A stretch of DNA of 64,000 nucleotides from an uncultured Chloroflexia bacterium (GCA_963765765.1 CAVXYC010000027.1:1-64000), one strand, 5' to 3'. Positions 1-64,000 are shown, counted from the first letter of the stretch. Made by a program: numbers and translations. Notes: generated from the letters alone by a model not told the origin.

Positions 1-213
1 TCGTATCCATCAGTGGCAAAGAGCAATCGGGCGAGCAGGTTGGCCTGGTGTTGGTCACCGGAATAGAGCTGTGGCCGGTCACTGGTATCGCAAATTTGCA
101 TTACCCATTATGGCGCTCCCGCACCTGAAACAGCCGCCGACCGGTGGGTCGTCAGTTCCCCACAATTTGCCGCGCTGCTGATACCGCGCTAATTTGGAGG
201 CGCTACTGTCCCC

Positions 214-325
214 GATGACGACGATGAAGACGACACCCTCTGACGACGAGGACGACAGCGGCGACGACGATGATGATGACGGTGATGATGATGACGACGA
301 CGACGATGACGAGGACGACGACTAG
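214..325 (+). repeat. GAC/GAT trinucleotide tract encoding a poly-Asp tail, probably the 3' end of a gene entering from the left edge
   Basis: About 30 Asp/Glu codons ending at TAG 323-325. The upstream frame is broken (apparent frameshift near 235-240). Confidence 0.5.
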
Positions 326-573
326 ATCGTCATCCCCACGAAGTAGCTCGACCGTTTAGTCAACGCGATCAGTGTTAGTGAATGTGGCTACGAGTGCTAG
401 CTCACTCTTGGGGTGGGTTCACACTTTCTATGCCGAGCAGGTCAGCTGACCGGGAGACTATCCAAAAGCCTGAATGGATCGAGGGTATCGTCCCGCGAGG
501 ATTTAGTTGCAAACTAGCAACCTGATCCGATTGAAATTCCTAGGAACCAAATATCGCTTTCGTCGTGGAGGCG

Positions 574-1600
574 TTATCGAAACGCCGGCATCACTTCCTC
601 GGCGAAGAGCCGCATGGAGCGCAGCACCTGCTGCTGCGTGAGATCGCCGAACCAGAAACTTGCGTTGAAGTGGTCGATGCCCATTGCGTCGTGTATTCGG
701 CGGAGCTGCTGAATGCACGTATCGGGCGTGCCGATGACGCTGAACTTCTCCAGGATGTCATCGGTGCTTGGCTCGTTGTCGAACGGCACAGCCATGGCGT
801 GCCCGTTCTCAACGCGCTCGTAGTTGTTCCGCAGGCTCAGCGTCACACGCATGTTCCAGCGGGCATGCTCCGCCGCGGCGCGAGCGTCAGCCTCGTTATC
901 GGTCACATACACCGGCCGCTGGGTCCCCACGTGAATTGGTTTAGCGGGAGGAGTGCGAGCGACCTGATCGTCGAACACCTGCCGAAACTCGCGCAGGCGC
1001 TCCAGCGGCACGCCGAACCCGCCGGACACAAGGTGGAACCCGCGTTTCACAGTTGCCTGAACTGATTCCGCGCTCTGGGCCGTCACCCAGATAGGCGGGT
1101 GGGGCTGCTGAAGACATTGTGGGAAGACCGTCGTCTCATCGATCGTGAAATACTTCCCGTCGTACCGGAACGGCTTCCTGGCCAGATCCGAGGAGGATGA
1201 TGTCCACCGCCTCCTCCCAACGATCGCGACTTTCGTCCAGCCGCTGCCCGAGGCGCTCGAACTCATAGCGCTGGTACCCCCGCCCCAGACCCACGTCAAG
1301 GCGTCCGCCGCTGAGCAGGTCCACCGTGGCGATCTCCTCGGCGATCACTAGAGGATGGTGCAGCGGAACGACGATGACGGCCGTACCTACTCGTATCCGC
1401 CGGGTACGATTCGCCAGGTGCAAGGCGAGCATAAGCGGTCGCGAGAGATATCCGTATGTGGAGAAGTGATGCTCGGCCAGCCACATGTTCGCGAAACCGA
1501 GATCCTCGGCCGCCTGAGTAATCTCTACGCCACGCTCGTATTGCGCGGCCGAAGTCTCCGCCGACGGGGACTGCATGAGCAGGAACGTTCCGAATTCCAT
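574..1600 (-). CDS. LLM-class flavin-dependent oxidoreductase (luciferase-like monooxygenase), frameshifted near 1185
   Basis: N-half ORF 1136-1600 has MEFGTF, WLAEHHF, IAEEIATVDLLSGGRLDVGLGRGY. C-half ORF 574-1299 has QQPHPPIW, IGTPD, SMRLFAEEVMPAF. Confidence 0.9.
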
Positions 1601-1650
1601 GGGGTCTCCTCCGTTCCAGGGCGAAAGGGTTGAGGCTGGGCGCGCTTCAG

Positions 1651-2886
1651 CTACGCAGACCTGACCGCTTCAGCACTTACCGGCGCCTGGGCAGTATTCG
1701 TCTCTCCGAGCTTGTAGACGAGCGGCGAGAACAAGCCAACAATCACGGAGAACGCGCCAAAGATGGTGAGCGACGTGGTGATGCTGGTGCCGTCAGCAAT
1801 GAAACCGAAGACCAGCGGTGCAAGCAGCATGGCCACGGCCCAGTAAAGACTCACGACAGCGAGCGCCATGGCGCGCTCGTTTGGATTGCTCTTCAGCGCA
1901 GCCAGCGTCGGGTAGAGCGTTCGAAGCGTCCCAAAGGTCATTCCCGATGCAAACATCAGCACAACAGGCAGCACCACGCCGCCGGCGTTGGCATTCCACA
2001 TTGAGATAGCTCCGGTAAGCACCATCCCCAGGACTCCCACGGTGCGCGCACCGAATCGGGCGAGGAGCGCGCCAAAGAAATAGGCCACAAGCACGGTGCC
2101 GAGGCCGTTGAGCGACCGGACGGCGCCCGTCAATCCCTCGCTATAGCCAATATCGCGGAAGTACGCGATGAACAACCCGCCCACAAGGCCGGCGTAGGCC
2201 GCCGCCATGAACGCCACCAGGTGGGCAAAAGCCAGGGAACGCGAGAAGAGCATCGTCTTGACCGGAGCGAAGCTGTCCTTGATCGAGCGGACCTGTCCTT
2301 TCCGAGCCAGGGAAGGGAGGCTGCTAGTGACGATGAGCCCCGCGGTCGACAATCCCGCCGCGATCACGAAAGCAGGCTGGAACCCGAAAATCTCAGCCAT
2401 GAAACCCGCCGCAAGCCCACCCAGAATACCAGCCCCAGACTCAAACGCAAGCTGGCGGCCCATGACCTTGCCAGCCTCGCCCTCAGCGCTGCGGCTGATA
2501 TACGACTGGGCGGCCGACCAATACACCGATCGCGATGCTCCGTTGAGCAGCTGCGACGCCAGCAGGGGCATGATGCTATCGGCAAAAATGGCGATCAAGG
2601 CGCTGATGAGCAACGTCACGAATGCGAACGTGATTACCACGCGCTCGCCGAACCGGTCGGAGATGGCACCACCCGGCAGGCGTAGCGCGATCATGAAGAC
2701 AGCCGGCGCCGCGATGAGGATGCCCTGATCCGAAAGACGGAACCCTTGCTGAATGGCGTAGAGCGGGATCAACAGCCCCATGGCGCTCATCGTCACGCCA
2801 TACATCGACCCATTAAAGAACGCGAGGTTCGTGGGCTGCTGCCTCGGATGGCGGGCGAATGCTGCAAAACCTGAGACAAGTGACAT
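1651..2886 (-). CDS. MFS transporter
   Basis: 411 aa, about 12 hydrophobic segments, motif A GAISDRFGER, AGGAGG RBS upstream. Confidence 0.9.
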   Translation of the reverse strand: MSLVSGFAAFARHPRQQPTNLAFFNGSMYGVTMSAMGLLIPLYAIQQGFRLSDQGILIAAPAVFMIALRLPGGAISDRFGERVVITFAFVTLLISALIAIFADSIMPLLASQLLNGASRSVYWSAAQSYISRSAEGEAGKVMGRQLAFESGAGILGGLAAGFMAEIFGFQPAFVIAAGLSTAGLIVTSSLPSLARKGQVRSIKDSFAPVKTMLFSRSLAFAHLVAFMAAAYAGLVGGLFIAYFRDIGYSEGLTGAVRSLNGLGTVLVAYFFGALLARFGARTVGVLGMVLTGAISMWNANAGGVVLPVVLMFASGMTFGTLRTLYPTLAALKSNPNERAMALAVVSLYWAVAMLLAPLVFGFIADGTSITTSLTIFGAFSVIVGLFSPLVYKLGETNTAQAPVSAEAVRSA

Positions 2887-2890
2887 GTTT

Positions 2891-2935
2891 CGCCTTTAAA
2901 GGCCTCCTAGCCAGCCTGCAAAGCATATCCGAGAA
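2891..2935 (-). promoter_or_regulatory. Putative promoter/leader (-10 TATGCT), duplicated at 4811-4855
   Basis: Identical 17-mer CAAAGCATATCCGAGAA (+ strand) at 2919-2935 and 4839-4855, both upstream of minus-strand MFS genes. Confidence 0.55.
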
Positions 2936-3344
2936 AGTGGCGGCATGTGTATCCCAGTTGGCGCCCTTGCTCGGGACGTCCGAAATTACTTCCTCGAATT
3001 TGCGTCCTTCCCATGGAGCGTCCGCCGCCATCTGACGACTTTGAAGGCAGTGACGCTTATGATCCGAATAGCTGCGACATCGAAAGGCCAGTTAGTGGGC
3101 TTCCGTTTTGCCATGCACGATGGTTCAAATCTGCTGAGTGATCGAACGTGTCAGCCGTCACGGCCTTGCTGGCCGAATTCCATTGCGCTGAGAATAGCCT
3201 TCGCTGACTCGAAGTGACCCGGCAGGCGTAGACATCCGGTGAATCGATCTACCAGGGTGGGGTTGCCCCAGTCATCCACATGGGACTGCAGCAAGCCATC
3301 CGTCAGATCGCCAGGTGTGGCCGCGAGACCCGTCTGCAGCCGGA

Positions 3345-4667
3345 TCACCTCTCCAGGGCAGGCTCAACGTCTTCGTTGAGTCGCCTGCGACCTGCGTCGC
3401 CTTGGTGCTCCCGAATCCGAAACAACCGTCGTCGATGAATCAGCAAGTTCTCCACGATCGCCGCGCTGCTGATCCCAAGCACCGTGGGCACGCCGATCAC
3501 GCTGCCGATTGCACCGAGGGCGAAGCCGCCAAAGGCCATGAAGCCGATGCACAGACCGTACAGGCTCACGATTCGGCCGCGCATGCGCGGCGGCGATACG
3601 ATCTGCAGGAGTGAGCTGAGACCAAGGTCGTAGGCCATCAGAAGGCCGGTTGTCAGGAGTGCACACAGCATCGAAAGGGCCAGGTGGCGAGAGAGCGAAA
3701 AGGCCAGCAGGGACGCAGCGGCGGCGAGCGCGCACCAGAAGATGAGCCGTGGCTTGTTGCGAACGTTTCCGAGCGCCGCGACGCTGAGGATCGCCAGGCC
3801 GGCGCCAACCCCGCTCGCCGCGGAGATCAGGCCGAGCCCAAAAGCGCCAACGTTCAGTACGTCCTTCGCCATCACTGGCACCATGGTCTGATAGGAGAAG
3901 CCAAACGCCTCCATTCCAACTGAGACCATCAGGAGCGTGCGAATCTGCCAGTCCGCCGCGCCGTAGCGCATCCCCTCGACGGCCAGCCTAAGGAAGCCCG
4001 TGGGTGGGGCGGGCACTCGCATCGTCGGCGGTAGCAGCAATAGCACCCACGGAGCCAGAAACAGCACCACGCTGACCAGAGCGTACGCGGCCCACGTGCC
4101 CACTTCCGCCAGCAAGAAGCCCATCACCAGTGAACCGGAGATCATCATCGGGACGGTGGCGATGCGGCGGAGCGACATGGCGTTGAGCAGCCGCTGCGGC
4201 CCGGCCACGTCGTACACCAGGCCGTTGGTCACGGTCATATCCACCGTAAGCGCGGCGCCTAGGAGCAGCGAGGTTGCCAGCGCCAGCGGCAACGTTGCGA
4301 CCTCGAAGTAACAGGCGACCGCCAACACCCCCGCGACTAGCGCCGTCGCGAGCTGCGCCGCGAAGACGACCAATCGCCGGTCGAGTCGATCGCTCATAAC
4401 CCCGGCGATGATCGCGAACACCACCCGGCCCACACCATTGAGGCCGACCGACACGCCCACCCAGAACGGTGAATCGCCCGAGAGCGACAGCACCAGCCAG
4501 CCCTGCACCAGGTTGGACGCGGTCATCCCAATGGATGACAGCAATCCATCCGCGAAGACGAGTCGGAACTCGGGAATGCGCAGCGCGTCGAAGGGGTTAC
4601 CGCGCCCGGATTCGGCGATCGTCGGTTCAGTAGGAATGTTCGGCATGCTTGCACGGCCGGCTGTCAC
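3345..4667 (-). CDS. MFS transporter (MFS_3/DHA3-like)
   Basis: 440 aa, motif A GVMSDRLDRR, C-terminal MRGRIVSLY motif. The start could be the second ATG. Confidence 0.9.
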   Translation of the reverse strand: MTAGRASMPNIPTEPTIAESGRGNPFDALRIPEFRLVFADGLLSSIGMTASNLVQGWLVLSLSGDSPFWVGVSVGLNGVGRVVFAIIAGVMSDRLDRRLVVFAAQLATALVAGVLAVACYFEVATLPLALATSLLLGAALTVDMTVTNGLVYDVAGPQRLLNAMSLRRIATVPMMISGSLVMGFLLAEVGTWAAYALVSVVLFLAPWVLLLLPPTMRVPAPPTGFLRLAVEGMRYGAADWQIRTLLMVSVGMEAFGFSYQTMVPVMAKDVLNVGAFGLGLISAASGVGAGLAILSVAALGNVRNKPRLIFWCALAAAASLLAFSLSRHLALSMLCALLTTGLLMAYDLGLSSLLQIVSPPRMRGRIVSLYGLCIGFMAFGGFALGAIGSVIGVPTVLGISSAAIVENLLIHRRRLFRIREHQGDAGRRRLNEDVEPALER

Positions 4668-4810
4668 GTGTCACCCAGGTGCTCTCCCTGACGTCGCACG
4701 TCGGCCGAGGCGCGGCCCCCAAGCGTCTTGATGAGCACAGCGACATCGTACTTACCTGACTCGCCGTCACTCGGGCGGCCGCCCTCGATCGCGAATGCGG
4801 CAACGAGATC

Positions 4811-4855
4811 CGCCTTAACCGCCTGCTTGGACAGTCTACAAAGCATATCCGAGAA
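4811..4855 (-). promoter_or_regulatory. Second copy of the MFS-associated promoter motif
   Basis: Similar to 2891-2935 over about 45 bp, with 17 bp identical. Confidence 0.5.
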
Positions 4856-5091
4856 TGCGACGCCGTGAATATGCCGACCATTCGGACCGAGACAATCGTT
4901 TGCAGGTATCCTGGCGGCCCCCTGGTCAGCTTCATGACGTCGCTCCTCGCACAAGCCACCTCTTCAGTGCCACCATAGGCGAACCTGGTCATGCCAGGAT
5001 CACCAGCGAGACCTGAGGTCACAGTGGTCGACCCTGCGTGATCTAGAATGGCAAGCCACAGGTGCTACTTCGCTGCGTCATGGAGGTCCCA

Positions 5092-5721
5092 ATGACCGAT
5101 GGCTCTGGACCCGCGGTCCACGTTCCGCGCGGCGAGGCCCGCGCGTTTAACCTGCGCAGGGGCCAGCTCATCCGTCTCACTCAGCTTCCGCCGGGGGGAC
5201 AGGTGATAGACCTCACGGCCATGAACCCTGAGAATCACCATGAGCGGCTCTGGGGCTCCAAGACAGCGTGGGAGTACGGTGTCCACCTCACGACCGGAGC
5301 CGTACTACTCTCCACCGGACCGTGGGAGCGGCCGCTCCTCACGATTGTGGCGAATACGCTTCCGACGGAACCGAGTGCGAAAGGCACGCTCTATCACGAC
5401 GTGATGGCCGGCTGTTGCTCCACGAAATCGCACATCAGACGATACGGCGAGGATCAGACGCTCCCGGGCTGCTTCGACGTGATGGCGACAGCCCTCAAGC
5501 CATTCGGCATCCCACCGGATTTCGTCCAGGACGTCTTCAATCCATTCATGCGCACCGGCGTATCCGACAACCGACTCTTTCACGAGCCATCAGGCGCCGC
5601 CGAGGGTGACTATGTGGAGCTGCGGGCCGAAATGGACGTTCTTGTTGCAATGAGCGCGTGCCAGGGCCGGTCGAGCAAGGCCGGCAGTGACGGCGTGCTG
5701 GTAACCATCCGAGACGAGTGA
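5092..5721 (+). CDS. Urea carboxylase-associated family protein (DUF1989)
   Basis: GGQVIDL, HDVMAGCC, PGCF, FNPFM, GDYVELRAEMDVLVAMSAC. GGAGG RBS before ATG 5092. Confidence 0.85.
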   Translation: MTDGSGPAVHVPRGEARAFNLRRGQLIRLTQLPPGGQVIDLTAMNPENHHERLWGSKTAWEYGVHLTTGAVLLSTGPWERPLLTIVANTLPTEPSAKGTLYHDVMAGCCSTKSHIRRYGEDQTLPGCFDVMATALKPFGIPPDFVQDVFNPFMRTGVSDNRLFHEPSGAAEGDYVELRAEMDVLVAMSACQGRSSKAGSDGVLVTIRDE

Positions 5722-5791
5722 TGTCAGCCGGATGTGCGCCTGCTAGCGGCCGGTGACACGAGGTCCAGGATGCGCCGGGGTAGGTTGTTCC

Positions 5792-7137
5792 ATGCATGAC
5801 CTTCTGGTCGAGGGTGGCATCGTTGTCTCGCCCACCGGATCGGTCCAGGCGAATCTCGTCGTAGACGGTGGGCGAGTTGTGGCGTTGACCACTGACCGGC
5901 CCGACGCTCGGAAGATGATCAACGCGGATGGGTTGTGGGTGTTGCCGGGAATGGTGGACGAGCACGTTCATTTCATGGATCCGGGGCCAACAGAGCGAGA
6001 GGATTTCATCACCGGCTCGTCCGCCGCGGCCGTGGGCGGAGTCACAACCGTCATCGAACACACGCATGCTCAGCCGGTGCGCTCGCGTGAGTTCCTGCTG
6101 GAGAAATCACGCTATCTCGCAGGGCGCTCGCTCGTGGACTTCGGCCTTGCCGCGCACGTCTGGCCGGAGGACATCGGCCAGCTACCGGCTATGTGGGCAG
6201 CCGGGGCGACGTTGTTCAAGGTCTTCACCTGCACCACCCACGGTGTGCCCGCCATGCTACCGGGAAGGCTTCTGGAGCTGCTCCGCACCGTGGCCTGCGT
6301 TCGATGGCCTGTGCCTGCTCCATTGTGAGGACGAGACCATCACCGGCGAAGCCGAAGAGCGACTCCGCCTGGCAGGTCGGACCGATCCCCGCGTCATCCT
6401 GGAATGGCGCAGCCGCGAGGCTGAACAGATCGCCGCCAGCATTGCGACAACGATCGCGCGCTGGAGCAGCGCCCGAGTCGTCATCGCCCATGCCAGCCAG
6501 CCAGAGGTTGTAGACGTTGCCGTTCGAGAGCGTGCACGCGGCGGGCGCATCAGGATCGAGACCTGCCCGCAGTACCTGTATTTGCGCGAGGATGAGATCG
6601 ATACGGAGGGTCCGTTTCGCAAGTTCACCCCGCCGGCACGCTCGGCAGCTGAATCAGACGGACTATGGGAGCGCATCGCCAGCGGCGCCATCGATCACGT
6701 GCAGACCGACCACGCGCCATCAACTCGCGAGCAGAAGCTCGAGCACGACATCTGGGAGTGCCACTTCGGCCTACCTGGCATCGAGACGACGCTCACCATG
6801 CTGCTGGAAGGTGTTGCCGCGGGCAAGATCAGCATCGAGCACGTCGTCAGTCTGTACAGCGAGCGGCCGGCCCGAACGCTGGGACTCTATCCAAGAAAGG
6901 GCGCGTTGCTCCCCGGCTCAGATGCCGACTTCGTGCTGGTGGATCCTTCCGCACGAGCGCGAGCTACGTAACGAAGACGTGGTCAGCAAGGCCGGCTGGA
7001 CGCCCTACCACGGCCGCCGCGTCCACGGTCGTCCCGTGCTCACCGCACTGCGCGGCCAAGTCATCGCCGAGGAGGGTCGGGTAGTCGACGAGCCCGGAAT
7101 CGGTCGCTACATACCTGGGCCAGGCGCTCGTCGCTAG
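5792..7137 (+). CDS. Cyclic amidohydrolase (allantoinase/dihydroorotase family), frameshifted near 6295 and 6955
   Basis: LPGMVDEHVH, AAAVGGVTTV, HCED, ETCPQYL, TDHAP, GSDADFVLVD, GWTPYHG, spread over three frames. Confidence 0.88.
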
Positions 7138-7285
7138 TCGGAGAACCAGGATCGTCAGGTGGTGTCGGGCATCTTGCCCGACAGTTGAGCGACCAAGCAT
7201 CAGTGCTCAGCCTGGGCTACTGACGGACGAAGGGTCCGGAACGCAGAGTTCGGTAACTCCTCGCACCCAGTCAGAATGTCGGGAA

Positions 7286-7306
7286 ATTGACACTCGAAGT
7301 GTCAAT
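7286..7306. promoter_or_regulatory. Perfect palindromic operator-like site ATTGACACT-CGA-AGTGTCAAT
   Basis: 9-bp perfect inverted repeat 80 bp upstream of the acyl-CoA dehydrogenase start. Confidence 0.6.
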
Positions 7307-7386
7307 CTTTGTCACATCTCGGTTGCAAGCGTGGCCTAGACTGCGCGTAGCGAGCCTTTTAGGACCGTCACGACGGGAGACAAACG

Positions 7387-8568
7387 ATGACCGCGACCGA
7401 ATTCAGGCCCATTTTGACCGACGAGCTCTTGGAACGTTTCGGCGAACGAGCCCCAATCTACGATAGGGAGAATCGATTCTTCGCTGAGGATTTCGAGGAG
7501 CTTCGTGACGCGGGCTATCTGATGCTGGCGGTACCCCAGGAGCTCGGCGGGCGCGGCATGTCTCTGGCAGACGTCTGCCGCGAGGAACGACGTCTGGCCT
7601 ACCGCGCTCCGGCCACCGCCCTAGCTACCAACATGCACCTCTACTGGACAGGCGTGGCCGCTGATCTGCTTCGCATGGGGGATGACTCCCTCAAATGGAT
7701 CCTGGAAGAGGCGGCCGCGGGAGAGGTGTTTGCCGCGGGTCACGGCGAATCGGGCAATGACCTGCCACTGCTTTACTCCACGGCTAAGGCGGAGCGAGCA
7801 GATGGTGGCTACCGCTTCTCCGGCCGTAAGATGTTCGGCTCCCTTACACCGGTCTGGACCCGAATGGGCATCCACGCCATGGATACTTCCGACCCGGCGA
7901 ACCCTAAGGTGGTTCACGCGTTCATGCCACGTGACACGGACGGCTACCACATCGAGGAAACATGGGACGTACTCGGCATGCGGGCCACCCGCAGCGACGA
8001 CACGGTCCTGGAGGGCGCCTTCGTCCCCGATCGGTATATCGCACGAGTCAACGATCCCGGCTTCCCCGGAGCCGAATTGTTCGTTCTGAGCATCTTTGCC
8101 TGGGCGGAGTGCACGTTCGGCAGCATTTACATGGGTCTGGCCAAACGAGCACTCGATCTCACCGTCGAATCGGCGAAAAAGAAGACATCGGTGGCCGGAC
8201 TTAACCGCTCCATGGCCTACCATCCAGAGGTCCAGCACGCCGTGGCTGAGATGGCGCTCCTCCTTGAGGGCGCACTGCCGCACGTCGAACGAACGGCCGA
8301 TGACTGGTCGAACGGTGTAGACCATGGCGGCGAATGGCCGGCCAAGCTGGTGGCAACCAAGTACCACTGTGTGGAGGCGGCGAAGAAGATCGTGGACCTG
8401 GCGCTCGACGTCAGCGGCGGAAGCGGTATGTTCAAGCGAAGCGAGCTAGAGCGGCTGTACCGCGACGTCCGCTGCGGAGGCTTCCACCCCGCCAACGGAC
8501 TGCTAGTGCACGAGCTGGTTGGCAAAACGGCTCTAGGCGTGCTCGGCGAAGAGCCGCGCTGGGGCTAG
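7387..8568 (+). CDS. Acyl-CoA dehydrogenase family protein
   Basis: VPQELGGRG, FSGRKMFGS, WDVLGMRATRSD, ELERLYRDVR. Confidence 0.92.
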   Translation: MTATEFRPILTDELLERFGERAPIYDRENRFFAEDFEELRDAGYLMLAVPQELGGRGMSLADVCREERRLAYRAPATALATNMHLYWTGVAADLLRMGDDSLKWILEEAAAGEVFAAGHGESGNDLPLLYSTAKAERADGGYRFSGRKMFGSLTPVWTRMGIHAMDTSDPANPKVVHAFMPRDTDGYHIEETWDVLGMRATRSDDTVLEGAFVPDRYIARVNDPGFPGAELFVLSIFAWAECTFGSIYMGLAKRALDLTVESAKKKTSVAGLNRSMAYHPEVQHAVAEMALLLEGALPHVERTADDWSNGVDHGGEWPAKLVATKYHCVEAAKKIVDLALDVSGGSGMFKRSELERLYRDVRCGGFHPANGLLVHELVGKTALGVLGEEPRWG

Positions 8569-8582
8569 CCGCAGTCATCCAG

Positions 8583-8626
8583 AAAGCCCCATTGGCTTCG
8601 GTCCAATCGAAGCCAACGGGGCTTTT
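8583..8626 (+). terminator. Intrinsic terminator
   Basis: Stem AAAGCCCC-A-TTGGCTTCG / CGAAGCCAA-C-GGGGCTTTT right after the stop. Confidence 0.75.
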
Positions 8627-8733
8627 CGCATTGTGCTCACTAACGTGCGCGAAGCGCCTTGCTTGACTTGCTCTAGCCGAGCAGTGATGATGCCAATTGG
8701 AATCCGCCCTGGCTCAAGACCAAGGAGGCCGGC

Positions 8734-10122
8734 ATGGTATCGATCATCCGATCACGAGGGGACCGGTCCATCCGGTCGTTCATCGATCCTGAGCGTGGCA
8801 CGGTCAGCCGGGAGACGTACGTAAACCCGGATATCTTCGATCAGGAGATGGAGCAGATCTTCCAGCGCTGCTGGCTGCTGCTCGGGCACGAGACTCAGAT
8901 TCCCAACCCGGGCGACTTCGTGGTCACGCGCATGGGCACCGAAGAGGTGATCATGGTGCGGGATCGCAAGGACAAGCAGATCCGAGCGTTCCTGAACTCC
9001 TGTCGGCATCGCGGCGAGAAGGTCTGCCGCTACGACCAGGGCAACAGCCTGGTGTTCACGTGCCCGTTCCATGCCTGGACCTATGACACCAAGGGCAACC
9101 TCGTTGGCGCCGGCTTCCAGAACTCCCCTGAGGCCTACACGGACACACTGAACAAGTCCGAGTGGGGTTTGGTTGAAGTGGCTCAGCTCTGTAATTTCTA
9201 CGGGATGATCTGGGCCACCTGGGATCGCAAGGCTCCGTCATTCCAGGATTATCTGGGGCCGTTCGCAGAGAGTCTGCGGCACTGCTTGCAGTCCACCGAC
9301 GGCGAGGACGCGGGGCTGGAGATGTTCACGCCATTCCAGCGCCATCGCCTGCCCACGAACTGGAAGGTGCCCGGCTTCACCTCTGTAACGGATCTGACCC
9401 ATACGGCTATGACGCACCGATCTGCCGCCGCGGCCGGACTGGATGAAGATCGCGGTGAGGGCAAAGAGAAATCGAGCATTCCATTTCCGAAAGAGAAATA
9501 TGCCTGTGGCGACCATAATCTGGGTCACGGCGGGATGCTTACGCTCTACAACCAGCCGGGCGTTCCGCCCTACACCAATGAGTGGTACGAGCCCGGTGTG
9601 GACGACTACTTCCGTGAGCAGGCGGCGAGGAAGAATGAGAAGTATAAGGACAAGATCATGCCGCCGCACGGCTGGGGCGGCGGTCACTTTGCCATTTGGC
9701 CGTGCGTCATGATCGATAGCTGGCGCATCCGCTACTACCACCCGCACGCTGTGGGCATGGTGGAGCGCTGGACGCTCTCGGGGGTAGACAAAAACGCGCC
9801 CGACTTCGTAAAGGACGCCCTGCGTCACCACTCCGAACGCCATAACGGTCCAGTCGGATACTTTGAGTCAGACGACATGGAGAACTGGAACTACGTCTAT
9901 CCCGCCAGTCAGGGCGCCACAGCGCGGAAGAACGATTACTTCTTCCGCAACGGCATGGGCCATGGCCGGTATGACGAGCGGTTCCCGGGCGTGGTGATCA
10001 ACGGCTCCTACACGGAAGAGGCGCACCGGGCGCGGTTCAGTCGATGGCTGGCCTTCATGGAGGCCGATAGCTGGGACGACCTGTATCCGGTCAACAAGGC
10101 GGCGGACCACCGCATCTGGTAG
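8734..10122 (+). CDS. Aromatic ring-hydroxylating dioxygenase alpha subunit (Rieske)
   Basis: Rieske ligands CRHRG and CPFHAW; mononuclear-iron region NWK..DLTHTAMTH; DDMENW. AGGAGG RBS. Confidence 0.92.
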   Translation: MVSIIRSRGDRSIRSFIDPERGTVSRETYVNPDIFDQEMEQIFQRCWLLLGHETQIPNPGDFVVTRMGTEEVIMVRDRKDKQIRAFLNSCRHRGEKVCRYDQGNSLVFTCPFHAWTYDTKGNLVGAGFQNSPEAYTDTLNKSEWGLVEVAQLCNFYGMIWATWDRKAPSFQDYLGPFAESLRHCLQSTDGEDAGLEMFTPFQRHRLPTNWKVPGFTSVTDLTHTAMTHRSAAAAGLDEDRGEGKEKSSIPFPKEKYACGDHNLGHGGMLTLYNQPGVPPYTNEWYEPGVDDYFREQAARKNEKYKDKIMPPHGWGGGHFAIWPCVMIDSWRIRYYHPHAVGMVERWTLSGVDKNAPDFVKDALRHHSERHNGPVGYFESDDMENWNYVYPASQGATARKNDYFFRNGMGHGRYDERFPGVVINGSYTEEAHRARFSRWLAFMEADSWDDLYPVNKAADHRIW

Positions 10123-10234
10123 TAGGTCGTCTCGTAAGCGATGAATTGAGAGCGCCCCACCTTTTGGTGAGGCGCTTTTGATACATCTCACGGCAGGGCA
10201 AGCGAGTTTCGAGCTCGCGAGAGGACCCTACCCC

Positions 10235-10400
10235 AGCCGTCAAAGCGGATGCCGGAGCCGGCCACCAGGTCTTTGACGGTGCCCGAGACCAGCACAACTC
10301 CCGTGGCGCGCGGTGGACATCACTTGCGCTCCGATATGAACGGCGATTCCTCCGATGTCATCACCGAGCAATTCGCATTCCCCGGTATGGAGACCGCGCG
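10235..10400 (-). pseudogene. C-terminal fragment of a class III adenylate/guanylate cyclase
   Basis: Reads RGLHTGECELLGDDIGGIAVHIGAQV, then after a frameshift VLVSGTVKDLVAGSGIRF. No N-terminus present. Confidence 0.75.
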
Positions 10401-10517
10401 GACATGTGTCGATCGGCACAAATATGCCGGTTGGTCGCGCATGCACCTGCCCGAATTCTGGGGCTGGTGCTAGCATCACTATCTGCCGCGGAGTGGACCG
10501 ATTCGGGGATTAGAGAG

Positions 10518-11156
10518 ATGAGCAGGCACGGAGACATCCTTACGCTGGCCGAGACGGCAATTGAGCCAACAGGTCACGTCTGCGCATTCTTCAATTCGGC
10601 CGATGAAGAGTTTGGAGTCCTCATCCCATTCATCATGGACGGGGCGAACCACGGCGACAAACTCTGGTACATCGTTGATCCGGCCCTGCGAGCTGAGATT
10701 ATCCAGCGACTGCGACGAGATGATGTGGACACGGTTGCGCTCCAGGAGAGCGGTCAGCTCGAATTCTACCCCTGGGAAGAGGCCCACCTGCGCGGTGGCA
10801 GCTTCAACAAAGAGGCGATGTTGAGCCTGCTCGATGAGACACTTACAAGTCATGAGGAGCAGGGATATCCGCTCACTCGCATCTGGTCAAATCAGGAGTG
10901 GGCGCTAAAGGATGTGCCTGGCGTCACCGAGATCGTGGAGTACGAGTCACGGTGCAACTACGTGGCCGAAAGGCACCCAGGTCTCACTGTCTGCGTCTAT
11001 GACTTGTCCCAATTTGGGGCGAACATCGTGATGGATATGCTTCGCACCCACCCACTCGTCATTATTGGTGGGATCTTGCACGAGAACCCTTTCTACACGC
11101 CTCCGGATCAATTTCTTCGTGAGCTTAGCCAGCGGACAAACGAAGCCTCGACTTGA
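10518..11156 (+). CDS. Stand-alone MEDS (DcmR sensory) domain protein
   Basis: HVCAFF, EYESRCN, CVYDLSQF, DMLRTHPLVIIGG, ENPFYTPP. Confidence 0.85.
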   Translation: MSRHGDILTLAETAIEPTGHVCAFFNSADEEFGVLIPFIMDGANHGDKLWYIVDPALRAEIIQRLRRDDVDTVALQESGQLEFYPWEEAHLRGGSFNKEAMLSLLDETLTSHEEQGYPLTRIWSNQEWALKDVPGVTEIVEYESRCNYVAERHPGLTVCVYDLSQFGANIVMDMLRTHPLVIIGGILHENPFYTPPDQFLRELSQRTNEAST

Positions 11157-11251
11157 TCCCCAAGCGAGGATGTCATGTGGCCGTCGATGCGTCTCAGACT
11201 TGAAGACCGGACAGACGAGAGCATCCGGCCCACAGGTCCACTAAGTGTGGA

Positions 11252-11510
11252 TCAGCCGCGATGGTGCTCTCGGACCTGCAACAACCGACGCCGGTGGAGC
11301 AGCAGGTTGCTCACGATCGCCACGCTGCTGACTCCCAGCATCGTGGGCACGCCGATGACGCTGCCGATCGCTCCCAGGGCAAAGCCGCCAAAGGCCATAA
11401 AGCCGATTGCCAGACCGTACAAGCTGACGACCCGACCGCGCACCGGCGCAGGCGACACGATCTGCAGGAGTGAGCTGAGCGCGAGGTCGTAGGCCATCAG
11501 CAGGCCGGGT
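11252..11510 (-). pseudogene. 3' fragment of an MFS paralogue of 3345-4667
   Basis: MAYDLALSSLLQIVSP...GFMAFGGFALGAIGSVIGVPT closely matches the last ~85 aa of 3345-4667. The 5' part is missing. Confidence 0.85.
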
Positions 11511-11859
11511 GGTTCCGAGTGGATGCCGGCGCATCAAGCATTGCGAGATCAGCCTGGGAAATCATCCCGAAATCGCTTGGTCACGTATCGCGACCGTGCT
11601 CGAATTGTGGCTCAAGCCAGTTATTGCTTGCCTGATTAATTACGATACAGCGGTCATCACCCAAGCAATGACTAGGCGCGCATACCGCCACTGAGCCCTC
11701 GCCGCGAGGGGATTCTGAATACGACCGTAAGCCCTGGCTTCTCGGATAACTGTGCCCGCATGGTACCAGGGTCATCGCCTTGGCACGACGGCAGATGCCC
11801 CTTTTCGAGCGGATTATTGGCAGCCATTACTTGTAATCTGCTCGACCGCCGAGGCCACG

Positions 11860-11874
11860 TGGCACACCGCTTGC
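11860..11874 (+). promoter_or_regulatory. Sigma54 (-24/-12) promoter
   Basis: TGGCAC-ACCGC-TTGC matches the consensus, about 70 bp upstream of ATG 11944. Confidence 0.8.
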
Positions 11875-11943
11875 AGAACATGCGTTCTAATCGGCGGTGC
11901 GTTCGCGGTCGGCCGCTGACATACCAAAAGGAGCATTCTCACA

Positions 11944-12330
11944 ATGGCAATCAAGGATCTGCGCTCGAGCGATATGATGGCCCACCTTCTCGACTCGCTA
12001 GAAAACGGCGAGGACATCGGCCACTATGGCCGCCTGGTGTTCGCCATGGTGGCACGCCATTTCATGGACGAAGACGAGCTGGTCGAGTACCTGCAGCGCA
12101 ATCCGGATTTCAGCGAAGAAGAAGCACGCGCCCTCTATCTTCAGGTCCAGGGACGCGACTACAACCCGCCCAAGCGAGATCGGATCCTGCAGTGGCAATC
12201 GGAGCAAGAATTCCCAATCTGCCCGAACCCGGACGATCCGGATAGCTGCAACGTCTACAAGGATCTGCAATTTCCCGACGAGGTGTACGAGAAGATCTCC
12301 GAGTACTACGAGCAGAAGGCCGAAGCGTAG
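11944..12330 (+). CDS. Hypothetical protein resembling the archaeal primase large subunit (PriL) C-terminal domain
   Basis: 128 aa, AAGGAG RBS, sigma54 promoter. Pattern GEDIGHYGR..MDEDELVEYL..PDFSE..YNPP..ICP. Confidence 0.8.
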   Translation: MAIKDLRSSDMMAHLLDSLENGEDIGHYGRLVFAMVARHFMDEDELVEYLQRNPDFSEEEARALYLQVQGRDYNPPKRDRILQWQSEQEFPICPNPDDPDSCNVYKDLQFPDEVYEKISEYYEQKAEA

Positions 12331-12556
12331 GAGCGAGTCCACCCCAGGAGCGCTTCAGCACTTTTTCGCCGAATATCAGGGGGTTAGAGCGCGCTCTCGT
12401 AGCGCGGTGGTTTGTGTCCCGCGCCGCGAGAGCGCGCTCGGCCTCCATCGGAGCCTGTGTCATCGCCGCAAAGCCATGGCTAAGCTTGAGTCGGCACACT
12501 TTGTGGATGAGCAAGCTGTATCAACACGGGCGTGCTCCCGTGACATGGGAGGATCT

Positions 12557-14212
12557 GTGCTCGATCAGTGGTTCAAGCATGCGATTATTTACTGCCTGGA
12601 CGTTGAGACGTTTGCCGACTCCAATGGCGATGGAATCGGTGATTTTCTCGGGCTAAGCGATCGACTGGACTATCTCTCGGGCGTGGGCGTGACCTGCGTC
12701 TGGCTGCTACCGTTTTATGGATCGCCGAATCGTGACAACGGCTACGACATCTCGGATTTCTACACCGTGGACCCCAGACACGGAAGCCTGGGTGACTTCG
12801 TGGAGTTCACACATCAGGCCGCCCAGCGTGGCATTCGGGTCATCGTGGACCTCGTGGTCAATCACACTTCGGATCAGCACCCCTGGTTCAAAGCTGCGCA
12901 GCGTGATCCCAGCTCCAAGTATTTTGACTACTACGTCTGGTCCAAGGAGCGACCGGAAGATGCCGAGTCGGGCATGGTCTTTCCCGGGGTTCAGGCCACC
13001 ACCTGGACGTATGACAAGAAGGTCCGCGCCTACTACTTCCATCGCTTCTACGACTTCCAGCCGGATCTGAATATCGGGAACCCCGAGGTACGCGAGGAGA
13101 TCTTGAAGATCATGGGCTTCTGGTTGGAGCTGGGGGTCTCGGGTTTCCGAATGGACGCGGTGCCGTTTTTGATCGAGAAAGAAAGCTGGCAAAAGGCCGG
13201 TCCCAATGATGGCTTTGAGTTCATCCAACAAATGCGTGAATTCCTGGCCTGGCGGAGCCGCGACGCGATCATGCTCGCTGAAGCGAATTTGCCGTACGAC
13301 GAGGTTGGGAGCTACTTCGGCGACGGCGAACGTATTCATATGATGTTCAACTTCCTGCTAAACCAGCGGATGTTCCTGAGCCTCGCGGCCGGCCAGGCAG
13401 CCCCAATCGCATCGACACTCAAAGAGATGCCGGCCATTCCGCCCACGTGTCAGTGGGTGAACTTTCTACGGAATCACGATGAAATCGATCTTGGACGTCT
13501 GTCAGAAGAAGAGCGGCAGCAGGCCTTTGCAGAGATGGGTCCGGAGCCCGAGATGCAGCTTTACGGCCGCGGCATCCGGCGGCGGCTTGCGCCCATGCTT
13601 CATGGCGATCGGCGTCAGCTCGAGATGGCCTTCAGCCTTATGTTCAGCATGCCGGGCACTCCGGTCATCTGGTACGGAGACGAGATCGGCATGGGCGATG
13701 ATCTTTCGCTACCCGAGCGTGAAGCTGTGCGTACGCCAATGCAATGGTCTGGCGATGACGGGGGCGGCTTCACCAGCGCACCCCGCCGCAAGCAAGTCAA
13801 GCCAGTCATCTCCAAAGGGCCTTATGGATATCAGCACGTCAACGTGGCAGCGCAGCGCCGAGATCGAGGATCGCTGCTCAACTGGGTTGAGCGACTGATT
13901 CGGACACATAAGGAATGCCCCGAGTTCGGCTGGGGCACGCTTCACCCCATAGACGTGGGCGCGCCTTCTGTCCTGGCCCACTGCTGTGAGTGGCGCGGAA
14001 GGGTTGTGCTGGCGGTACACAACCTCACGAGCGAGGGGCGAGAAGTTGAGTTTGATCTGCGTGACTTCGCCGCCCAATACATGATCGATCTCCTGGACGA
14101 GAGGGAGCCACTTCAGCTGGATGACGGCAAATACCGCCTGCTCATGGAAGGCTACGGGCACCACTGGTTCCGAGTTGTTCGGGGGTCGTCAGTGAATCAG
14201 CAGCACAAATAG
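12557..14212 (+). CDS. treS: GH13 alpha-amylase family, trehalose synthase (TreS)-like
   Basis: DSNGDGIGDF, NHTSDQHPWF, GFRMDAVPFL, LAEAN, FLRNHDE, GIRRRLAPML, VRTPMQW. GGAGGA RBS before GTG 12557. Confidence 0.8.
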   Translation: MLDQWFKHAIIYCLDVETFADSNGDGIGDFLGLSDRLDYLSGVGVTCVWLLPFYGSPNRDNGYDISDFYTVDPRHGSLGDFVEFTHQAAQRGIRVIVDLVVNHTSDQHPWFKAAQRDPSSKYFDYYVWSKERPEDAESGMVFPGVQATTWTYDKKVRAYYFHRFYDFQPDLNIGNPEVREEILKIMGFWLELGVSGFRMDAVPFLIEKESWQKAGPNDGFEFIQQMREFLAWRSRDAIMLAEANLPYDEVGSYFGDGERIHMMFNFLLNQRMFLSLAAGQAAPIASTLKEMPAIPPTCQWVNFLRNHDEIDLGRLSEEERQQAFAEMGPEPEMQLYGRGIRRRLAPMLHGDRRQLEMAFSLMFSMPGTPVIWYGDEIGMGDDLSLPEREAVRTPMQWSGDDGGGFTSAPRRKQVKPVISKGPYGYQHVNVAAQRRDRGSLLNWVERLIRTHKECPEFGWGTLHPIDVGAPSVLAHCCEWRGRVVLAVHNLTSEGREVEFDLRDFAAQYMIDLLDEREPLQLDDGKYRLLMEGYGHHWFRVVRGSSVNQQHK

Positions 14213-14444
14213 ACTGCGGCGCGGCTGCATCTATCTGAGATGGTCAGTCCCAGCACGAGGTGTATTTGTCGGCAGACATATAGGCGCTGGGAAATCCCGC
14301 CTATCGAGTCATGAGCAGGTGACTGATCCGACGCCAGGAGGAGACCAAGTGACGGTGGGACAGGCGTCTTTGCCAAATGCGTGTGTACTTAAGGATTGCT
14401 AGCGCGGCTGGAGAGGCGACCGCCCCTGAACTCACTGAGGGCCA

Positions 14445-16179
14445 CTACTCTGCCTGCGGCCCGACATTCAAACCGAACACTCGGGCAAGCAGGGCCACTC
14501 CGACCGTGAACAGCAGAATGATGACGCCCACCACTGATGCGGCTTCGAACGTGCCGCCGATCATATAGTCGAGCTGCATCAGCGAGAGCGGCCGTGTGGA
14601 CGAGGACGCCAGCAGCGCCACGTGGCTGGCCGTTCTCGAGGCGCTGGCGAACACAAGAATGCCCACTGCCGCGAGCATCGGTGCCATGAGCGGCACGAGA
14701 ATCCGTCGGAAGGTGTACGACCAGGCAGCGCCGCTGGCGCGCGACGCCTCTTCGAGCTCGGCGCCTAGCTGCAGCAGATTGGACTTGATCATTTGGACAG
14801 ATCGGGTCATGTTGCTGAGCGCCACAACCGTCACCAACACTGCCATGCTTCCGTAGAACGGACGGAACACTGGGCTCTCCAGGAAAAACCACAGAAAGCC
14901 CAGGCCCATGACGATCCCCGGAAGCAACGAAGGGGATCCAGGTGAGGAAATCGAGAGTCGAGCGCCCAAAGAATCTTGTTCGCACCAGGATGTATGCCAG
15001 CACGGCGAACGCCAGCATTGCGACGACGCTGCTCGAGGTCGCCAGGACGAACGTATTCCATGATGCCGAAACAAATGCGGACCCCTTCAGGACATCGTTC
15101 CAATTGTTCATCGTCCACGGATTCGCCACGTTGAAGGCGCCGAAGACCTTCATGAAGCTGCCAAGAATTACAAGGACGACTGGCACGACGGTCATTGCGC
15201 CAACGAGCAGCGCCATGAGGGCAAACGTGGGCCATTTCCACCTGCCCAGACGAAAAAGCACCGAGCGATACCTCCCGGTGACCGTGACATAGCTATGCCG
15301 CTGGACAAGCCACTGTTGAACGAGAATCAATGGCACCAGCGCGACAAGGATCAAACTGCTCAACGCGGTGGCGGAGCCGTACTGCGGGGGCTCCAGGCGC
15401 ATCAATCGGTAGATCTTGGTGCTGTAAACGTCAATGCTGGCGGGCGCTCCCAGGACAAGCTCGATCTCGAACGATTCGAGCGCATGGATCAAACCAAGCA
15501 GCGTCACGACCAGAATGGAGGGCGCCAGGAGTGGTACCAGTATTCGGAAGAGCGTGCCGGGGGTGCTGGCGCCCGACGCGCGAGATGCCTCCTCCAGCGA
15601 TGAATCCAGACTGCGGAAGGCCGGGGTGAGCAGCATCACCTTGATGCCAAGGGTGGTGCCAATGACGTGCGCAAAAATGATTCCCCACCAGGAGAAGATG
15701 TCAAACGGGCTCTGTTGGATGAAGGGCAGAACCTTGAGTGTCGTATTTACCAGCCCCTTGAAGCCATCGAACAGCAGGATCCAGCCAAGCAGCGCCGTAA
15801 GCGGTGGTAGAAAGACCGCGATCCAAAACCCGAACTCAAACCAATTGCGTCCAGGCAGGTCCGTGCGAGCGATGAGCCAAGCTATGGGGATAGCGATGAG
15901 AAGCGAGATCGCTTGACGCGTCACGGCCAGGGTAATGGTGTTGGCAATTGCCGCCGAGAGACTTGGATCGGTGAAAGCGACTCGCCAGTTATCCAGGCCC
16001 CAGGTTGTGGCGGTGCCAAATGTGCCCACCTGAAAACTATTCAGAATAAGCAGCCACAATGGGTAGAGAACGAGAAAGCCGACTACCGCCAGAGCGAACG
16101 TGCAGGCGAGCGTGCCCGCCTCGATGCCGCGCAGTCGCATTGACCACGGCCGCACGGCAACCGGAGCTACTCGGTCCAT
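14445..16179 (-). CDS. ABC permease, FbpB/ThiP-type with two TM domains, frameshifted near 14930
   Basis: Two EAA loops (LEEASRASGA) in ORFs 14389-16179 and 14445-15074. Paralogue of 32798-34525. Confidence 0.88.
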
Positions 16180-16370
16180 GTGGAGATCCGAAGCATTAGT
16201 GGCGTGCAGGCCAGGTCCTGACCGTGCATGCGTTAGGCTCGGCGCTTCACGGGGCGCGCCGACCGCGATTGGAATGCGCTAGCCCAAGTGTCCTGTCTTC
16301 GAGCACAGAATTCACCGTCTCGTCAGGGCGATTTGTCGACGCAAGGCATCTACAAACATCCACGTGTGTA

Positions 16371-17585
16371 TCAGGGCCGCATCTCTTTGGCTATCGCATT
16401 GACCTTGCGGACGTAATCCTGGCCGCTCCACTCGTTTGCCAGAAGATACTGGTCAAGGTTGTTCCAATCAGGAACACCCACCCTTGTCAGATCGGCGTAC
16501 TTGCCTTCGATACCGACGCGGCGGCTCGTGGTCTTTCCTTCGCGGGCATAGGCTTCCTGTCCCTCCTGGGAAAGGAACCAGTTCACCAGAAGCTTTGTGG
16601 CGTTCGGGTGGGGATTATTGCGCAGGATGCCGATTCCCGCCGATGCCGCGTACGATCCGTAATCGGTCGTTTCAACGTCCTTGTAGAGGCCTTCTTCAAT
16701 CAGCTTGGCCCTACGGACCTGATCGTCACCGATCCCGATGGGGTAGCGTCCAGACTGGACGAAGTCATTGACCTGCACGGGATTGTCCACGAGCACCGCG
16801 TCTTGAATGAGCTGGCGAACGAACGGCTCGCCCTTGTCCTTGAGCATGCGTCCAAGAGAGAGGCTGCCCGCCCCTGGCGCGCGCGGATCGTACATCACGA
16901 TTTTGCTCTTGAACTCAGGCTTGACGAAATCGTCAAGCGTTGAAAGAGCGGATTGCGGTACGAGTGACCGATTGATCAGGACCTGCTGATTGAGCGTAAT
17001 GCTCGAGACGAATGAGAAGAAATCCTTCTCATCCGCCCAGCGATTGAACCCACCGTGCCAGGCTTTGTCATCCATTGTCGCGGGCAGGATCAGTGGACGC
17101 ATGTCCTGAAACGCGCCGGCCGGCGCTAGCAGCGTTACCGCGTTGGAAGTGGGGACCACCAGAGCGTCGAATGCGAAAACGCCATTCTTCTGCTCGGAAA
17201 TGATCCGCGGGGTGGCGTCACTAACGCGGAGCATCAGGTGCTCCACCTTGATCTCCGGATAGGCGGCTTGAAAGGCTGGCACCCACGCGGAGTAAATGTC
17301 TTGCGCGTGCGTGATGATACTCAGCGCACCTTCGGCCTTCGCCGCCGCGCGAAGCTCGTCGAGGGATGCTCCTTCTTTGCTCGCGGCCGCGGGCGCGGCC
17401 GTCGGTGCAGCCACTGCAGGCTTTGCGGCTTCAGGAGCCTTACCAGCCGGCTCGGCCGCCTTGGCTGGAGCGCTGGTTGCAGGCGCGCTGGTTGGCGCTG
17501 TTGCCGCCGGCGCGCAGCCGACGACCAGAACCGCGATGAGCGGAATCAATCCGGCAACACCCGACCATCGTCGCAGAGATCTCAT
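16371..17585 (-). CDS. ABC substrate-binding lipoprotein (AfuA/TbpA-like class)
   Basis: Lipobox VVGC, Pro/Ala/Lys linker, DPRAPGAG, PHPNATKLLVNWFLSQEGQ. Confidence 0.88.
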   Translation of the reverse strand: MRSLRRWSGVAGLIPLIAVLVVGCAPAATAPTSAPATSAPAKAAEPAGKAPEAAKPAVAAPTAAPAAASKEGASLDELRAAAKAEGALSIITHAQDIYSAWVPAFQAAYPEIKVEHLMLRVSDATPRIISEQKNGVFAFDALVVPTSNAVTLLAPAGAFQDMRPLILPATMDDKAWHGGFNRWADEKDFFSFVSSITLNQQVLINRSLVPQSALSTLDDFVKPEFKSKIVMYDPRAPGAGSLSLGRMLKDKGEPFVRQLIQDAVLVDNPVQVNDFVQSGRYPIGIGDDQVRRAKLIEEGLYKDVETTDYGSYAASAGIGILRNNPHPNATKLLVNWFLSQEGQEAYAREGKTTSRRVGIEGKYADLTRVGVPDWNNLDQYLLANEWSGQDYVRKVNAIAKEMRP

Positions 17586-17871
17586 ACATCACTCCAAACA
17601 TGCGAGCGACTTCAAAGCTCGCCTGCGGGCCCCGAGTTGCCTCGCGGACACGCGCTCTTTGAACCGCCATACCCGTCAGATGGCGGATTGATGAATGCAG
17701 TATATGCCTATGCGCGCCTGAAGTTATTTGGGCAGCGGCGACGAAGAAGGAATTCCCACATTGGAGGCATCTGGTTCGATCTATTCTCGCATCCTGCAAG
17801 TCGGCGTCTCAACACAGAGAGCCGCTGTTATCCTGACCCGACGAACCATCCACTAAGGGAGACTGCGCGCC

Positions 17872-19027
17872 TTGCCTCTCTATCTCAATAACCACGACCA
17901 AGAACAGAGCATCACGCTGAAGGAGGCGACCGATGCGATCGCCGAAGGCCTCCGCCAGTTTGCCAACGGAGATGCGATCCGTCGACCGCGAATCGATAAC
18001 TTTCTTCCGACATCGCGCCCTGAGGAATTCTTCTGCTTCAGCTCAATGGAAGGTGGCGTGAGAGACCCGGGTTACTACGCCCTGCGCATCAAGCCCGACA
18101 TTCTCGCCTGGCCCATCGTGGATGGGAAGGAGCGGCGAATCTCGTACTCATTCAAGCCAGGTATGTTTGGCGGGCTCGTACTCCTGTATGCCGTGGACAA
18201 TGCCGAGTTTCTCGCCATCATGAACGATGGCGTGGTGCAGCATATTCGCGTGGCCGCCACGGCAGCATTGGGAATGCGGTATCTAGCCAGGGCAGACTCG
18301 CAGGTCGTAGGAGTAATCGGTTCGGGCGGGATGGCGCGCGATTTCGTCGTGGGCGCTGTGAATGAGCGGCCAATCCAGCGCATTCAGGCCTTCAGCCCAA
18401 ACCGCCAGCATCTCGAGGCTTATTGCAATGAGATGTCCGAACGGCTTGGCTGCGAGGTTATCGCCATGGATTCGGCCGAAGCCGCGACCCGAGGCGCCGA
18501 CATCCTTGCCCTGTGCACCAACTCCCAGGACGCTGTCATCGAACCCGAGTGGATTAAGCCAGGCATGCACCTAACCAACGTCCGATCACCGGAGCTCTCG
18601 CCTGCCCGGCTACGCGCGGATTGAGGTGGCCGGTCTACTGGCGAGGCGCACACCGATGTCCATTGGCAACTACATCGATGATGACTTCAGCATTCGCGGC
18701 GATGTGATGGCCTACACCGCCGGCCAGCCAGCCGAGCGAAGCAGAATACCCGCCGGTGCTCCAAGTAAGAATCGTTATCCGAACGCTCGTTACGTCGACT
18801 GCTGCGACTGGACCACCGGCAGGCCGTATCAACGCGAGCGGGACGACGAGATTACCATGCTCACCACCAACTCCATGGGAACCCTGGAAGGTGACGCGGG
18901 AGCCAGCTCGGGCATCCAGGGCATCCAGTTTGCCGCGGTCGCCGGCAAGATCTACGAGCAAGCAAGAGCCGCTGGCCTTGGAACCGAGCTGCCACAGGAG
19001 ATGTTTCTGCAGGACATCCCGACGTAG
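17872..19027 (+). CDS. Ornithine cyclodeaminase/mu-crystallin family protein, frameshifted near 18610-18625
   Basis: IRVAATAALG, VIGSGGMAR, LCTNS, GMHLTNV; C-terminal GIQFAAVAGKIYEQARAAGLGTEL. Confidence 0.85.
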
Positions 19028-19183
19028 GCCGTTCCTATAGGTCCATCCCTGCTCAATGACTGCTGCGGGACCTAGGATCGCGGCACTGCGTCCCGGGGGC
19101 CCCCATCTCCTTCGATAAGCTTTCGTTTGTTTGCAGAGCGCTCTAATTGCAAATGCTCTCAGGAAACCGCCCGACTTAACAAG

Positions 19184-19221
19184 GATGAAGCCGCGCTGAG
19201 CATTCACAGCGCGGCTTCATC
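19184..19221. terminator. Hairpin between convergent genes
   Basis: 15-bp perfect stem GATGAAGCCGCGCTG / CAGCGCGGCTTCATC. Confidence 0.65.
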
Positions 19222-19257
19222 AACCCTATCGCGGCTTCAAGGGCCGCAACCTGCCCG

Positions 19258-20406
19258 CTAAGCAGTAGGCTTCGAATACTGGCCGGAGAAGGACCACTGG
19301 TAGTCGCGGTTGGAATAGATCTCCTGGGGCATGAGCGATTTTTCACCGCGCTTGCCAAGCTCGCTCTCGAAGCGCTCGCGGATCATCGGGTCCTCATCCG
19401 AGTACTCGATCTGATCGCGCGAACGATCCTCTACTCGCTCCATCTGACCGAAGAGCTGTCGACGCAAGGTTGGGTGTAGCGCCAGATAACGCGCCGGGAC
19501 TTCACCTAGGTTGAAGTGCTGGTGGAACCATCGATTCGGCGGGACGAACATACTACCTTCGTGCCACGGAATAACGACCTTGTCCTGTCCCTCGGGCCAC
19601 ATGATCGAATAACCCTCGCCCGCCGGAATCACGATGCCCACGCCAGGCCCGTGGCGATGGCCCTTCTTGTATGTACCGATGGGGAAGACGGACATGTGGC
19701 CGGACAGCTCGGAATCCGGCATTTGAATCCTCAAATGGTGTCCACCCGCGCCTCGGCGCTGATAGACGCTTAGAGAATCCCACGCAGCCAGATCCGGGAA
19801 GAAGTTCCCGTACCACAGGAATGGGTCGTTCGCTTCGTCGTCGTGGTCCTTGACTGCCTCGGCCTCGGCGTAGAGGTCGCCACCGAGGTTGTCCGGCTCT
19901 TCGTAAGGATTGTTGAAGAAGAAGTCCGGGCCGTTGCTGCCTGCCATAGCCACTGGCAGGTAGTTGTAATGCAGAAGACGGACAGTGGTATCACCGCGGC
20001 CGTTGAAGATCTGGTGTTTGTGATGCCGCGGGAGGCAGAACAAACTGTGCGGATGCCACTCGAAATTCCTCGGCGTGGACGAGCCGGTAGACCAGACCGA
20101 GGTGGCGCCCTCGCCCTGCAGCACGTACACAAGCTCGTCGAACCCGAGCTTCATCGCCGGTAGCTCGCCGCCTGGCGGGATCTCCGTGATGCGGCCCTCA
20201 CACATGGCCGGCATGCCTTCGAGCTGGATGAACGCGGCATTGTACCCGCGTGCTTTCCAGTGGCTTACCTCTGCCGTACGCAGATCCTCTACATAGTATC
20301 CACGGTGAATAGGAATGTCCTGGGATTCCATCCACCGATCGTACGTAACCTCACCACCCGCTCGACGCGGTTTCGACTCGGTTCCCGTGCCAGTGCTTAT
20401 TGCCAT
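19258..20406 (-). CDS. Bicupin domain protein
   Basis: ELVYVLQGEG..HKHQIFN and GHRHGPG..WFHQHFN cupin motifs. GGAGGG RBS before ATG 20406. Confidence 0.85.
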   Translation of the reverse strand: MAISTGTGTESKPRRAGGEVTYDRWMESQDIPIHRGYYVEDLRTAEVSHWKARGYNAAFIQLEGMPAMCEGRITEIPPGGELPAMKLGFDELVYVLQGEGATSVWSTGSSTPRNFEWHPHSLFCLPRHHKHQIFNGRGDTTVRLLHYNYLPVAMAGSNGPDFFFNNPYEEPDNLGGDLYAEAEAVKDHDDEANDPFLWYGNFFPDLAAWDSLSVYQRRGAGGHHLRIQMPDSELSGHMSVFPIGTYKKGHRHGPGVGIVIPAGEGYSIMWPEGQDKVVIPWHEGSMFVPPNRWFHQHFNLGEVPARYLALHPTLRRQLFGQMERVEDRSRDQIEYSDEDPMIRERFESELGKRGEKSLMPQEIYSNRDYQWSFSGQYSKPTA

Positions 20407-20631
20407 CTGGATGACCCTCCTGGCTACTCGTAATTGAGCAGCCCATTTCGACAATGTCCCGTCGGGCAAGGAGCTTGAATTCGCGCGGCGTTACCTCCTG
20501 TGGCCCGGTCTACGTGCCTAGCGTGCATGATGACAATGCCGCGACATCGAGCCTCGGTCGTAGCATAGCGCGCCCAAAGGAATTTGTGGAGAGTTGAAAG
20601 CGATAACGGTGCCAATCCGACGAAACACAAT

Positions 20632-20671
20632 ACGACACAGAAGCCGCCATCTCTGGCGGCTTCTGTGTCGT
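20632..20671 (-). terminator. Hairpin/terminator downstream of the DUF2171 gene
   Basis: 18-bp perfect stem ACGACACAGAAGCCGCCA / TGGCGGCTTCTGTGTCGT. Confidence 0.7.
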
Positions 20672-20706
20672 TACGTTTGGGAAGAGAGCTAAATGATCGG
20701 AGCTGT

Positions 20707-21021
20707 TCAGTCCATGTCTTCTAGCGCGGCCGGCTTGTTGTCCCAGCCCATTGTCTTGGCGGCATCTTTGGTGAGGTTGAGCATCACCTTGTCGTCGATA
20801 ACCTCACTCACGTACTCGGCCGGGACGTAATAGTCTTTACCGAGCCCCAGAAATCCGGTGTCGACCTTCAGGTAGTTGCCGCTCGCTGAAACTCCAGCCG
20901 TGCCGGTCGTGCTTGTACCCACCGTTGCGCCCGCGTAGACTTCGCCTACCGAGCCCATTTTATCGTCATTCAGATCGTAAACATCCATGCCTTTGCGGAC
21001 CGCTGACCACTGGTACTCCAT
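20707..21021 (-). CDS. DUF2171/PRC-barrel domain protein
   Basis: GMDVYDLNDDKMGSV, YLKVDTGFLGLGKDYYVP, VMLNLTKD. GGAGGA RBS. Confidence 0.85.
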   Translation of the reverse strand: MEYQWSAVRKGMDVYDLNDDKMGSVGEVYAGATVGTSTTGTAGVSASGNYLKVDTGFLGLGKDYYVPAEYVSEVIDDKVMLNLTKDAAKTMGWDNKPAALEDMD

Positions 21022-21079
21022 TGTCAGTCCTCCAATTGTGGCGTACTGTGAAGGTAACACCACTCACCAGTAAACTTGC

Positions 21080-21094
21080 GCAGAACGCATGCCA
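21080..21094 (-). promoter_or_regulatory. Sigma54 promoter for the DUF2171 gene
   Basis: Minus strand TGGCAT-GCGTT-CTGC (GG-N10-GC), about 60 bp upstream of the ATG. Confidence 0.65.
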
Positions 21095-21135
21095 TCCCGG
21101 CCCGAAATTGGTGTCGCGAAGGCAAAAAACGCGCA

Positions 21136-21150
21136 TGGCACGATACTTGC
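21136..21150 (+). promoter_or_regulatory. Sigma54 site upstream of rpoN
   Basis: TGGCACG-ATAC-TTGC, a perfect consensus match, about 70 bp upstream of ATG 21221. Confidence 0.85.
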
Positions 21151-21220
21151 CCTTGTAACGGCCGCCGTGCGATGGACTCCGTTTCAGGCCACGCGGCAAG
21201 TGAGAAAAGCGGAGGCACTT

Positions 21221-22636
21221 ATGCCTGAGCTCGAGCTTGAGCTCCAGTTCAATACATCGACAGAGATGCAGCAGGGCCAGCGGGTCTCAGCACGCCTCGT
21301 CGCAGCAAACTCCATCCTGGCACTCTCGTCGCTAGACCTCCAGCGGAAGATCGAAGAAGAGGTTGCGGACAATCCTGCCCTTGAACGGGTGGAGGTGGCC
21401 GTCTGTTCCATTTGCGGATCTGAGCTCCATGGCAGCATTTGCCCGGTGTGCATCCAGCGGCAAAAGGGTGCGGACTTCAATGCGGATCGCGAAGAGTGGT
21501 TTGACCGCGAATATATCTCAGGCGGCCTTTACACCAGCGAAGACGACACTGATCCGATGCTTCGTGTTGCAACGGAGCAGACGTTAGGCGAGCGTCTGTT
21601 AAACGAGCTTGCCGCCCTGGTTGCGCCCGCCGACCTGGAGATCGCTGAAGCCCTCGTCGGCAGTCTGGATGATCGAGGCTATCTCACCTGGTCCATTCGT
21701 GATGTATCAGACGAGCTCGGTGTTACCGAGGAGCGCGTTCGCGGCATTTTGGACGTGCTTCAGTCGCTGGAGCCAATCGGCGTCGGAGCGCGCAATTTGC
21801 GCGAGTGTCTGCTCATTCAGCTCCGCTTCCTGGCAGAACGTGGCGTAAGCGTTCCACACGCGGAAGATGTCGTCAGTGACTTTCTTCCTGAGCTGGGACT
21901 ACGCAAGTTCCCGGTGATTGCGCACGCACTGGGTATCAAGGTTCCGCAGGTAAATGCCGTAGCGGAATTCGTGAAGGCCAAACTCAACCCGAATCCTGCG
22001 CACGGCTTCTCGTCTACGAATTCGCGCGACGCCGAGACCCGTGCGATGTACATCACTCCCGACGTGATCATTCACAAGATTGAGGACGACTTCGTCGTCG
22101 AGATCGTGGAATCTCGCCGCCAGGTATTACGGCTCAATCCGATGTACCGAGAGCTGAGCAGCCGGTCTATTCCCCAGGATCTCTCCAGCCGCGATCAGGA
22201 CCATGTCAAACAATGCGTGCAGAGAGCGCGGCTCTTCATGACGTACGTGGGACAGCGGCGACAGACATTGCACAAGGTGACCTGCGCAATCGTTGAGGCG
22301 CAGCGAGAGTTCCTTAACAGCGGCATCCGCGCACTGCGCCCATTGAACCGTAGCGAGATCGCGCAGTCTATTGGCGTCCACGAGTCCACCGTGAGCCGGG
22401 CTACGGCGGCCAAGCATGTGATGCTGCCCGACGGCTCGATCATTCCCTATAGCCATTTCTTCAAGGCATCGCTCAGCGTGAAAGATGTTATGCGAGAGAT
22501 CATCGATCAATCACCAAAACGACTGACGGACTCGGAGATCGTCACGGAGCTGGGGAAGAGAGACATCCACATCGCCCGACGCACCGTATCGAAATACCGC
22601 GCTCAGCTCGACATACTTTCGTCAAGGCTGCGCTAG
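21221..22636 (+). CDS. rpoN: RNA polymerase sigma-54 factor
   Basis: Region I ..DNPALE, LDDRGYL, GVGARNLRECLLIQL, HTH HESTVSRA, RpoN box ARRTVSKYR. GGAGG RBS. Confidence 0.97.
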   Translation: MPELELELQFNTSTEMQQGQRVSARLVAANSILALSSLDLQRKIEEEVADNPALERVEVAVCSICGSELHGSICPVCIQRQKGADFNADREEWFDREYISGGLYTSEDDTDPMLRVATEQTLGERLLNELAALVAPADLEIAEALVGSLDDRGYLTWSIRDVSDELGVTEERVRGILDVLQSLEPIGVGARNLRECLLIQLRFLAERGVSVPHAEDVVSDFLPELGLRKFPVIAHALGIKVPQVNAVAEFVKAKLNPNPAHGFSSTNSRDAETRAMYITPDVIIHKIEDDFVVEIVESRRQVLRLNPMYRELSSRSIPQDLSSRDQDHVKQCVQRARLFMTYVGQRRQTLHKVTCAIVEAQREFLNSGIRALRPLNRSEIAQSIGVHESTVSRATAAKHVMLPDGSIIPYSHFFKASLSVKDVMREIIDQSPKRLTDSEIVTELGKRDIHIARRTVSKYRAQLDILSSRLR

Positions 22637-22823
22637 ATAACTTATAGGGCTCTCAACCGGAGCTATCGCTACCGGAGCCGTGCGGTTAACCAACTTCAAG
22701 AGTGCTCTGTGACGCAGCGACACCGTATCCGTCCGGCTTGACGCGCTGTACGGTCTGAGAATTCCGCACAGCGCGGCACGAGACAGCCGCGCTCCGGGAC
22801 ATCTCGATGGCTTGCGTCGGACG

Positions 22824-23099
22824 TTAAACCACCGCCGGTCTCGGTGTCTCGTAAAGCTCAGCGTTCATTTCACCCAACGAGTCGGCGGCATCTGCCGACA
22901 CGGTCAGCACGATGACATCGTCGACGACCGTATCCACGATGTCCAGCGGTAGGGTGATCGCGGGTAGCGGTCGTCGCACGACCACCATCGTATTGGCGTC
23001 GATGCTCATGACTTCCCCGACGAGCGTCGTATCCGCACCGAGCACGATCATCCCTGGCTCGATTGGACGCCCATCAAGCGACCCTACTGCGTAAGCCAT
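22824..23099 (-). CDS. DUF2171/PRC-barrel-like small protein
   Basis: IEPGMIVLGADTTLVGEV..LPLDIVDTVVDDVIVLTV. GGAGGA RBS. Confidence 0.7.
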   Translation of the reverse strand: MAYAVGSLDGRPIEPGMIVLGADTTLVGEVMSIDANTMVVVRRPLPAITLPLDIVDTVVDDVIVLTVSADAADSLGEMNAELYETPRPAVV

Positions 23100-23123
23100 T
23101 GCATCCTCCCTGATTCCACGGGG

Positions 23124-23138
23124 CGGCACATCTTCTGC
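23124..23138 (+). promoter_or_regulatory. Possible sigma54 promoter for the isochorismatase-family gene
   Basis: CGGCAC-ATCTT-CTGC (GG-N10-GC), 13 bp before ATG 23152. Confidence 0.5.
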
Positions 23139-23151
23139 GCTGGGGCGGGCG

Positions 23152-23724
23152 ATGACTAGCCCCACCAGCCCTAAAGACCATGTGCCCGATTCCTCTCGCA
23201 CTGTTTTGCTTCTTGTCGACGTTATCAATGACTTCGAATTTCCAGGCGGCGAAGATCTTTTTCGGTACGCCCTTCCCGCTGCCCGCCGCATCAAGAGCAT
23301 GAAACAGGCCATAAGCGCCCGAGGTATCCCCACGATTTACGCGAACGACAATTTTGGTCGCTGGAAATCTAACTTCAACGATGTACTGGAGCATTGCCTG
23401 AGCAGCGACGTGCGGGGACGCCGAGTGGCAGAGCTGATACGCCCTGAGCCTGAAGATTACTTCGTGCTCAAGCCCAAGTATTCGGCGTTTTTTGATAGCA
23501 CGCTGGATACGCTCTTGCGCTATCTCGGCGCGCGCAAACTCATCCTGGCTGGCTTCGCAGCAGACATGTGCGTACTCTTTAGCGCCAACGATGCATACAT
23601 GCGGGACTACTCACTGCAGGTACCGGGGAATTGCATCGCATCGGAAACGCCTGCGCGAAATCGGATGGCGATTAGTTACCTACGCGATGTGGTCAAAGCT
23701 GATGTCACACCTTGGAAACCCTGA
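23152..23724 (+). CDS. Isochorismatase-family cysteine hydrolase
   Basis: LLLVDVINDF, KPKYSAFF, GFAADMCV, ANDAYMRDY (Asp/Lys/Cys triad). Confidence 0.9.
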   Translation: MTSPTSPKDHVPDSSRTVLLLVDVINDFEFPGGEDLFRYALPAARRIKSMKQAISARGIPTIYANDNFGRWKSNFNDVLEHCLSSDVRGRRVAELIRPEPEDYFVLKPKYSAFFDSTLDTLLRYLGARKLILAGFAADMCVLFSANDAYMRDYSLQVPGNCIASETPARNRMAISYLRDVVKADVTPWKP

Positions 23725-23818
23725 TGGGAATCTCCAGTGTAGCCCCAGCGGAGCTCTCCAGACGGGCCGCTAATCGGCTCGACGCGGCCCCACGTGGGAC
23801 CATGTCACAAATCTACAT

Positions 23819-23833
23819 GGGCACGCATCCTGC
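23819..23833 (+). promoter_or_regulatory. Possible sigma54 promoter
   Basis: GGGCACG-CATC-CTGC (GG-N10-GC), upstream of the small ORF at 24016. Confidence 0.45.
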
Positions 23834-24015
23834 TTTAGGGCATCGTGCGCGGCGCACAAACGCTCCGCGGATCTCAATGGATCGGAGCGCATAACCATGT
23901 TTTTGATCCTTCTGTGGTTGATGGGTCTTCCGCTTGGTTTGATTGTGATCTTGTGGATTTTGGGCGTCGGCCACTAATCATCGACGGCGCGATCGGTATT
24001 CGAAAGGGGGCGGGG

Positions 24016-24174
24016 ATGAACGAATCGACAGAGCAGTCCAGAACACAAACGGTTGTCATTGACAAGGTTCGAGAAGCGGATCCGGCAAAGCTTCGCTTCC
24101 TGCGATGGTTGGCCGAGCAGGGCCGCCTCGAGCACGAAGTCTTCGGCCCGCCCTCTGGAGAGTATGCGCCTTAA
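24016..24174 (+). CDS. Small hypothetical protein (52 aa)
   Basis: Purine-rich RBS, motif KLRFLRWLAEQGRLEH, followed by a terminator. Confidence 0.6.
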   Translation: MNESTEQSRTQTVVIDKVREADPAKLRFLRWLAEQGRLEHEVFGPPSGEYAP

Positions 24175-24203
24175 GCGTAGGGGTGAGGGAAGCGAGCTTA
24201 GAG

Positions 24204-24235
24204 AAGCGAGCGGGCATGATCCGCTCGCTTTTTTT
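24204..24235 (+). terminator. Intrinsic terminator
   Basis: AAGCGAGCGG / CCGCTCGCTT stem plus T-tract. Confidence 0.85.
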
Positions 24236-24252
24236 ATTGCGCAGAGGCTCTA

Positions 24253-25074
24253 TTATGAGACGCGCGTGGAGCTCGCCGCCTCGTAGTATCGGTGGTGCAT
24301 CTCAAAAGCCTGTGCGCTCGCGGCCAGAAACTGGACTGGGTCGCCGATCTCGGAAGTCTCCACCTCGAGCTGCTCGGCAAGTTCACGGGCAAGGCTTGTG
24401 GCAAGATCTTGCGCATGAGAGCCGCTCATACGCCTCGAGCGGGTGAAAAACTCGCGGATCAAAGTGTAGTGCTCCATCGATAACTTGCCCGCGAGCGGCG
24501 CAATTTTTGTCGCACGGTCTGAGTTGTCGGGCAGCGCAACGCCGTCGATCAGAGAGCGCCCACCCGCCCTCGCTTCGCGGATTACCAGCGTGCCCGCCGC
24601 GAAGTCTCCGAGTCGACGGCTCTGTTTATCGATGGTCATCACGACCAGTCCGAGAAACAAGAACATGTCCACCGCACGAACAATGTTTCGTACCAGTGAG
24701 GCAACCACTGATATTGGCTGGCCATCACGTCGAACGACCCGAAGGCCAAAGAGCCGCTTGCCCGGAGTCTGCCCGTTCCAGATGATCTCGAAGAGCACGA
24801 AATAGCCCCACCAGGCGAAGAATACCAATAGAACCAGGATCGCCAGCGCGGCCGGATCACCGAGATCCCTTACCCAGGGGGGCAGGTCCAACCAACGAAG
24901 CATGCCGCGCAGCGCCGAGCGATTCATGGAGAATGCGATCACGGCCGCCACGATACCGCCGTAGAGCACGGCGTAATCAACGATCGCCGCGATCGTGCGG
25001 GAGCCCACTCCCGCCACGTCGAAGGTGAGCTCAACGTTCTCAGGGAGGACGAGCCTATAATCTTCGCTACTCAA
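24253..25074 (-). CDS. RDD family membrane protein
   Basis: PENVELTFDVAGVGSR, NGQTPGKRLFGLRVV, RRLGDFAAGTLVI. TTG start at 25074 inferred. Confidence 0.9.
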   Translation of the reverse strand: MSSEDYRLVLPENVELTFDVAGVGSRTIAAIVDYAVLYGGIVAAVIAFSMNRSALRGMLRWLDLPPWVRDLGDPAALAILVLLVFFAWWGYFVLFEIIWNGQTPGKRLFGLRVVRRDGQPISVVASLVRNIVRAVDMFLFLGLVVMTIDKQSRRLGDFAAGTLVIREARAGGRSLIDGVALPDNSDRATKIAPLAGKLSMEHYTLIREFFTRSRRMSGSHAQDLATSLARELAEQLEVETSEIGDPVQFLAASAQAFEMHHRYYEAASSTRVS

Positions 25075-25100
25075 GTTCCCCTCGCGTTGCACACCTTCCA

Positions 25101-26081
25101 ATGATCGAACGATTCGTTGCCAATAGACGAGCCCGCTGGGATCGACTCAATACGCTGCTGGACCGGTCCCGGTCGGCTCGCTCGAGACTCAGTGTGGACG
25201 AGCTGGATGAGATGGCCCGTCTCTATCGGCACACCACGTCTGATCTTGCCATTGCCCGCCGCGATTTCCCATTAGACGGTACCACGCGTTACGTCAATGA
25301 GCTTGTGGCCCGGGCATATGGACAAATCTACCGCGATCCCCCCTCCCCGCGCGCGGCCATCGCGCGATTCTTTCGGTACGAGCTGCCGCGAGAGTATCGA
25401 TCGGCCTGGCGATTTCTGCTGTCCGCGGCCGCGCTGTTTCTCATCCCACTATTCGTTTCGCTGACGGTGATACTGCTGAATCCTGAGTCTGCCGAGGTCC
25501 TGGTGTCGGCACGCACACTGACACTGATCAAGTCTGGCCGGCACTGGTTTGACGTTCCTGACGAACAGCGCTCACTGATGTCAACCTTCATCATGACGAA
25601 CAATATTCAGGTTTCGTTCCTGGCCCTGGCCGGCGGCATGACTGCCGGCATTCTGACCTTCTGGGTACTGCTGACCAACGGGGTGAACATCGGTGCAATC
25701 AGTGGAGCGCTGACTGCGTACGGGCTTGGTGAATCACTGGTCTGGTGGATATCCGGGCACGGTTTTCTCGAGCTGAGCGTCATCATCATCAGCGGAGCCT
25801 GTGGACTGATGCTGGGCAAGGCCATCCTCTGGCCCGGACTGCAGTCTCGTCGTGACGCACTTTCCGCGGCCGGGATACGCTCCATGCGCCTGTTGCTGGG
25901 CTCGCTGCCATTCATGGTGGTCGCAGGCATCATCGAAGGGTTTTTCTCGCCGCTGAGTCTGCACTGGTCATGGAAGCTGGTGATGGGTGTGTTTACGGGC
26001 GTGGTGATGTACTCGTACCTCTTGCTCGTCGGGCGAGAGCCGAAGACCGGCGCACCTACCAAGTTGACGCTCCAACGCTAG
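25101..26081 (+). CDS. SpoIIM/DUF95 family membrane protein
   Basis: LYRHTTSDLA, IMTNNIQVSF, HGFLELS, AGIIEGFFSP. Confidence 0.9.
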   Translation: MIERFVANRRARWDRLNTLLDRSRSARSRLSVDELDEMARLYRHTTSDLAIARRDFPLDGTTRYVNELVARAYGQIYRDPPSPRAAIARFFRYELPREYRSAWRFLLSAAALFLIPLFVSLTVILLNPESAEVLVSARTLTLIKSGRHWFDVPDEQRSLMSTFIMTNNIQVSFLALAGGMTAGILTFWVLLTNGVNIGAISGALTAYGLGESLVWWISGHGFLELSVIIISGACGLMLGKAILWPGLQSRRDALSAAGIRSMRLLLGSLPFMVVAGIIEGFFSPLSLHWSWKLVMGVFTGVVMYSYLLLVGREPKTGAPTKLTLQR

Positions 26082-26201
26082 AGCGTGCTATCTGTCGGCA
26101 CCAACATCAGCACAAACGTAGAGGCGTCCCTTTACATCTCCACGCTGAGCCAGCCATCCCATGGCTGGAGACAGCCAGTCGCAATCGCACGGCAGCCACG
26201 G

Positions 26202-27525
26202 CTACAGCAGCGCTCGCTCTTTTAGCTCCAAGTAGCGATTTATCGTCGTCGGCGTCAGCCGGTCGGCCACGGCATCTACCGTAAGAACCCCACTGTGAGT
26301 GAGCTGATCCAGCACCAGCCCGCGCTCCTCCAGCAAACGTCCTGCCACCACCTTGCGGTACAGCTCTCGACCGGACTCAGGCATGGCTTGAAACGCGGAA
26401 TCGATGGCGGGATCGCGGAGTGTGGCGCACAGCGGCAAGTGATATCGGGCGAGGCCGATCATGTAGCCGGCGATGCTCCGCGCCACGTCTGGATCATTCA
26501 GGTCAGTGAACAACACAACGAGCGCTCGACCATGCAGCACCGACCGCAGACGCGTAAACGCCGCGCGGTAGTCTGACTCGATAGGCTGCGGACGGACATC
26601 GAAAAGCTGCTCGGTAATGCGGTGAAACTGAGCCCGACCAGAGCGCGGCGGAGCAAATCCCTGGACGGTCTCGGAAAAGCTGAGGAGCCCCACTCGATCC
26701 CCCCGCTTGAGTGCCACGTGGCACAGAAGTAACGCCGAATTCACTGCTGTGTCGAGTCGCGTGAGATCACCGATGCGCGTCATCATCATCCGTCCCGCGT
26801 CGAGCATGATGATCAGCCGCTGGCTGCGCTCGGTCTCATATTGCGTCGTCACCGGTCGCCTGCGTCGGGCCGTGGCCTTCCAATTGATCCGACGATAATC
26901 GTCGTCTGGCTGGTATTCGCGAAGGCTCTCGAACTCGGTTCCGCGACCGACGTAACGAGCGTTGCGCAAGCCCATCTCCTGCAGCAGCCCCCGCCGAGCA
27001 AGCAGGTCGTATTTCTGGACTTCCAAGAGATTCGGGTAAACCGGGATCTCCTCCGTGAGAAAAACGGTGCGTTGGCGCCAGAGAAGGCCGTACGGCCCAA
27101 GCCAACGAATTACCGCAACGCCAAATTGGTAGCGCCCGCGAGCGACAGGCCGCGTCACGTACGAGAGCTCGACTCGGCCGGCTGCTGGCGCGTGCCCCTC
27201 GAGAAGGACCGCGCTCGAACGGAATGAGACCGGCGGAGTATCGCGCAGCCAGATCCTGGCTTCCCGCGCGCGAGCGATTGGTTACTTCCAGGCGGATCAG
27301 ATTGTCGGCATCCAGATAGAGGCGCGGATCGTGATGCCGCTCGAGCTCCAGATCGTGTGACGGTACCGCGGCGCGCCAATCAAGCAGCACAAACACCAGG
27401 ACGGCAAGAATCCAGGCTGGCGCAAGGCCCAGCATCCAGGGCAGCCAGCTCCCGAGCAGCAGGGGAATACCGGCGGCCATCACCAGGACGAAGAGTCGAA
27501 TGGTGGGCGCAGGTAAGTCGCGCAG
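26202..27525 (-). CDS. DUF58 (vWA-like) protein, frameshifted near 27270; start approximate
   Basis: GTEFESLREYQPDDDYRRINWKATAR, MLDAGRMM, GDRVGL, LFTDL. Confidence 0.88.
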
Positions 27526-27536
27526 TTTCGATCCGA

Positions 27537-28484
27537 TTAGCGCGGAACCTCGACGCTGTCCAGGATCCTCGCCACGGCCTCATCCGGAGTTACGCCCTGG
27601 ATTTCTGCCTCAGCCTTGAGCTGAATGCGATGCCGATAGGCCGCGGGAACGAGCGCCTTGACGTCATCCGGGATGACGAAATCGCGCCCGAGCATCAATG
27701 CTCTCACGCGCGCTCCGCGGATAACGGCGATAGAAGCCCTGGGGCTTCCCCCGAGGTGCAGATCGGGCGACTGCCGCGAGGCGCGTGCAATCGCCGTGGC
27801 GTAACTTATCACCGAGTCATCCACTCGCACTTGTTCCGCTGACTTTCGGCCGCTGATGACGCCCTCCGGTGCCAACACTGGCGTGAGCTCCGAGGAGACC
27901 TCGTCCGGCGAGCTGCCACTCCGGTGTCGCTTTAAGACTTCTTCCTCGTCCTCCGCCGTTCGGTAGTCCACGAGAACCTTGAACTGGAACCTGTCCAGCT
28001 GTGCCTCGGGTAGTGGATAGGTCCCTTCGTACTCCAGTGGATTTTGCGTAGCGGCCACCATGAACGGCTCGGGCAATGGATGGCTCACACCGTCAATGGT
28101 GACTTGACGCTCCTCCATGGCTTCCAGGAGGGCTGATTGCGTCTTGGGTGGTGCCCGATTGATCTCGTCGGTGAGAACGATGTTGGCGAAAATCGGTCCA
28201 GTTCGCACGTGAAACTCATTGGTGGCCAGATCGAATACGCTTGTCCCAACGATGTCGGACGGCATGAGATCAGGCGTAAACTGCAGCCGTTTGAACTCGC
28301 CCTGAATGAGGCGAGCCAGCGTCTTCACCATGAGCGTCTTGCCCGTGCCTGGCACACCTTCCACCAGCACGTGGCCGCCGGAAAACAATGCAATGGTGGC
28401 GAGCTGCATCGCTTCGTCCAACCCGACAACCACGCGTCCCGCTTCCGTGCGCAATGTCTCCCAGTAAGTCGTTACATCGATCAA
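27537..28484 (-). CDS. moxR: MoxR-family AAA+ ATPase
   Basis: [49 protein letters not shown]. Confidence 0.95.
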
Positions 28485-29665
28485 CGAGGTCCCTCCACTC
28501 CACGCAGGGCGCGCAGATCACGTTCAATATCGCGCGCTCGATCTAGCAGCGCCCGCTCACTCATCGTGCTGCCCTCGAGATCGCCAATCCGGCCTGCCAG
28601 GTCCGTGGACACATCCTTCCGACGCCCTTCTAGCACGCCCGCAAGGTCTCTCACCGGGATGTCGGCCCGCACGCCGAGCAAGCGGCTGATTTCCATGCGG
28701 GAAAGGCGGGCTAATTCTCGCTGGGCCCATCCGACGGAGCGGGCCCGCTGGATCAACCCAGCGAGAGCCGACACATAGTCACCCGTGCTTCGGCCCATCG
28801 AGGCTTCCGGAACAATCGCCGGGCCAAATCGACGGCCACCCCAGATGAGGAAGAGAAGTGTTGCCGCGGCGGCGTAGAGCGCAGCCCAGCCCCACGGAGT
28901 GGAACGCACCGAGGTCATCAGGTCGAGGTCGCGCACCAAACCGTGATGATATTCATCGAATGCGACTCGCCGGGCGTTGGAGTGACGTGCCAGCAAGCTC
29001 AGGAGCACGTCGGCATTTCCACCCCTGGGAAGGCTCTCATTGTTGAAGAGCGCCGGAGTGGTGAACGCATAGACTCGGCCCTTGCCCATCTCACGAGTGG
29101 CGGCCAGATTACGTTGCCCGTTCACCAGCAGCGGCATCCAGGTCTCTCCCTCGAGCTCGAGGTCGAACGTGGCCGCCGCATCCACCTCGGTGATCTCCGG
29201 GCGACTCAGAGGCGGTAGGCCCACCGTGGCTCTGTCTACCGTGGCGACACGTCGAACATTGAGATCAAGACGGTCACTCAAGCCATCACTCGGCGAGGGC
29301 GACGACGTGGTCACCGGGAGCACATTCGGATGGTAGATCAGCGTCCCGCCCTCATTGATCCAACGAACGATGTCTTCACTCTCGCTGGGACGAATGCGTC
29401 GTGTCGGTCGGAGCACAAATAAGATGTCAACGTCACTTTCCGGAACGGCTTCTGTCCATTCCAAGCGATGGACGTCGTAGCCCAGCTTCTCGAGCCACAT
29501 CGCCAGGGCAAGAGAGCCTTGAGGACGGTCATCACGACTAGATAAAGATGGCCCAGATCGCCGCTCAGACTCGCGCTCCTGGAGGGCAAATCCAGCCAGT
29601 GCGCCCACCAGAAGGAGAAGCGCCAGTGGGGTGAAGACGCGATAGCGTCGGAATGCAGCGATCAC
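28481..29665 (-). CDS. DUF4350 domain membrane protein
   Basis: N-terminal [20 protein letters not shown] overlap with the upstream gene; MoxR-cluster context. Confidence 0.8.
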
Positions 29666-30609
29666 GTAACCGCCTGCCGCACTTTGAGCGCAAGCTCCTC
29701 GAGATCGCGGTAGTCTGCCGCTGATACTTCTGACTGGCCGTACCACAGACGATCGAATCGATTGATGAGTCCACGGAGATGCAGAGCGACTGGTGAGTGT
29801 CGATCGAGACGCTCGAGATGCTCCCAATTCGTCGCGGATCGCTCGAACCGCGTCTGGCCGTGCTCCTCGATCCACAGTAGCGCGGAGATGAACACGAAGT
29901 GACAGGCGTCTCGGAATCGTCCGTCGGACGCAAATCGCTGCGCGCGCTCAATGGCCTGAGCGCTGGTGGGCGGCAGCGGTGACGCGGCATGTTCTAGCAC
30001 CGATTCAGCGACCAGGGCCGAGCGAAGTCCACGCCGATAGAGCAGGATCAGCGACATGACTGCCGTGAGCGCGGCCAGGGAGATAAACGGCAAAAACGCA
30101 GGCCCATTCACGAACGCTCGAAAGACGTCGCCGAGTCGATCGAATGGCCAGCGGACGACATTGCCAATCCCTTTCGCCAGCCACTCGAGTAGAAGGATTA
30201 GCGGGAGCAGCCATTCCGGGACGCTGCTCTTGATATCCCTCGTCTGAAAGGGGGGGCCGGCCAGGATGTCATCGAGCGCCCGATGCTCGGCCGTCATGTC
30301 GATAGGTCCGGTTTGCGTCCCCCACAGATCGAGTGCACGCTTGAATCGTTCACGAGCGGTGCCGACGTCGGGCTGTGCAGACTCGAGAGGAGAAAGGAGC
30401 CATCGCTCGATTCCGATTGATGGCTCCTGGCGCACGTATGTGATTACCGCGGCAATGGTCGCGGGATCGGCAACAGCCGTTGACGAAGCCCGTTCCAGGT
30501 CGGAAAGTCCTCGCTCAAGGACCGTATGCGCCTCGGAGTGCGTGGCGCGAACGTCAGCTGCGCTCCACCCAACCGTCAGTAGGGCAAGCAGGAGTGCACA
30601 GCGCTTCAC
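29662..30609 (-). CDS. DUF4129 domain protein
   Basis: Signal peptide, TM segment, C-terminal TNWEHL..FDRLWYG. Confidence 0.8.
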   Translation of the reverse strand: MKRCALLLALLTVGWSAADVRATHSEAHTVLERGLSDLERASSTAVADPATIAAVITYVRQEPSIGIERWLLSPLESAQPDVGTARERFKRALDLWGTQTGPIDMTAEHRALDDILAGPPFQTRDIKSSVPEWLLPLILLLEWLAKGIGNVVRWPFDRLGDVFRAFVNGPAFLPFISLAALTAVMSLILLYRRGLRSALVAESVLEHAASPLPPTSAQAIERAQRFASDGRFRDACHFVFISALLWIEEHGQTRFERSATNWEHLERLDRHSPVALHLRGLINRFDRLWYGQSEVSAADYRDLEELALKVRQAVT

Positions 30610-31427
30610 TCGGTGTGAGTAACGAGCTGATGTGCACGCTGAGCCAGGTCGAAGCCTTCGTTACGTGCACGCAGCTCGTAATAGAGCACGGTATAGATAG
30701 CGATTGAGAATGGTGTGAACAGCAAGCTGGTGATTGATGTTGCCAGAATAGACAGGAAGACTCCGAATCCACTTCCTCCGAGACCTCCCGCTACAGCGCC
30801 ACCCAGCGCCAGAACGCCGCCCACGGCTCCCTGGAGGATGGACATCACAAGCCCCGTGGTGGCGAGGACCGCGGCAGTGTGCCACCACGCACGCGAGGTG
30901 AGTGCCCAGCTACGCTTCATCGATGCGATTGGGTCCTTGCGCTCCGAGACGAATGGGATAAAGAGCAACGACCAACGCACCGCGAGGTAGATGCCCAGAG
31001 GGAAGAGGATAAACAGGGGGATGGCAAGAATGGTGAGCCCCAGAATGAAAATCGCCCATAGAAATATGCGACTGATGCCGGCCCGATACAGCGGCCATGG
31101 TCGCAAGGGAACCGTCGAGACATCAGGCTCGATGAGCCGCGACATGATGATCTGGAGCGCAAATGCCGCCAGCGTCCCGCCGAACGCCGCCAGAACGCTA
31201 GCGGTTAACGATGCTACCGAGACAGTCGCGGTGATGGAGACGTCGCCGAAATCAGCCAGTGCCAGCGCGATCACGGCGCTCAATGCCTGACTGGGGATCA
31301 CGCCCCACGCGGCGATGGTGACCAGAAGACGAAAATTGTTGCGGGCTAATGAGAATCCGGCGTCGAGAACCTCGCCGATTCCCATTGGGCGGATGACTAT
31401 TCCGGTTGCAGGCGGTTCATCAGCCAT
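30606..31427 (-). CDS. Integral membrane protein (GDPD membrane-domain-like)
   Basis: RPMGIGEVLD, SMKRSWALT, LYYELRARNEGFDL. Confidence 0.8.
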   Translation of the reverse strand: MADEPPATGIVIRPMGIGEVLDAGFSLARNNFRLLVTIAAWGVIPSQALSAVIALALADFGDVSITATVSVASLTASVLAAFGGTLAAFALQIIMSRLIEPDVSTVPLRPWPLYRAGISRIFLWAIFILGLTILAIPLFILFPLGIYLAVRWSLLFIPFVSERKDPIASMKRSWALTSRAWWHTAAVLATTGLVMSILQGAVGGVLALGGAVAGGLGGSGFGVFLSILATSITSLLFTPFSIAIYTVLYYELRARNEGFDLAQRAHQLVTHTE

Positions 31428-31656
31428 GTCGCACCCTTGTAAAGGTCAGGCCGTGTGGGCTTAGCAATTGCACTCCAACTTCCTGGGGCGTTAACAACCG
31501 ACCATCAGTCTGTCCGCGACAGTGTGTTGAGTATGAATCATCGCCGGTAATTCGTCCCACGCGGCGCTTCTTACGTTCCCGCGGCGGTGGTGAAATTGGC
31601 TGCGCCATACGCCGTACACTGCCGGTTCAGAAACATCAGCAGAAATAGGAGATGTC

Positions 31657-32442
31657 ATGTTGAAGGACTACAGCCTTGAGGGCAAGCGTGCGCTTTGTAT
31701 CGGCGCCGGGCGAGGCATCGGCAAAGGCGTTGCGCTTGTTCTGGCTGAGGCCGGAGCAAACGTGGCAGTTGCCAGCGCTACTTTGGAAAACGCGCAAAAG
31801 GTCGCGGATGGGGTCAGCGAACTGGGCCGAGAAAGCTTGGCGTTTGCCGTGGACGCCACAGACGAGGCGTCCATGACGGCCCTGTCGGTGGTGACGAAGG
31901 AGCATTTCGGCGACGTGGACATCCTCGTGAACTGCGTTGGGGACTCGATCCGCAAACCGCTGATCAATCTGCCGCACGGGCCAGAGGGTGAGATGCCGTT
32001 TGACGATTGGAAGCACGTCGTTGATCTCAATCTGACCCATGCATACCTGGGAGCGCGGGCGTTCGGTCCTGGGCTTCTCAAGCGGCCGGGCAGCACCATG
32101 ATTAATATCTCGTCCTACGTAAACTCACGTGGGCGACTGGCGAGCGCCGCGTACAACGCGGGCAAAGCTGCATTGAATCAGCTCACCCGAGACCTCGCCG
32201 TGGAGTGGGCGCCATACCGCGTCCGCGTAAACGCCATTGGGCCGGGCGTGTTTCCCGATCCTGAGCAGCGCTCGCCGGAGCAGCTCAAGAAGGACATAGA
32301 AGAGCTTAACGCACGAGTGCCGTTGGGACGAGAAGGGCGTCTGCGAGACGTAGGCCTCCTTGCTGTCTACCTGGCATCAGAAGCTTCCTCCTACGTGACC
32401 GGACAGGTGTATGTGATTGATGGCGGCCTGGGACTGGTCTAG
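31657..32442 (+). CDS. SDR family oxidoreductase
   Basis: GAGRGIG, NISS, YNAGK, RVNAIGPG, YVTGQVYVIDGG. Confidence 0.93.
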   Translation: MLKDYSLEGKRALCIGAGRGIGKGVALVLAEAGANVAVASATLENAQKVADGVSELGRESLAFAVDATDEASMTALSVVTKEHFGDVDILVNCVGDSIRKPLINLPHGPEGEMPFDDWKHVVDLNLTHAYLGARAFGPGLLKRPGSTMINISSYVNSRGRLASAAYNAGKAALNQLTRDLAVEWAPYRVRVNAIGPGVFPDPEQRSPEQLKKDIEELNARVPLGREGRLRDVGLLAVYLASEASSYVTGQVYVIDGGLGLV

Positions 32443-32734
32443 TCTTCACCCCGTAGTTTTGAGCATCGGAAATGCTGGTAGTGAGCGCTTCAGCGCTTTT
32501 TCGGCGAGATCGAGCGGAGCGATGTGGACTTGAGTTCGAGTGTTGGGCAAATAGCACCTTGCCACGACAATTCCAGTCGCCATAGATACGTCGTCCGTAG
32601 GCCGCCTCGCTTCGCTCGCTAGTGGACAACGTGAAAAGCACTGAACTGCTCTCACGTAAATAGCCGTGCGCGGCGACCATTTCCAAGCTCAGTGAGTGGG
32701 CCAAGAGGTCCATCTTTTGTCTCACTACAAGCAT

Positions 32735-32785
32735 CACGACGCAAAAGAGCCGCGTCCCGCGGGACGCGGCTCTTTTTGCGTCGTG
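32735..32785. terminator. Bidirectional intrinsic terminator
   Basis: CACGACGCAAAAGAGCCGCGTCCC / GGGACGCGGCTCTTTTTGCGTCGTG. Confidence 0.8.
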
Positions 32786-32797
32786 GCTGGGGAAAAG

Positions 32798-34525
32798 CTA
32801 GCTTCCGCCAGCGCCCGCTCGGTATCCGAACGCTCGCGCAACGAGCGCCAGGCCCACGGTGAGGAAAAGGATGCAGCACGCCACCACCGCGGCGACCTCA
32901 AATTTTCCCTCCGCCATGTAGTCGAGCTGAAGCATGGAGAGTGGCCGGTTTTGCGCATTGGAGAGGAGCGCTACCTGCGCCACATTTCGGGCCGAGCCGA
33001 TGAACGCGATGAGAGCCACGACGACGAGCGTCGGCCGCAGGAGAGGCAGGACAACGTGCCGGTAGGTGTGCCACCAGCTTCCGCCCGTGAGCCAGGATGC
33101 TTCCTCCAGCTCACCGCCAAGCTGCAGGAGATTACTCTTCGTGATCTGTACCGCGAGTGGCATGCCCGAGACAACGCCCGCGATGACCAGAACTAACAAG
33201 CTGCCATACATAGGCCTGAAAGCCGGGGTGAGGAACATCGCCAGGAGACCAAGGCTGAGCAGAATTCCGGGGACCGTGAACGGCAGCCAGGTGATGAAGT
33301 CCAGCGTGTGTCGTCCAAAGAACCGAGTTCTGACCACGATGTAAGCAATAAGCGAGTTCAGAACGACGGATACCAGCGCCGTACTCGTTGCCAGAATCAA
33401 CGTGTTCTGAAGGGACCGAAGCAAGAGCGGCTCGCGGAAGGCCGTCTGCCAATGCTGTAAGGTCCACGGATCGTTCGTGAAGTATCCAAACAGCTTCATG
33501 AACGTACCCATAGTTGCGAACACAAATGGTACGCCCATGATCAGGAACATCACGAAGCCCATGAAGATGAGGGCAGGCACGCGCGCTGCGCCGAGACGGA
33601 AAAGCTGGCTTTGGAACTGGCCGGTCACCGTGGTGTATTGCCGCTTCCCGATAAACTGCTGCTGAATGACCACCAATAGCAGCATCGAAAGCACCAGCAG
33701 CACGGCTAGCGCCGAGGCCGCATCGAAGCGCGGCGTCTGCTGATAAAACGTGCTGTAGATCCACGTCGCCATCACCTGGTAGCTAATGGGCGGACCGAGA
33801 ATCTGCTCGACTTCGAACGACTCCAGAGAGCGCATCAGGACGATGAGCTCCACCGCCAGGATGGCCGGCATCATAACCGGCACGAAGATTCGCCAGATCG
33901 TACTGAGGGTACTGGCCCCAGCGACGCGTGATGCTTCCTCGAACGACGAATTCATATTTCTGAACGCAGGTGTCAGAAGCATCACCATGACGCTGATGTT
34001 GTGTGCCACCAGATGGGTCCAGACAATTCCCCAGAACGAGTAGATGTTGAAGTGGATCCCGAGCGGCTTGATGAGCTGATTGAAGAGACCGTAGTCAGGA
34101 TCGAGTACGAGGATCCAGCTCAACGTGACGGTCAGCGTCGGGAGGAAGAAGCTCAGCCAGAAGCCGAACTCGAACCACTTACTACCGGGTAGGTCAGTCC
34201 GAGCGATGAGCCATGCCATACCGATAGCGAAAGGTAGCGCGATGGCCTGGCGTGTGAGCGAGAGCATGAGCGTATTGTTGACCGCGGTTCGCAGACCACG
34301 CTCATTGAAAATGGCGATCCAGCCATCAAGGCCGTACCTCGTAGCCTCACCAGGCTTGGAAACGTCAAAGCTCTGATGAAGAATCAGCCAAAGCGGATAC
34401 AGTACCGCAAAGCCGACCACGATGAGGACAAGGATGCAGAGCGCTGTTCCGAGAGAGGGCCTGGGCAGGCGCCTCCCAACGGGGCGAACATCGATCCCGC
34501 CTACATCTGTGCTTACGCTGGCCAT
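32798..34525 (-). CDS. ABC permease, FbpB/ThiP-type
   Basis: 575 aa, two EAA loops (FEEASRVAGA, LEEASWLTGG). Confidence 0.92.
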   Translation of the reverse strand: MASVSTDVGGIDVRPVGRRLPRPSLGTALCILVLIVVGFAVLYPLWLILHQSFDVSKPGEATRYGLDGWIAIFNERGLRTAVNNTLMLSLTRQAIALPFAIGMAWLIARTDLPGSKWFEFGFWLSFFLPTLTVTLSWILVLDPDYGLFNQLIKPLGIHFNIYSFWGIVWTHLVAHNISVMVMLLTPAFRNMNSSFEEASRVAGASTLSTIWRIFVPVMMPAILAVELIVLMRSLESFEVEQILGPPISYQVMATWIYSTFYQQTPRFDAASALAVLLVLSMLLLVVIQQQFIGKRQYTTVTGQFQSQLFRLGAARVPALIFMGFVMFLIMGVPFVFATMGTFMKLFGYFTNDPWTLQHWQTAFREPLLLRSLQNTLILATSTALVSVVLNSLIAYIVVRTRFFGRHTLDFITWLPFTVPGILLSLGLLAMFLTPAFRPMYGSLLVLVIAGVVSGMPLAVQITKSNLLQLGGELEEASWLTGGSWWHTYRHVVLPLLRPTLVVVALIAFIGSARNVAQVALLSNAQNRPLSMLQLDYMAEGKFEVAAVVACCILFLTVGLALVARAFGYRAGAGGS

Positions 34526-35640
34526 ATATGCGTCCTATCTGGCGGGAACGTCAGGCGGACACTCTGTCCCTCTTCCCAGCCGACACTGCGTGGGAGGAAG
34601 AGTAGTAGCTCATCGCCGTAGGGCAGCGAAATCTGCGCCTGCCAGCGGTCACCAATAAATAGTAGCGTCTCGATCGTACCGATCAACGAGTTGTCCGGAT
34701 GGCTGGAGCTGCCATTGGCGCGTTCAACTTCGATGTCCTCGGGGCGGATTGAGATGTAGCCGGTTGAACCAGCCGACAGTCCATCAAGCGAGTGCTTCTT
34801 GCTGAAGAACTTCGCCGCATCCGGACCGTCGCCCACGGCGATTCCAATCTGACTATCTGTCGATTCCCCCACCAGCTCACCCTTGAGGCTTACCGTCTGC
34901 CCCAGAAAGTCTCGAACGAACGGGGATGCTGGCTCGTCATAGAGCGAGGCTGGGGGGCCAAGCTGCTCCGTCTTTCCGAGATTCATCACGGCGATGCGAT
35001 CTGACATCGTGAGCGCTTCTGTCTGATCGTGCGTCACAAAAAGGACGGCGATCTGGAGCTGCCGCTGGAGCAGCTTGACCTCGATGCGCATTTGTTCCCG
35101 AAGCTTGGCGTCCAGGTTACTAAATGGCTCGTCAAGCAGCAGGAGGTCGGGCTCGTACACCAGCGCGCGGCAGAGCGCCACGCGCTGCTGCTGGCCGCCA
35201 GAAAGAAGCGGAGCGGGACGTTCACCGAGGCCGCCCATGCCCACAAGCTCCAAGACCTTTTCCACTTTCTCCTTGACGACGTTTGACGACATCTTGCGGA
35301 GCCGCAGCGGGTACGCCACATTCTCGAACACCGTCATGTGCGGCCAGATGGCGTAGCTCTGGAAGACCATACCGACATTGCGCTTGTGCGGCGGGACAAA
35401 CAATCCGCGGGTTGGGTCCGCGATGGGCTGCCCACCGTAAGAGATCAATCCGCCATCGTTCCGCTCAAGGCCCGCCACCATCCGAAGCGTCGTTGTTTTG
35501 CCGCAGCCGCTAGGACCGAGCAGCGTAAAGAACTCGCCCCGCTGGATCTCAAAGCTCGAGCCATCGACGGCGCGCGTCTTACCAAACACCTTGACGACAT
35601 TCTCGAGTTTCAGAATTGTTTCGGCCACTGGCTCCTCCAC
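34513..35640 (-). CDS. ABC ATP-binding protein (FbpC/PotA-type, TOBE tail)
   Basis: GPSGCGKT, LSGGQQQR, LLLDEP, VTHDQ. Confidence 0.95.
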   Translation of the reverse strand: MEEPVAETILKLENVVKVFGKTRAVDGSSFEIQRGEFFTLLGPSGCGKTTTLRMVAGLERNDGGLISYGGQPIADPTRGLFVPPHKRNVGMVFQSYAIWPHMTVFENVAYPLRLRKMSSNVVKEKVEKVLELVGMGGLGERPAPLLSGGQQQRVALCRALVYEPDLLLLDEPFSNLDAKLREQMRIEVKLLQRQLQIAVLFVTHDQTEALTMSDRIAVMNLGKTEQLGPPASLYDEPASPFVRDFLGQTVSLKGELVGESTDSQIGIAVGDGPDAAKFFSKKHSLDGLSAGSTGYISIRPEDIEVERANGSSSHPDNSLIGTIETLLFIGDRWQAQISLPYGDELLLFLPRSVGWEEGQSVRLTFPPDRTHIWPA

Positions 35641-36051
35641 TCAACATTGAGTCTGAGAACTAAGTCATGCGGGACGATCATCCGTCCCGTGACATGCGAT
35701 TGAATCGATCGATACGTTCTTGATGAGCTACTTGATCGTCTGGTTGCCTACGCCGTCGTCAACCGGTCTATCAGCCCCATGCGTGACACGAGCGTTAACT
35801 CCGGCTCCTTGAATCCTCCAAACGCATTCCATCAAGTCTCTGTGATGTCGACTCTTCAACCGATTCGCCTCGATTGGTACGGCTGATTCTCCAGCGTCCT
35901 TGCCAGTGGGATCACCGCGCCCCAGCCAACTTACGCACTTCTGCGCGCGATCTAGTATTGGGCTTTAGCGCTCACGACGGCCAGCATTTTAGCGTCTCAG
36001 GCTCGAGGGTTCAGTGGTTCGCCCGAACTGGCCCCATATGCACGCTGAGCG

Positions 36052-37155
36052 CTAGGCGACAGCGGCCACCGGCGCCAGGCGATAAAACCGCTCGGCATTC
36101 CCGCCCAGGATCTTCCCTTTCGCTTCCTCGCCCATCTCCTCGTTCTCCAGCAGCTCCTCGATCTCGTGCCGACACATCGCCGCCGTCACTTCGTGCGGGA
36201 AGTCCGTGCTGAACAGGAACGCGTCCGCTCCCACCACCCGACTCGCTTCCGCAATCGCCGGCTCTTCCCCTTCGCACCCCACGTACAGCCGCCCTTCGGC
36301 GATCTGCCGCTGCATGTACGCGCTCACTCGCTCGCCCTCGCGCAGCTGGAAGTGCTCGTTGCGCGGGTCGTGCGCCAGGTGCGTCTCCCAGCTCCGATCG
36401 AACCGCTCCAGGCATACCAGGAACCACGCGACGCCCCCTTCCAGGTACGCGTAGCGGGCATTCGGAAAGTGGTCGAAGATGCCGTTGAACAGCATCGCTC
36501 CCAGACCGACCATCTGGCCGAACGGATGCCCCAGCCCGTGGACCGGCCCGTACACGTTGAAGTGGTCCATCCCGAAGCCGCTATGCGCGCCACCGTGCAC
36601 CGCCAGCGCGCAGCCCAGTCGATCGGCCACCTCGTACACCGGCCAGTATTCTTTGGCCCCCAGGTGGTTGGGCAGCCCGGTGCTCGGTAACATGGCTCCC
36701 CGCATCCCCAGCTCGGTCACCGCCCGCTCCAGCTCCTCCGCCGCCGCGCGCGGCTCCTGCATCGGAATCAGCGCCATGCCATTGAAGCGCTTATCGGCTC
36801 CCACGTAGCCATCGTAGAGCCAGTTGTTGTAGGCCCTACATAGGGAAGCGGCCCAATCGTAGTCCACCATCTTGCCGTGTGCGAGAGCTAGTGTTGGATA
36901 TAGGACGGTACTCTCAATACCGACATCTTCAAGGAAGATTTGCCATTCGCGCGGGCCCACCGGCTTACCCGCGCCAAACGCCCCCGGCAGAAGCTCCACC
37001 TGCTGACTATGGAGATGATCGAGTGGCGGGAACATCCGTGACGCTGCGTCATTCCACCGCCAATTTGACTTGTACACATCCGGAATGTGTTTGGCGATAC
37101 CCGGCCCGTCTTCAAAGACGTGACCGTCTGCGTCGACGATGTGCGGGGAGCTCAT
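36052..37155 (-). CDS. Amidohydrolase_2 family protein (copy 1)
   Basis: DADGHV, RAYNNW, AVHGG, LEGGVAW, FSTDFPHE, GNAERFY. Confidence 0.92.
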   Translation of the reverse strand: MSSPHIVDADGHVFEDGPGIAKHIPDVYKSNWRWNDAASRMFPPLDHLHSQQVELLPGAFGAGKPVGPREWQIFLEDVGIESTVLYPTLALAHGKMVDYDWAASLCRAYNNWLYDGYVGADKRFNGMALIPMQEPRAAAEELERAVTELGMRGAMLPSTGLPNHLGAKEYWPVYEVADRLGCALAVHGGAHSGFGMDHFNVYGPVHGLGHPFGQMVGLGAMLFNGIFDHFPNARYAYLEGGVAWFLVCLERFDRSWETHLAHDPRNEHFQLREGERVSAYMQRQIAEGRLYVGCEGEEPAIAEASRVVGADAFLFSTDFPHEVTAAMCRHEIEELLENEEMGEEAKGKILGGNAERFYRLAPVAAVA

Positions 37156-37341
37156 GGGGCGTCCTCTATTATTGATTGATGAACTTATAGATTTTAAGCA
37201 GTAATCGCACGATTCTACGGAGCGACTGCCATACGGTCAAGTCGTAGACAAGGAATGCTGTAGGTCGTCAGCGAACCAATTGCGCCTGGGCGGCTCCACG
37301 CTCAGCAAGTAAAGTTAACTGACGACCATTCAGGAGGAAGC

Positions 37342-38655
37342 GTGCTTAGCGAAAAGGAGAACCAAGCGCTCACGCAAGTGGGTCCCGGCACCCCAATGGG
37401 TGAGCTCATGCGACGCTACTGGCACCCCATAGGCGCCTCCAAGGAGCTTGAGGACAACCCTTTCCGCACTAAGGAAGTGCGCGTCCTCGGTGAAGACCTC
37501 GTGCTCTTTCGCGATCGGCAGGGCAAGTTGGGCTTGATCGACCGTTATTGCTCACACCGACGTGTGAATCTGGCCATCGGCGTCGTTGAAGAAGACGGCA
37601 TCCGTTGCCAATACCACGGTTGGAAATTCAACGCCGAGGGCCAGTGCATCGAGCAGCCGTTCGAAGACACGATGCATCCTGAAGCGGCGTTTCGAGGGAA
37701 GTGCGGCATCGCCGGATACCCCATCAAGGAGCTCGCCGGCCTGGTCTGGGCATATCTCGGTCCAACGCCCGTGCCTGAGCTACCGAGCTGGGAGCCGCTT
37801 ACCTGGGGAAATGCAGTGCGCGACATCGCAATCTCCGTCCTCCCTTGCAACTGGCTTCAGTGTCAAGAGAACTCGCTGGACCCCGTTCACACAGAATGGC
37901 TTCACGGATATTTTGGCAGTTACGTCAACTCGATTAAAGGCGACAGCGGAGGGCGTGTCGGCGGACGATTCGGAAAGCCGCACAAGCGCATCGCCTTCGA
38001 CACGTTCGACTACGGCATCATCAAGCGCCGTCTCGTTGAGGGCGGTTCTCTAGACGACGAGGACTGGACGATGGGTCACCCCATCATGTTCCCGCATATT
38101 CTGCTGACGGGAAATCAGTTCGTCTACACCATGCAGTGGCGCGTGCCCATGGATGACACGCACACTTATCACGTCTCCCAGTACATCTTCCCGATTGCGC
38201 CAGGACAAGAAGGACCAATGCAGGAGACTGTTCCATATCGTGAAGTGCCCCTGCGGGAAGAGAACGGCAACTGGGTCCTGGATCACCTGTTCAACCAGGA
38301 TTACATGGCCTGGTTCACACAGAAGCCGATCGCTGAACGTCATCGCGAAAAACTTGGCGAATCGGATCGAGGCATCATCCTGTTCCGACATCTCCTGCAG
38401 GAGCAGATGGAGCGCGTCCGTGAGGGTGAGGACCCCATGGGCGTCATTCGCGATGCAAACATAGCTCGATGCGTCAACGTGCCGCGTGAGCGCGTGAAGC
38501 ACGGCATCATGCACCGCCCCGTCTACCATCCGCTGGAGGCGGGCGTGAGCGAGCACGCTGACATCATCGAGCAGGCCCTGGCTACCTGGGATGCGATCCC
38601 GGAGCACAAGGGTGAGCTCGTTGGAGCCAGCGCAAGTGCCCTACTCGGAACTTAG
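37342..38655 (+). CDS. Rieske oxygenase alpha subunit (phthalate 4,5-dioxygenase/LigXa-like)
   Basis: VGPGTPMGELMRRYW, CSHR, CQYHGW, ENSLDPVHTEWLH, QDYMAW, LGESDRGI. Confidence 0.92.
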   Translation: MLSEKENQALTQVGPGTPMGELMRRYWHPIGASKELEDNPFRTKEVRVLGEDLVLFRDRQGKLGLIDRYCSHRRVNLAIGVVEEDGIRCQYHGWKFNAEGQCIEQPFEDTMHPEAAFRGKCGIAGYPIKELAGLVWAYLGPTPVPELPSWEPLTWGNAVRDIAISVLPCNWLQCQENSLDPVHTEWLHGYFGSYVNSIKGDSGGRVGGRFGKPHKRIAFDTFDYGIIKRRLVEGGSLDDEDWTMGHPIMFPHILLTGNQFVYTMQWRVPMDDTHTYHVSQYIFPIAPGQEGPMQETVPYREVPLREENGNWVLDHLFNQDYMAWFTQKPIAERHREKLGESDRGIILFRHLLQEQMERVREGEDPMGVIRDANIARCVNVPRERVKHGIMHRPVYHPLEAGVSEHADIIEQALATWDAIPEHKGELVGASASALLGT

Positions 38656-38674
38656 GCTAGTACGGCGTCGCTGA

Positions 38675-38728
38675 CTCAAATAAAGAGAGGTGGAGGGACG
38701 AGAGCCCTCCACCTCTCTTTATTTTGAG
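38675..38728. terminator. Bidirectional terminator
   Basis: AAATAAAGAGAGGTGGAGGG / CCCTCCACCTCTCTTTATTT stem between convergent genes. Confidence 0.85.
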
Positions 38729-38852
38729 TGTCGCCACAACCATAGTCGCGGGTCGTTTCAAGGGGCGATCCGTAGAGCGGGACTCCGTGCCCGCGAGTCC
38801 ATCAAATGCTTTGCCCAGCATGCGTAAGCGGTATGTCCAGACACCGACCGCT

Positions 38853-40046
38853 TCAGACGCTCGTTGTAGCCTGAGCTAAACGACTCCCGACATCCCTCAA
38901 CCGCTCGGCAGCGGCGGCAAGTGTCTCTGGCCGCTTCGCGAAGCAGAAGCGCGCCAGCCGTGGCGCACGTGCCGAATCGAGGTAGAACGCCGATGGCGGC
39001 ACCGCCGCCACCCCAATCTCGCTAGTCAGCCATCGGCAAAATTCGACATCGGTACTGAAGCCAAGCGCGCTGAAATCAGCATTGATGAAGTACGAGCCCT
39101 GGACGGGCAACGGTGACAACCCGCAGTCCGCGAGGATCGCGGTGAGCTGATCTCGTCGCGCGGTGTAGTCGGCCTTCAGCGTCTCGTAGTAGCCATTCGT
39201 CCAAGCCAGCTCCAACGCCGCTGCGGCGGCATGCTGCATGGGAGTCGAGGTGGCAAACGTGACGAATTGGTGAACGGCGCGTACCGCCGACGATAGCTCC
39301 GTCGGTGCGATCAGGTAGCCGATCTTCCAACCCGTCATGCCGAAAGTCTTACCGGTTGAGTTTATTGTGATCGTCCGATCCCACATGCCTGGCACCTCGG
39401 CAAGCGGACGGTGCACCGTATCGTCGAAGGTGAGCCGGTCATAGACCTCGTCCGTGACGGCGACGACGTCCCAGTCCTGGCAGAGCTCCGCGATTTGAGC
39501 CAGCTCGTCTGCGCTGAAAACCTTGCCGGTGGGATTGTGCGGTGTATTCAACAGCAGGAGCTTGGTGCGCGGAGAGAAGGCCGACTTCAGCTCCTGCCCG
39601 TCAAATGACCAGTCCGGCGCATGCAGCGTCACAACCTTGATCTGCCCGCCAGATAGCAAAACACTGGGCACGTAGGAGTCGTAGAACGGCTCGAAGACGA
39701 TAACTTCGTCACCCGACTCAACGAAGGCGCGAACGACATCGAACAGCGCCTCGGTGGCACCACTGGTGACGCTCACCTCCGTGTCGGGGTCGATCGAGCG
39801 GCCGTACTGCCGCTCCCACGTCGTAGCGATTGCCTGGCGCAGTCGCGGCTCGCCGTGCGCTACCGCGTATTGGTTGAGACCACTCCGGATCGCCTCGACC
39901 GCTGCATCCTTAAAGAACTCGGGACCATCGAAATCCGGATAACCCTGCCCCAGGTTCACCGCCTTATGTAGATTCGCCAGGCGGCTCATCTCGGTGAAGA
40001 TCGATGTGCCAAAATGCCGCACCTGCGCCGCCGCTCGTGGGTCCAA
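38853..40046 (-). CDS. PLP-dependent class I/II aminotransferase (YbdL/kynurenine aminotransferase-like)
   Basis: TSIFTEMS, NLGQGYPDF, NTPHNPTG, DEVY, STGKTFGMTGWKIG, RFCFAK. TTG start after a GAGGAG RBS. Confidence 0.92.
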   Translation of the reverse strand: MDPRAAAQVRHFGTSIFTEMSRLANLHKAVNLGQGYPDFDGPEFFKDAAVEAIRSGLNQYAVAHGEPRLRQAIATTWERQYGRSIDPDTEVSVTSGATEALFDVVRAFVESGDEVIVFEPFYDSYVPSVLLSGGQIKVVTLHAPDWSFDGQELKSAFSPRTKLLLLNTPHNPTGKVFSADELAQIAELCQDWDVVAVTDEVYDRLTFDDTVHRPLAEVPGMWDRTITINSTGKTFGMTGWKIGYLIAPTELSSAVRAVHQFVTFATSTPMQHAAAAALELAWTNGYYETLKADYTARRDQLTAILADCGLSPLPVQGSYFINADFSALGFSTDVEFCRWLTSEIGVAAVPPSAFYLDSARAPRLARFCFAKRPETLAAAAERLRDVGSRLAQATTSV

Positions 40047-40246
40047 TGCTCTTGCTCCTCGCCGGCGGCAATCGGAGTAGGGAGGCGCCGGCCATGACGG
40101 GTGACGCTCCCCGGCGTCACGCTTCCCTGCGGAGATGATGTTTAGCATACGCGGCGAGGTCGCGGTCGCACGAGAGGTTACTGCATAAGGAAGCGGCCAG
40201 TCCTACTAGAGTCCACGCCTTTGGCCATTGCTAACCAGCCGCGGAT

Positions 40247-40330
40247 TGTCATCCTGAGCGCAGCGAAGGGCTTACACCGACGGTTTCCCGGAATGCGTTG
40301 GGGAAGATCCTCGCTACGCTCAGGATGGCA
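40247..40330. repeat. REP-like inverted repeat (TGTCATCCTGA family)
   Basis: TGTCATCCTGAGCGCAGCGAAGG ... AGATCCTCGCTACGCTCAGGATGGCA; related to 51924-52052. Confidence 0.75.
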
Positions 40331-40403
40331 GGAACGGAGCAAGCATGGAGTAGCGGGCATGAGCGAGTCCGTTCAATCATCCCGACTACCCACACCATCG
40401 GGA

Positions 40404-40489
40404 GTGGCGCCCCTTACAGGCGCTACCTAGAGACCGCAATTGCGTTTGCCTGCAGTGAGTCTCAGGTGGCGCCCGTAAAGAGACGCCAC
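40404..40489. repeat. Second REP-like inverted pair
   Basis: GTGGCGCCCCTTACAGGCGCTACCTAGAGAC and an imperfect inverted copy GTCTCAGGTGGCGCCCGTAAAGAGACGCCAC; each arm is itself a hairpin. Confidence 0.55.
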
Positions 40490-40584
40490 GACGCGCGACC
40501 TCCAAGTCTAGTACGACAGCGCCAACACAAAGAGAGCCCGAATCGAGGTCATCGACTCGGGTTCTCGCGTAGACTCGGAGACAG

Positions 40585-41850
40585 CTAGTTGAGCAGCGCC
40601 TTCGCCAGCTCCTGAGTTTTGATTCCCGCGTCCAGAAGCGACTCGTCGTCGGAGCGGAGATACTTCACGCCCTTCTGGGGCCGCACACTCTCGTCGAATG
40701 CCGGTACGTCCAGGCGCCGGCTGTTGACGTTAGCGTTCTTGGAGTAGATCGTGCTGCCTTCCTTCGTCAGCAGCCAGTTCGCAAACACCTGAGCCGCCTT
40801 TGGATGCGGCGCCTTGGCCACAATCCAGATATTGTTACTGGCGGCGTTCGTGTATTCGATCTCAGGAACCGGGTTCACCTTGATATTGTTGCCAAGGCCT
40901 TGTGCCTGGAAATCAGCCAGAATCCGTTTGTCCACGGCACCAACGCCGATGGAGTAGCGACCGCGCACCATGAACTCGGTGAGCTGCCGTGCGTCATTGC
41001 TGACCACGATCTCCTGATCAACCCACAGCTTCTTCACGATATCGTCGCTACCCGTTACAACGCGCATCATGGTGGTTGGAGTGAAGCCTGAGCCCTTGGT
41101 ACGGGGATCGCCACCGACCATTTTCCCGCGCCATTTTGGATCCAGCAGGTGCTCCAGCTTGGTGATCTCGCCTTCTTTTACCTGATCGGTATTGATCCAG
41201 ACCTGGCTCTCGATATCGCGACCAACGGAGTATTGCCACTGCTTGCCGATGTCGTTGAAACCGCCTTCAAATCCGTCAACCCAGACGCTGTCGTCCAGAA
41301 CTTCAGGAAGCACAAGTAGTGGTCGAACTGGCACCGCGCCGCTCACCGGCACGGCTTGGCGAAGCATCTCCTGCGTGGTCATCATGGCCACGTCCCAGGT
41401 GTAGAGCCCCGCTTTGTGCTCCTGGAGCAGGCGCGGCAGATAGTCACGTGATGATGACTGGAACTGCGAGTGCTCCACCTTGATGCCAGGGAAAGCCTTT
41501 TCAAATTCATCGACGATCACACGGTAGCCCGTGCCCGCATATGTCGCTAATGTGAGCGCACCCTCAGCCTTTGCACCGGCCACGAGCGCATCCCAATCCG
41601 CCTTGCTTATACCCGCCGCTGATGCGACAGGTGAGGCGGCTGGACTTGCCGCGGGCGATGCCGCAGCAGCGGGAGAGCTAGCGGCGGCAGGTGAGGCAGC
41701 AGGCTTCGCGTCGGCTGGCTTTGCAGGCGCTGCCGTCGGTGAGGCGGGGGCCGGAGACGAACATGCCGCGGCGAGCGCCGCCGCGCTCCCGAGACCCAGT
41801 AGGCGCAGTACGCTGCGCCGATTCATTGTTCTCGCAACTTCAGTTGACAC
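40585..41850 (-). CDS. ABC substrate-binding Tat lipoprotein (AfuA/TbpA-like class)
   Basis: NRRSVL..LAAAC signal, PAAS repeats, DPRTKGSG, APHPKAAQVFANWLLTKEG. Confidence 0.9.
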   Translation of the reverse strand: MSTEVARTMNRRSVLRLLGLGSAAALAAACSSPAPASPTAAPAKPADAKPAASPAAASSPAAAASPAASPAASPVASAAGISKADWDALVAGAKAEGALTLATYAGTGYRVIVDEFEKAFPGIKVEHSQFQSSSRDYLPRLLQEHKAGLYTWDVAMMTTQEMLRQAVPVSGAVPVRPLLVLPEVLDDSVWVDGFEGGFNDIGKQWQYSVGRDIESQVWINTDQVKEGEITKLEHLLDPKWRGKMVGGDPRTKGSGFTPTTMMRVVTGSDDIVKKLWVDQEIVVSNDARQLTEFMVRGRYSIGVGAVDKRILADFQAQGLGNNIKVNPVPEIEYTNAASNNIWIVAKAPHPKAAQVFANWLLTKEGSTIYSKNANVNSRRLDVPAFDESVRPQKGVKYLRSDDESLLDAGIKTQELAKALLN

Positions 41851-42171
41851 GCGTACACCAACCTCCCACGACACAAAAATGCCCCGGCTACAGCACGCTG
41901 GCCCGGGGGCATGACCAATCGACTTGAGACAATCTACTGTTAAATGGTCCTAAGTCGCAACGGCTAGTTCAATGTGGGCGTAACTGAAACTTGAGACCCT
42001 AATACCAGAACCGCTGATTCCTGTAAGGCCACTGCGGCACGCTCTGAGAATATTCTTTCACGGACGGTGCTGATTTAGCGGCCTGTCACTTTCAGGCTAA
42101 AACGCGGGGAATTTTCAGTGCTCGGCGGGGTTCGGGCCGCACCGACGGCAGGCTGCGACCGGATCGCGAGT

Positions 42172-42425
42172 CTAGTCGTCAACCAGGCGGTCCAGCAAGT
42201 CGGCTGCCAGACTGAGGAGCTGGCGCTCGGTCGGGGTGAGCGCTTGGGCCATCGCTTCGGCCAGCCATGTATCGCGGTGGCGCATGTCGTCGGAGAGTAC
42301 CCGACTCCGCTCACGCGTAATGGTGATGATGGCACGACGTCGATCGGCCGGATCCTGCGTGCGGTAGATCAACTCCTGCCCCTCGAGCTCAGCGAGCACG
42401 CGGGTCAATGTCTGCGGCTGTGACT
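42172..42425 (-). pseudogene. 3' half of a MarR-family regulator
   Basis: QPQTLTRVLAELEGQELIYRTQDPADRR..LTPTERQLL. N-terminus missing. Confidence 0.75.
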
Positions 42426-42427
42426 CC

Positions 42428-42490
42428 TCCGGCCACGGCCAGGCCGCCCCGCAGGAAATCGCGCCGGGGAGTGGACTGGAACGAGGTCAC
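42428..42490 (-). pseudogene. Tat-signal stub of a further COG2984-type lipoprotein
   Basis: GTG overlapping the upstream TGA reads VTSFQSTPRRDFLRGGLAVAG and then joins the MarR fragment. Confidence 0.6.
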
Positions 42491-43491
42491 TGGATCAGCT
42501 CGGTCGCCTCGGCCAGGATCGACTGAGGGATCGTCAGACCCAGCACCTGGGCGGTCGTGAGGTTGATCACCAGATCAAATTTCTCCGGCCGCTCCACCGG
42601 TAGCTCCGCTGGATTGGCGCCCTTCAGAATCTTGTCCACATAGATCGCAGCGCGTCGCTCCTGGGCGGGGCGATTTGCCCCGTAGGCGATCAGTCCGCCG
42701 GCCGCCACAAATTGAGGAGTTGACATCATCGGCAACCGATGCGCACGCGCCAGTCCGCCGACACGCGCCACGTTGCTATTCAGCACGAGATTGTCCAGCA
42801 GGGTGAGCGCATCCACTCGCTCCTGCACCGCACGCTCGAACGCGCCCTCGATGTCGGCGGGCTCACGCACCTCCAGCGGCACCAGCGTCAGCCCCAGGCG
42901 GCCAGCCGCGGTTTCCGCTATCTGCAGCTCGCCGGCCTGGTTGTCAGGGTGCCAGATAACACCCACGCGTGACACCGACGGAAGTGTCGTTCGCAGGACT
43001 TCCAACCGCTTCCCAATCAGCTCGCGGGCGATGCTGGTCTGTCCGGTGACGTTTCCTCCTGGCCGCGCAAGACTGGCCACAAAACCGTCCTCCATCGGCA
43101 TGCCGGTCTGTGCCATCACGATGGGGATGGTGCTGGTGGCACGCATCGACTCCCGGATAGGGCCGGCCCCGGAGGCCACCAGCACGTCGACGGGCATGCC
43201 CACGAGCGCGGCGGCCAGCTCGGGGAGGCGATCGACCTGCCCATCGGCGGGTCGCCGCCACTCCACGGTGATCGTGCTGCCCTCGACGTAACCCAGCTCT
43301 GCCAGGCCCTCCCGAAAGGCGTCGGCCCATTCCTGTCCGCCAGCCCACAGGTAGCCGATACGAGGTGTCCGAACCGCCTGCTGCGACCGTGGCGATAACA
43401 GCCCGCAGCCGGCCAGCAGACCCAGGCCGGCCGCCGACAGGCCACCCCCGAGGAAGCGGCGACGCGTCCTGGAGTGTCCGAGTCGCGTCAT
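42487..43491 (-). CDS. COG2984/ABC_sub_bind-type substrate-binding Tat lipoprotein (copy A, intact)
   Basis: TRRRFL..LLAGC, RIGYL, TSTIPIV, VASLARPGGNVTG, YVDKILKGANPAELPVERPEKFDLVINL, ATELIQ. Confidence 0.93.
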   Translation of the reverse strand: MTRLGHSRTRRRFLGGGLSAAGLGLLAGCGLLSPRSQQAVRTPRIGYLWAGGQEWADAFREGLAELGYVEGSTITVEWRRPADGQVDRLPELAAALVGMPVDVLVASGAGPIRESMRATSTIPIVMAQTGMPMEDGFVASLARPGGNVTGQTSIARELIGKRLEVLRTTLPSVSRVGVIWHPDNQAGELQIAETAAGRLGLTLVPLEVREPADIEGAFERAVQERVDALTLLDNLVLNSNVARVGGLARAHRLPMMSTPQFVAAGGLIAYGANRPAQERRAAIYVDKILKGANPAELPVERPEKFDLVINLTTAQVLGLTIPQSILAEATELIQ

Positions 43492-43786
43492 TTGGCGCTA
43501 GTGTACGCCCGCGGGACTAACGGCGCTATGGATTGGTCTTCTGCGAAGAAGGCACCAGCAACGCCGATGGCCGATTGCACACTGCTGATGGAAGGCAGCG
43601 TATGCAGAAGCTACTGGGCAAATCGCAGAGTTGACAGCCAGACCGACCGCTGCCACACTGGCACGCAACGTCGACTGACGGCGCATCTGCCAGGAGCACG
43701 ATGCCAGGGTTGACTCAGCCATTCGTCCGTAAACATCAACCGCTGCGCGCGAAGCCCCATGGATGCTTCAAGAAAGGATCGTCGAA

Positions 43787-44979
43787 ATGAGATGCAAGCC
43801 CTCGTCTCTACTGCCGCCTCTCGGCGCCGCTATCCTTCTCCTGGCTGCCTGTGCGCCCCCCGCCGCGCCGGCCCCAAAGGCGCCGGCGGTGGCGCCAACC
43901 AGTCCGGCCAAGTCTGAGGCCGCGCCCGCGAAGCCCACGAGCGCTCCGGCTCAGCCGAAGAGTGAGCCGACCCCCGAGCAGCCCGTAGCGACGAACTCCT
44001 CGCGCGCGCTCGCCGATGCGAAGGGAAAGTACTACGAGGCGGCTAAGCAGGAGGGAAAGCTGGTGGTGTACGGGACCACCCTGTCGCCGGCGCTCTTTGA
44101 CCCGGTAAAGGAAGCCTTCAACAATCTCTTTCCCGGCATCGACATCCGAGCAGAGGAGCAGACCGGAAATATCAGCCGCGAGAAGATCATCGCCGAGCAG
44201 CTCGCCAAGAGCTACGTTGTGGATATCGCATTCACCGGGTTCTCCACCACGCGCGACCTGATCGACGCCGGCCTCGTGGTGCCCTACGAGTCGCCGCAGG
44301 CGTCGGCCCTCATTCCCGAGTTCGTGCTGCCCGGCGGCCTGGTCAACCCGCGAAACGCCAGCCTGCTTAGCGTCACCGTCAACACCAACCTGGTACCACC
44401 AGACCAGGAGCCGAAGGTATGGAACGACATCCTCGACCCTAAGTGGAAGGGGAAGCTGGCCACCCAGGACCCGCGCCAGCCGGGCGGGGGTGGTCAAATC
44501 ATCTCCGGCTTGGCCCTGGTCTACGGCTTTGAGTTCCTGCAGCAGCTCAAGACGCAGGAGGTTTTCTTCGGACGGGGCCGGGGCCGCTGTGGAACGGCCT
44601 GATCCGCGGCGAGTACGCCATGTTCCTCTCTGCGAACCATGCGGACGCCGTGTCGCATCGCAAGAGCGGAGCCCCCATAAAGTTCCTGAAGATGCAGGAC
44701 GGCGTGTCGTGGACCTACAACAGCATGCTGAACATTGCAAACCAGCCGCACCCCAACGCCGCGCGGCTGTTCATAGAGTGGGTGCTATCCGAGGAGGGTC
44801 AGCTCGTAATGTCGACCCAGGGATTCGGCGCGGTTCGTAAAGGCGTCCGGGCGGTCGAGCCGGAGGCCAGTATGGACGGCGTGACGTTCCTGCCCCGAGA
44901 CAACACTGCAGAGGCGGACGCGATACTCGGCAACGACCAGGAGCGCTCCGTGCGCTGGGACACTCTCTTCTTCAAGTAG
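43787..44979 (+). CDS. ABC substrate-binding lipoprotein (AfuA/TbpA-like class), frameshifted near 44575
   Basis: LLAAC lipobox, PAK linker, WNDILDPKWKGK, PHPNAARLFIEWVLSEEGQ. Confidence 0.85.
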
Positions 44980-45149
44980 CGCATTTGGCTCGTTGCGGAG
45001 TGGATGCGACCGGTTCGTGGTGCGCCATTCTAAAAAGTCGAAATAGCGTCACGAGAAATAGAGCGGTGCACCTATCGGCACGAACGTCATCATGGTGGTC
45101 AAGCCGATGACGGACGCAAGCGCGCCGCACAGCGCCGGGCCCGATAGAC

Positions 45150-45290
45150 TGTCCGCAGGTAGCCGATAGAAGGTGTCCGAACCGCCTGCTGCGACCGTGG
45201 CGATACCAGCCCGCAGCCGGCCAGCAAGCCAGCCGCCGCCAGACTGCCTCGCAGGAAATCGCGCCTGCGTACGTCGCGGAGCTCAGTCAT
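45150..45290 (-). pseudogene. 5' fragment of a COG2984-type lipoprotein
   Basis: RRRDFLRGSLAAAGLLAGCGLVSPRSQQAVRTPSIGYL, nearly identical to the copy A N-terminus, then unrelated sequence. Confidence 0.8.
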
Positions 45291-45360
45291 TGTGCTAAGC
45301 CTGCTTGCCTTCCTCCCGAGCAGCACGCGTGGGACCGAGATCGCTCCTTGAGCTCCCTAT

Positions 45361-45804
45361 CTAGCGTGCTTCGGCGCCCACGCCGGCTGGCTGGACATCA
45401 CTCGCTATCGAGGCGTAACTGCGGATCTCGACCTGGTTGTTATCGGGATCACGGAATTTGATCGAGATGGCCTCACCACGGGCTCCCCAGTTTCGGTGCG
45501 GGTCTGACTCGAGGGCGATCCCGTGTTTCTTGAGTTCCGCCACGCATGAGTCCATGTCATCATCCGTAGAGAGACAGAAGTGGTTCACATTGGGCGAGCC
45601 ACTCGGCGGCGCCTGACCGTCTTTGACCCTGGCAAGATCGATAATGGTGGTCTCATTCAGGCGGACCGAGGGAAATCCGTTCTTCCCGGCGCGCCACGAC
45701 TCCACCCGCTCAGGGGACAGTCCGAGCACCTCGGTGTAGAACTTGAGTGAGCGCTCGACATCTCGAACGTTAAGGACTAGGTGGTCCATACCGGTTAGGC
45801 GCAT
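45361..45804 (-). CDS. VOC/glyoxalase family protein
   Basis: MDHLVLNVRDVERSLKFY..LGL, NHFCL, FRDPDNNQVEI. GGAGGAG RBS. Confidence 0.92.
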   Translation of the reverse strand: MRLTGMDHLVLNVRDVERSLKFYTEVLGLSPERVESWRAGKNGFPSVRLNETTIIDLARVKDGQAPPSGSPNVNHFCLSTDDDMDSCVAELKKHGIALESDPHRNWGARGEAISIKFRDPDNNQVEIRSYASIASDVQPAGVGAEAR

Positions 45805-45971
45805 TGGACACTCCTCCCGTGAGAATCGCGTCACCATTGTAGCGGCCGGCGGCTGGACAGGCGTTGCCCCTAGCATCATAGATTCTCACCGGAGCGATCC
45901 CAAGCGCGGGAAGCCCGTCTCGCCCACCATCAGTCAATCCGGCTACCCAGACGACGCTTGTTCCCTGTGTT

Positions 45972-45999
45972 TGTTCCGATAACGCCCACTATCGGAAGG
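45972..45999 (+). other. dif/Xer-like recombination site 1 (putative)
   Basis: TGTTCCGATAA-CGCCCA-CTATCGGAAGG (11-6-11). Confidence 0.6.
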
Positions 46000-46160
46000 G
46001 GCACAAACAAGGGAGACGTGAGGAACTTCCCGACGTAGTCCAAGAGCGAGCAGCATCGCGAGGATGATCGGGATGCCGGAGAACTCAAAGAACTTAGGGT
46101 GCTGACGAGTTCCGATACGTTCCGGCAATCATGGGGGCGTCCGGCGCGTTCCGCGCCTAT

Positions 46161-47151
46161 CTACTGGATGACCTCGGTCGCCTGGGCCAGGACCGACTGC
46201 GGGATGGTCAGCCCAAGCCCCTGTGCGGTCTTGAGGTTGATCACGAAGTCGAACGTCGTGGGCTGCTCGACGGGCATATCGGCCGGGTTGGCGCCCTTGA
46301 GGATCCTGTCCACGTAGGCAGCGGCGCGTCGGTAGATCTCGGCGAAGTTCGGCCCGTAGGTCGCGAGCCCGCCCACATCGGTGAACTCGCGATGTTCGTA
46401 GAGCGCGGGCAGCCGATGCTGCGCCGCCAGTTCGACGACCCGAGTAGGGTAACTGAGGGCGGGGCTGCCCGATGGCACCAGCAGCGCGTCGGCGCCCCAG
46501 TCGACCGCCGCCGCGAAGGCGCCGGCGAAATCGTCGGCCGTCCGCGCCGGCAGCAGCCGCACCTGCTGCCCCAGGACCTGGGCCGCCGCCTCGAAGTTCG
46601 CCAGCCGCGGCCCTGTCGCTGGAGTGTCGGGGTTGGCCAGGATGGCGACGCGGGAGGCCGTGGGGACCACCCCCTTCAGCCGCTCCATCCGCTTCATGTC
46701 GGTGCTATCGCCGAGGGTGCTCAAACCGGTGACGTTCCCGCCCGGCCGCGCGAGACTGGCGACCAGGCCGCTCCCGACCGGGTCGGGGACCGCGACGGCA
46801 ACCATGGGGATGGTGCTGGTGGCCTGCTTGGCGGCAAGGCTCGATTGGCCGCCTATCGTCACGAGGACATCGGGCCGCAGGTCGACCAGCTCGCTCGCCA
46901 GCCCGGGAAGACGCTCGTTCTGGCCCTCGGAGAAGCGGTACTCGATGTGGATGTTCTGCCCTGGCTCGTAGCCGTGCTCGCGCAGCCCACGGAGGAAGTC
47001 CTCGCGGATGACGGCGGCCAGGAAGCCGATTCGCGGCATCCTGGCCGTCCCCGTGACTCGGCGCCGACACGACCCCGCAGCCGGCGAGCAGGCCGAGGCC
47101 GGTGAGGCCGAGGCCAGCGCGCAGGAAGTCGCGACGACTCCACGGGTCCAT
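46161..47151 (-). CDS. COG2984-type Tat lipoprotein (copy B), frameshift near 47060
   Basis: MDPWSRRDFLR..LLAGC in one frame; RIGFL..SLARPGGNVTG..YVDRILKGANPADMPVEQP..ATEVIQ in another. Confidence 0.88.
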
Positions 47152-47291
47152 GGCAGCCAGTATAGACCTGGCCCGCTTAGCCGACAATCGAACCATTCAC
47201 CCACCGCGGTCGGCGATCGGCCAGACAACGGAGCCAATCCAGAGAAGGATCTCTCACGCCCCTCCCGGCGCACGCTCCGCGTTTTGAAAGA

Positions 47292-47320
47292 GGGTCCGAT
47301 AACCCCCCATTATCGGCCCG
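47292..47320 (+). other. dif/Xer-like recombination site 2 (putative)
   Basis: GGGTCCGATAA-CCCCCCA-TTATCGGCCCG; the 7-bp spacer may be a homopolymer miscall. Confidence 0.6.
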
Positions 47321-47376
47321 TCCCTGCCTAGGGTCTCAGCGCAAAGAGGGGAGATTGATCCGAGCGAGCTCACTCG

Positions 47377-48403
47377 CTACTGGATCAGCTCGGTGGCCCG
47401 GAGCAGGACCGACTGGGGGACGGTGATCCCGAGCTCTCGGGCCATCCTGGAGATTCACCACGACCGGAAGCGTGGTCGGCAGCTCGATCGGCAGGTCGCC
47501 CGGTCTAGCGCCTTTGAGGATCCGGTCGACGTAATAGGCCGCCCGCCGGGCGAGCCCGGGCGAGTCAATGCCGTGTGCCAGCAGGCCGCCGTTGGCGGCG
47601 AAGAGCCGATTCTCCGCCACAGCCGGCAGCCCGGACTTCAACACCGCGCCGCCGATGCGGGGATCGGTCCCCCCACCGATGACGCCGCCCGGACAGCACG
47701 ACAGAGACCGCTCCGCCCCCCCGCCCTGGCCGTCGACGAGCACCGCCGAGAAGCTGGTCGAGGTGGGGCATCTCATACCAGCGCGAGCTGGAAGCCCCAG
47801 AGGATTGGGCGGCGCGCTCCACCTCTCGAGTTGCCCCTGCTGGGCGGTCGGGTTCCCGGCCCGATCCTCGCACTGCCGCCAGGCGGGAGATGCGTGGGCA
47901 CGGTCTCATGGAGCAGCTCGACCCACTTGCCGAGCGTTTCACCGGCGTTCGTCGCCACGCCGGTGATGTTGCCCTCGGGGCGGGCCATGTTTTTCACCGA
48001 GCCCGTTTCCTACGACGTTCGTACCGGCGGTCACGATCGGAATGGTCGAGGTCGCCCGGCTGGCGGCGACGGACCGCGGGGCTGCCCGCTGACGACGATG
48101 ACCTCGACCGGCAGAGCCGACCAGCTCGGCCGCCAGGGCCGGAAGGCGCTCGAAGTCCAGTTCGGCGTCGCGGCGCTCGATCAGGACGTGCTGGCCCTCG
48201 ACGTAGCCGAGGTCCGCGGAGCCCCTCGTGGAACGCATCGAAGTAGACCTCTGGGGGTTAGCGCCGGAGGTCCAGGTAACCGATGCGGCGCGGGCGCCGG
48301 CGCCCGGCCCTGCGATGGGAGCACCCCGCAGCCGGCGCAGCAGGCCGAGGCTGGTCAGGCCCAGGCTGGCACGCAGGAAGTCTCGACGATTCCACGGGTC
48401 CAT
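47377..48403 (-). pseudogene. COG2984-type Tat lipoprotein (copy C), multiple frameshifts
   Basis: MDPWNRRDFLR, LGYVEGQ, TSTIPIV, ARPEGNITG, YVDRILKGARPGDLPIELP, ATELIQ across several frames. Confidence 0.82.
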
Positions 48404-48542
48404 GACAGCCAGTATAGACCTGGCGGCCTTAGCCCACAATCGAACCATTCACCATATCCCCAGCCGCCGATGCATGCCCCTCGAGCAGCGGGCTGAGGAC
48501 CTCTACCGGTGCGACCCCACCGTATTTGCAGGGCGCTTCCGG

Positions 48543-48705
48543 GTCGACCGGACCGCCGCGTCGTTCGACGCCTTCGTGTACCTGGCCGTGATCGTCATCT
48601 GCATCCGGAGAGCCATGCGTGCCCAAGCATCGGGCATCGAGGATGATTGTTTACCGCCAAGGCCTAGCGCGCACGGTCAGGCCCCGGATAGTTTGAAACA
48701 GGGTC
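48543..48705 (+). mobile_element. Possible IS5-family remnant (transposase C-terminus plus right end)
   Basis: DRTAASFDAFVYLAVIVICIRR resembles IS5-family transposase tails; followed by the terminal-IR-like TTTGAAACAGGGTC. Confidence 0.5.
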
Positions 48706-48728
48706 CGATAACCCCCATTGTCAGAACC
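48701..48728 (+). other. dif/Xer-like recombination site 3 (putative)
   Basis: GGGTCCGATAA-CCCCCA-TTGTCAGAACC (11-6-11). Confidence 0.6.
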
Positions 48729-48924
48729 AGAGGGCCGCGAGCCTGACTACAGAGAGTCACAGTGTTTTGGTTCCAGATAGCCGCCGCGCCTTACACCCGC
48801 CAAAGGAAGGAATCCTGGAGACGGCACGTATATTGGCGAAGTGCACGCGCTGTGGTCGGTCAAACGCGCGCGAGCCCGGGAACCTCTAGCGCCGTCAGCT
48901 TCACGGGCGTACACTAGCGCCATC

Positions 48925-49949
48925 ATGACGCCACTCGGACCATCGAGCACCCGTCGCCGCTTCCTGAGGGGTGGCCTGTCCATGGCCGGCCTCGGTCTGC
49001 TGGCCGGCTGCGGGCTGCTCCCTCCCCAGGCCCCAACGTCCGAGCGGGTGCGCCTGATCGGGGTCCTCGGCGACGCGCCTGGCGGGCGTTGGGACGCGTT
49101 CTTGGATGGACTGCGGGAGCTGGGCTGGGTCGAGGGCCGGAACCTCGCCGTGGAGTCCCGCTGGGCCGAGGGAGACTCCCAACGGTACCGGGCGCTCGCG
49201 ACCGAGCTCGTCGAGCGGAAGGTCGAGCTGATTGTAGTGGGGACGTCGGAGGCCAGCCTCGCCGCCAAGCAGGCGACCGCCACCGTCCCGCTCGTGGCGA
49301 TCCTGGTCAGCGGGGAGGCAATCGAGATCGGGCTCGTCGACAACATCGCGCGGCCCGGCGGGAACATCACTGGGACGGCCGGCATAAGCGGGCCGCAACT
49401 GGTAGGCAAGCAGCTTCAACTCTTGAAGGAAGCGGTCCCGCACGCCTCCCGTGTAGCCGTGCTCCGCCCAGGCAGCGCAGAGGACCTTCGGCTTCGGATG
49501 CGCGCGCGTGCGGGCGCTCCAGGAGGCCGCGCCCGGCCTCGGGGTACACCTTCACGTGGTCGCCATGCCGAACATCAGCGGCCTCGACGACGCGTTCGCG
49601 GCCATGTCCACAGCCGGCGCTGATGCCGTCAAGATTCTCCGCAACCCAGTTCGACTCTGCGTGGGGACGCATCGCCGAGTTAGCGCTCCAGTATCGGCTG
49701 CCGTCGATCGCGGAATATCCGGAGTTCGCTCGGGCGGGAGGCTTGCTGTCCTATGGCTCGAGTCGAGCCGAGGTCTACCGGAGTGCAGCACCGTACGTGG
49801 ACAAAATCCTGCGAGGCGCCCGCCCTGGCGACCTGCCGATGGAGCGGCCCACGGACTTCGACTTCGTGATCAATCTCGGAACAGCGCAGGCCCTGGGGCT
49901 GACCATCCCGCAGTCCATCCTGCCGCAGGCCACCGAAGTCATCCAGTAG
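48925..49949 (+). CDS. COG2984-type Tat lipoprotein (copy D), frameshifts near 49505 and 49640
   Basis: TRRRFLRGG..LLAGC, LGWVEGRN, IARPGGNITG, YVDKILRGARPGDLPMERP, ATEVIQ. Confidence 0.85.
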
Positions 49950-50149
49950 CAGACCGGCGAGCACCCCGGCCGATGGTTCCTTCGAAGCAAGTTCCGGTAA
50001 CCGCATCATCCGCCCTAGTACACGGATGACGGGTGAGGTCGCTCGGAGCGAAGTCCTACGTAGCGCCCGATCGGCCTGCGCGCTATGCTGGGTATTCGTC
50101 GCGGGCTGTGCAGCCGGTGAGCCCGCCCAAGCTCTGAACGGGAGGACCT

Positions 50150-51180
50150 GTGCTGCAGGCCAACATGATGCGCCAGCGGTTTGCACCGACTCGTCGCGCC
50201 TTCCTGCGGGGCGGCCTGGCTGTGGCGGGCCTGGGCCTGCTCTCGGGGTGCGCGGCGGCATCGCCGATCGGCCCGCAGCGTCAGGCGCGGCTACCCCGTA
50301 TCGGCTACCTGTGGAGCGGCGAACAGGAATGGGCCGACGGCTTTCGGGAGGGCCTGGCGGACCTGGGCTACGTTGAGGGCAGGACTATCATCGTCGAGTG
50401 GCGACCCGCCGATGGGCAGGTCGAACGCTCCCCGGGCTGGCCGCCGAGCTGGTGGGCCTGCCCGTCGACGTGCTCGTGGCCTCCGGGGCCAGCCCATCCG
50501 GGCCGCGATGCGCGCCACCAGCACCATCCCGATCGTGATGGCATGAGACGAACGACCCGGTGGACGGAGGGCTTTGTGGCCAGCCTGGCACGGCCGGGAG
50601 GCAACGTCACCGGGCAGACCAGCATCTCCCGCGAGCTGATCTGGGAAGCGGTTGGAAGTTCTGCGAACGGCACTCCCGTCCGTGTCGCGGGTAGGCGTGA
50701 TCTGGAACCCTGATCTCGCCGACCAGGCCGGCGAGGTGCTGGAGGTGGAGGCCGCGGCCGGCCCCCTGGGGCTGGAGCTGTGCCGCTGGAGGTGCGTGAT
50801 TCCGCCGACCTCGAGGGCGCGTTCGAGCGAGCGGTGCATGAGCGGGTGGATGCGCTGTCCCTGGTGGACAATCTCGTGCTGGCGAGCAATGTGGCGCGGG
50901 TCGGCGGGCTGGCGCTCACGCACCGGTTGCCGATGAGCTCGGCCGCTCCGCGATATGGTGGCGGCCGGCGGACTGATCGCCTACGGCGCAAATCGCCCCG
51001 CCCTGTAGCGCCGCGCGGCCAGCTACGTGGACAGGATTCTGAAGGGCGCCAATCCCGCGGAGATGCCAGTGGAGCGGCCGGACGAAATTTGACCTGGTGA
51101 TCAACCTCGGAACGCGCAGGCGCTGGGCTCTGACGATTCCGCCGTCGGTCCTGGCCCAGGCAACCGAGATCATCCAGTAG
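50150..51180 (+). pseudogene. COG2984-type Tat lipoprotein (copy E), several frameshifts and an in-frame TAG at 51006-51008
   Basis: Close paralogue of copy A (RIGYLWSGEQEWADGFREGLA, SLARPGGNVTGQTSISREL), ending ATEIIQ. Confidence 0.82.
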
Positions 51181-51245
51181 GTACTTGGCCCCATCAGCGC
51201 CCAAGCGCCCAGTACGGGGTGGGAGCGAGCTATCCGGACATCACT

Positions 51246-51272
51246 CGTTCCGATAATCCCCATTGCGGAACG
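51246..51272 (+). other. dif/Xer-like recombination site 4 (putative)
   Basis: CGTTCCGATAA-TCCCCA-TTGCGGAACG. Confidence 0.55.
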
Positions 51273-51450
51273 AAGGTTTCAGGCCCTCTGCTCCACGACT
51301 AAATAACGCTTACTGTCAACCCCGCGGCTAATATCATCGCGCACGCTCCGAGAACATGAGTCTCGGTGTATCGTGGGAGAAGGCGAGACGACCGGCCAAT
51401 CGCGTGGTCTGGCCTTTCACTTTGGCACCAACCTGGACGCAGATGAGCAT

Positions 51451-51876
51451 ATGACCCAGACCGACCCCGCGTGGGAAACCTTCTTTCGCAACTATGGCGC
51501 CGATGCTCTGGGAGCCGCGCCAGAGCGGATTGCCGCCTTCTATGCCGAGAGTTTCATCGCCGCTGGGCCTCGAGGCAGCGCGGTTTTCAGGAATGACGAA
51601 CAGTTTATCGATTGGCTGATGCAGTTGCATCAGTTCAACGAGAGCATCGGCATGACCGCGATGATGGTCGTGTCCATCAATGACTCAAAACCGTTGAGCG
51701 GCCGGCACCAGCTCGTAACGGTTGAATGGGGGGCGCGTTTCGAGAAGACAGGTGAACGACTCGTCACCTTTCAGATCAGCTACCTTCTCGAGCGCTCAGG
51801 CGAAGCCTGGAAGATCATCGCGTACATCTCAGAGAAGGATCAGGAAGAAGAGATGCAGGCGCTGGGATTACTCTGA
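51451..51876 (+). CDS. NTF2/SnoaL-like hypothetical protein
   Basis: IAAFYAESFIAAGP, VTVEWGARF, SYLL..WKIIAYIS. Confidence 0.7.
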   Translation: MTQTDPAWETFFRNYGADALGAAPERIAAFYAESFIAAGPRGSAVFRNDEQFIDWLMQLHQFNESIGMTAMMVVSINDSKPLSGRHQLVTVEWGARFEKTGERLVTFQISYLLERSGEAWKIIAYISEKDQEEEMQALGLL

Positions 51877-51923
51877 CGAAGCAGCGACCAGTCCCGGATT
51901 ATTCACCGGCAACCCTCGGCCGC

Positions 51924-52052
51924 CCTGTCATCCTGACGAAGGAAGGATCTGAACGGACATTGGCAACCATCCGACTGAGAGCGCAGCACCGTGTTTCCAA
52001 CGGCGCCGTCCGTCGATGTCCGTTCAGATCCTTCCTTCGTCAGGATGACAGG
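51924..52052. repeat. REP/MITE-like element with a perfect 37-bp inverted repeat
   Basis: CCTGTCATCCTGACGAAGGAAGGATCTGAACGGACAT at 51924-51960 and its exact reverse complement at 52016-52052. Confidence 0.85.
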
Positions 52053-52116
52053 CACTCTGATGCGTAGGGCAGTAACCGGTGGTCGAGCCACATCGCGATT
52101 CAGCATCAGAAACAAG

Positions 52117-52144
52117 AAGCCCGGAGCTCGCTCGCTCCGGGCTT
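52117..52144 (-). terminator. Intrinsic terminator
   Basis: AAGCCCGGAGC / GCTCCGGGCTT stem downstream of amidohydrolase copy 2. Confidence 0.65.
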
Positions 52145-52176
52145 TCGTCCGTAGGGACGCTGAAAGTCCTGAGACG

Positions 52177-53265
52177 TCAGGCAGCAGCGCCCACCGGGGT
52201 CAGTTGGTAGAACCGCTCCGCGTTCCCCGCCAGGATCTTCCCTTTCGCTTCCTCGCCCATCTCCTCGTTCTCCAGCAGCTCCTCGATCTCGTGCCGACAC
52301 ATCTGCGCCGTCACTTCGTGCGGGAAGTCCGTGCTGAACAGGAACGCTTCCGCTCCCACCACCCGCGTCGCTTCCGCGATCGCCGGCTCTTCCCCTTCGC
52401 ACCCCACGTACAGCCGCCCTTCGGCGATCTGCCGCTTCATGTACGCGCTCACTCGCTCGCCCTCGCGCAGACGGAAGTGCTCATTGCGCGGGTCGTGCGC
52501 CAGGTGCGTCTCCCAGCTCCGATCGAACCGCTCCAGGCACACCAGGAACCACGCGACGCCACCTTCCAGGTACGCGTAGCGGGCATTCGGAAAGTGGTCG
52601 AAGATCCCGTTGAACAGCATCGCTCCCAGTCCCACCATCTGGCCGAACGGGTGCCCCAGCCCGTGGACCGGCCCGTACACGTTGAAGTGGTCCATCCCGA
52701 AGCCGCTGTGCGCGCCGCCGTGCACCGCCAGCGCGCAGCCCAGCCGATCGGCCACCTCGTACACCGGCCAGTACTCCTTGGCCCCCAGGTGGTTGGGCAG
52801 CCCGGTGCTCGGTAACATGGCTCCCCGCATGCCCAGCTCGGTCACCGCCCGCTCCAGCTCCTCCGCCGCCGCTCGCGGCTCCTGCATCGGAATCAGCGCC
52901 ATGCCGCCAAATCGAGGATCCACCTTCAGATAGGCATCATGGAGCCAGTCGTTGTATGCGCGGCAGGCCACAGCCGCCCACTCATAATCCACCATCTTGC
53001 CGTGCGCCAGGCCGCGCGTCGGATAGAGCACGGTGCTCTCGATGTTGATCTCGGTCAGGAACTCGAGCCACTCGGCAGCGCGGATGAACTTGCCGTTGCC
53101 CGAGGCGCCCGGCAGCATGACGAGCTGCTGGCTATGGAGGTGGTCGAGCGGCGGAAAGTGCCGGTCGGCGTTGTAGTTCCAACGATCCTTCCAGATGTCC
53201 GGAACGAACTTGGAGATCGCCTGCATGTCCTCCATGATGTGGCCATCTGCATCGATGATGCGCAT
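52177..53265 (-). CDS. Amidohydrolase_2 family protein (copy 2)
   Basis: IIDADGHI, FSTDFPHE; C-terminal two-thirds almost identical to copy 1. Confidence 0.92.
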   Translation of the reverse strand: MRIIDADGHIMEDMQAISKFVPDIWKDRWNYNADRHFPPLDHLHSQQLVMLPGASGNGKFIRAAEWLEFLTEINIESTVLYPTRGLAHGKMVDYEWAAVACRAYNDWLHDAYLKVDPRFGGMALIPMQEPRAAAEELERAVTELGMRGAMLPSTGLPNHLGAKEYWPVYEVADRLGCALAVHGGAHSGFGMDHFNVYGPVHGLGHPFGQMVGLGAMLFNGIFDHFPNARYAYLEGGVAWFLVCLERFDRSWETHLAHDPRNEHFRLREGERVSAYMKRQIAEGRLYVGCEGEEPAIAEATRVVGAEAFLFSTDFPHEVTAQMCRHEIEELLENEEMGEEAKGKILAGNAERFYQLTPVGAAA

Positions 53266-53275
53266 GATCCCCTCC

Positions 53276-54374
53276 TTACGCCGGAACCGCGGCAGGGCTC
53301 AGGTTGTAGAAGCGCTGCGCATTTCGGTAGAGCACCGCGTCCTTGGCGTCATCCGAGATGTCCTCGGTCTCCATCAGCTCCTCGATCTCGTGGCGGCACA
53401 TCTCGACGGTGACCTCATGTGGATAGTCGGTGGAGAACACGAACGGCTCCGCGCCGACTTCTCTGATGGCGTACGCGAGCTCGGGCTCTTCGCCTTCGCA
53501 GCCAACGAAGATACGCCCTTCTTTGATATTGCGCTTGATGTACGGCTGACGCTCTCACCGTCGCGCAGGCGAATGAGCTCACCGCTCAGATCATAGTGCT
53601 TGTGCGTCTCGTACGAGCGATCGAAACGCTCAAGGCACATCAGCAGCCACGCAACGCCAGCCTCGAGAAAGCCGAATTTCAGCGTTCGGGAAGTTGTCGC
53701 AGACACCGTTGAAAATCATGTTGCCAAAGGACACCATCTGGCCCAATTGGATGGCCCAGCGCATGCACGGGCGCATAGACGTTGAAATGGTCCATGCCGA
53801 AGCCTTCATGCGCGCCGCCGTGGACGGCCACGCCGCAGCCCAGGCGATCCGCCACCTTGTACACGGGCCAGTATGTCTTCGCGCCAAGCGGGCTCGGGAG
53901 ACCCGTGGACGCGAGCATCGTTCCCGACATAGCCCAGCTCGGTCACCGATCGCTCAAGCTCTTCAGCCGCGGCGGCAGGCTCCTGCATGGGCAGCAGGGC
54001 CATGCCCTTGAATCGCGAGTCGCGCTGAACATACGTCTCGGAAAGCCAGTTGTTGTAGGCCCGGCAGACGGCATTCGCCCAATCGTAGTCAACCATCTTG
54101 CCCACTGAGAGGCCGCGGGTTGGATAGAGAACGGCCGACTCCAGCCCGATCTCGTCCATGAAATTGATCCACTCATCGGGCCTACATGCTTGCCGCCCGC
54201 AAAGGCTCCTGGCAACAGTCGGTCCTGGAAGTTGTGGAGATGGTCGAGTGGCGGGAACATCGCTTCCGCGTTGAATCTCCAGTTCGCCAGGTAATAGTCA
54301 GGGATGTGCTTGGCGATAGCAGGCATATCTTCGAAGATATGCCCATCGCCGTCGATGACGCGCGGAGCGGTCAT
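53276..54374 (-). pseudogene. Amidohydrolase_2 family protein (copy 3), multiple frameshifts
   Basis: VIDGDGHI, RAYNNW, AVHGGAH, LEAGVAW, NAQRFYNL in shifting frames. Confidence 0.85.
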
Positions 54375-54844
54375 GGGCGAGCCTCCTCGGTTCGATCAGC
54401 GGTCGCTGCAGTGCGCCGCCCAACTACCGAGGATTCTACATGGCACCCAGTTAACTGGTAGCGAGGCTGGCACTTGGGCGGCTCTGTGCGGACGGAGGTT
54501 GCGAGCCTCTCACCATGGCTCTGCGCCAGGAGTTCAGCCCCCTCCCCAGCTGCATCTGCTTCGCGTCGACTTCTGGCCGAGCACATCCAAATCCACCGGA
54601 TATGGTCGTTCCCCTTGCCCTCGGCGGACAGTGGTACAGCAAGGGCTGCCGAGCGCCGCGTGGTCTAACTCTTGCCTCGCGCGGAAATTTGCGCCTACGT
54701 CATTGTTTAGGCAGGGATGCGATCACACTCGAGTCAGGGAGGCAGATGCAAAGACACGAGTAGCAGAGACCGCGGGCATGCAAAACCCGCCCCGTGAATC
54801 GGTAGCTTAGATTTCGGTGATTCAGTAGTTAGAAAGGTGTGCAA

Positions 54845-54970
54845 GTGTCGGCGCGCTATTTCGCTTTAATTGCGGGCATAGTCTATGTACTCGTCGGACT
54901 CCTGGGCTTCGTGCCCGGGGCAAATCAGGCACCGCCGCCTGACGCGCCCCCTGGGAAGGGGCTGGGGTGA
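54845..54970 (+). pseudogene. Truncated N-terminus of a DUF4383-like membrane protein
   Basis: AGAAAGG RBS; MSARYFALIAGIVYVLVGLLGFVPGANQAPPPDAP, then runs into a REP-like repeat and stops. Confidence 0.55.
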
Positions 54971-55028
54971 GGGAACTGCGCCATCGCAACGTCGCACCCT
55001 CACCCCAACCCCGCCCAGGGGGCGAGGG
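54946..55028. repeat. REP-like inverted pair (CCCTCACCCC family)
   Basis: CCCCCTGGGAAGGGGCTGGGGTGAGGG ... CCCTCACCCCAACCCCGCCCAGGGGG. Confidence 0.7.
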
Positions 55029-55049
55029 CAGCCCGCTGAACCGATTCGC

Positions 55050-55673
55050 CAGCGAGCGAAGCTCCCTGACGATCTGCTCGGTGGTGCGGACGCGGCCAAA
55101 TCCGGGGAACACGCGGTCCATAAAGAAGTCATTGACACCTGGCCTGCCGGAGCTACAGGCATCGCGAACAAAGATCTGGTTGAAGTCTCTATCGCGCGCT
55201 GAGTAAGCGGTGCTGGCGATTCCGACCTCAGTGGAGCCTCCACACAGATGATGGTGTCGATCCCGGCGGTCCTCAGACTGAGCTCAAGGTGCGTTCGTGG
55301 AACGTACTCCAGCGATGCTTTTTGATGACGTAGTCTTCGTGGCGCGGATCAAGCTCGTCGATAACCTCGATTTCCCACTCACCCGAATGTGCGGCAGTGC
55401 CAATGGTCTTCGGGCACCCCCCTCTGGATCCGGTTGTCGCGATCTACGATGAGCGAAGCGAAGTCCCGCCCGTCGGGACGGTGATCGGCCTGTGCATAGA
55501 AGACCGATCAGGCCGGCCGCGCGACTTGCATCGAGCAGCTGCTGCATCCGGCCGACGATCCCGGACGGATCCACAGCCGCCTTGGCCTCAGGATTCTTCG
55601 GGTGCAGGTACACGTTTAAGGTATCGAAGAACAGTATCGCCGTCTTAGACGGCTCAATGGGAAACTCGGCCAT
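55050..55673 (-). CDS. Isochorismatase-family cysteine hydrolase, frameshifted; 3' end approximate
   Basis: KTAILFFDTLN, IKKHRWSTF, GIDTII, FMDRVFP..GRVRT across frames. Confidence 0.75.
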
Positions 55674-55692
55674 TGGCACCTCCTGCCTTGAG

Positions 55693-55805
55693 GAATTAGG
55701 AATTAAGAATGCTGAATTAAGAATGAGCCGGTCGAAGCGGGTCATTCAGACGTAAGAATCGGCTACGTCGACGGGGGTCATTCTTCATTCTCAATTCTTC
55801 AATTC
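55693..55805. repeat. Inverted arrays of short AT-rich heptamer-like repeats (GAATTAA/AAGAATG)
   Basis: GAATTAGGAATTAAGAATGCTGAATTAAGAATGA ... TCATTCTTCATTCTCAATTCTTCAATTC. Confidence 0.6.
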
Positions 55806-55831
55806 GCCATTTGTCCGTCGACCGCTCGATT

Positions 55832-56657
55832 TTACGCCGCCCCGACTCGCTCCAGGATCGTCTCAGCCATCAACCTCGCCCGAATCGTGTACAGCCGCCA
55901 AAGGTCGGGATCGTGCGGCTTGGGGTCACCGAAGTATCCGAGCGGCGTGACGCGTCGCGCGTGCTCGCCGCCCTTTCGCCAGGCCACAAGATCATCCATG
56001 CCGAGCTCAGTTGGCTCCAGCTTATCCAACGCATCGTAGTTGACGATCTCCGGGAACCAACGCGTCATCATCGCCGTTTCGACCTCGTGCGCATGGACGC
56101 CCAGCTTGCCGCTCATGACGAGACCGGTGTCCTCAGGCATCAAAAAGGTCAGCCAGTAAGGATCCGTTCCGGTCCGCTCCGTGGCGCTTGGCGGTGGGCT
56201 CGTCTTCCACCCAGGCGATGCCATTGTTGCCCTTCGCATGCTGCGCCTGCATGACCTCGATCTGCACTTTCGCATGCCCCGCGTCACCCTGATGATTGAC
56301 GATGAAGACGTTCTGGAAGCCGTCCTCGATCAGCGTGTCAAAGATATCCGTGAGCAGCATGACAGCGGTTTCATGGCGCGTTCGAAAGGTTGCCGGGAAA
56401 CCCTCGGTGACCTTATTGATGCCCCAATAGAATGGCGGCGCAATGAGCGCCTCCCGACCCAGGCGACTCATCTCTCGTCGTGTCAGCTTGGCCAGTAGAT
56501 AGCTACCGTATGTATCCACTCCGATAGGTAAATGCGGCCCGTGCTGCTCGACCACGCCGCTGGGTAGGAGCACGACCGCGCCCCGCGTGGCAGCCTTCAC
56601 TACCTCGGGATAGGTCATGTCGACCATGGTTTCTTCAAAGATCGAGTAACCAGTCAT
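55832..56657 (-). CDS. Creatininase family protein, frameshifted near 56195
   Basis: LLPSGVVEQHGPHLPIGVD, VNHQGD, GVHAHEVET, GYFGDP. Confidence 0.88.
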
Positions 56658-56752
56658 GGCTCGCCTCCGTTCTTCCGGCCGACCCGCGCCCCACCGGCCA
56701 GGAGATTCTACGGTGCTGCGGTATCCGTGTCATAGGCTCGGCTCACCGACTG

Positions 56753-57703
56753 CTACGGTTGCCCGGCCGCTCCGTGAGACGGAGGACCGGCGGCTACAAC
56801 GGCACGTAACCACTCCACGAAGCGCGCCGTCAGGGCCGACGGCTCCCGCCCGGACGCGGTGACGATCCCAAAACCCGCTGAGGCTCGAGAAGACGTGAGC
56901 CGGAGGACAGTGAGCGGCTGAAGGTCGGATTCGAGCGTGTAGGATGGAAGGAATGCTCCGAGGATTCCCATGCCGGCGCGAGCTGCTAATACTCGAGCCT
57001 GGATGCCATCGATCTCGATTGCTATTCGCGGCTGACTCAGGCCCGACCGGCGCAGCAACCCGGCATACGCGGTCCACTCCGCACTCTCCTGAGGGGCGGT
57101 GATCAGACCCGCGGCAGCAACCTCGTCCGGATCCACAGACTCCTGGCAGGCAAGGGGATGTTCTGGGGCCGCGAGAAATACGAAATCAGCCTGGTGGAGC
57201 GGTTCGTACCGAACTCCCGCTGGCAGGTGGATATCCAGCACGTAGGCGAGGTCGATATCGCGCTGCGCCACAAGGCCCGCAAGCTGGTAGCTGTGTCCAT
57301 ACTGGACGGAGAATCTAACATCGGGATGACGTTCCCTGAATGGGCCAATAACGCGTGCAAAGAAATATGCCTGCTCGAAATTGATGCTCGCGCCCATCCG
57401 CAAGGAGCCCGCCTGGGCGGTGAGAAGCTTGTGGACCGCATCGTCAAGCTCGTCGAGCTCGCGCAGGATCGACTTCGCGGACGCATAGACCACCTCGCCC
57501 TCAGCAGTCAGCTCAACGCGCCGATTCTGGTAGATCACCAGCTTCGTTCCAAACGCCCGTTCGAGCGCTCGAATATGGAAGGAGACCGACGGCTGACTGA
57601 GCTGGAGCTGACCGGCGGCAGCGGAAAACCCCTGTTGCTCCACAACCGTGACGAACACCAGCAGGCGGAATGCGCTCAGCTCAGAGCTTGATCTCAGGAG
57701 CAT
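56753..57703 (-). CDS. LysR-family transcriptional regulator
   Basis: FVTVVEQQGFSAAAGQLQLSQPSVSFHIRALE..LTAEGE. Confidence 0.92.
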   Translation of the reverse strand: MLLRSSSELSAFRLLVFVTVVEQQGFSAAAGQLQLSQPSVSFHIRALERAFGTKLVIYQNRRVELTAEGEVVYASAKSILRELDELDDAVHKLLTAQAGSLRMGASINFEQAYFFARVIGPFRERHPDVRFSVQYGHSYQLAGLVAQRDIDLAYVLDIHLPAGVRYEPLHQADFVFLAAPEHPLACQESVDPDEVAAAGLITAPQESAEWTAYAGLLRRSGLSQPRIAIEIDGIQARVLAARAGMGILGAFLPSYTLESDLQPLTVLRLTSSRASAGFGIVTASGREPSALTARFVEWLRAVVAAGPPSHGAAGQP

Positions 57704-57722
57704 CGATCAAAAATCTCTATCG
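57704..57722. promoter_or_regulatory. LysR T-N11-A box
   Basis: CGAT-CAAAAATCTCT-ATCG abutting the lysR start, in the divergent spacer. Confidence 0.55.
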
Positions 57723-57804
57723 CACTATAACCTGCCATCACTCGCGCTTATAAGTAAGCGCGGGCTATGCTTCAGGGTACGTACTCTGTGAGCAGGAGAG
57801 TGTC

Positions 57805-58695
57805 ATGTCGAAGTTCCGAATTCAGCCGCACGGTCGGCTGCAGGAATGGGTGGCCAGAGAAAAGGGGTACTTCGAGGACGAGGGTCTGGACTATGAGTTC
57901 GTCTTTGGACGAGACGACGGGCTACATGAGCCAGCCTCAACAGTTCAATCGACGGAACAAGCTCCGGCTGAGGTCAAAAGGGGCGCATTTGAGTCTATGG
58001 AGGCCGGCCGCGCTGCCGAAGTGAGTAGCGCCTGCCACTGGATGGTCAATATGGCCGCCTCGGCGCAACACGGCGTGATGTGGGGCCACGGTTACACAGT
58101 GAGCCCATGCGGCATCTTTGTTCCGGGCGATTCTCCGATTAAGACTCCTGAGGATCTGGCCAACGTCGAGATCGGCGTCGGCTATCACTCGGGCAGTCAC
58201 TTCACCACCATGCAAGCATTGCAGCCGATCCTGAAGCCCGACGACATTAAGCTGCGCTTCATCGGCGGCCCGGCCGATCGTATCCACATGCTGGACGAGC
58301 ATCGCATCGAGGCCGCCACGGTCTTCGGCATGCAGTACTACATTGCCGAGCAGATCGGCTGTCGGCGCATCGTGGACACGACGTTCATGATCGGATTCCT
58401 GGCACCAGTCGATGTGGATGCCGATGATCTGGCGAAATACTTCCGCGCCCTTCAGCATGCCCAGCGTGACATCGACCTTGCTCCGGAGAAGTACAAGCAC
58501 TACTTCCTGGAGGAGCTCGAGCCGAGCTGGCACGGCCGGGTCGACGTTCGAGCGTTTGGTACGGGCGAGCGGTATGTGGCGGAGGATTACACCCGCGAGA
58601 TGTACGAAGCGACCCACGACTTTACGCTCAGCCTTAACACCATCGGACCGGACCAGCTCGGAGCAAGCCGGTTCGATGAGGCAATCCTGGTCTAG
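57805..58695 (+). CDS. SsuA/NMT1-like substrate-binding-fold protein
   Basis: VAREKGYFEDEGLD, SPIKTPEDLA, GSHF. No signal peptide visible. Confidence 0.8.
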   Translation: MSKFRIQPHGRLQEWVAREKGYFEDEGLDYEFVFGRDDGLHEPASTVQSTEQAPAEVKRGAFESMEAGRAAEVSSACHWMVNMAASAQHGVMWGHGYTVSPCGIFVPGDSPIKTPEDLANVEIGVGYHSGSHFTTMQALQPILKPDDIKLRFIGGPADRIHMLDEHRIEAATVFGMQYYIAEQIGCRRIVDTTFMIGFLAPVDVDADDLAKYFRALQHAQRDIDLAPEKYKHYFLEELEPSWHGRVDVRAFGTGERYVAEDYTREMYEATHDFTLSLNTIGPDQLGASRFDEAILV

Positions 58696-58776
58696 TGCCT
58701 CGTCCGCGGGGTTCTTCGGTGGGACAGGCAGAGACGCCCGATATACGGATTAGTTAAGGACCGGAGATGCCCGTTA

Positions 58777-58810
58777 AGCGGTGGGACAGTCGTCTGACTG
58801 TCCCACCGCT
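58777..58810. terminator. Hairpin, possible terminator
   Basis: 15-bp perfect stem AGCGGTGGGACAGTC / GACTGTCCCACCGCT. Confidence 0.55.
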
Positions 58811-58875
58811 CAACTAAACCGTTTTGCGCGGAGACGCCTATCCCACCAACAAGATAGTCTGAGAGGCAGCCGAGA

Positions 58876-60414
58876 ATGAGCGACGACGGCGCGCGGGCCA
58901 GATGGTTCCATCAGGAGACCAAGCATTCGCTCGAGAGCGTCCGCGCAAATCAACATCGGCTCATTTGGGAGAATCAGCCGCGGCCTTTCAAGCTCTATAC
59001 GGATGCTGAGTCCGTTGCGCTCGCTGACCTAGCGCCGGATTCCAGAATACACGCTCTGGATGCACTCTCGAATCCATTTCCCGCCGACGCTCCGTCCAGC
59101 CCGCTCACCACATCTCTTTTGAGCTCGCTACTGCACTACTCCGCCGGCATCACTAAGACAATCAACCACTTCGGTCAGGCAATGCAATTCCGCGCCGCCG
59201 CGTGCACCGGCGCGCTCTATCACGTTGACGTGTACGCGGTGACCGGTGAGCTCAACGGCCTCGACGCCGGCGTCTACCAGTTTGGCCCGCAGGATGGTCA
59301 GCTACGCCGCCTTCGCTCGGGTGACTTCCGATCGGCGCTGATCGAGGCGTGCGGAGGGCAAGAGCATGCGCGCAGATCGGACGCGATGCTGGTGCTTTCA
59401 ACAACGTTCTGGCGAAACTCGTGGAAGTACCAGGCCCGCGCCTATCGGCATGCATTCTGGGACTCGGGAACGATGGTGGCCAATACCTTGGGCGTTGCAC
59501 GAGCCCACGACCTGAGAGCCAGCGTCGTACTTGGCTTCAATGACGACGCTGTCAACGCACTGCTCGGTCTCGATGCTGAGCGCGAAGTCGCCATTGCGCT
59601 CGTCGCTCTCGGGGAATCATCGACACAGGCACCGCCATCGCCATCGGTTGAGCCGATCTCATTGGAAACTGTGCCCTACTCCGCCTACGAGGTTCCTGAG
59701 CCACTCATTCTCGACACGCATCGCGCTACAAGTTTGAGTGACAACGCCGACGTCGCGGCTTGGCGTACGCGGGCAACCCTCGTCAGCTCCTCCAGTCGCC
59801 CGTCGCAAGAGTCCGTTCCGTTGTCAGAAGACGCATCAAGACCAATCGAGGACGTCATCCGTCGTCGAGGGTCTGCGCGGCGATTTCAGCGATCGCCAAT
59901 TTCGATGGACCACCTAGATGCGCTGCTTTACGCATCTACGCAAGGTATTCCGTGCGATGTACTTGGCGCATCGACTTCGGAGACCACTTCGCTCTATCTC
60001 ATTGCGAACGCGGTCTCCGGGATGAGTCCGGGCGCATACGTATACACGCCAGCCACACATTCACTGGAAACGCTACGAACTGGAGACGCTCGATCACAGG
60101 CGGGCTATCTTGATCTGGGTCAGGAGCTTGCCGCTGACGCCGCGTTGAACGTTTACGTTCTCTCTGATCTCGAACGAGTATTCGCAACTATGGGAGATCG
60201 AGGCTATCGAGTCGCGCATCTAGAGGCGAGCATCATCAGTGGCAAACTGTATCTTGCAAGCTACGCGCTCAACCTCGCCGCGACCGGGTTGACCTTTTTC
60301 GATGACGACGTGATTCAATTCTTTAGCCCCCACGCCGACGGCAAGAGCGTCATGTTCCTGACGGCGATAGGAAATCGGGCGCCAAGCCAGGCTGGACCTG
60401 GAATCGAACGGTAA
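58876..60414 (+). CDS. SagB/ThcOx-family dehydrogenase (tandem nitroreductase domains)
   Basis: FHQETKHS, FRAAACTGALY, WKYQARAYRH, IRRRGSARRF, DRGYRVAHLEA, TGLTFFDD. Confidence 0.88.
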   Translation: MSDDGARARWFHQETKHSLESVRANQHRLIWENQPRPFKLYTDAESVALADLAPDSRIHALDALSNPFPADAPSSPLTTSLLSSLLHYSAGITKTINHFGQAMQFRAAACTGALYHVDVYAVTGELNGLDAGVYQFGPQDGQLRRLRSGDFRSALIEACGGQEHARRSDAMLVLSTTFWRNSWKYQARAYRHAFWDSGTMVANTLGVARAHDLRASVVLGFNDDAVNALLGLDAEREVAIALVALGESSTQAPPSPSVEPISLETVPYSAYEVPEPLILDTHRATSLSDNADVAAWRTRATLVSSSSRPSQESVPLSEDASRPIEDVIRRRGSARRFQRSPISMDHLDALLYASTQGIPCDVLGASTSETTSLYLIANAVSGMSPGAYVYTPATHSLETLRTGDARSQAGYLDLGQELAADAALNVYVLSDLERVFATMGDRGYRVAHLEASIISGKLYLASYALNLAATGLTFFDDDVIQFFSPHADGKSVMFLTAIGNRAPSQAGPGIER

Positions 60415-60445
60415 CTAGAGCCAAGATCGTCAAGCCTTCAGACCA

Positions 60446-60480
60446 CAAAGGGCGGGGATCAACCGATCCCCGCCCTTTTG
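60446..60480. terminator. Bidirectional terminator
   Basis: CAAAGGGCGGGGATC / GATCCCCGCCCTTTTG. Confidence 0.8.
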
Positions 60481-60497
60481 ATCTGGCGTATTCAGAA

Positions 60498-61563
60498 TCA
60501 GGTCGCGGCAGCCTCGCTCACAGCGGAACCGGTAGAGGAGCCATTTGCGGTCCCACGGGCTGACCCCGCGGTCTCCATCGAGAGTGGCTTTCCGTACAGG
60601 TGACACGCCACCCAATGACCCGGAGTCGCCTCGAGGTTAATGGGCACTTGCTGTGAGCAAATCTCCATAGCTTCTGGGCAGCGGGGGTGGAAACGACAGC
60701 CACTTGGCGGATTAATGGGACTGGGCACTTCGCCGGGAAGTATGATCTCTTCGCGCTTGACGTCCGGGTTCCGCCGGCAGTGCAGCCGAGAACAGCGCAC
60801 GCGTGTAGGGATGGAGCGTATGCTCGTAGAGCTCTTCCGTTTCAGCCTTCTCCACGATCTGACCGAGATACATCACGGCTACGTTGGTGGCCAGATAGCG
60901 GACCGTGGCCAGGTTATGCGCAACGAGCAAAAACGTCGTTCCAAAATCGTCCTGAAGAGCCTTCAACAAATTCATGATTTGCGCCTGGACCGAGACGTCC
61001 AGGGCGGACACTGGCTCATCGAGTACAACGAGTTTGGGATTCGAGATCAGCGCTCCTGCCAGAGCCACGCGCTGGCGCTGACCGCCACTGAACTCATGGG
61101 GGTACAGCCCTGCCTGCTGCGGTCTGAGACCGACGCGAGCGAGCATCGCCTGTACGCGCTCATCAACCTCCTTGGCCGATAACCGCTCGTTGACAGTGAT
61201 CGTTTCGGAGATGATCTCGCGAACCCGCATGCGAGGATCAAGCGAGCTCCACGGGTCCTGAAACACCGCCTGAACGTCCGTGTGGAATTCACGCAGCTCG
61301 TTGCTACTTAGCTTGTGGACGTCTTTGTCGTCCAGGTAAATGTGGCCCTCGGTTGGACGCTCCAGCCGGAGGATGAGCTTGGACGTCGTGGTCTTGCCGC
61401 ATCCCGACTCACCGACAAGCGAAAGCGTCTCTCCGCGGTTGATCTCAAAGCTGATGTCGTCTACGGCCTGAACATGACCAACCACACGCTGGATGATCAA
61501 GCCCTTGGTTACGGGAAAATACTTCTTGAGATGGTCAACTTTTACTAACGCGTCGCTGGCCAT
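60498..61563 (-). CDS. Oligopeptide/dipeptide ABC ATPase (DppF/OppF-like), frameshifted near 60775
   Basis: [34 protein letters not shown]; [15 protein letters not shown] in the second frame. Confidence 0.9.
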
Positions 61564-62576
61564 ACGTCTTCCTGTCTCCAGCAAATCACCTCGTGACCGG
61601 TCGGAGAAGTGTAGGTGGGTGGATATTCCGCCCGGCAGCGGTCATCAGCGTATTGGCAGCGCGGAGCAAATCGGCACCCCTCAGGCAGATCAAATAGGGC
61701 TGGTGGCTGTCCCTCGATCGAATACAACCGGTCAACTTTTTGATCCATCTTGGGAACTGAGGCGAGAAGCGCCTGAGTGTACGGATGCGTGGGCGAGTGG
61801 AACAGCTCGCGGACCGTTCCATGCTCCACGATGCGTCCCGCGTACATGACGACCGCGCGATCACACATCTTCGCCACCACACCCATATCGTGCGTAATGA
61901 AGATGATCGAGACGCCCATCTCCTCCTGCACACGCTTGAGCAAGCGAAGGTACTGGGCCTGGATCGTCACATCCAGCGCAGTGGTCGGCTCGTCAGCAAT
62001 GAGCACGCGCGGTCGACTCAGCAAAGCAGTCGCGCCGACGACACGCTGCTTCATACCGCCGCTCATTTCATGTGGATACGCGCTCATCCGCCGCTCGGGG
62101 TCAGCCACACGCACCTGGCGAAGGGCATCCACCGCGCGCCCCCACAGCGACTTTCGAGACTCCGACTTCTTCTGATGCGCCATCAGCGTCTCAATGAGCT
62201 GATCGCCAACGGTGAAAAGTGGGTCGAGCGAGGTTTGAGGATCTTGAAGGATCATCGAGATCTTTTTCCCCCGCGCATCGCGCATCTCTGTCTCACTGAG
62301 CTTCAGCAAGTCAACGCCGTCCAGCAGGATCTCGCCACTCACGGTCCGTGCGGCCGGCTTCGGAGCCAAGCGAAGCAACGACAGCGCGGTCATGCTTTTC
62401 CCGCAGCCCGACTCTCCAACGATGCCAAGCGTCTCTCCCTCACGGACCTGAAAGCTGACGCCGTCCACCGCCTTGGTGACACCCCAGCGGGTGTAGAGAT
62501 AGGTCCGGAGGTCGCGGACGTCGAGTACAACGTCCCTCACCTTTTTCTCTTGTACTGATTCCTGAGCGAGAACCAT
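61545..62576 (-). CDS. Oligopeptide/dipeptide ABC ATPase (DppD/OppD-like)
   Basis: GESGCGKS, YPHEMSGGMKQR, DEPTTALDVTIQAQ, GCRFAPRC. Confidence 0.95.
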   Translation of the reverse strand: MVLAQESVQEKKVRDVVLDVRDLRTYLYTRWGVTKAVDGVSFQVREGETLGIVGESGCGKSMTALSLLRLAPKPAARTVSGEILLDGVDLLKLSETEMRDARGKKISMILQDPQTSLDPLFTVGDQLIETLMAHQKKSESRKSLWGRAVDALRQVRVADPERRMSAYPHEMSGGMKQRVVGATALLSRPRVLIADEPTTALDVTIQAQYLRLLKRVQEEMGVSIIFITHDMGVVAKMCDRAVVMYAGRIVEHGTVRELFHSPTHPYTQALLASVPKMDQKVDRLYSIEGQPPALFDLPEGCRFAPRCQYADDRCRAEYPPTYTSPTGHEVICWRQEDVWPATR

Positions 62577-62579
62577 GTC

Positions 62580-63476
62580 TTAGACCTGCCGAAGTCGGGG
62601 ATCGAGCTGATCACGCAGCCAATCACCAAGCAGGTTCATGGACAGCGTTACGAGAAGAATAGCCATACCAGGACACATTGCAATCCACCACGCCGCCACG
62701 ATGTGATCGCGCCCGTCAGAAACCATGACGCCCCAGCTTGGCTGTGGTCGCGGAATACCCGCGCCCAGGAAGCTCAGCGTCGCCTCGAGCAATATGACGG
62801 TGCCAACCTGCAGTGTCACAAGGACAATCAGCGTGTTCACAACGTTCGGTAACACGTGACGGAACATGATTCGAATCGGTGAGCTACCTGCCACTTTGGC
62901 GCGCGCGATGAAGTCCTGCTCCTTGATCTGCAGGACCTCCGCGCGCACCTGTCTAGCGTATCTAGCCCATAAGAGGAACGAGACCACTGTGATGACTGTA
63001 ATAAAGCCTGGCCCCATCACCAGGACGAGCACAAGCGCCAACAAAATCAACGGCAGCGAGAGAGTGATGTCAATGAGCGCGGTGACAATGTTATCGAGCC
63101 AACCGCCGAAATAGCCTGAGGCGAGCCCGGCAACGATGCCGATAGTCCCGCCAACGAAGATAGCTGATAGTGAGACACCGAGTGAGATGCGCGCGCCGTG
63201 AATCAGTCGGCTCAAGACATCTCGACCTTGTTTGTCCGTCCCCAGGATGTACTCCGAGGAGCCACCTTCCATCCACATGGGTGGCGTCAATCGTTTGACT
63301 AAGCTCTGCTCCAGCGGATCGTGCGGCGAGATCTGATCCGCGAAAAGCGCGGGAATGACCAGGAACACCAGCAGAAGCGCGACAGGGATAATCGGATAAC
63401 GTTTGAGTTTTGACCAGAACGTGAAGCTGGGAACACCGACTATGGCTCTCGGGGCGGGCAGTGTAGCTTGCGCCAT
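62580..63476 (-). CDS. Peptide ABC permease (DppC/OppC-like)
   Basis: LGTDKQGRDVLSRLIHGAR, RHVLPN, EATLSFLG, NLLGDWLRD. Confidence 0.93.
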   Translation of the reverse strand: MAQATLPAPRAIVGVPSFTFWSKLKRYPIIPVALLLVFLVIPALFADQISPHDPLEQSLVKRLTPPMWMEGGSSEYILGTDKQGRDVLSRLIHGARISLGVSLSAIFVGGTIGIVAGLASGYFGGWLDNIVTALIDITLSLPLILLALVLVLVMGPGFITVITVVSFLLWARYARQVRAEVLQIKEQDFIARAKVAGSSPIRIMFRHVLPNVVNTLIVLVTLQVGTVILLEATLSFLGAGIPRPQPSWGVMVSDGRDHIVAAWWIAMCPGMAILLVTLSMNLLGDWLRDQLDPRLRQV

Positions 63477-63499
63477 GTATGCGTCTCCTCTTCTTCCTT

Positions 63500-64000
63500 C
63501 TAGGTGTACCTGACTCGCGGGTCGATGTAGGCGTATGCGATGTCGAGAAGCAGATTCATGAAAACAAACATTGCCGATCCTAGAAAGGCGACCGCCTGCA
63601 CCACCTGGTAGTCGCGAGCATTGACCGCCTCGAGAGCGAGGAGACCCACGCCTGGCCACGAGAATACTGTTTCGATGGTGACCGAGCCAGTAATGAGCTG
63701 CACAATGATTGCCCCAAAAAACGTGATGGGAGCAATGGAAGCATTCTTGAGTGCATGCTTCCAGATTACCTTATCCTCAGGCAGCCCCTTCACTCGCGCC
63801 AGCTTCACAAACTCCGTATCCAGAACGTTCAGCATCGACGAACGAATGAGGCGCATCAACGCCGCCACGGAGAACCACCCCAACGCGATTCCCGGAAGGA
63901 TGATGTTCTGAATACCGCCACGGCCGGACGTGGGGAACCAGCCAAGATTCGCGGCAAAGACCCAAATAAGTACGATGCCAAGCCAGAACTGCGGTAGGGA
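63500..64000 (-). CDS. Peptide ABC permease (DppB/OppB-like), 3' part; runs off the window
   Basis: RSSMLNVL..ARVKGL, KHALKNA, ETVFSWPGVG, RDYQVVQ, IDPRV. Confidence 0.92.
   Translation of the reverse strand, partial: SLPQFWLGIVLIWVFAANLGWFPTSGRGGIQNIILPGIALGWFSVAALMRLIRSSMLNVLDTEFVKLARVKGLPEDKVIWKHALKNASIAPITFFGAIIVQLITGSVTIETVFSWPGVGLLALEAVNARDYQVVQAVAFLGSAMFVFMNLLLDIAYAYIDPRVRYT

What the first reader, a model, noticed from the sequence alone, without database searches (positions are those of the whole stretch)
45972..51272. Co-oriented dif/Xer-like sites punctuate an array of substrate-binding-protein genes: a candidate recombinase-driven gene-cassette system
Seen: four intergenic ~28-bp sites share an 11-6-11 layout and the same orientation. 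They are TGTTCCGATAA-CGCCCA-CTATCGGAAGG (45972), GGGTCCGATAA-CCCCCCA-TTATCGGCCCG (47292), GGGTCCGATAA-CCCCCA-TTGTCAGAACC (48701) and CGTTCCGATAA-TCCCCA-TTGCGGAACG (51246). All spacers end in CCCA. A more degenerate copy at ~49990 (AGTTCCGGTAA-CCGCA-TCATCCG) separates copies D and E, so each ~1.3-1.4 kb interval holds one COG2984 lipoprotein gene. Weaker candidates lie at 42040-42067 and ~51297-51323. I saw no such sites among the housekeeping genes. Known: XerC/XerD dif sites have 11-bp arms with inner ATAA/TTAT flanking a 6-bp spacer, and pdif modules mobilise single genes in Acinetobacter plasmids. Inference: this is a chromosomal, integron-like array in which a Xer-type tyrosine recombinase acting in trans (none is encoded here) excises, inserts or shuffles cassettes. 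The near-palindromic arms suggest a single-recombinase site.
Basis: partly seen in the sequence, partly recalled or inferred. Interest (0 to 1): 0.88.

Follow-up and report, generated by a model that had tools for sequence, protein, structure and literature searches.

The report
Dif-like sites bounding movable gene modules
A soil bacterium carries about 45 copies of a 28-base recombination-type site that marks the borders of single-gene and small multi-gene modules, and the same kind of site sits next to a rare Xer-family recombinase gene in this and two distant genomes, which points to an integron-like gene-shuffling system of a new design.

Summary
The four sites are at the stated coordinates. 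They belong to a genome-wide family of 47 nhmmer hits at E<1, 45 after dropping two half-matches at a gene end, and 29 at E<=0.01 (0 in a shuffled genome). The consensus is CGTTCCGATAA-CCCCCA-TTATCGGAACG.

- **Orientation:** 37 sites lie in 11 clusters, each uniform in orientation.
- **Not a hairpin:** the left arm and spacer are better conserved than the right arm, and broken arm pairing is not compensated.
- **Module borders:** paralogous flanks stop being alike at the site in 85 of 88 flank-similar site pairs.
- **Strain difference:** a 92%-identical metagenome contig joins the flanks of sites 45972 and 88177 through one different gene.
- **Module content:** PF04392 binding proteins, and also arsenate-reductase-like genes, cytochrome bd and methyltransferases.
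- **Recombinase:** a rare Xer-family recombinase (5 of 401 genomes of the phylum) lies beside a site on contig C30. In two distant genomes, three copies of its gene follow the same composite site.

Best reading (0.6): sites of a dedicated XerA-like recombinase that excises and inserts modules. No recombination was observed, and the G000 recombinase gene is frameshifted. Verdict: a new variant of a known kind.

The parts
45972..45999 (+). Site 1 (11-6-11): TGTTCCGATAA-CGCCCA-CTATCGGAAGG. Left border of module B. Its left flank is the glyoxalase gene.
   Evidence: E=3e-4. In metagenome contig L035 the same left flank meets a consensus site and is then followed by a different gene.
46161..47151 (-). 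Module B: PF04392 substrate-binding protein gene with its own promoter-like site at 47159-47187. The Tat-type start (MDPWSRRDFLR) is out of frame with the long open frame.
   Evidence: (PF04392, 1.3e-46), (TTGTCG-17-TATACT). The frame offset was read by eye.
47292..47320 (+). Site 2, with a 7-nt spacer: GGGTCCGATAA-CCCCCCA-TTATCGGCCCG. Its left flank is family LFb and its right flank is family RFa.
   Evidence: (E=4e-5).
47377..48403 (-). Module C: PF04392-like gene, read in 2 frames (frameshifted).
   Evidence: 47380-48402, 2 frames.
48701..48728 (+). Site 3: GGGTCCGATAA-CCCCCA-TTGTCAGAACC.
   Evidence: E=6.5e-6.
48769..48779 (+). GGTTCCAGATA: a lone left arm of the second inverted repeat of the composite element. 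The partner arm is missing here.
   Evidence: Compare the full composite elements in alignment A2.
48926..49949 (+). Module D: PF04392-like gene, read in 2 frames.
   Evidence: 48925-49946.
49990..50012 (+). Decayed site copy: AGTTCCGGTAA-CCGCA-TCATCCG.
   Evidence: Below the nhmmer threshold. Its left flank resembles that of C1:3096 (by eye).
50150..51180 (+). Module E: PF04392-like gene, read in 3 frames. It is an inverted, decayed copy of gene A (42487-43491), 83-91% alike in pieces.
   Evidence: (inverted repeats I1, I2, I4, I7-I9).
51246..51272 (+). Site 5: CGTTCCGATAA-TCCCCA-TTGCGGAACG. Right end of the array in the window. Its left flank is family LFc.
   Evidence: (E=6.5e-4).
45361..45879 (-). 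Glyoxalase-family gene. It is the conserved flank to the left of the array.
   Evidence: PF00903, 6.7e-17. 92.6% identical over 215 nt to contig L035.
42487..43491 (-). Gene A: an intact PF04392 gene outside the site-bounded array. No site lies next to it.

Best explanation
The 28-bp elements are core recombination sites of a simple tyrosine recombinase of the Xer family. The best candidate enzyme is the XerA-like recombinase encoded at G000:C30:93976-94864.

Proposed mechanism, all of it inferred:
- One kind of recombinase binds both near-identical arms (GTTCCGATAA / TTATCGGAAC).
- Two co-oriented sites that share the same asymmetric 6-bp centre (CCCCCA) synapse.
- Strand exchange in the centre excises the DNA between them as a circle that carries one hybrid site.
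- The reverse reaction inserts such a circle at any other site, always in the same orientation.

This would produce arrays of modules separated by co-oriented sites, each module keeping its own promoter and 3' region.

A longer composite element consists of the core site, a second inverted repeat (GGTTCCAKATAAT-N13-GGTTATCGGAACC) and TTGAC. In other genomes it lies directly upstream of the recombinase gene. It would then be the primary site, comparable to an attI, and also an operator for the gene.

What is shown: the site family, its distribution, the flank breakpoints and the co-location of gene and site. What is inferred: binding, catalysis and present-day activity.
For: 1. Architecture. 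The sites are 11-6-11 with inner ATAA/TTAT. The spacer is 6 nt in 23 of 29 strong sites and CCCCCA in 14 of 29.
2. Not chance. 29 sites reach E<=0.01 against 0 in a shuffled genome.
3. Orientation. All 11 multi-site clusters (37 sites) are uniform in orientation. The flanking PF04392 genes point either way, 10 co-oriented and 8 reversed (my reading of the map).
4. Borders. Of 990 site pairs, 43 are alike only on the left flank, 42 only on the right and 3 on both. Non-coding homology of 84-92% runs right up to the site.
5. No hairpin selection. Of the cells that depart from the consensus pair, 51 are broken, 9 still pair after a one-sided change and 5 are compensated. Left arm positions 2-11 are conserved in 24-29 of 29 sites, and the outer right arm in 19-24 of 29.
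6. Strain difference. Contig L035 is 92% identical to both flanks. It joins the left flank of site 45972 to a perfect site, then a roughly 0.9-kb GNAT-like gene (reading-frame translation, judged by eye; no family search was run), then half-sites, then C27:88419-89285. In G000 that last stretch lies about 215 bp right of site 88177, and 42 kb separates the two sites.
7. Enzyme.
   - The C30 recombinase gene starts about 220 nt after site C30:95109.
   - Its family is found in 5 of 401 genomes of the phylum.
   - In G064, G088a and G088b the gene is preceded by the same composite element, with the same arms and each genome's own spacer (alignment A2).
   - That makes 4 of 6 assessable gene copies with a core site upstream.
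   - 4 of the 5 genomes that hold the gene have at least one site at up to 2 mismatches, against 15 of 396 without it; 11 of those 15 are the single-copy site of one genus.
8. Centres agree within a genome. The five sites of G088 share spacers of the form CSSCGC, and two of them, in direct order, bound a 6.4-kb accessory module.
9. Classification. Intact homologues (295 aa) score 209 and 202 bits on XerA_Arch, 209 and 223 on XerC, and 203 and 207 on XerD. The nearest solved structures are XerA 5hxy (1.4e-37), 4a8e, and XerD 1a0p.
Against: - No recombination product was seen.
- The G000 recombinase gene has one extra G relative to G001, which shifts the frame. The G001 copy has an in-frame TAG. 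The enzyme may be dead in this genus, unless these are assembly errors.
- Only 1 of the 11 clusters in G000 is beside the gene.
- G001 holds the gene but no site was found there. That assembly has 650 contigs.
- In G029 the sites are not near the gene.
- 6 of the 29 strong sites have 5- or 7-nt spacers.
- L035 could be a misassembly at the repeat.
- The gene-and-site counts rest on few and partly related genomes.
- 30 of the 46 PF04392-like loci are read in more than one frame, so much of the array looks like decaying DNA.
- 28-bp repeats can also recombine without a dedicated enzyme.
Confidence: 0.6

Rival explanations
1. The sites are used by the housekeeping Xer recombinases of the cell (the C10-type and C29-type genes), as proposed for the dif and pdif modules of Acinetobacter. 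The C30 recombinase would then be a bystander.
For: - G000 encodes a XerD-like gene at C29:40995-42029 (268 bits).
- It also encodes a second Xer-like gene at C10:276980-278098 that is conserved in 35 of 41 relatives.
- The candidate dif next to the C10 gene (C10:278147-278174) has one arm, GGTTACGATAA, that matches the cassette-site left arm at 9 of 11 positions.
- In genus g93 a single-copy site with the same arms is present in 11 of 11 genomes that lack the C30-type gene.
Against: - The other arm and the centre of the candidate dif differ (GGTAGATATAA and TTAGCA).
- Relatives that have both housekeeping genes have no site family.
- The same site family lies directly upstream of the C30-type gene in three gene copies in two distant genomes.
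Confidence: 0.15
2. The element is a selfish or neutral intergenic repeat of the REP or MITE kind. The module borders arose because short repeats promote duplication and deletion by the host's general recombination, without a site-specific enzyme.
For: - It is species-specific. The 22-mer with up to 2 mismatches occurs 18 times in G000, once each in 2 of 40 relatives, and not at all in the other 38.
- An 18-mer scan of 185,579 species gave only 15 single hits in unrelated taxa.
- It is palindromic and intergenic, with tens of copies.
- Each cassette is formally bounded by inverted arms and flanked by the same 6 bases.
Against: - The three Y1-transposase hits are not near any site.
- Pairing between the arms is not maintained.
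- Orientation is uniform in 11 of 11 clusters.
- The asymmetric centre is conserved even at solitary sites, so it is not a target duplication.
- The arms recur beside a recombinase gene in other lineages, each with its own centre.
Confidence: 0.12
3. The arms are operators of a dimeric transcription factor that controls the neighbouring genes. The association with module borders is secondary.
For: - The second inverted repeat of the composite element lies about 20 nt before a TTGAC(A) box in 8 G000 copies.
- In G064 and G088 its left arm contains TATAAT.
- The arms are palindromic.
Against: - The sites lie 13 to 65 nt after stop codons as often as they lie upstream of genes, and the upstream distances vary from 58 to about 300 nt.
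- The arms occur at two different spacings (6 nt and about 14 nt).
- The conserved asymmetric centre and the flank breakpoints are not expected of an operator.
Confidence: 0.08
4. The palindrome acts as an RNA hairpin, as a terminator or a stability element.
For: The consensus could form an 11-bp stem with a 6-nt loop, and many copies follow stop codons.
Against: - The sites have no T tract, and the terminator scan does not list them.
- There is no Rfam match.
- 51 broken cells against 5 compensated.
- The strand of the site does not follow the strand of the gene.
Confidence: 0.02

Closest known systems
dif and pdif modules and 'dif module islands' of Acinetobacter (Xer-site-bounded modules)
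   Same: - 28-bp sites of two 11-bp arms and a 6-bp centre.
- Many sites in a row bound modules of one or a few accessory genes and form islands on a chromosome.
- The extra sites are distinct from the main dif.
Source: PMC12907356, abstract and passages read.
   Different: - There the sites alternate in orientation (C/D then D/C) and have two different arms for XerC and XerD (PMC12907356, passages). Here all the sites of a cluster are direct repeats with near-identical arms.
- There no dedicated recombinase is involved. Here a rare Xer-family gene sits beside the site family.
- The host here is an uncultured soil bacterium of another phylum. The soil origin rests on run labels, and all shares of words are small.
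Integrons (IntI, attI, attC cassettes)
   Same: - Arrays of small gene cassettes separated by recombination sites.
- A tyrosine recombinase related to Xer.
- A more complex primary site next to the recombinase gene. That attI carries several IntI-binding sites is recalled, not tested here.
- On C30 the array abuts the site beside the recombinase gene.
   Different: - The sites are 28-bp duplex-type sites, not 57-141-nt folded attC sites (sizes recalled).
- The recombinase scores 110-124 bits on the integron-integrase model, whose cut-off is 265.
- Cassettes carry their own promoters and point either way, 10 against 8.
- Some modules hold several genes.
XerA with archaeal dif; single-recombinase Xer systems (XerH/difH, XerS/difSL)
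   Same: - The recombinase is closest to XerA by profile and by solved structure.
- The site has near-palindromic arms and an 11-6-11 layout.
- The gene and a site are neighbours, as recalled for XerS and XerH.
   Different: - Those sites are single-copy chromosome-dimer resolution sites. This family has about 45 copies at module borders.
- The scores fall below every Xer equivalog cut-off (209 against 220, 223 against 335, 207 against 330).
- G000 has a separate candidate dif with its own conserved Xer-like gene.
IMEX (integrative mobile elements that exploit Xer)
   Same: DNA that enters and leaves a chromosome through dif-like sites (concept recalled; PMC9226527 seen as a search listing only).
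   Different: IMEX integrate at the host dif and use the host XerCD. Here the sites are not the dif, there are many of them, and a separate recombinase is linked to them.
REP elements and their RAYT transposases
   Same: Short, species-specific, intergenic palindromes in tens of copies.
   Different: There is no neighbouring Y1 transposase, no maintenance of the stem, uniform orientation within clusters, and flank breakpoints at the element.

Membership tests
Xer-site-bounded modules (dif/pdif module type) | 28-bp site: two 11-bp inverted arms, a 6-bp centre, inner ATAA/TTAT | tested here: met
   Consensus CGTTCCGATAA-CCCCCA-TTATCGGAACG. The spacer is 6 nt in 23 of 29 sites.
Xer-site-bounded modules (dif/pdif module type) | Several sites in a row bound discrete modules that recur in different contexts | tested here: met
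   11 clusters. 85 of 88 flank-similar pairs are alike on one side only. See also contig L035.
Xer-site-bounded modules (dif/pdif module type) | Neighbouring sites alternate in orientation (C/D, D/C) | tested here: not met
   All 37 sites in the 11 clusters are co-oriented within their cluster.
Xer-site-bounded modules (dif/pdif module type) | Sites are recombined by the host XerC/XerD | not testable with these tools
   Only sequence likeness is available: one arm of the candidate dif matches at 9 of 11 positions.
Integron | Integron-type integrase (IntI) | tested here: not met
   TIGR02249 scores 124.4 and 110.3 bits against a cut-off of 265; NF011946 scores 72 to 74 against 435.
Integron | attC sites: long imperfect palindromes recombined as folded single strands | tested here: not met
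   The sites are 28 bp and arm pairing is not maintained. No Rfam family matched.
Integron | Primary site next to the integrase gene, with the cassette array starting there | tested here: inconclusive
   An analogous layout is seen. The composite element lies upstream of the gene in G064, G088a and G088b. On G000 C30 the array of binding-protein genes ends at the site before the gene.
Chromosomal dif site | One copy per chromosome, conserved among relatives, at the replication terminus | tested here: not met
   47 hits in G000 and none in 38 of 40 relatives. No site lies at a skew maximum. A different single-copy site fits better: C10:278147-278174, identical at 28 of 28 bases in G001.
Xer family of tyrosine recombinases (C30-type protein) | Phage_integrase catalytic domain and full-length likeness to XerA/C/D | tested here: met
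   PF00589 at 121.9 bits. Profile matches cover residues 16-292 of 295. Nearest structures are XerA 5hxy at 1.4e-37 and XerD 1a0p at 1.2e-28.
Xer family of tyrosine recombinases (C30-type protein) | Reaches a curated equivalog cut-off (XerA, XerC or XerD) | tested here: not met
   209.4 against 220, 223 against 335.15, and 206.6 against 329.6.
REP/RAYT | Repeats flank a Y1 (RAYT) transposase gene, and the stem is kept by compensatory change | tested here: not met
   The Y1_Tnp hits at C20:197.9 kb, C18:113.6 kb and C23:350.6 kb have no site nearby. 5 cells are compensated against 51 broken.

The most novel reading that the evidence does not exclude
This is a gene-capture platform of a new design. 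A dedicated XerA-like recombinase has a four-arm primary site upstream of its own gene, and simple 28-bp duplex sites on the cassettes. The cassettes carry their own promoters. The platform has spread patchily by horizontal transfer within one phylum and has expanded to about 45 sites in this soil bacterium, where it has collected binding-protein genes and stress-related genes (arsenate-reductase-like, cytochrome bd). In function it would parallel the integron, while having been built independently from a Xer/dif pair.
Probability: 0.3. Interest if true: 0.85.

Novelty: new variant of a known kind. Interest (0 to 1): 0.72.

Why it matters
Site-bounded gene modules moved by Xer-type recombination are documented almost only in Acinetobacter, where the mechanism of movement is still argued. 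Integrons are the one well-understood cassette platform. A second, independently built platform would show that cassette capture has evolved more than once, and would give a simpler model for studying it. Its features here would be duplex 28-bp sites, a dedicated XerA-like enzyme and an environmental host.

It would also explain how large families of orphan binding-protein genes are amplified and reshuffled in soil bacteria.

The site model and the recombinase family give a direct way to look for such arrays in metagenomes. Short-read assemblies break at exactly these repeats. Sites in G007, G002 and G025 lie within about 1.5 kb of a contig end, and two G000 clusters lie within about 3.1 kb of a contig start.

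Tried and rejected
- **Rfam.** A scan of the window at gathering thresholds found no family.
- **Sequencing runs.** Twelve soil or rhizosphere runs hold parts of the stretch; the best share of words is 0.27. I laid X1, X2, X3 and X5 on 38001-56000 at 88% likeness. Only short contigs (151-894 nt) fit. The listed joints lie inside paralogous genes, not at the sites, and none is informative on excision or empty sites.
- **Collection scans.** An 18-mer of the site gave 15 single matches in unrelated taxa in genome contigs, which I judge to be about the chance number for a collection of that size. It gave 0 matches in viral contigs. A 19-mer gave 4 contigs in metagenome contigs. Two of these are relevant (L035, L038) and two look like chance (L036, L037).
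- **Same-genus comparison.** G001 is only about 80% identical and is split into 650 contigs. Where G000 has the array, one G001 contig has a 926-aa frame between the two flanking genes. The divergence is too great to place breakpoints.
- **A first dif guess.** C23:407799 does not lie at a skew turn, so I dropped it.
- **Site strand against local GC skew.** By my count, 10 clusters are opposite in sign and 6 are the same, so there is no clear polarity.
- **A look-alike of the left arm.** On C4, C5 and C11 it is the end of a coding frame in a three-copy duplication, so I set it aside.
- **Phage-type integrase remnants.** The ones at C1:184026-185185 and C20:548503-549444 lie in or near clusters. 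They belong to a family with many scattered fragments, and I found no link to the sites.
- **Genus g93 single-copy site.** The 20-kb bins next to it have positive skew on the left and negative on the right in 3 of 3 genomes, but the 60-kb bins are weak, so 'dif of g93' stays a lead.
- **Supplementary files** of papers were not consulted. They might list further dif-like sites outside Acinetobacter.
- **Unpublished genome.** G006 is flagged as unpublished.

Full report

- 45972: TGTTCCGATAA-CGCCCA-CTATCGGAAGG.
- 47292: GGGTCCGATAA-CCCCCCA-TTATCGGCCCG.
- 48701: GGGTCCGATAA-CCCCCA-TTGTCAGAACC.
- 51246: CGTTCCGATAA-TCCCCA-TTGCGGAACG.

The 14-base core with up to 2 mismatches occurs 4 times in the 64-kb window against 0.43 expected, and 0 of 100 shuffles reach 4.

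The decayed copy at 49990 is there but is too weak for the profile search.

The intervals hold one PF04392 gene each. A and B were checked by Pfam and B to E by tblastn.

The two further 'weaker candidates' are not recovered. Rfam has nothing in the window.

**2. The family in the whole genome**

The window is contig C27 of a 6.49-Mb assembly of 33 contigs with 61% G+C. Completeness is 91.8% and contamination 6.9%.

I built a profile from 24 good copies.
- It finds 67 hits at E<10.
- 47 hits remain at E<1 after dropping the second strand of one palindromic hit.
- 29 hits reach E<=0.01.
- A shuffled genome gives 4, 0 and 0 at the same three thresholds.
- Two of the 47 (on C5 and C11) are half-matches at the end of a coding frame and are not counted further.

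The consensus is CGTTCCGATAA-CCCCCA-TTATCGGAACG.

Among the 29 strong sites:
- The spacer is 6 nt in 23, 7 nt in 3 and 5 nt in 3. It reads CCCCCA in 14.
- Left arm positions 2-11 match the consensus in 24 to 29 sites. Right arm positions 6 and 8-11 match in only 19 to 24.
- Of the 65 arm-pair cells that depart from the consensus pair, 51 no longer pair, 9 still pair after a change on one side and 5 are compensated.

So the sequence is kept, not a stem. One arm and the centre are kept best.

**3. Where the sites lie**

Sites closer than 12 kb form 11 clusters with 37 sites in all, and every cluster is uniform in orientation. The spacing is mostly 0.65-1.4 kb, with some intervals of 2-9 kb.

17 of the 29 strong sites lie within 300 bp of a PF04392-like locus, although such neighbourhoods make up 1.1% of the genome. 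20 of the 46 such loci have a site. Tight tandem arrays of the same gene family on C1, C6 and C17 have none.

The genes next to the sites point either way relative to the site, 10 co-oriented and 8 reversed (my reading).

Other intervals hold the following:
- two LMWP (ArsC-like) genes, a MIP channel and a YnfA-like gene;
- an AurF-like gene, a DUF2703 gene and a sigma-70 fragment;
- cytochrome bd subunit I;
- a phosphofructokinase;
- methyltransferases.

30 of the 46 PF04392-like loci are read in more than one frame. Long frames elsewhere on C27 are intact. The arrays are therefore either decaying or poorly assembled.

**4. The sites are borders of units**

I compared the 120 nt to the left and to the right of 45 sites, all against all. 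Of 990 pairs, 43 are alike on the left only, 42 on the right only and 3 on both. One of those 3 is a pair of sites 22 nt apart.

Non-coding flanks can be 84-92% identical right up to the site and unrelated beyond it. For example, C1:191315, C23:453582 and C27:47292 share the left flank. C1:192543, C23:452363 and C27:47292 share the right flank.

Variants in the outer left arm go with the left flank family, and variants in the outer right arm go with the right flank family. This places the switch in the middle of the site.

A terminator scan does not list the sites. Gene B has its own promoter-like site.

**5. A related strain differs at the sites**

A scan of metagenome contigs for a 19-mer gave four contigs.

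L035 (2431 nt) reads, in order:
- It is 92.6% identical to C27:45650-45864 and 83% identical to 45873-45997.
- It carries a perfect consensus site at the homologous place.
- It continues with a roughly 0.9-kb gene that G000 lacks. I judged it GNAT-like by eye from the reading-frame translation; no family search was run on it.
- Then come several half-sites.
- It ends 91.7% identical to C27:88419-89285.

In G000 that last stretch begins about 215 bp after the site at 88177, and the two sites are 42 kb apart. Both ends of the difference thus fall at or close to sites.

Caveat: a short-read contig could be misjoined at a repeat. Even then, the foreign gene is bounded by a site on one side and by half-sites on the other.

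L038 carries a site and the composite element after 2.2 kb of DNA unknown in G000.

**6. A composite element**

In eight places in G000, and in L038, the core site is followed by three further parts:
- 35-45 nt of spacer;
- a second inverted repeat, GGTTCCAGATAA-N13/14-GGTTATCGGAACC;
- about 20 nt later, TTGAC(A).

Where there is an array, this element stands at its right end (C1:191315, C7:253, C7:45094, C27:88177). A partial copy follows site 48701 in the window.

**7. Which enzyme?**

G000 has no serine recombinase hit. Its three Y1-transposase hits are far from any site. It has 21 tyrosine-recombinase hits. Three of them are Xer-like.

*C29:40995-42029.* This is XerD-like at 268 bits.

*C10:276980-278098.*
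- This gene is conserved in 35 of 41 relatives.
- It lies beside a 28-mer, GGTAGATATAA-TTAGCA-TTATCGTAACC, at C10:278147-278174.
- The 28-mer is identical in the same-genus genome G001, amid poorly conserved intergenic DNA.
- Single-copy relatives of it occur in 9 of 41 genomes with no control hits. 7 of the 9 lie within 4 kb of that gene.
- It lies near the skew turn of C10.
- I take this as the candidate true dif. It differs from the cassette sites in its centre and in one arm. Its other arm matches them at 9 of 11 positions.

*C30:93976-94864.*
- This gene starts about 220 nt after the site at C30:95109, at the end of a small array of binding-protein genes. Its own upstream region carries a degenerate second inverted repeat around a TTGACA.
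- It is single-copy in G000.
- Relative to G001 it has one extra G, which shifts the frame. The G001 copy has an in-frame TAG.
- Close relatives of the protein exist in only 5 of 401 genomes sampled from the phylum: G000, G001, G029, G064 and G088, the last with three copies.
- In G064 and in two of the G088 copies the gene is preceded by the same composite element, that is, the core site, the second inverted repeat and TTGAC. The arms are the same, but each genome has its own centre: CGATGC in G064, and CGCCGC and CCCCGC in G088 (alignment A2).
- The third G088 copy starts at a contig end and cannot be judged. G001 and G029 have no site upstream.
- G088 has five sites in all, with centres of the form CSSCGC. 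Two of them are direct repeats 6.4 kb apart around genes for DUF7380/DUF4209, an HTH protein and unknowns.

Across the 401 genomes, sites with up to 2 mismatches occur in 4 of the 5 genomes that have the gene and in 15 of the 396 without it. These genomes are few and partly related, so this is a pointer, not a test.

Intact homologues (295 aa) fall just under the XerA cut-off and well under those of XerC and XerD. Their nearest solved structures are XerA and XerD.

**8. A side light on the arms**

11 of the 15 'other' genomes belong to one genus, g93. Each has exactly one copy of GTTCCGAGAA-TGTATC-TTCTCGGAAC, identical in all 11. They have two ordinary Xer-like genes far from it. The 20-kb bins on either side change skew sign in 3 of 3 genomes, though wider bins are weak. 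This may be the dif of that genus. If so, the arms of the cassette sites are a natural Xer-binding sequence in this phylum.

**9. Reading**

The anatomy and the comparisons fit core sites of a simple tyrosine recombinase:
- an asymmetric centre that must match between partners;
- direct orientation, which gives excision and insertion;
- modules that keep their orientation relative to the site.

The gene-and-site neighbourhood in three lineages makes the C30-type XerA-like protein the best candidate. Near-identical arms fit one protein acting alone. That XerA works alone on a palindromic dif is recalled, not tested here.

Whether the system is still active in G000 is open, because the gene looks broken and many cassettes look decayed.

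The rivals are scored in their own sections: housekeeping Xer, passive repeat, operator and RNA hairpin.

**10. Comparison and novelty**

The nearest described thing is the dif/pdif module island of Acinetobacter (PMC12907356, abstract and passages). It differs in having alternating site orientation, two different arms and no dedicated enzyme.

Integrons share the logic but not the kind of site, the integrase subfamily or the cassette layout.

Three full-text searches listed no report of Xer-site modules with a dedicated recombinase outside Acinetobacter. I read only listings for all papers other than PMC12907356, and supplements were closed.

I therefore file this as a new variant of a known kind. 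There is a 0.3 chance that it is an independent, integron-like platform.

Noticed in passing
G000:C10:278147-278174 (outside the window), locus L077: Candidate chromosomal dif, GGTAGATATAA-TTAGCA-TTATCGTAACC. It lies about 50-120 nt upstream of a Xer-like gene that is conserved across the order. It is identical at 28 of 28 bases in the same-genus genome amid diverged intergenic DNA. Single-copy relatives occur in 9 of 41 genomes, mostly beside the same gene.
   Followed up: partly
Genomes of genus g93, e.g. G299:C1:1593461-1593486: A single, identical GTTCCGAGAA-TGTATC-TTCTCGGAAC in 11 of 11 genomes of one genus of the phylum. It has the same arms as the cassette sites, and the skew sign changes in the adjacent 20-kb bins. 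It may be that genus's dif.
   Followed up: partly
window 51924-52052: A perfect 37-nt inverted repeat with 55 nt between the arms (I25). It lies in the gap between the small gene at 51373-51876 and the amidohydrolase gene. It is unrelated to the site family.
   Followed up: no
window 36052-37236 and 52177-53298: Two paralogous amidohydrolase (PF04909) genes on either side of the array region. G001 contigs match both.
   Followed up: no
window 43763-44979: An SBP_bac_1/SBP_bac_6-type binding-protein gene split into two frames (279 aa and 119 aa). It is another broken gene in the same 10-kb region.
   Followed up: no
window 45156-45290 and 43345-43418: A 74-nt fragment of the 5' end of gene A is repeated at 95% identity 1.8 kb away (D5). 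It is a remnant of a further copy of the binding-protein gene.
   Followed up: no
G000:C4:24553, C5:26185, C11:72894: Three near-identical copies of a two-gene stretch. One gene ends in ...GHPLFR and is followed by a small gene. They may be a large duplication, or strain variants binned together (contamination is 6.9%).
   Followed up: no
G000:C7:37153-41624 (locus L064 3153-7624): One site-bounded module holds two ArsC-like LMWP genes, a MIP channel and a YnfA-like gene. It looks like an arsenic-resistance cluster.
   Followed up: partly
G007:C92:92887, G002:C12:714, G025:C134:1459, G000:C7:253, G000:C1:3096: Sites often lie within about 1.5 kb of a contig end (about 3.1 kb for G000:C1:3096). 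This suggests that arrays of this kind break short-read assemblies and are undercounted in fragmented genomes.
   Followed up: no
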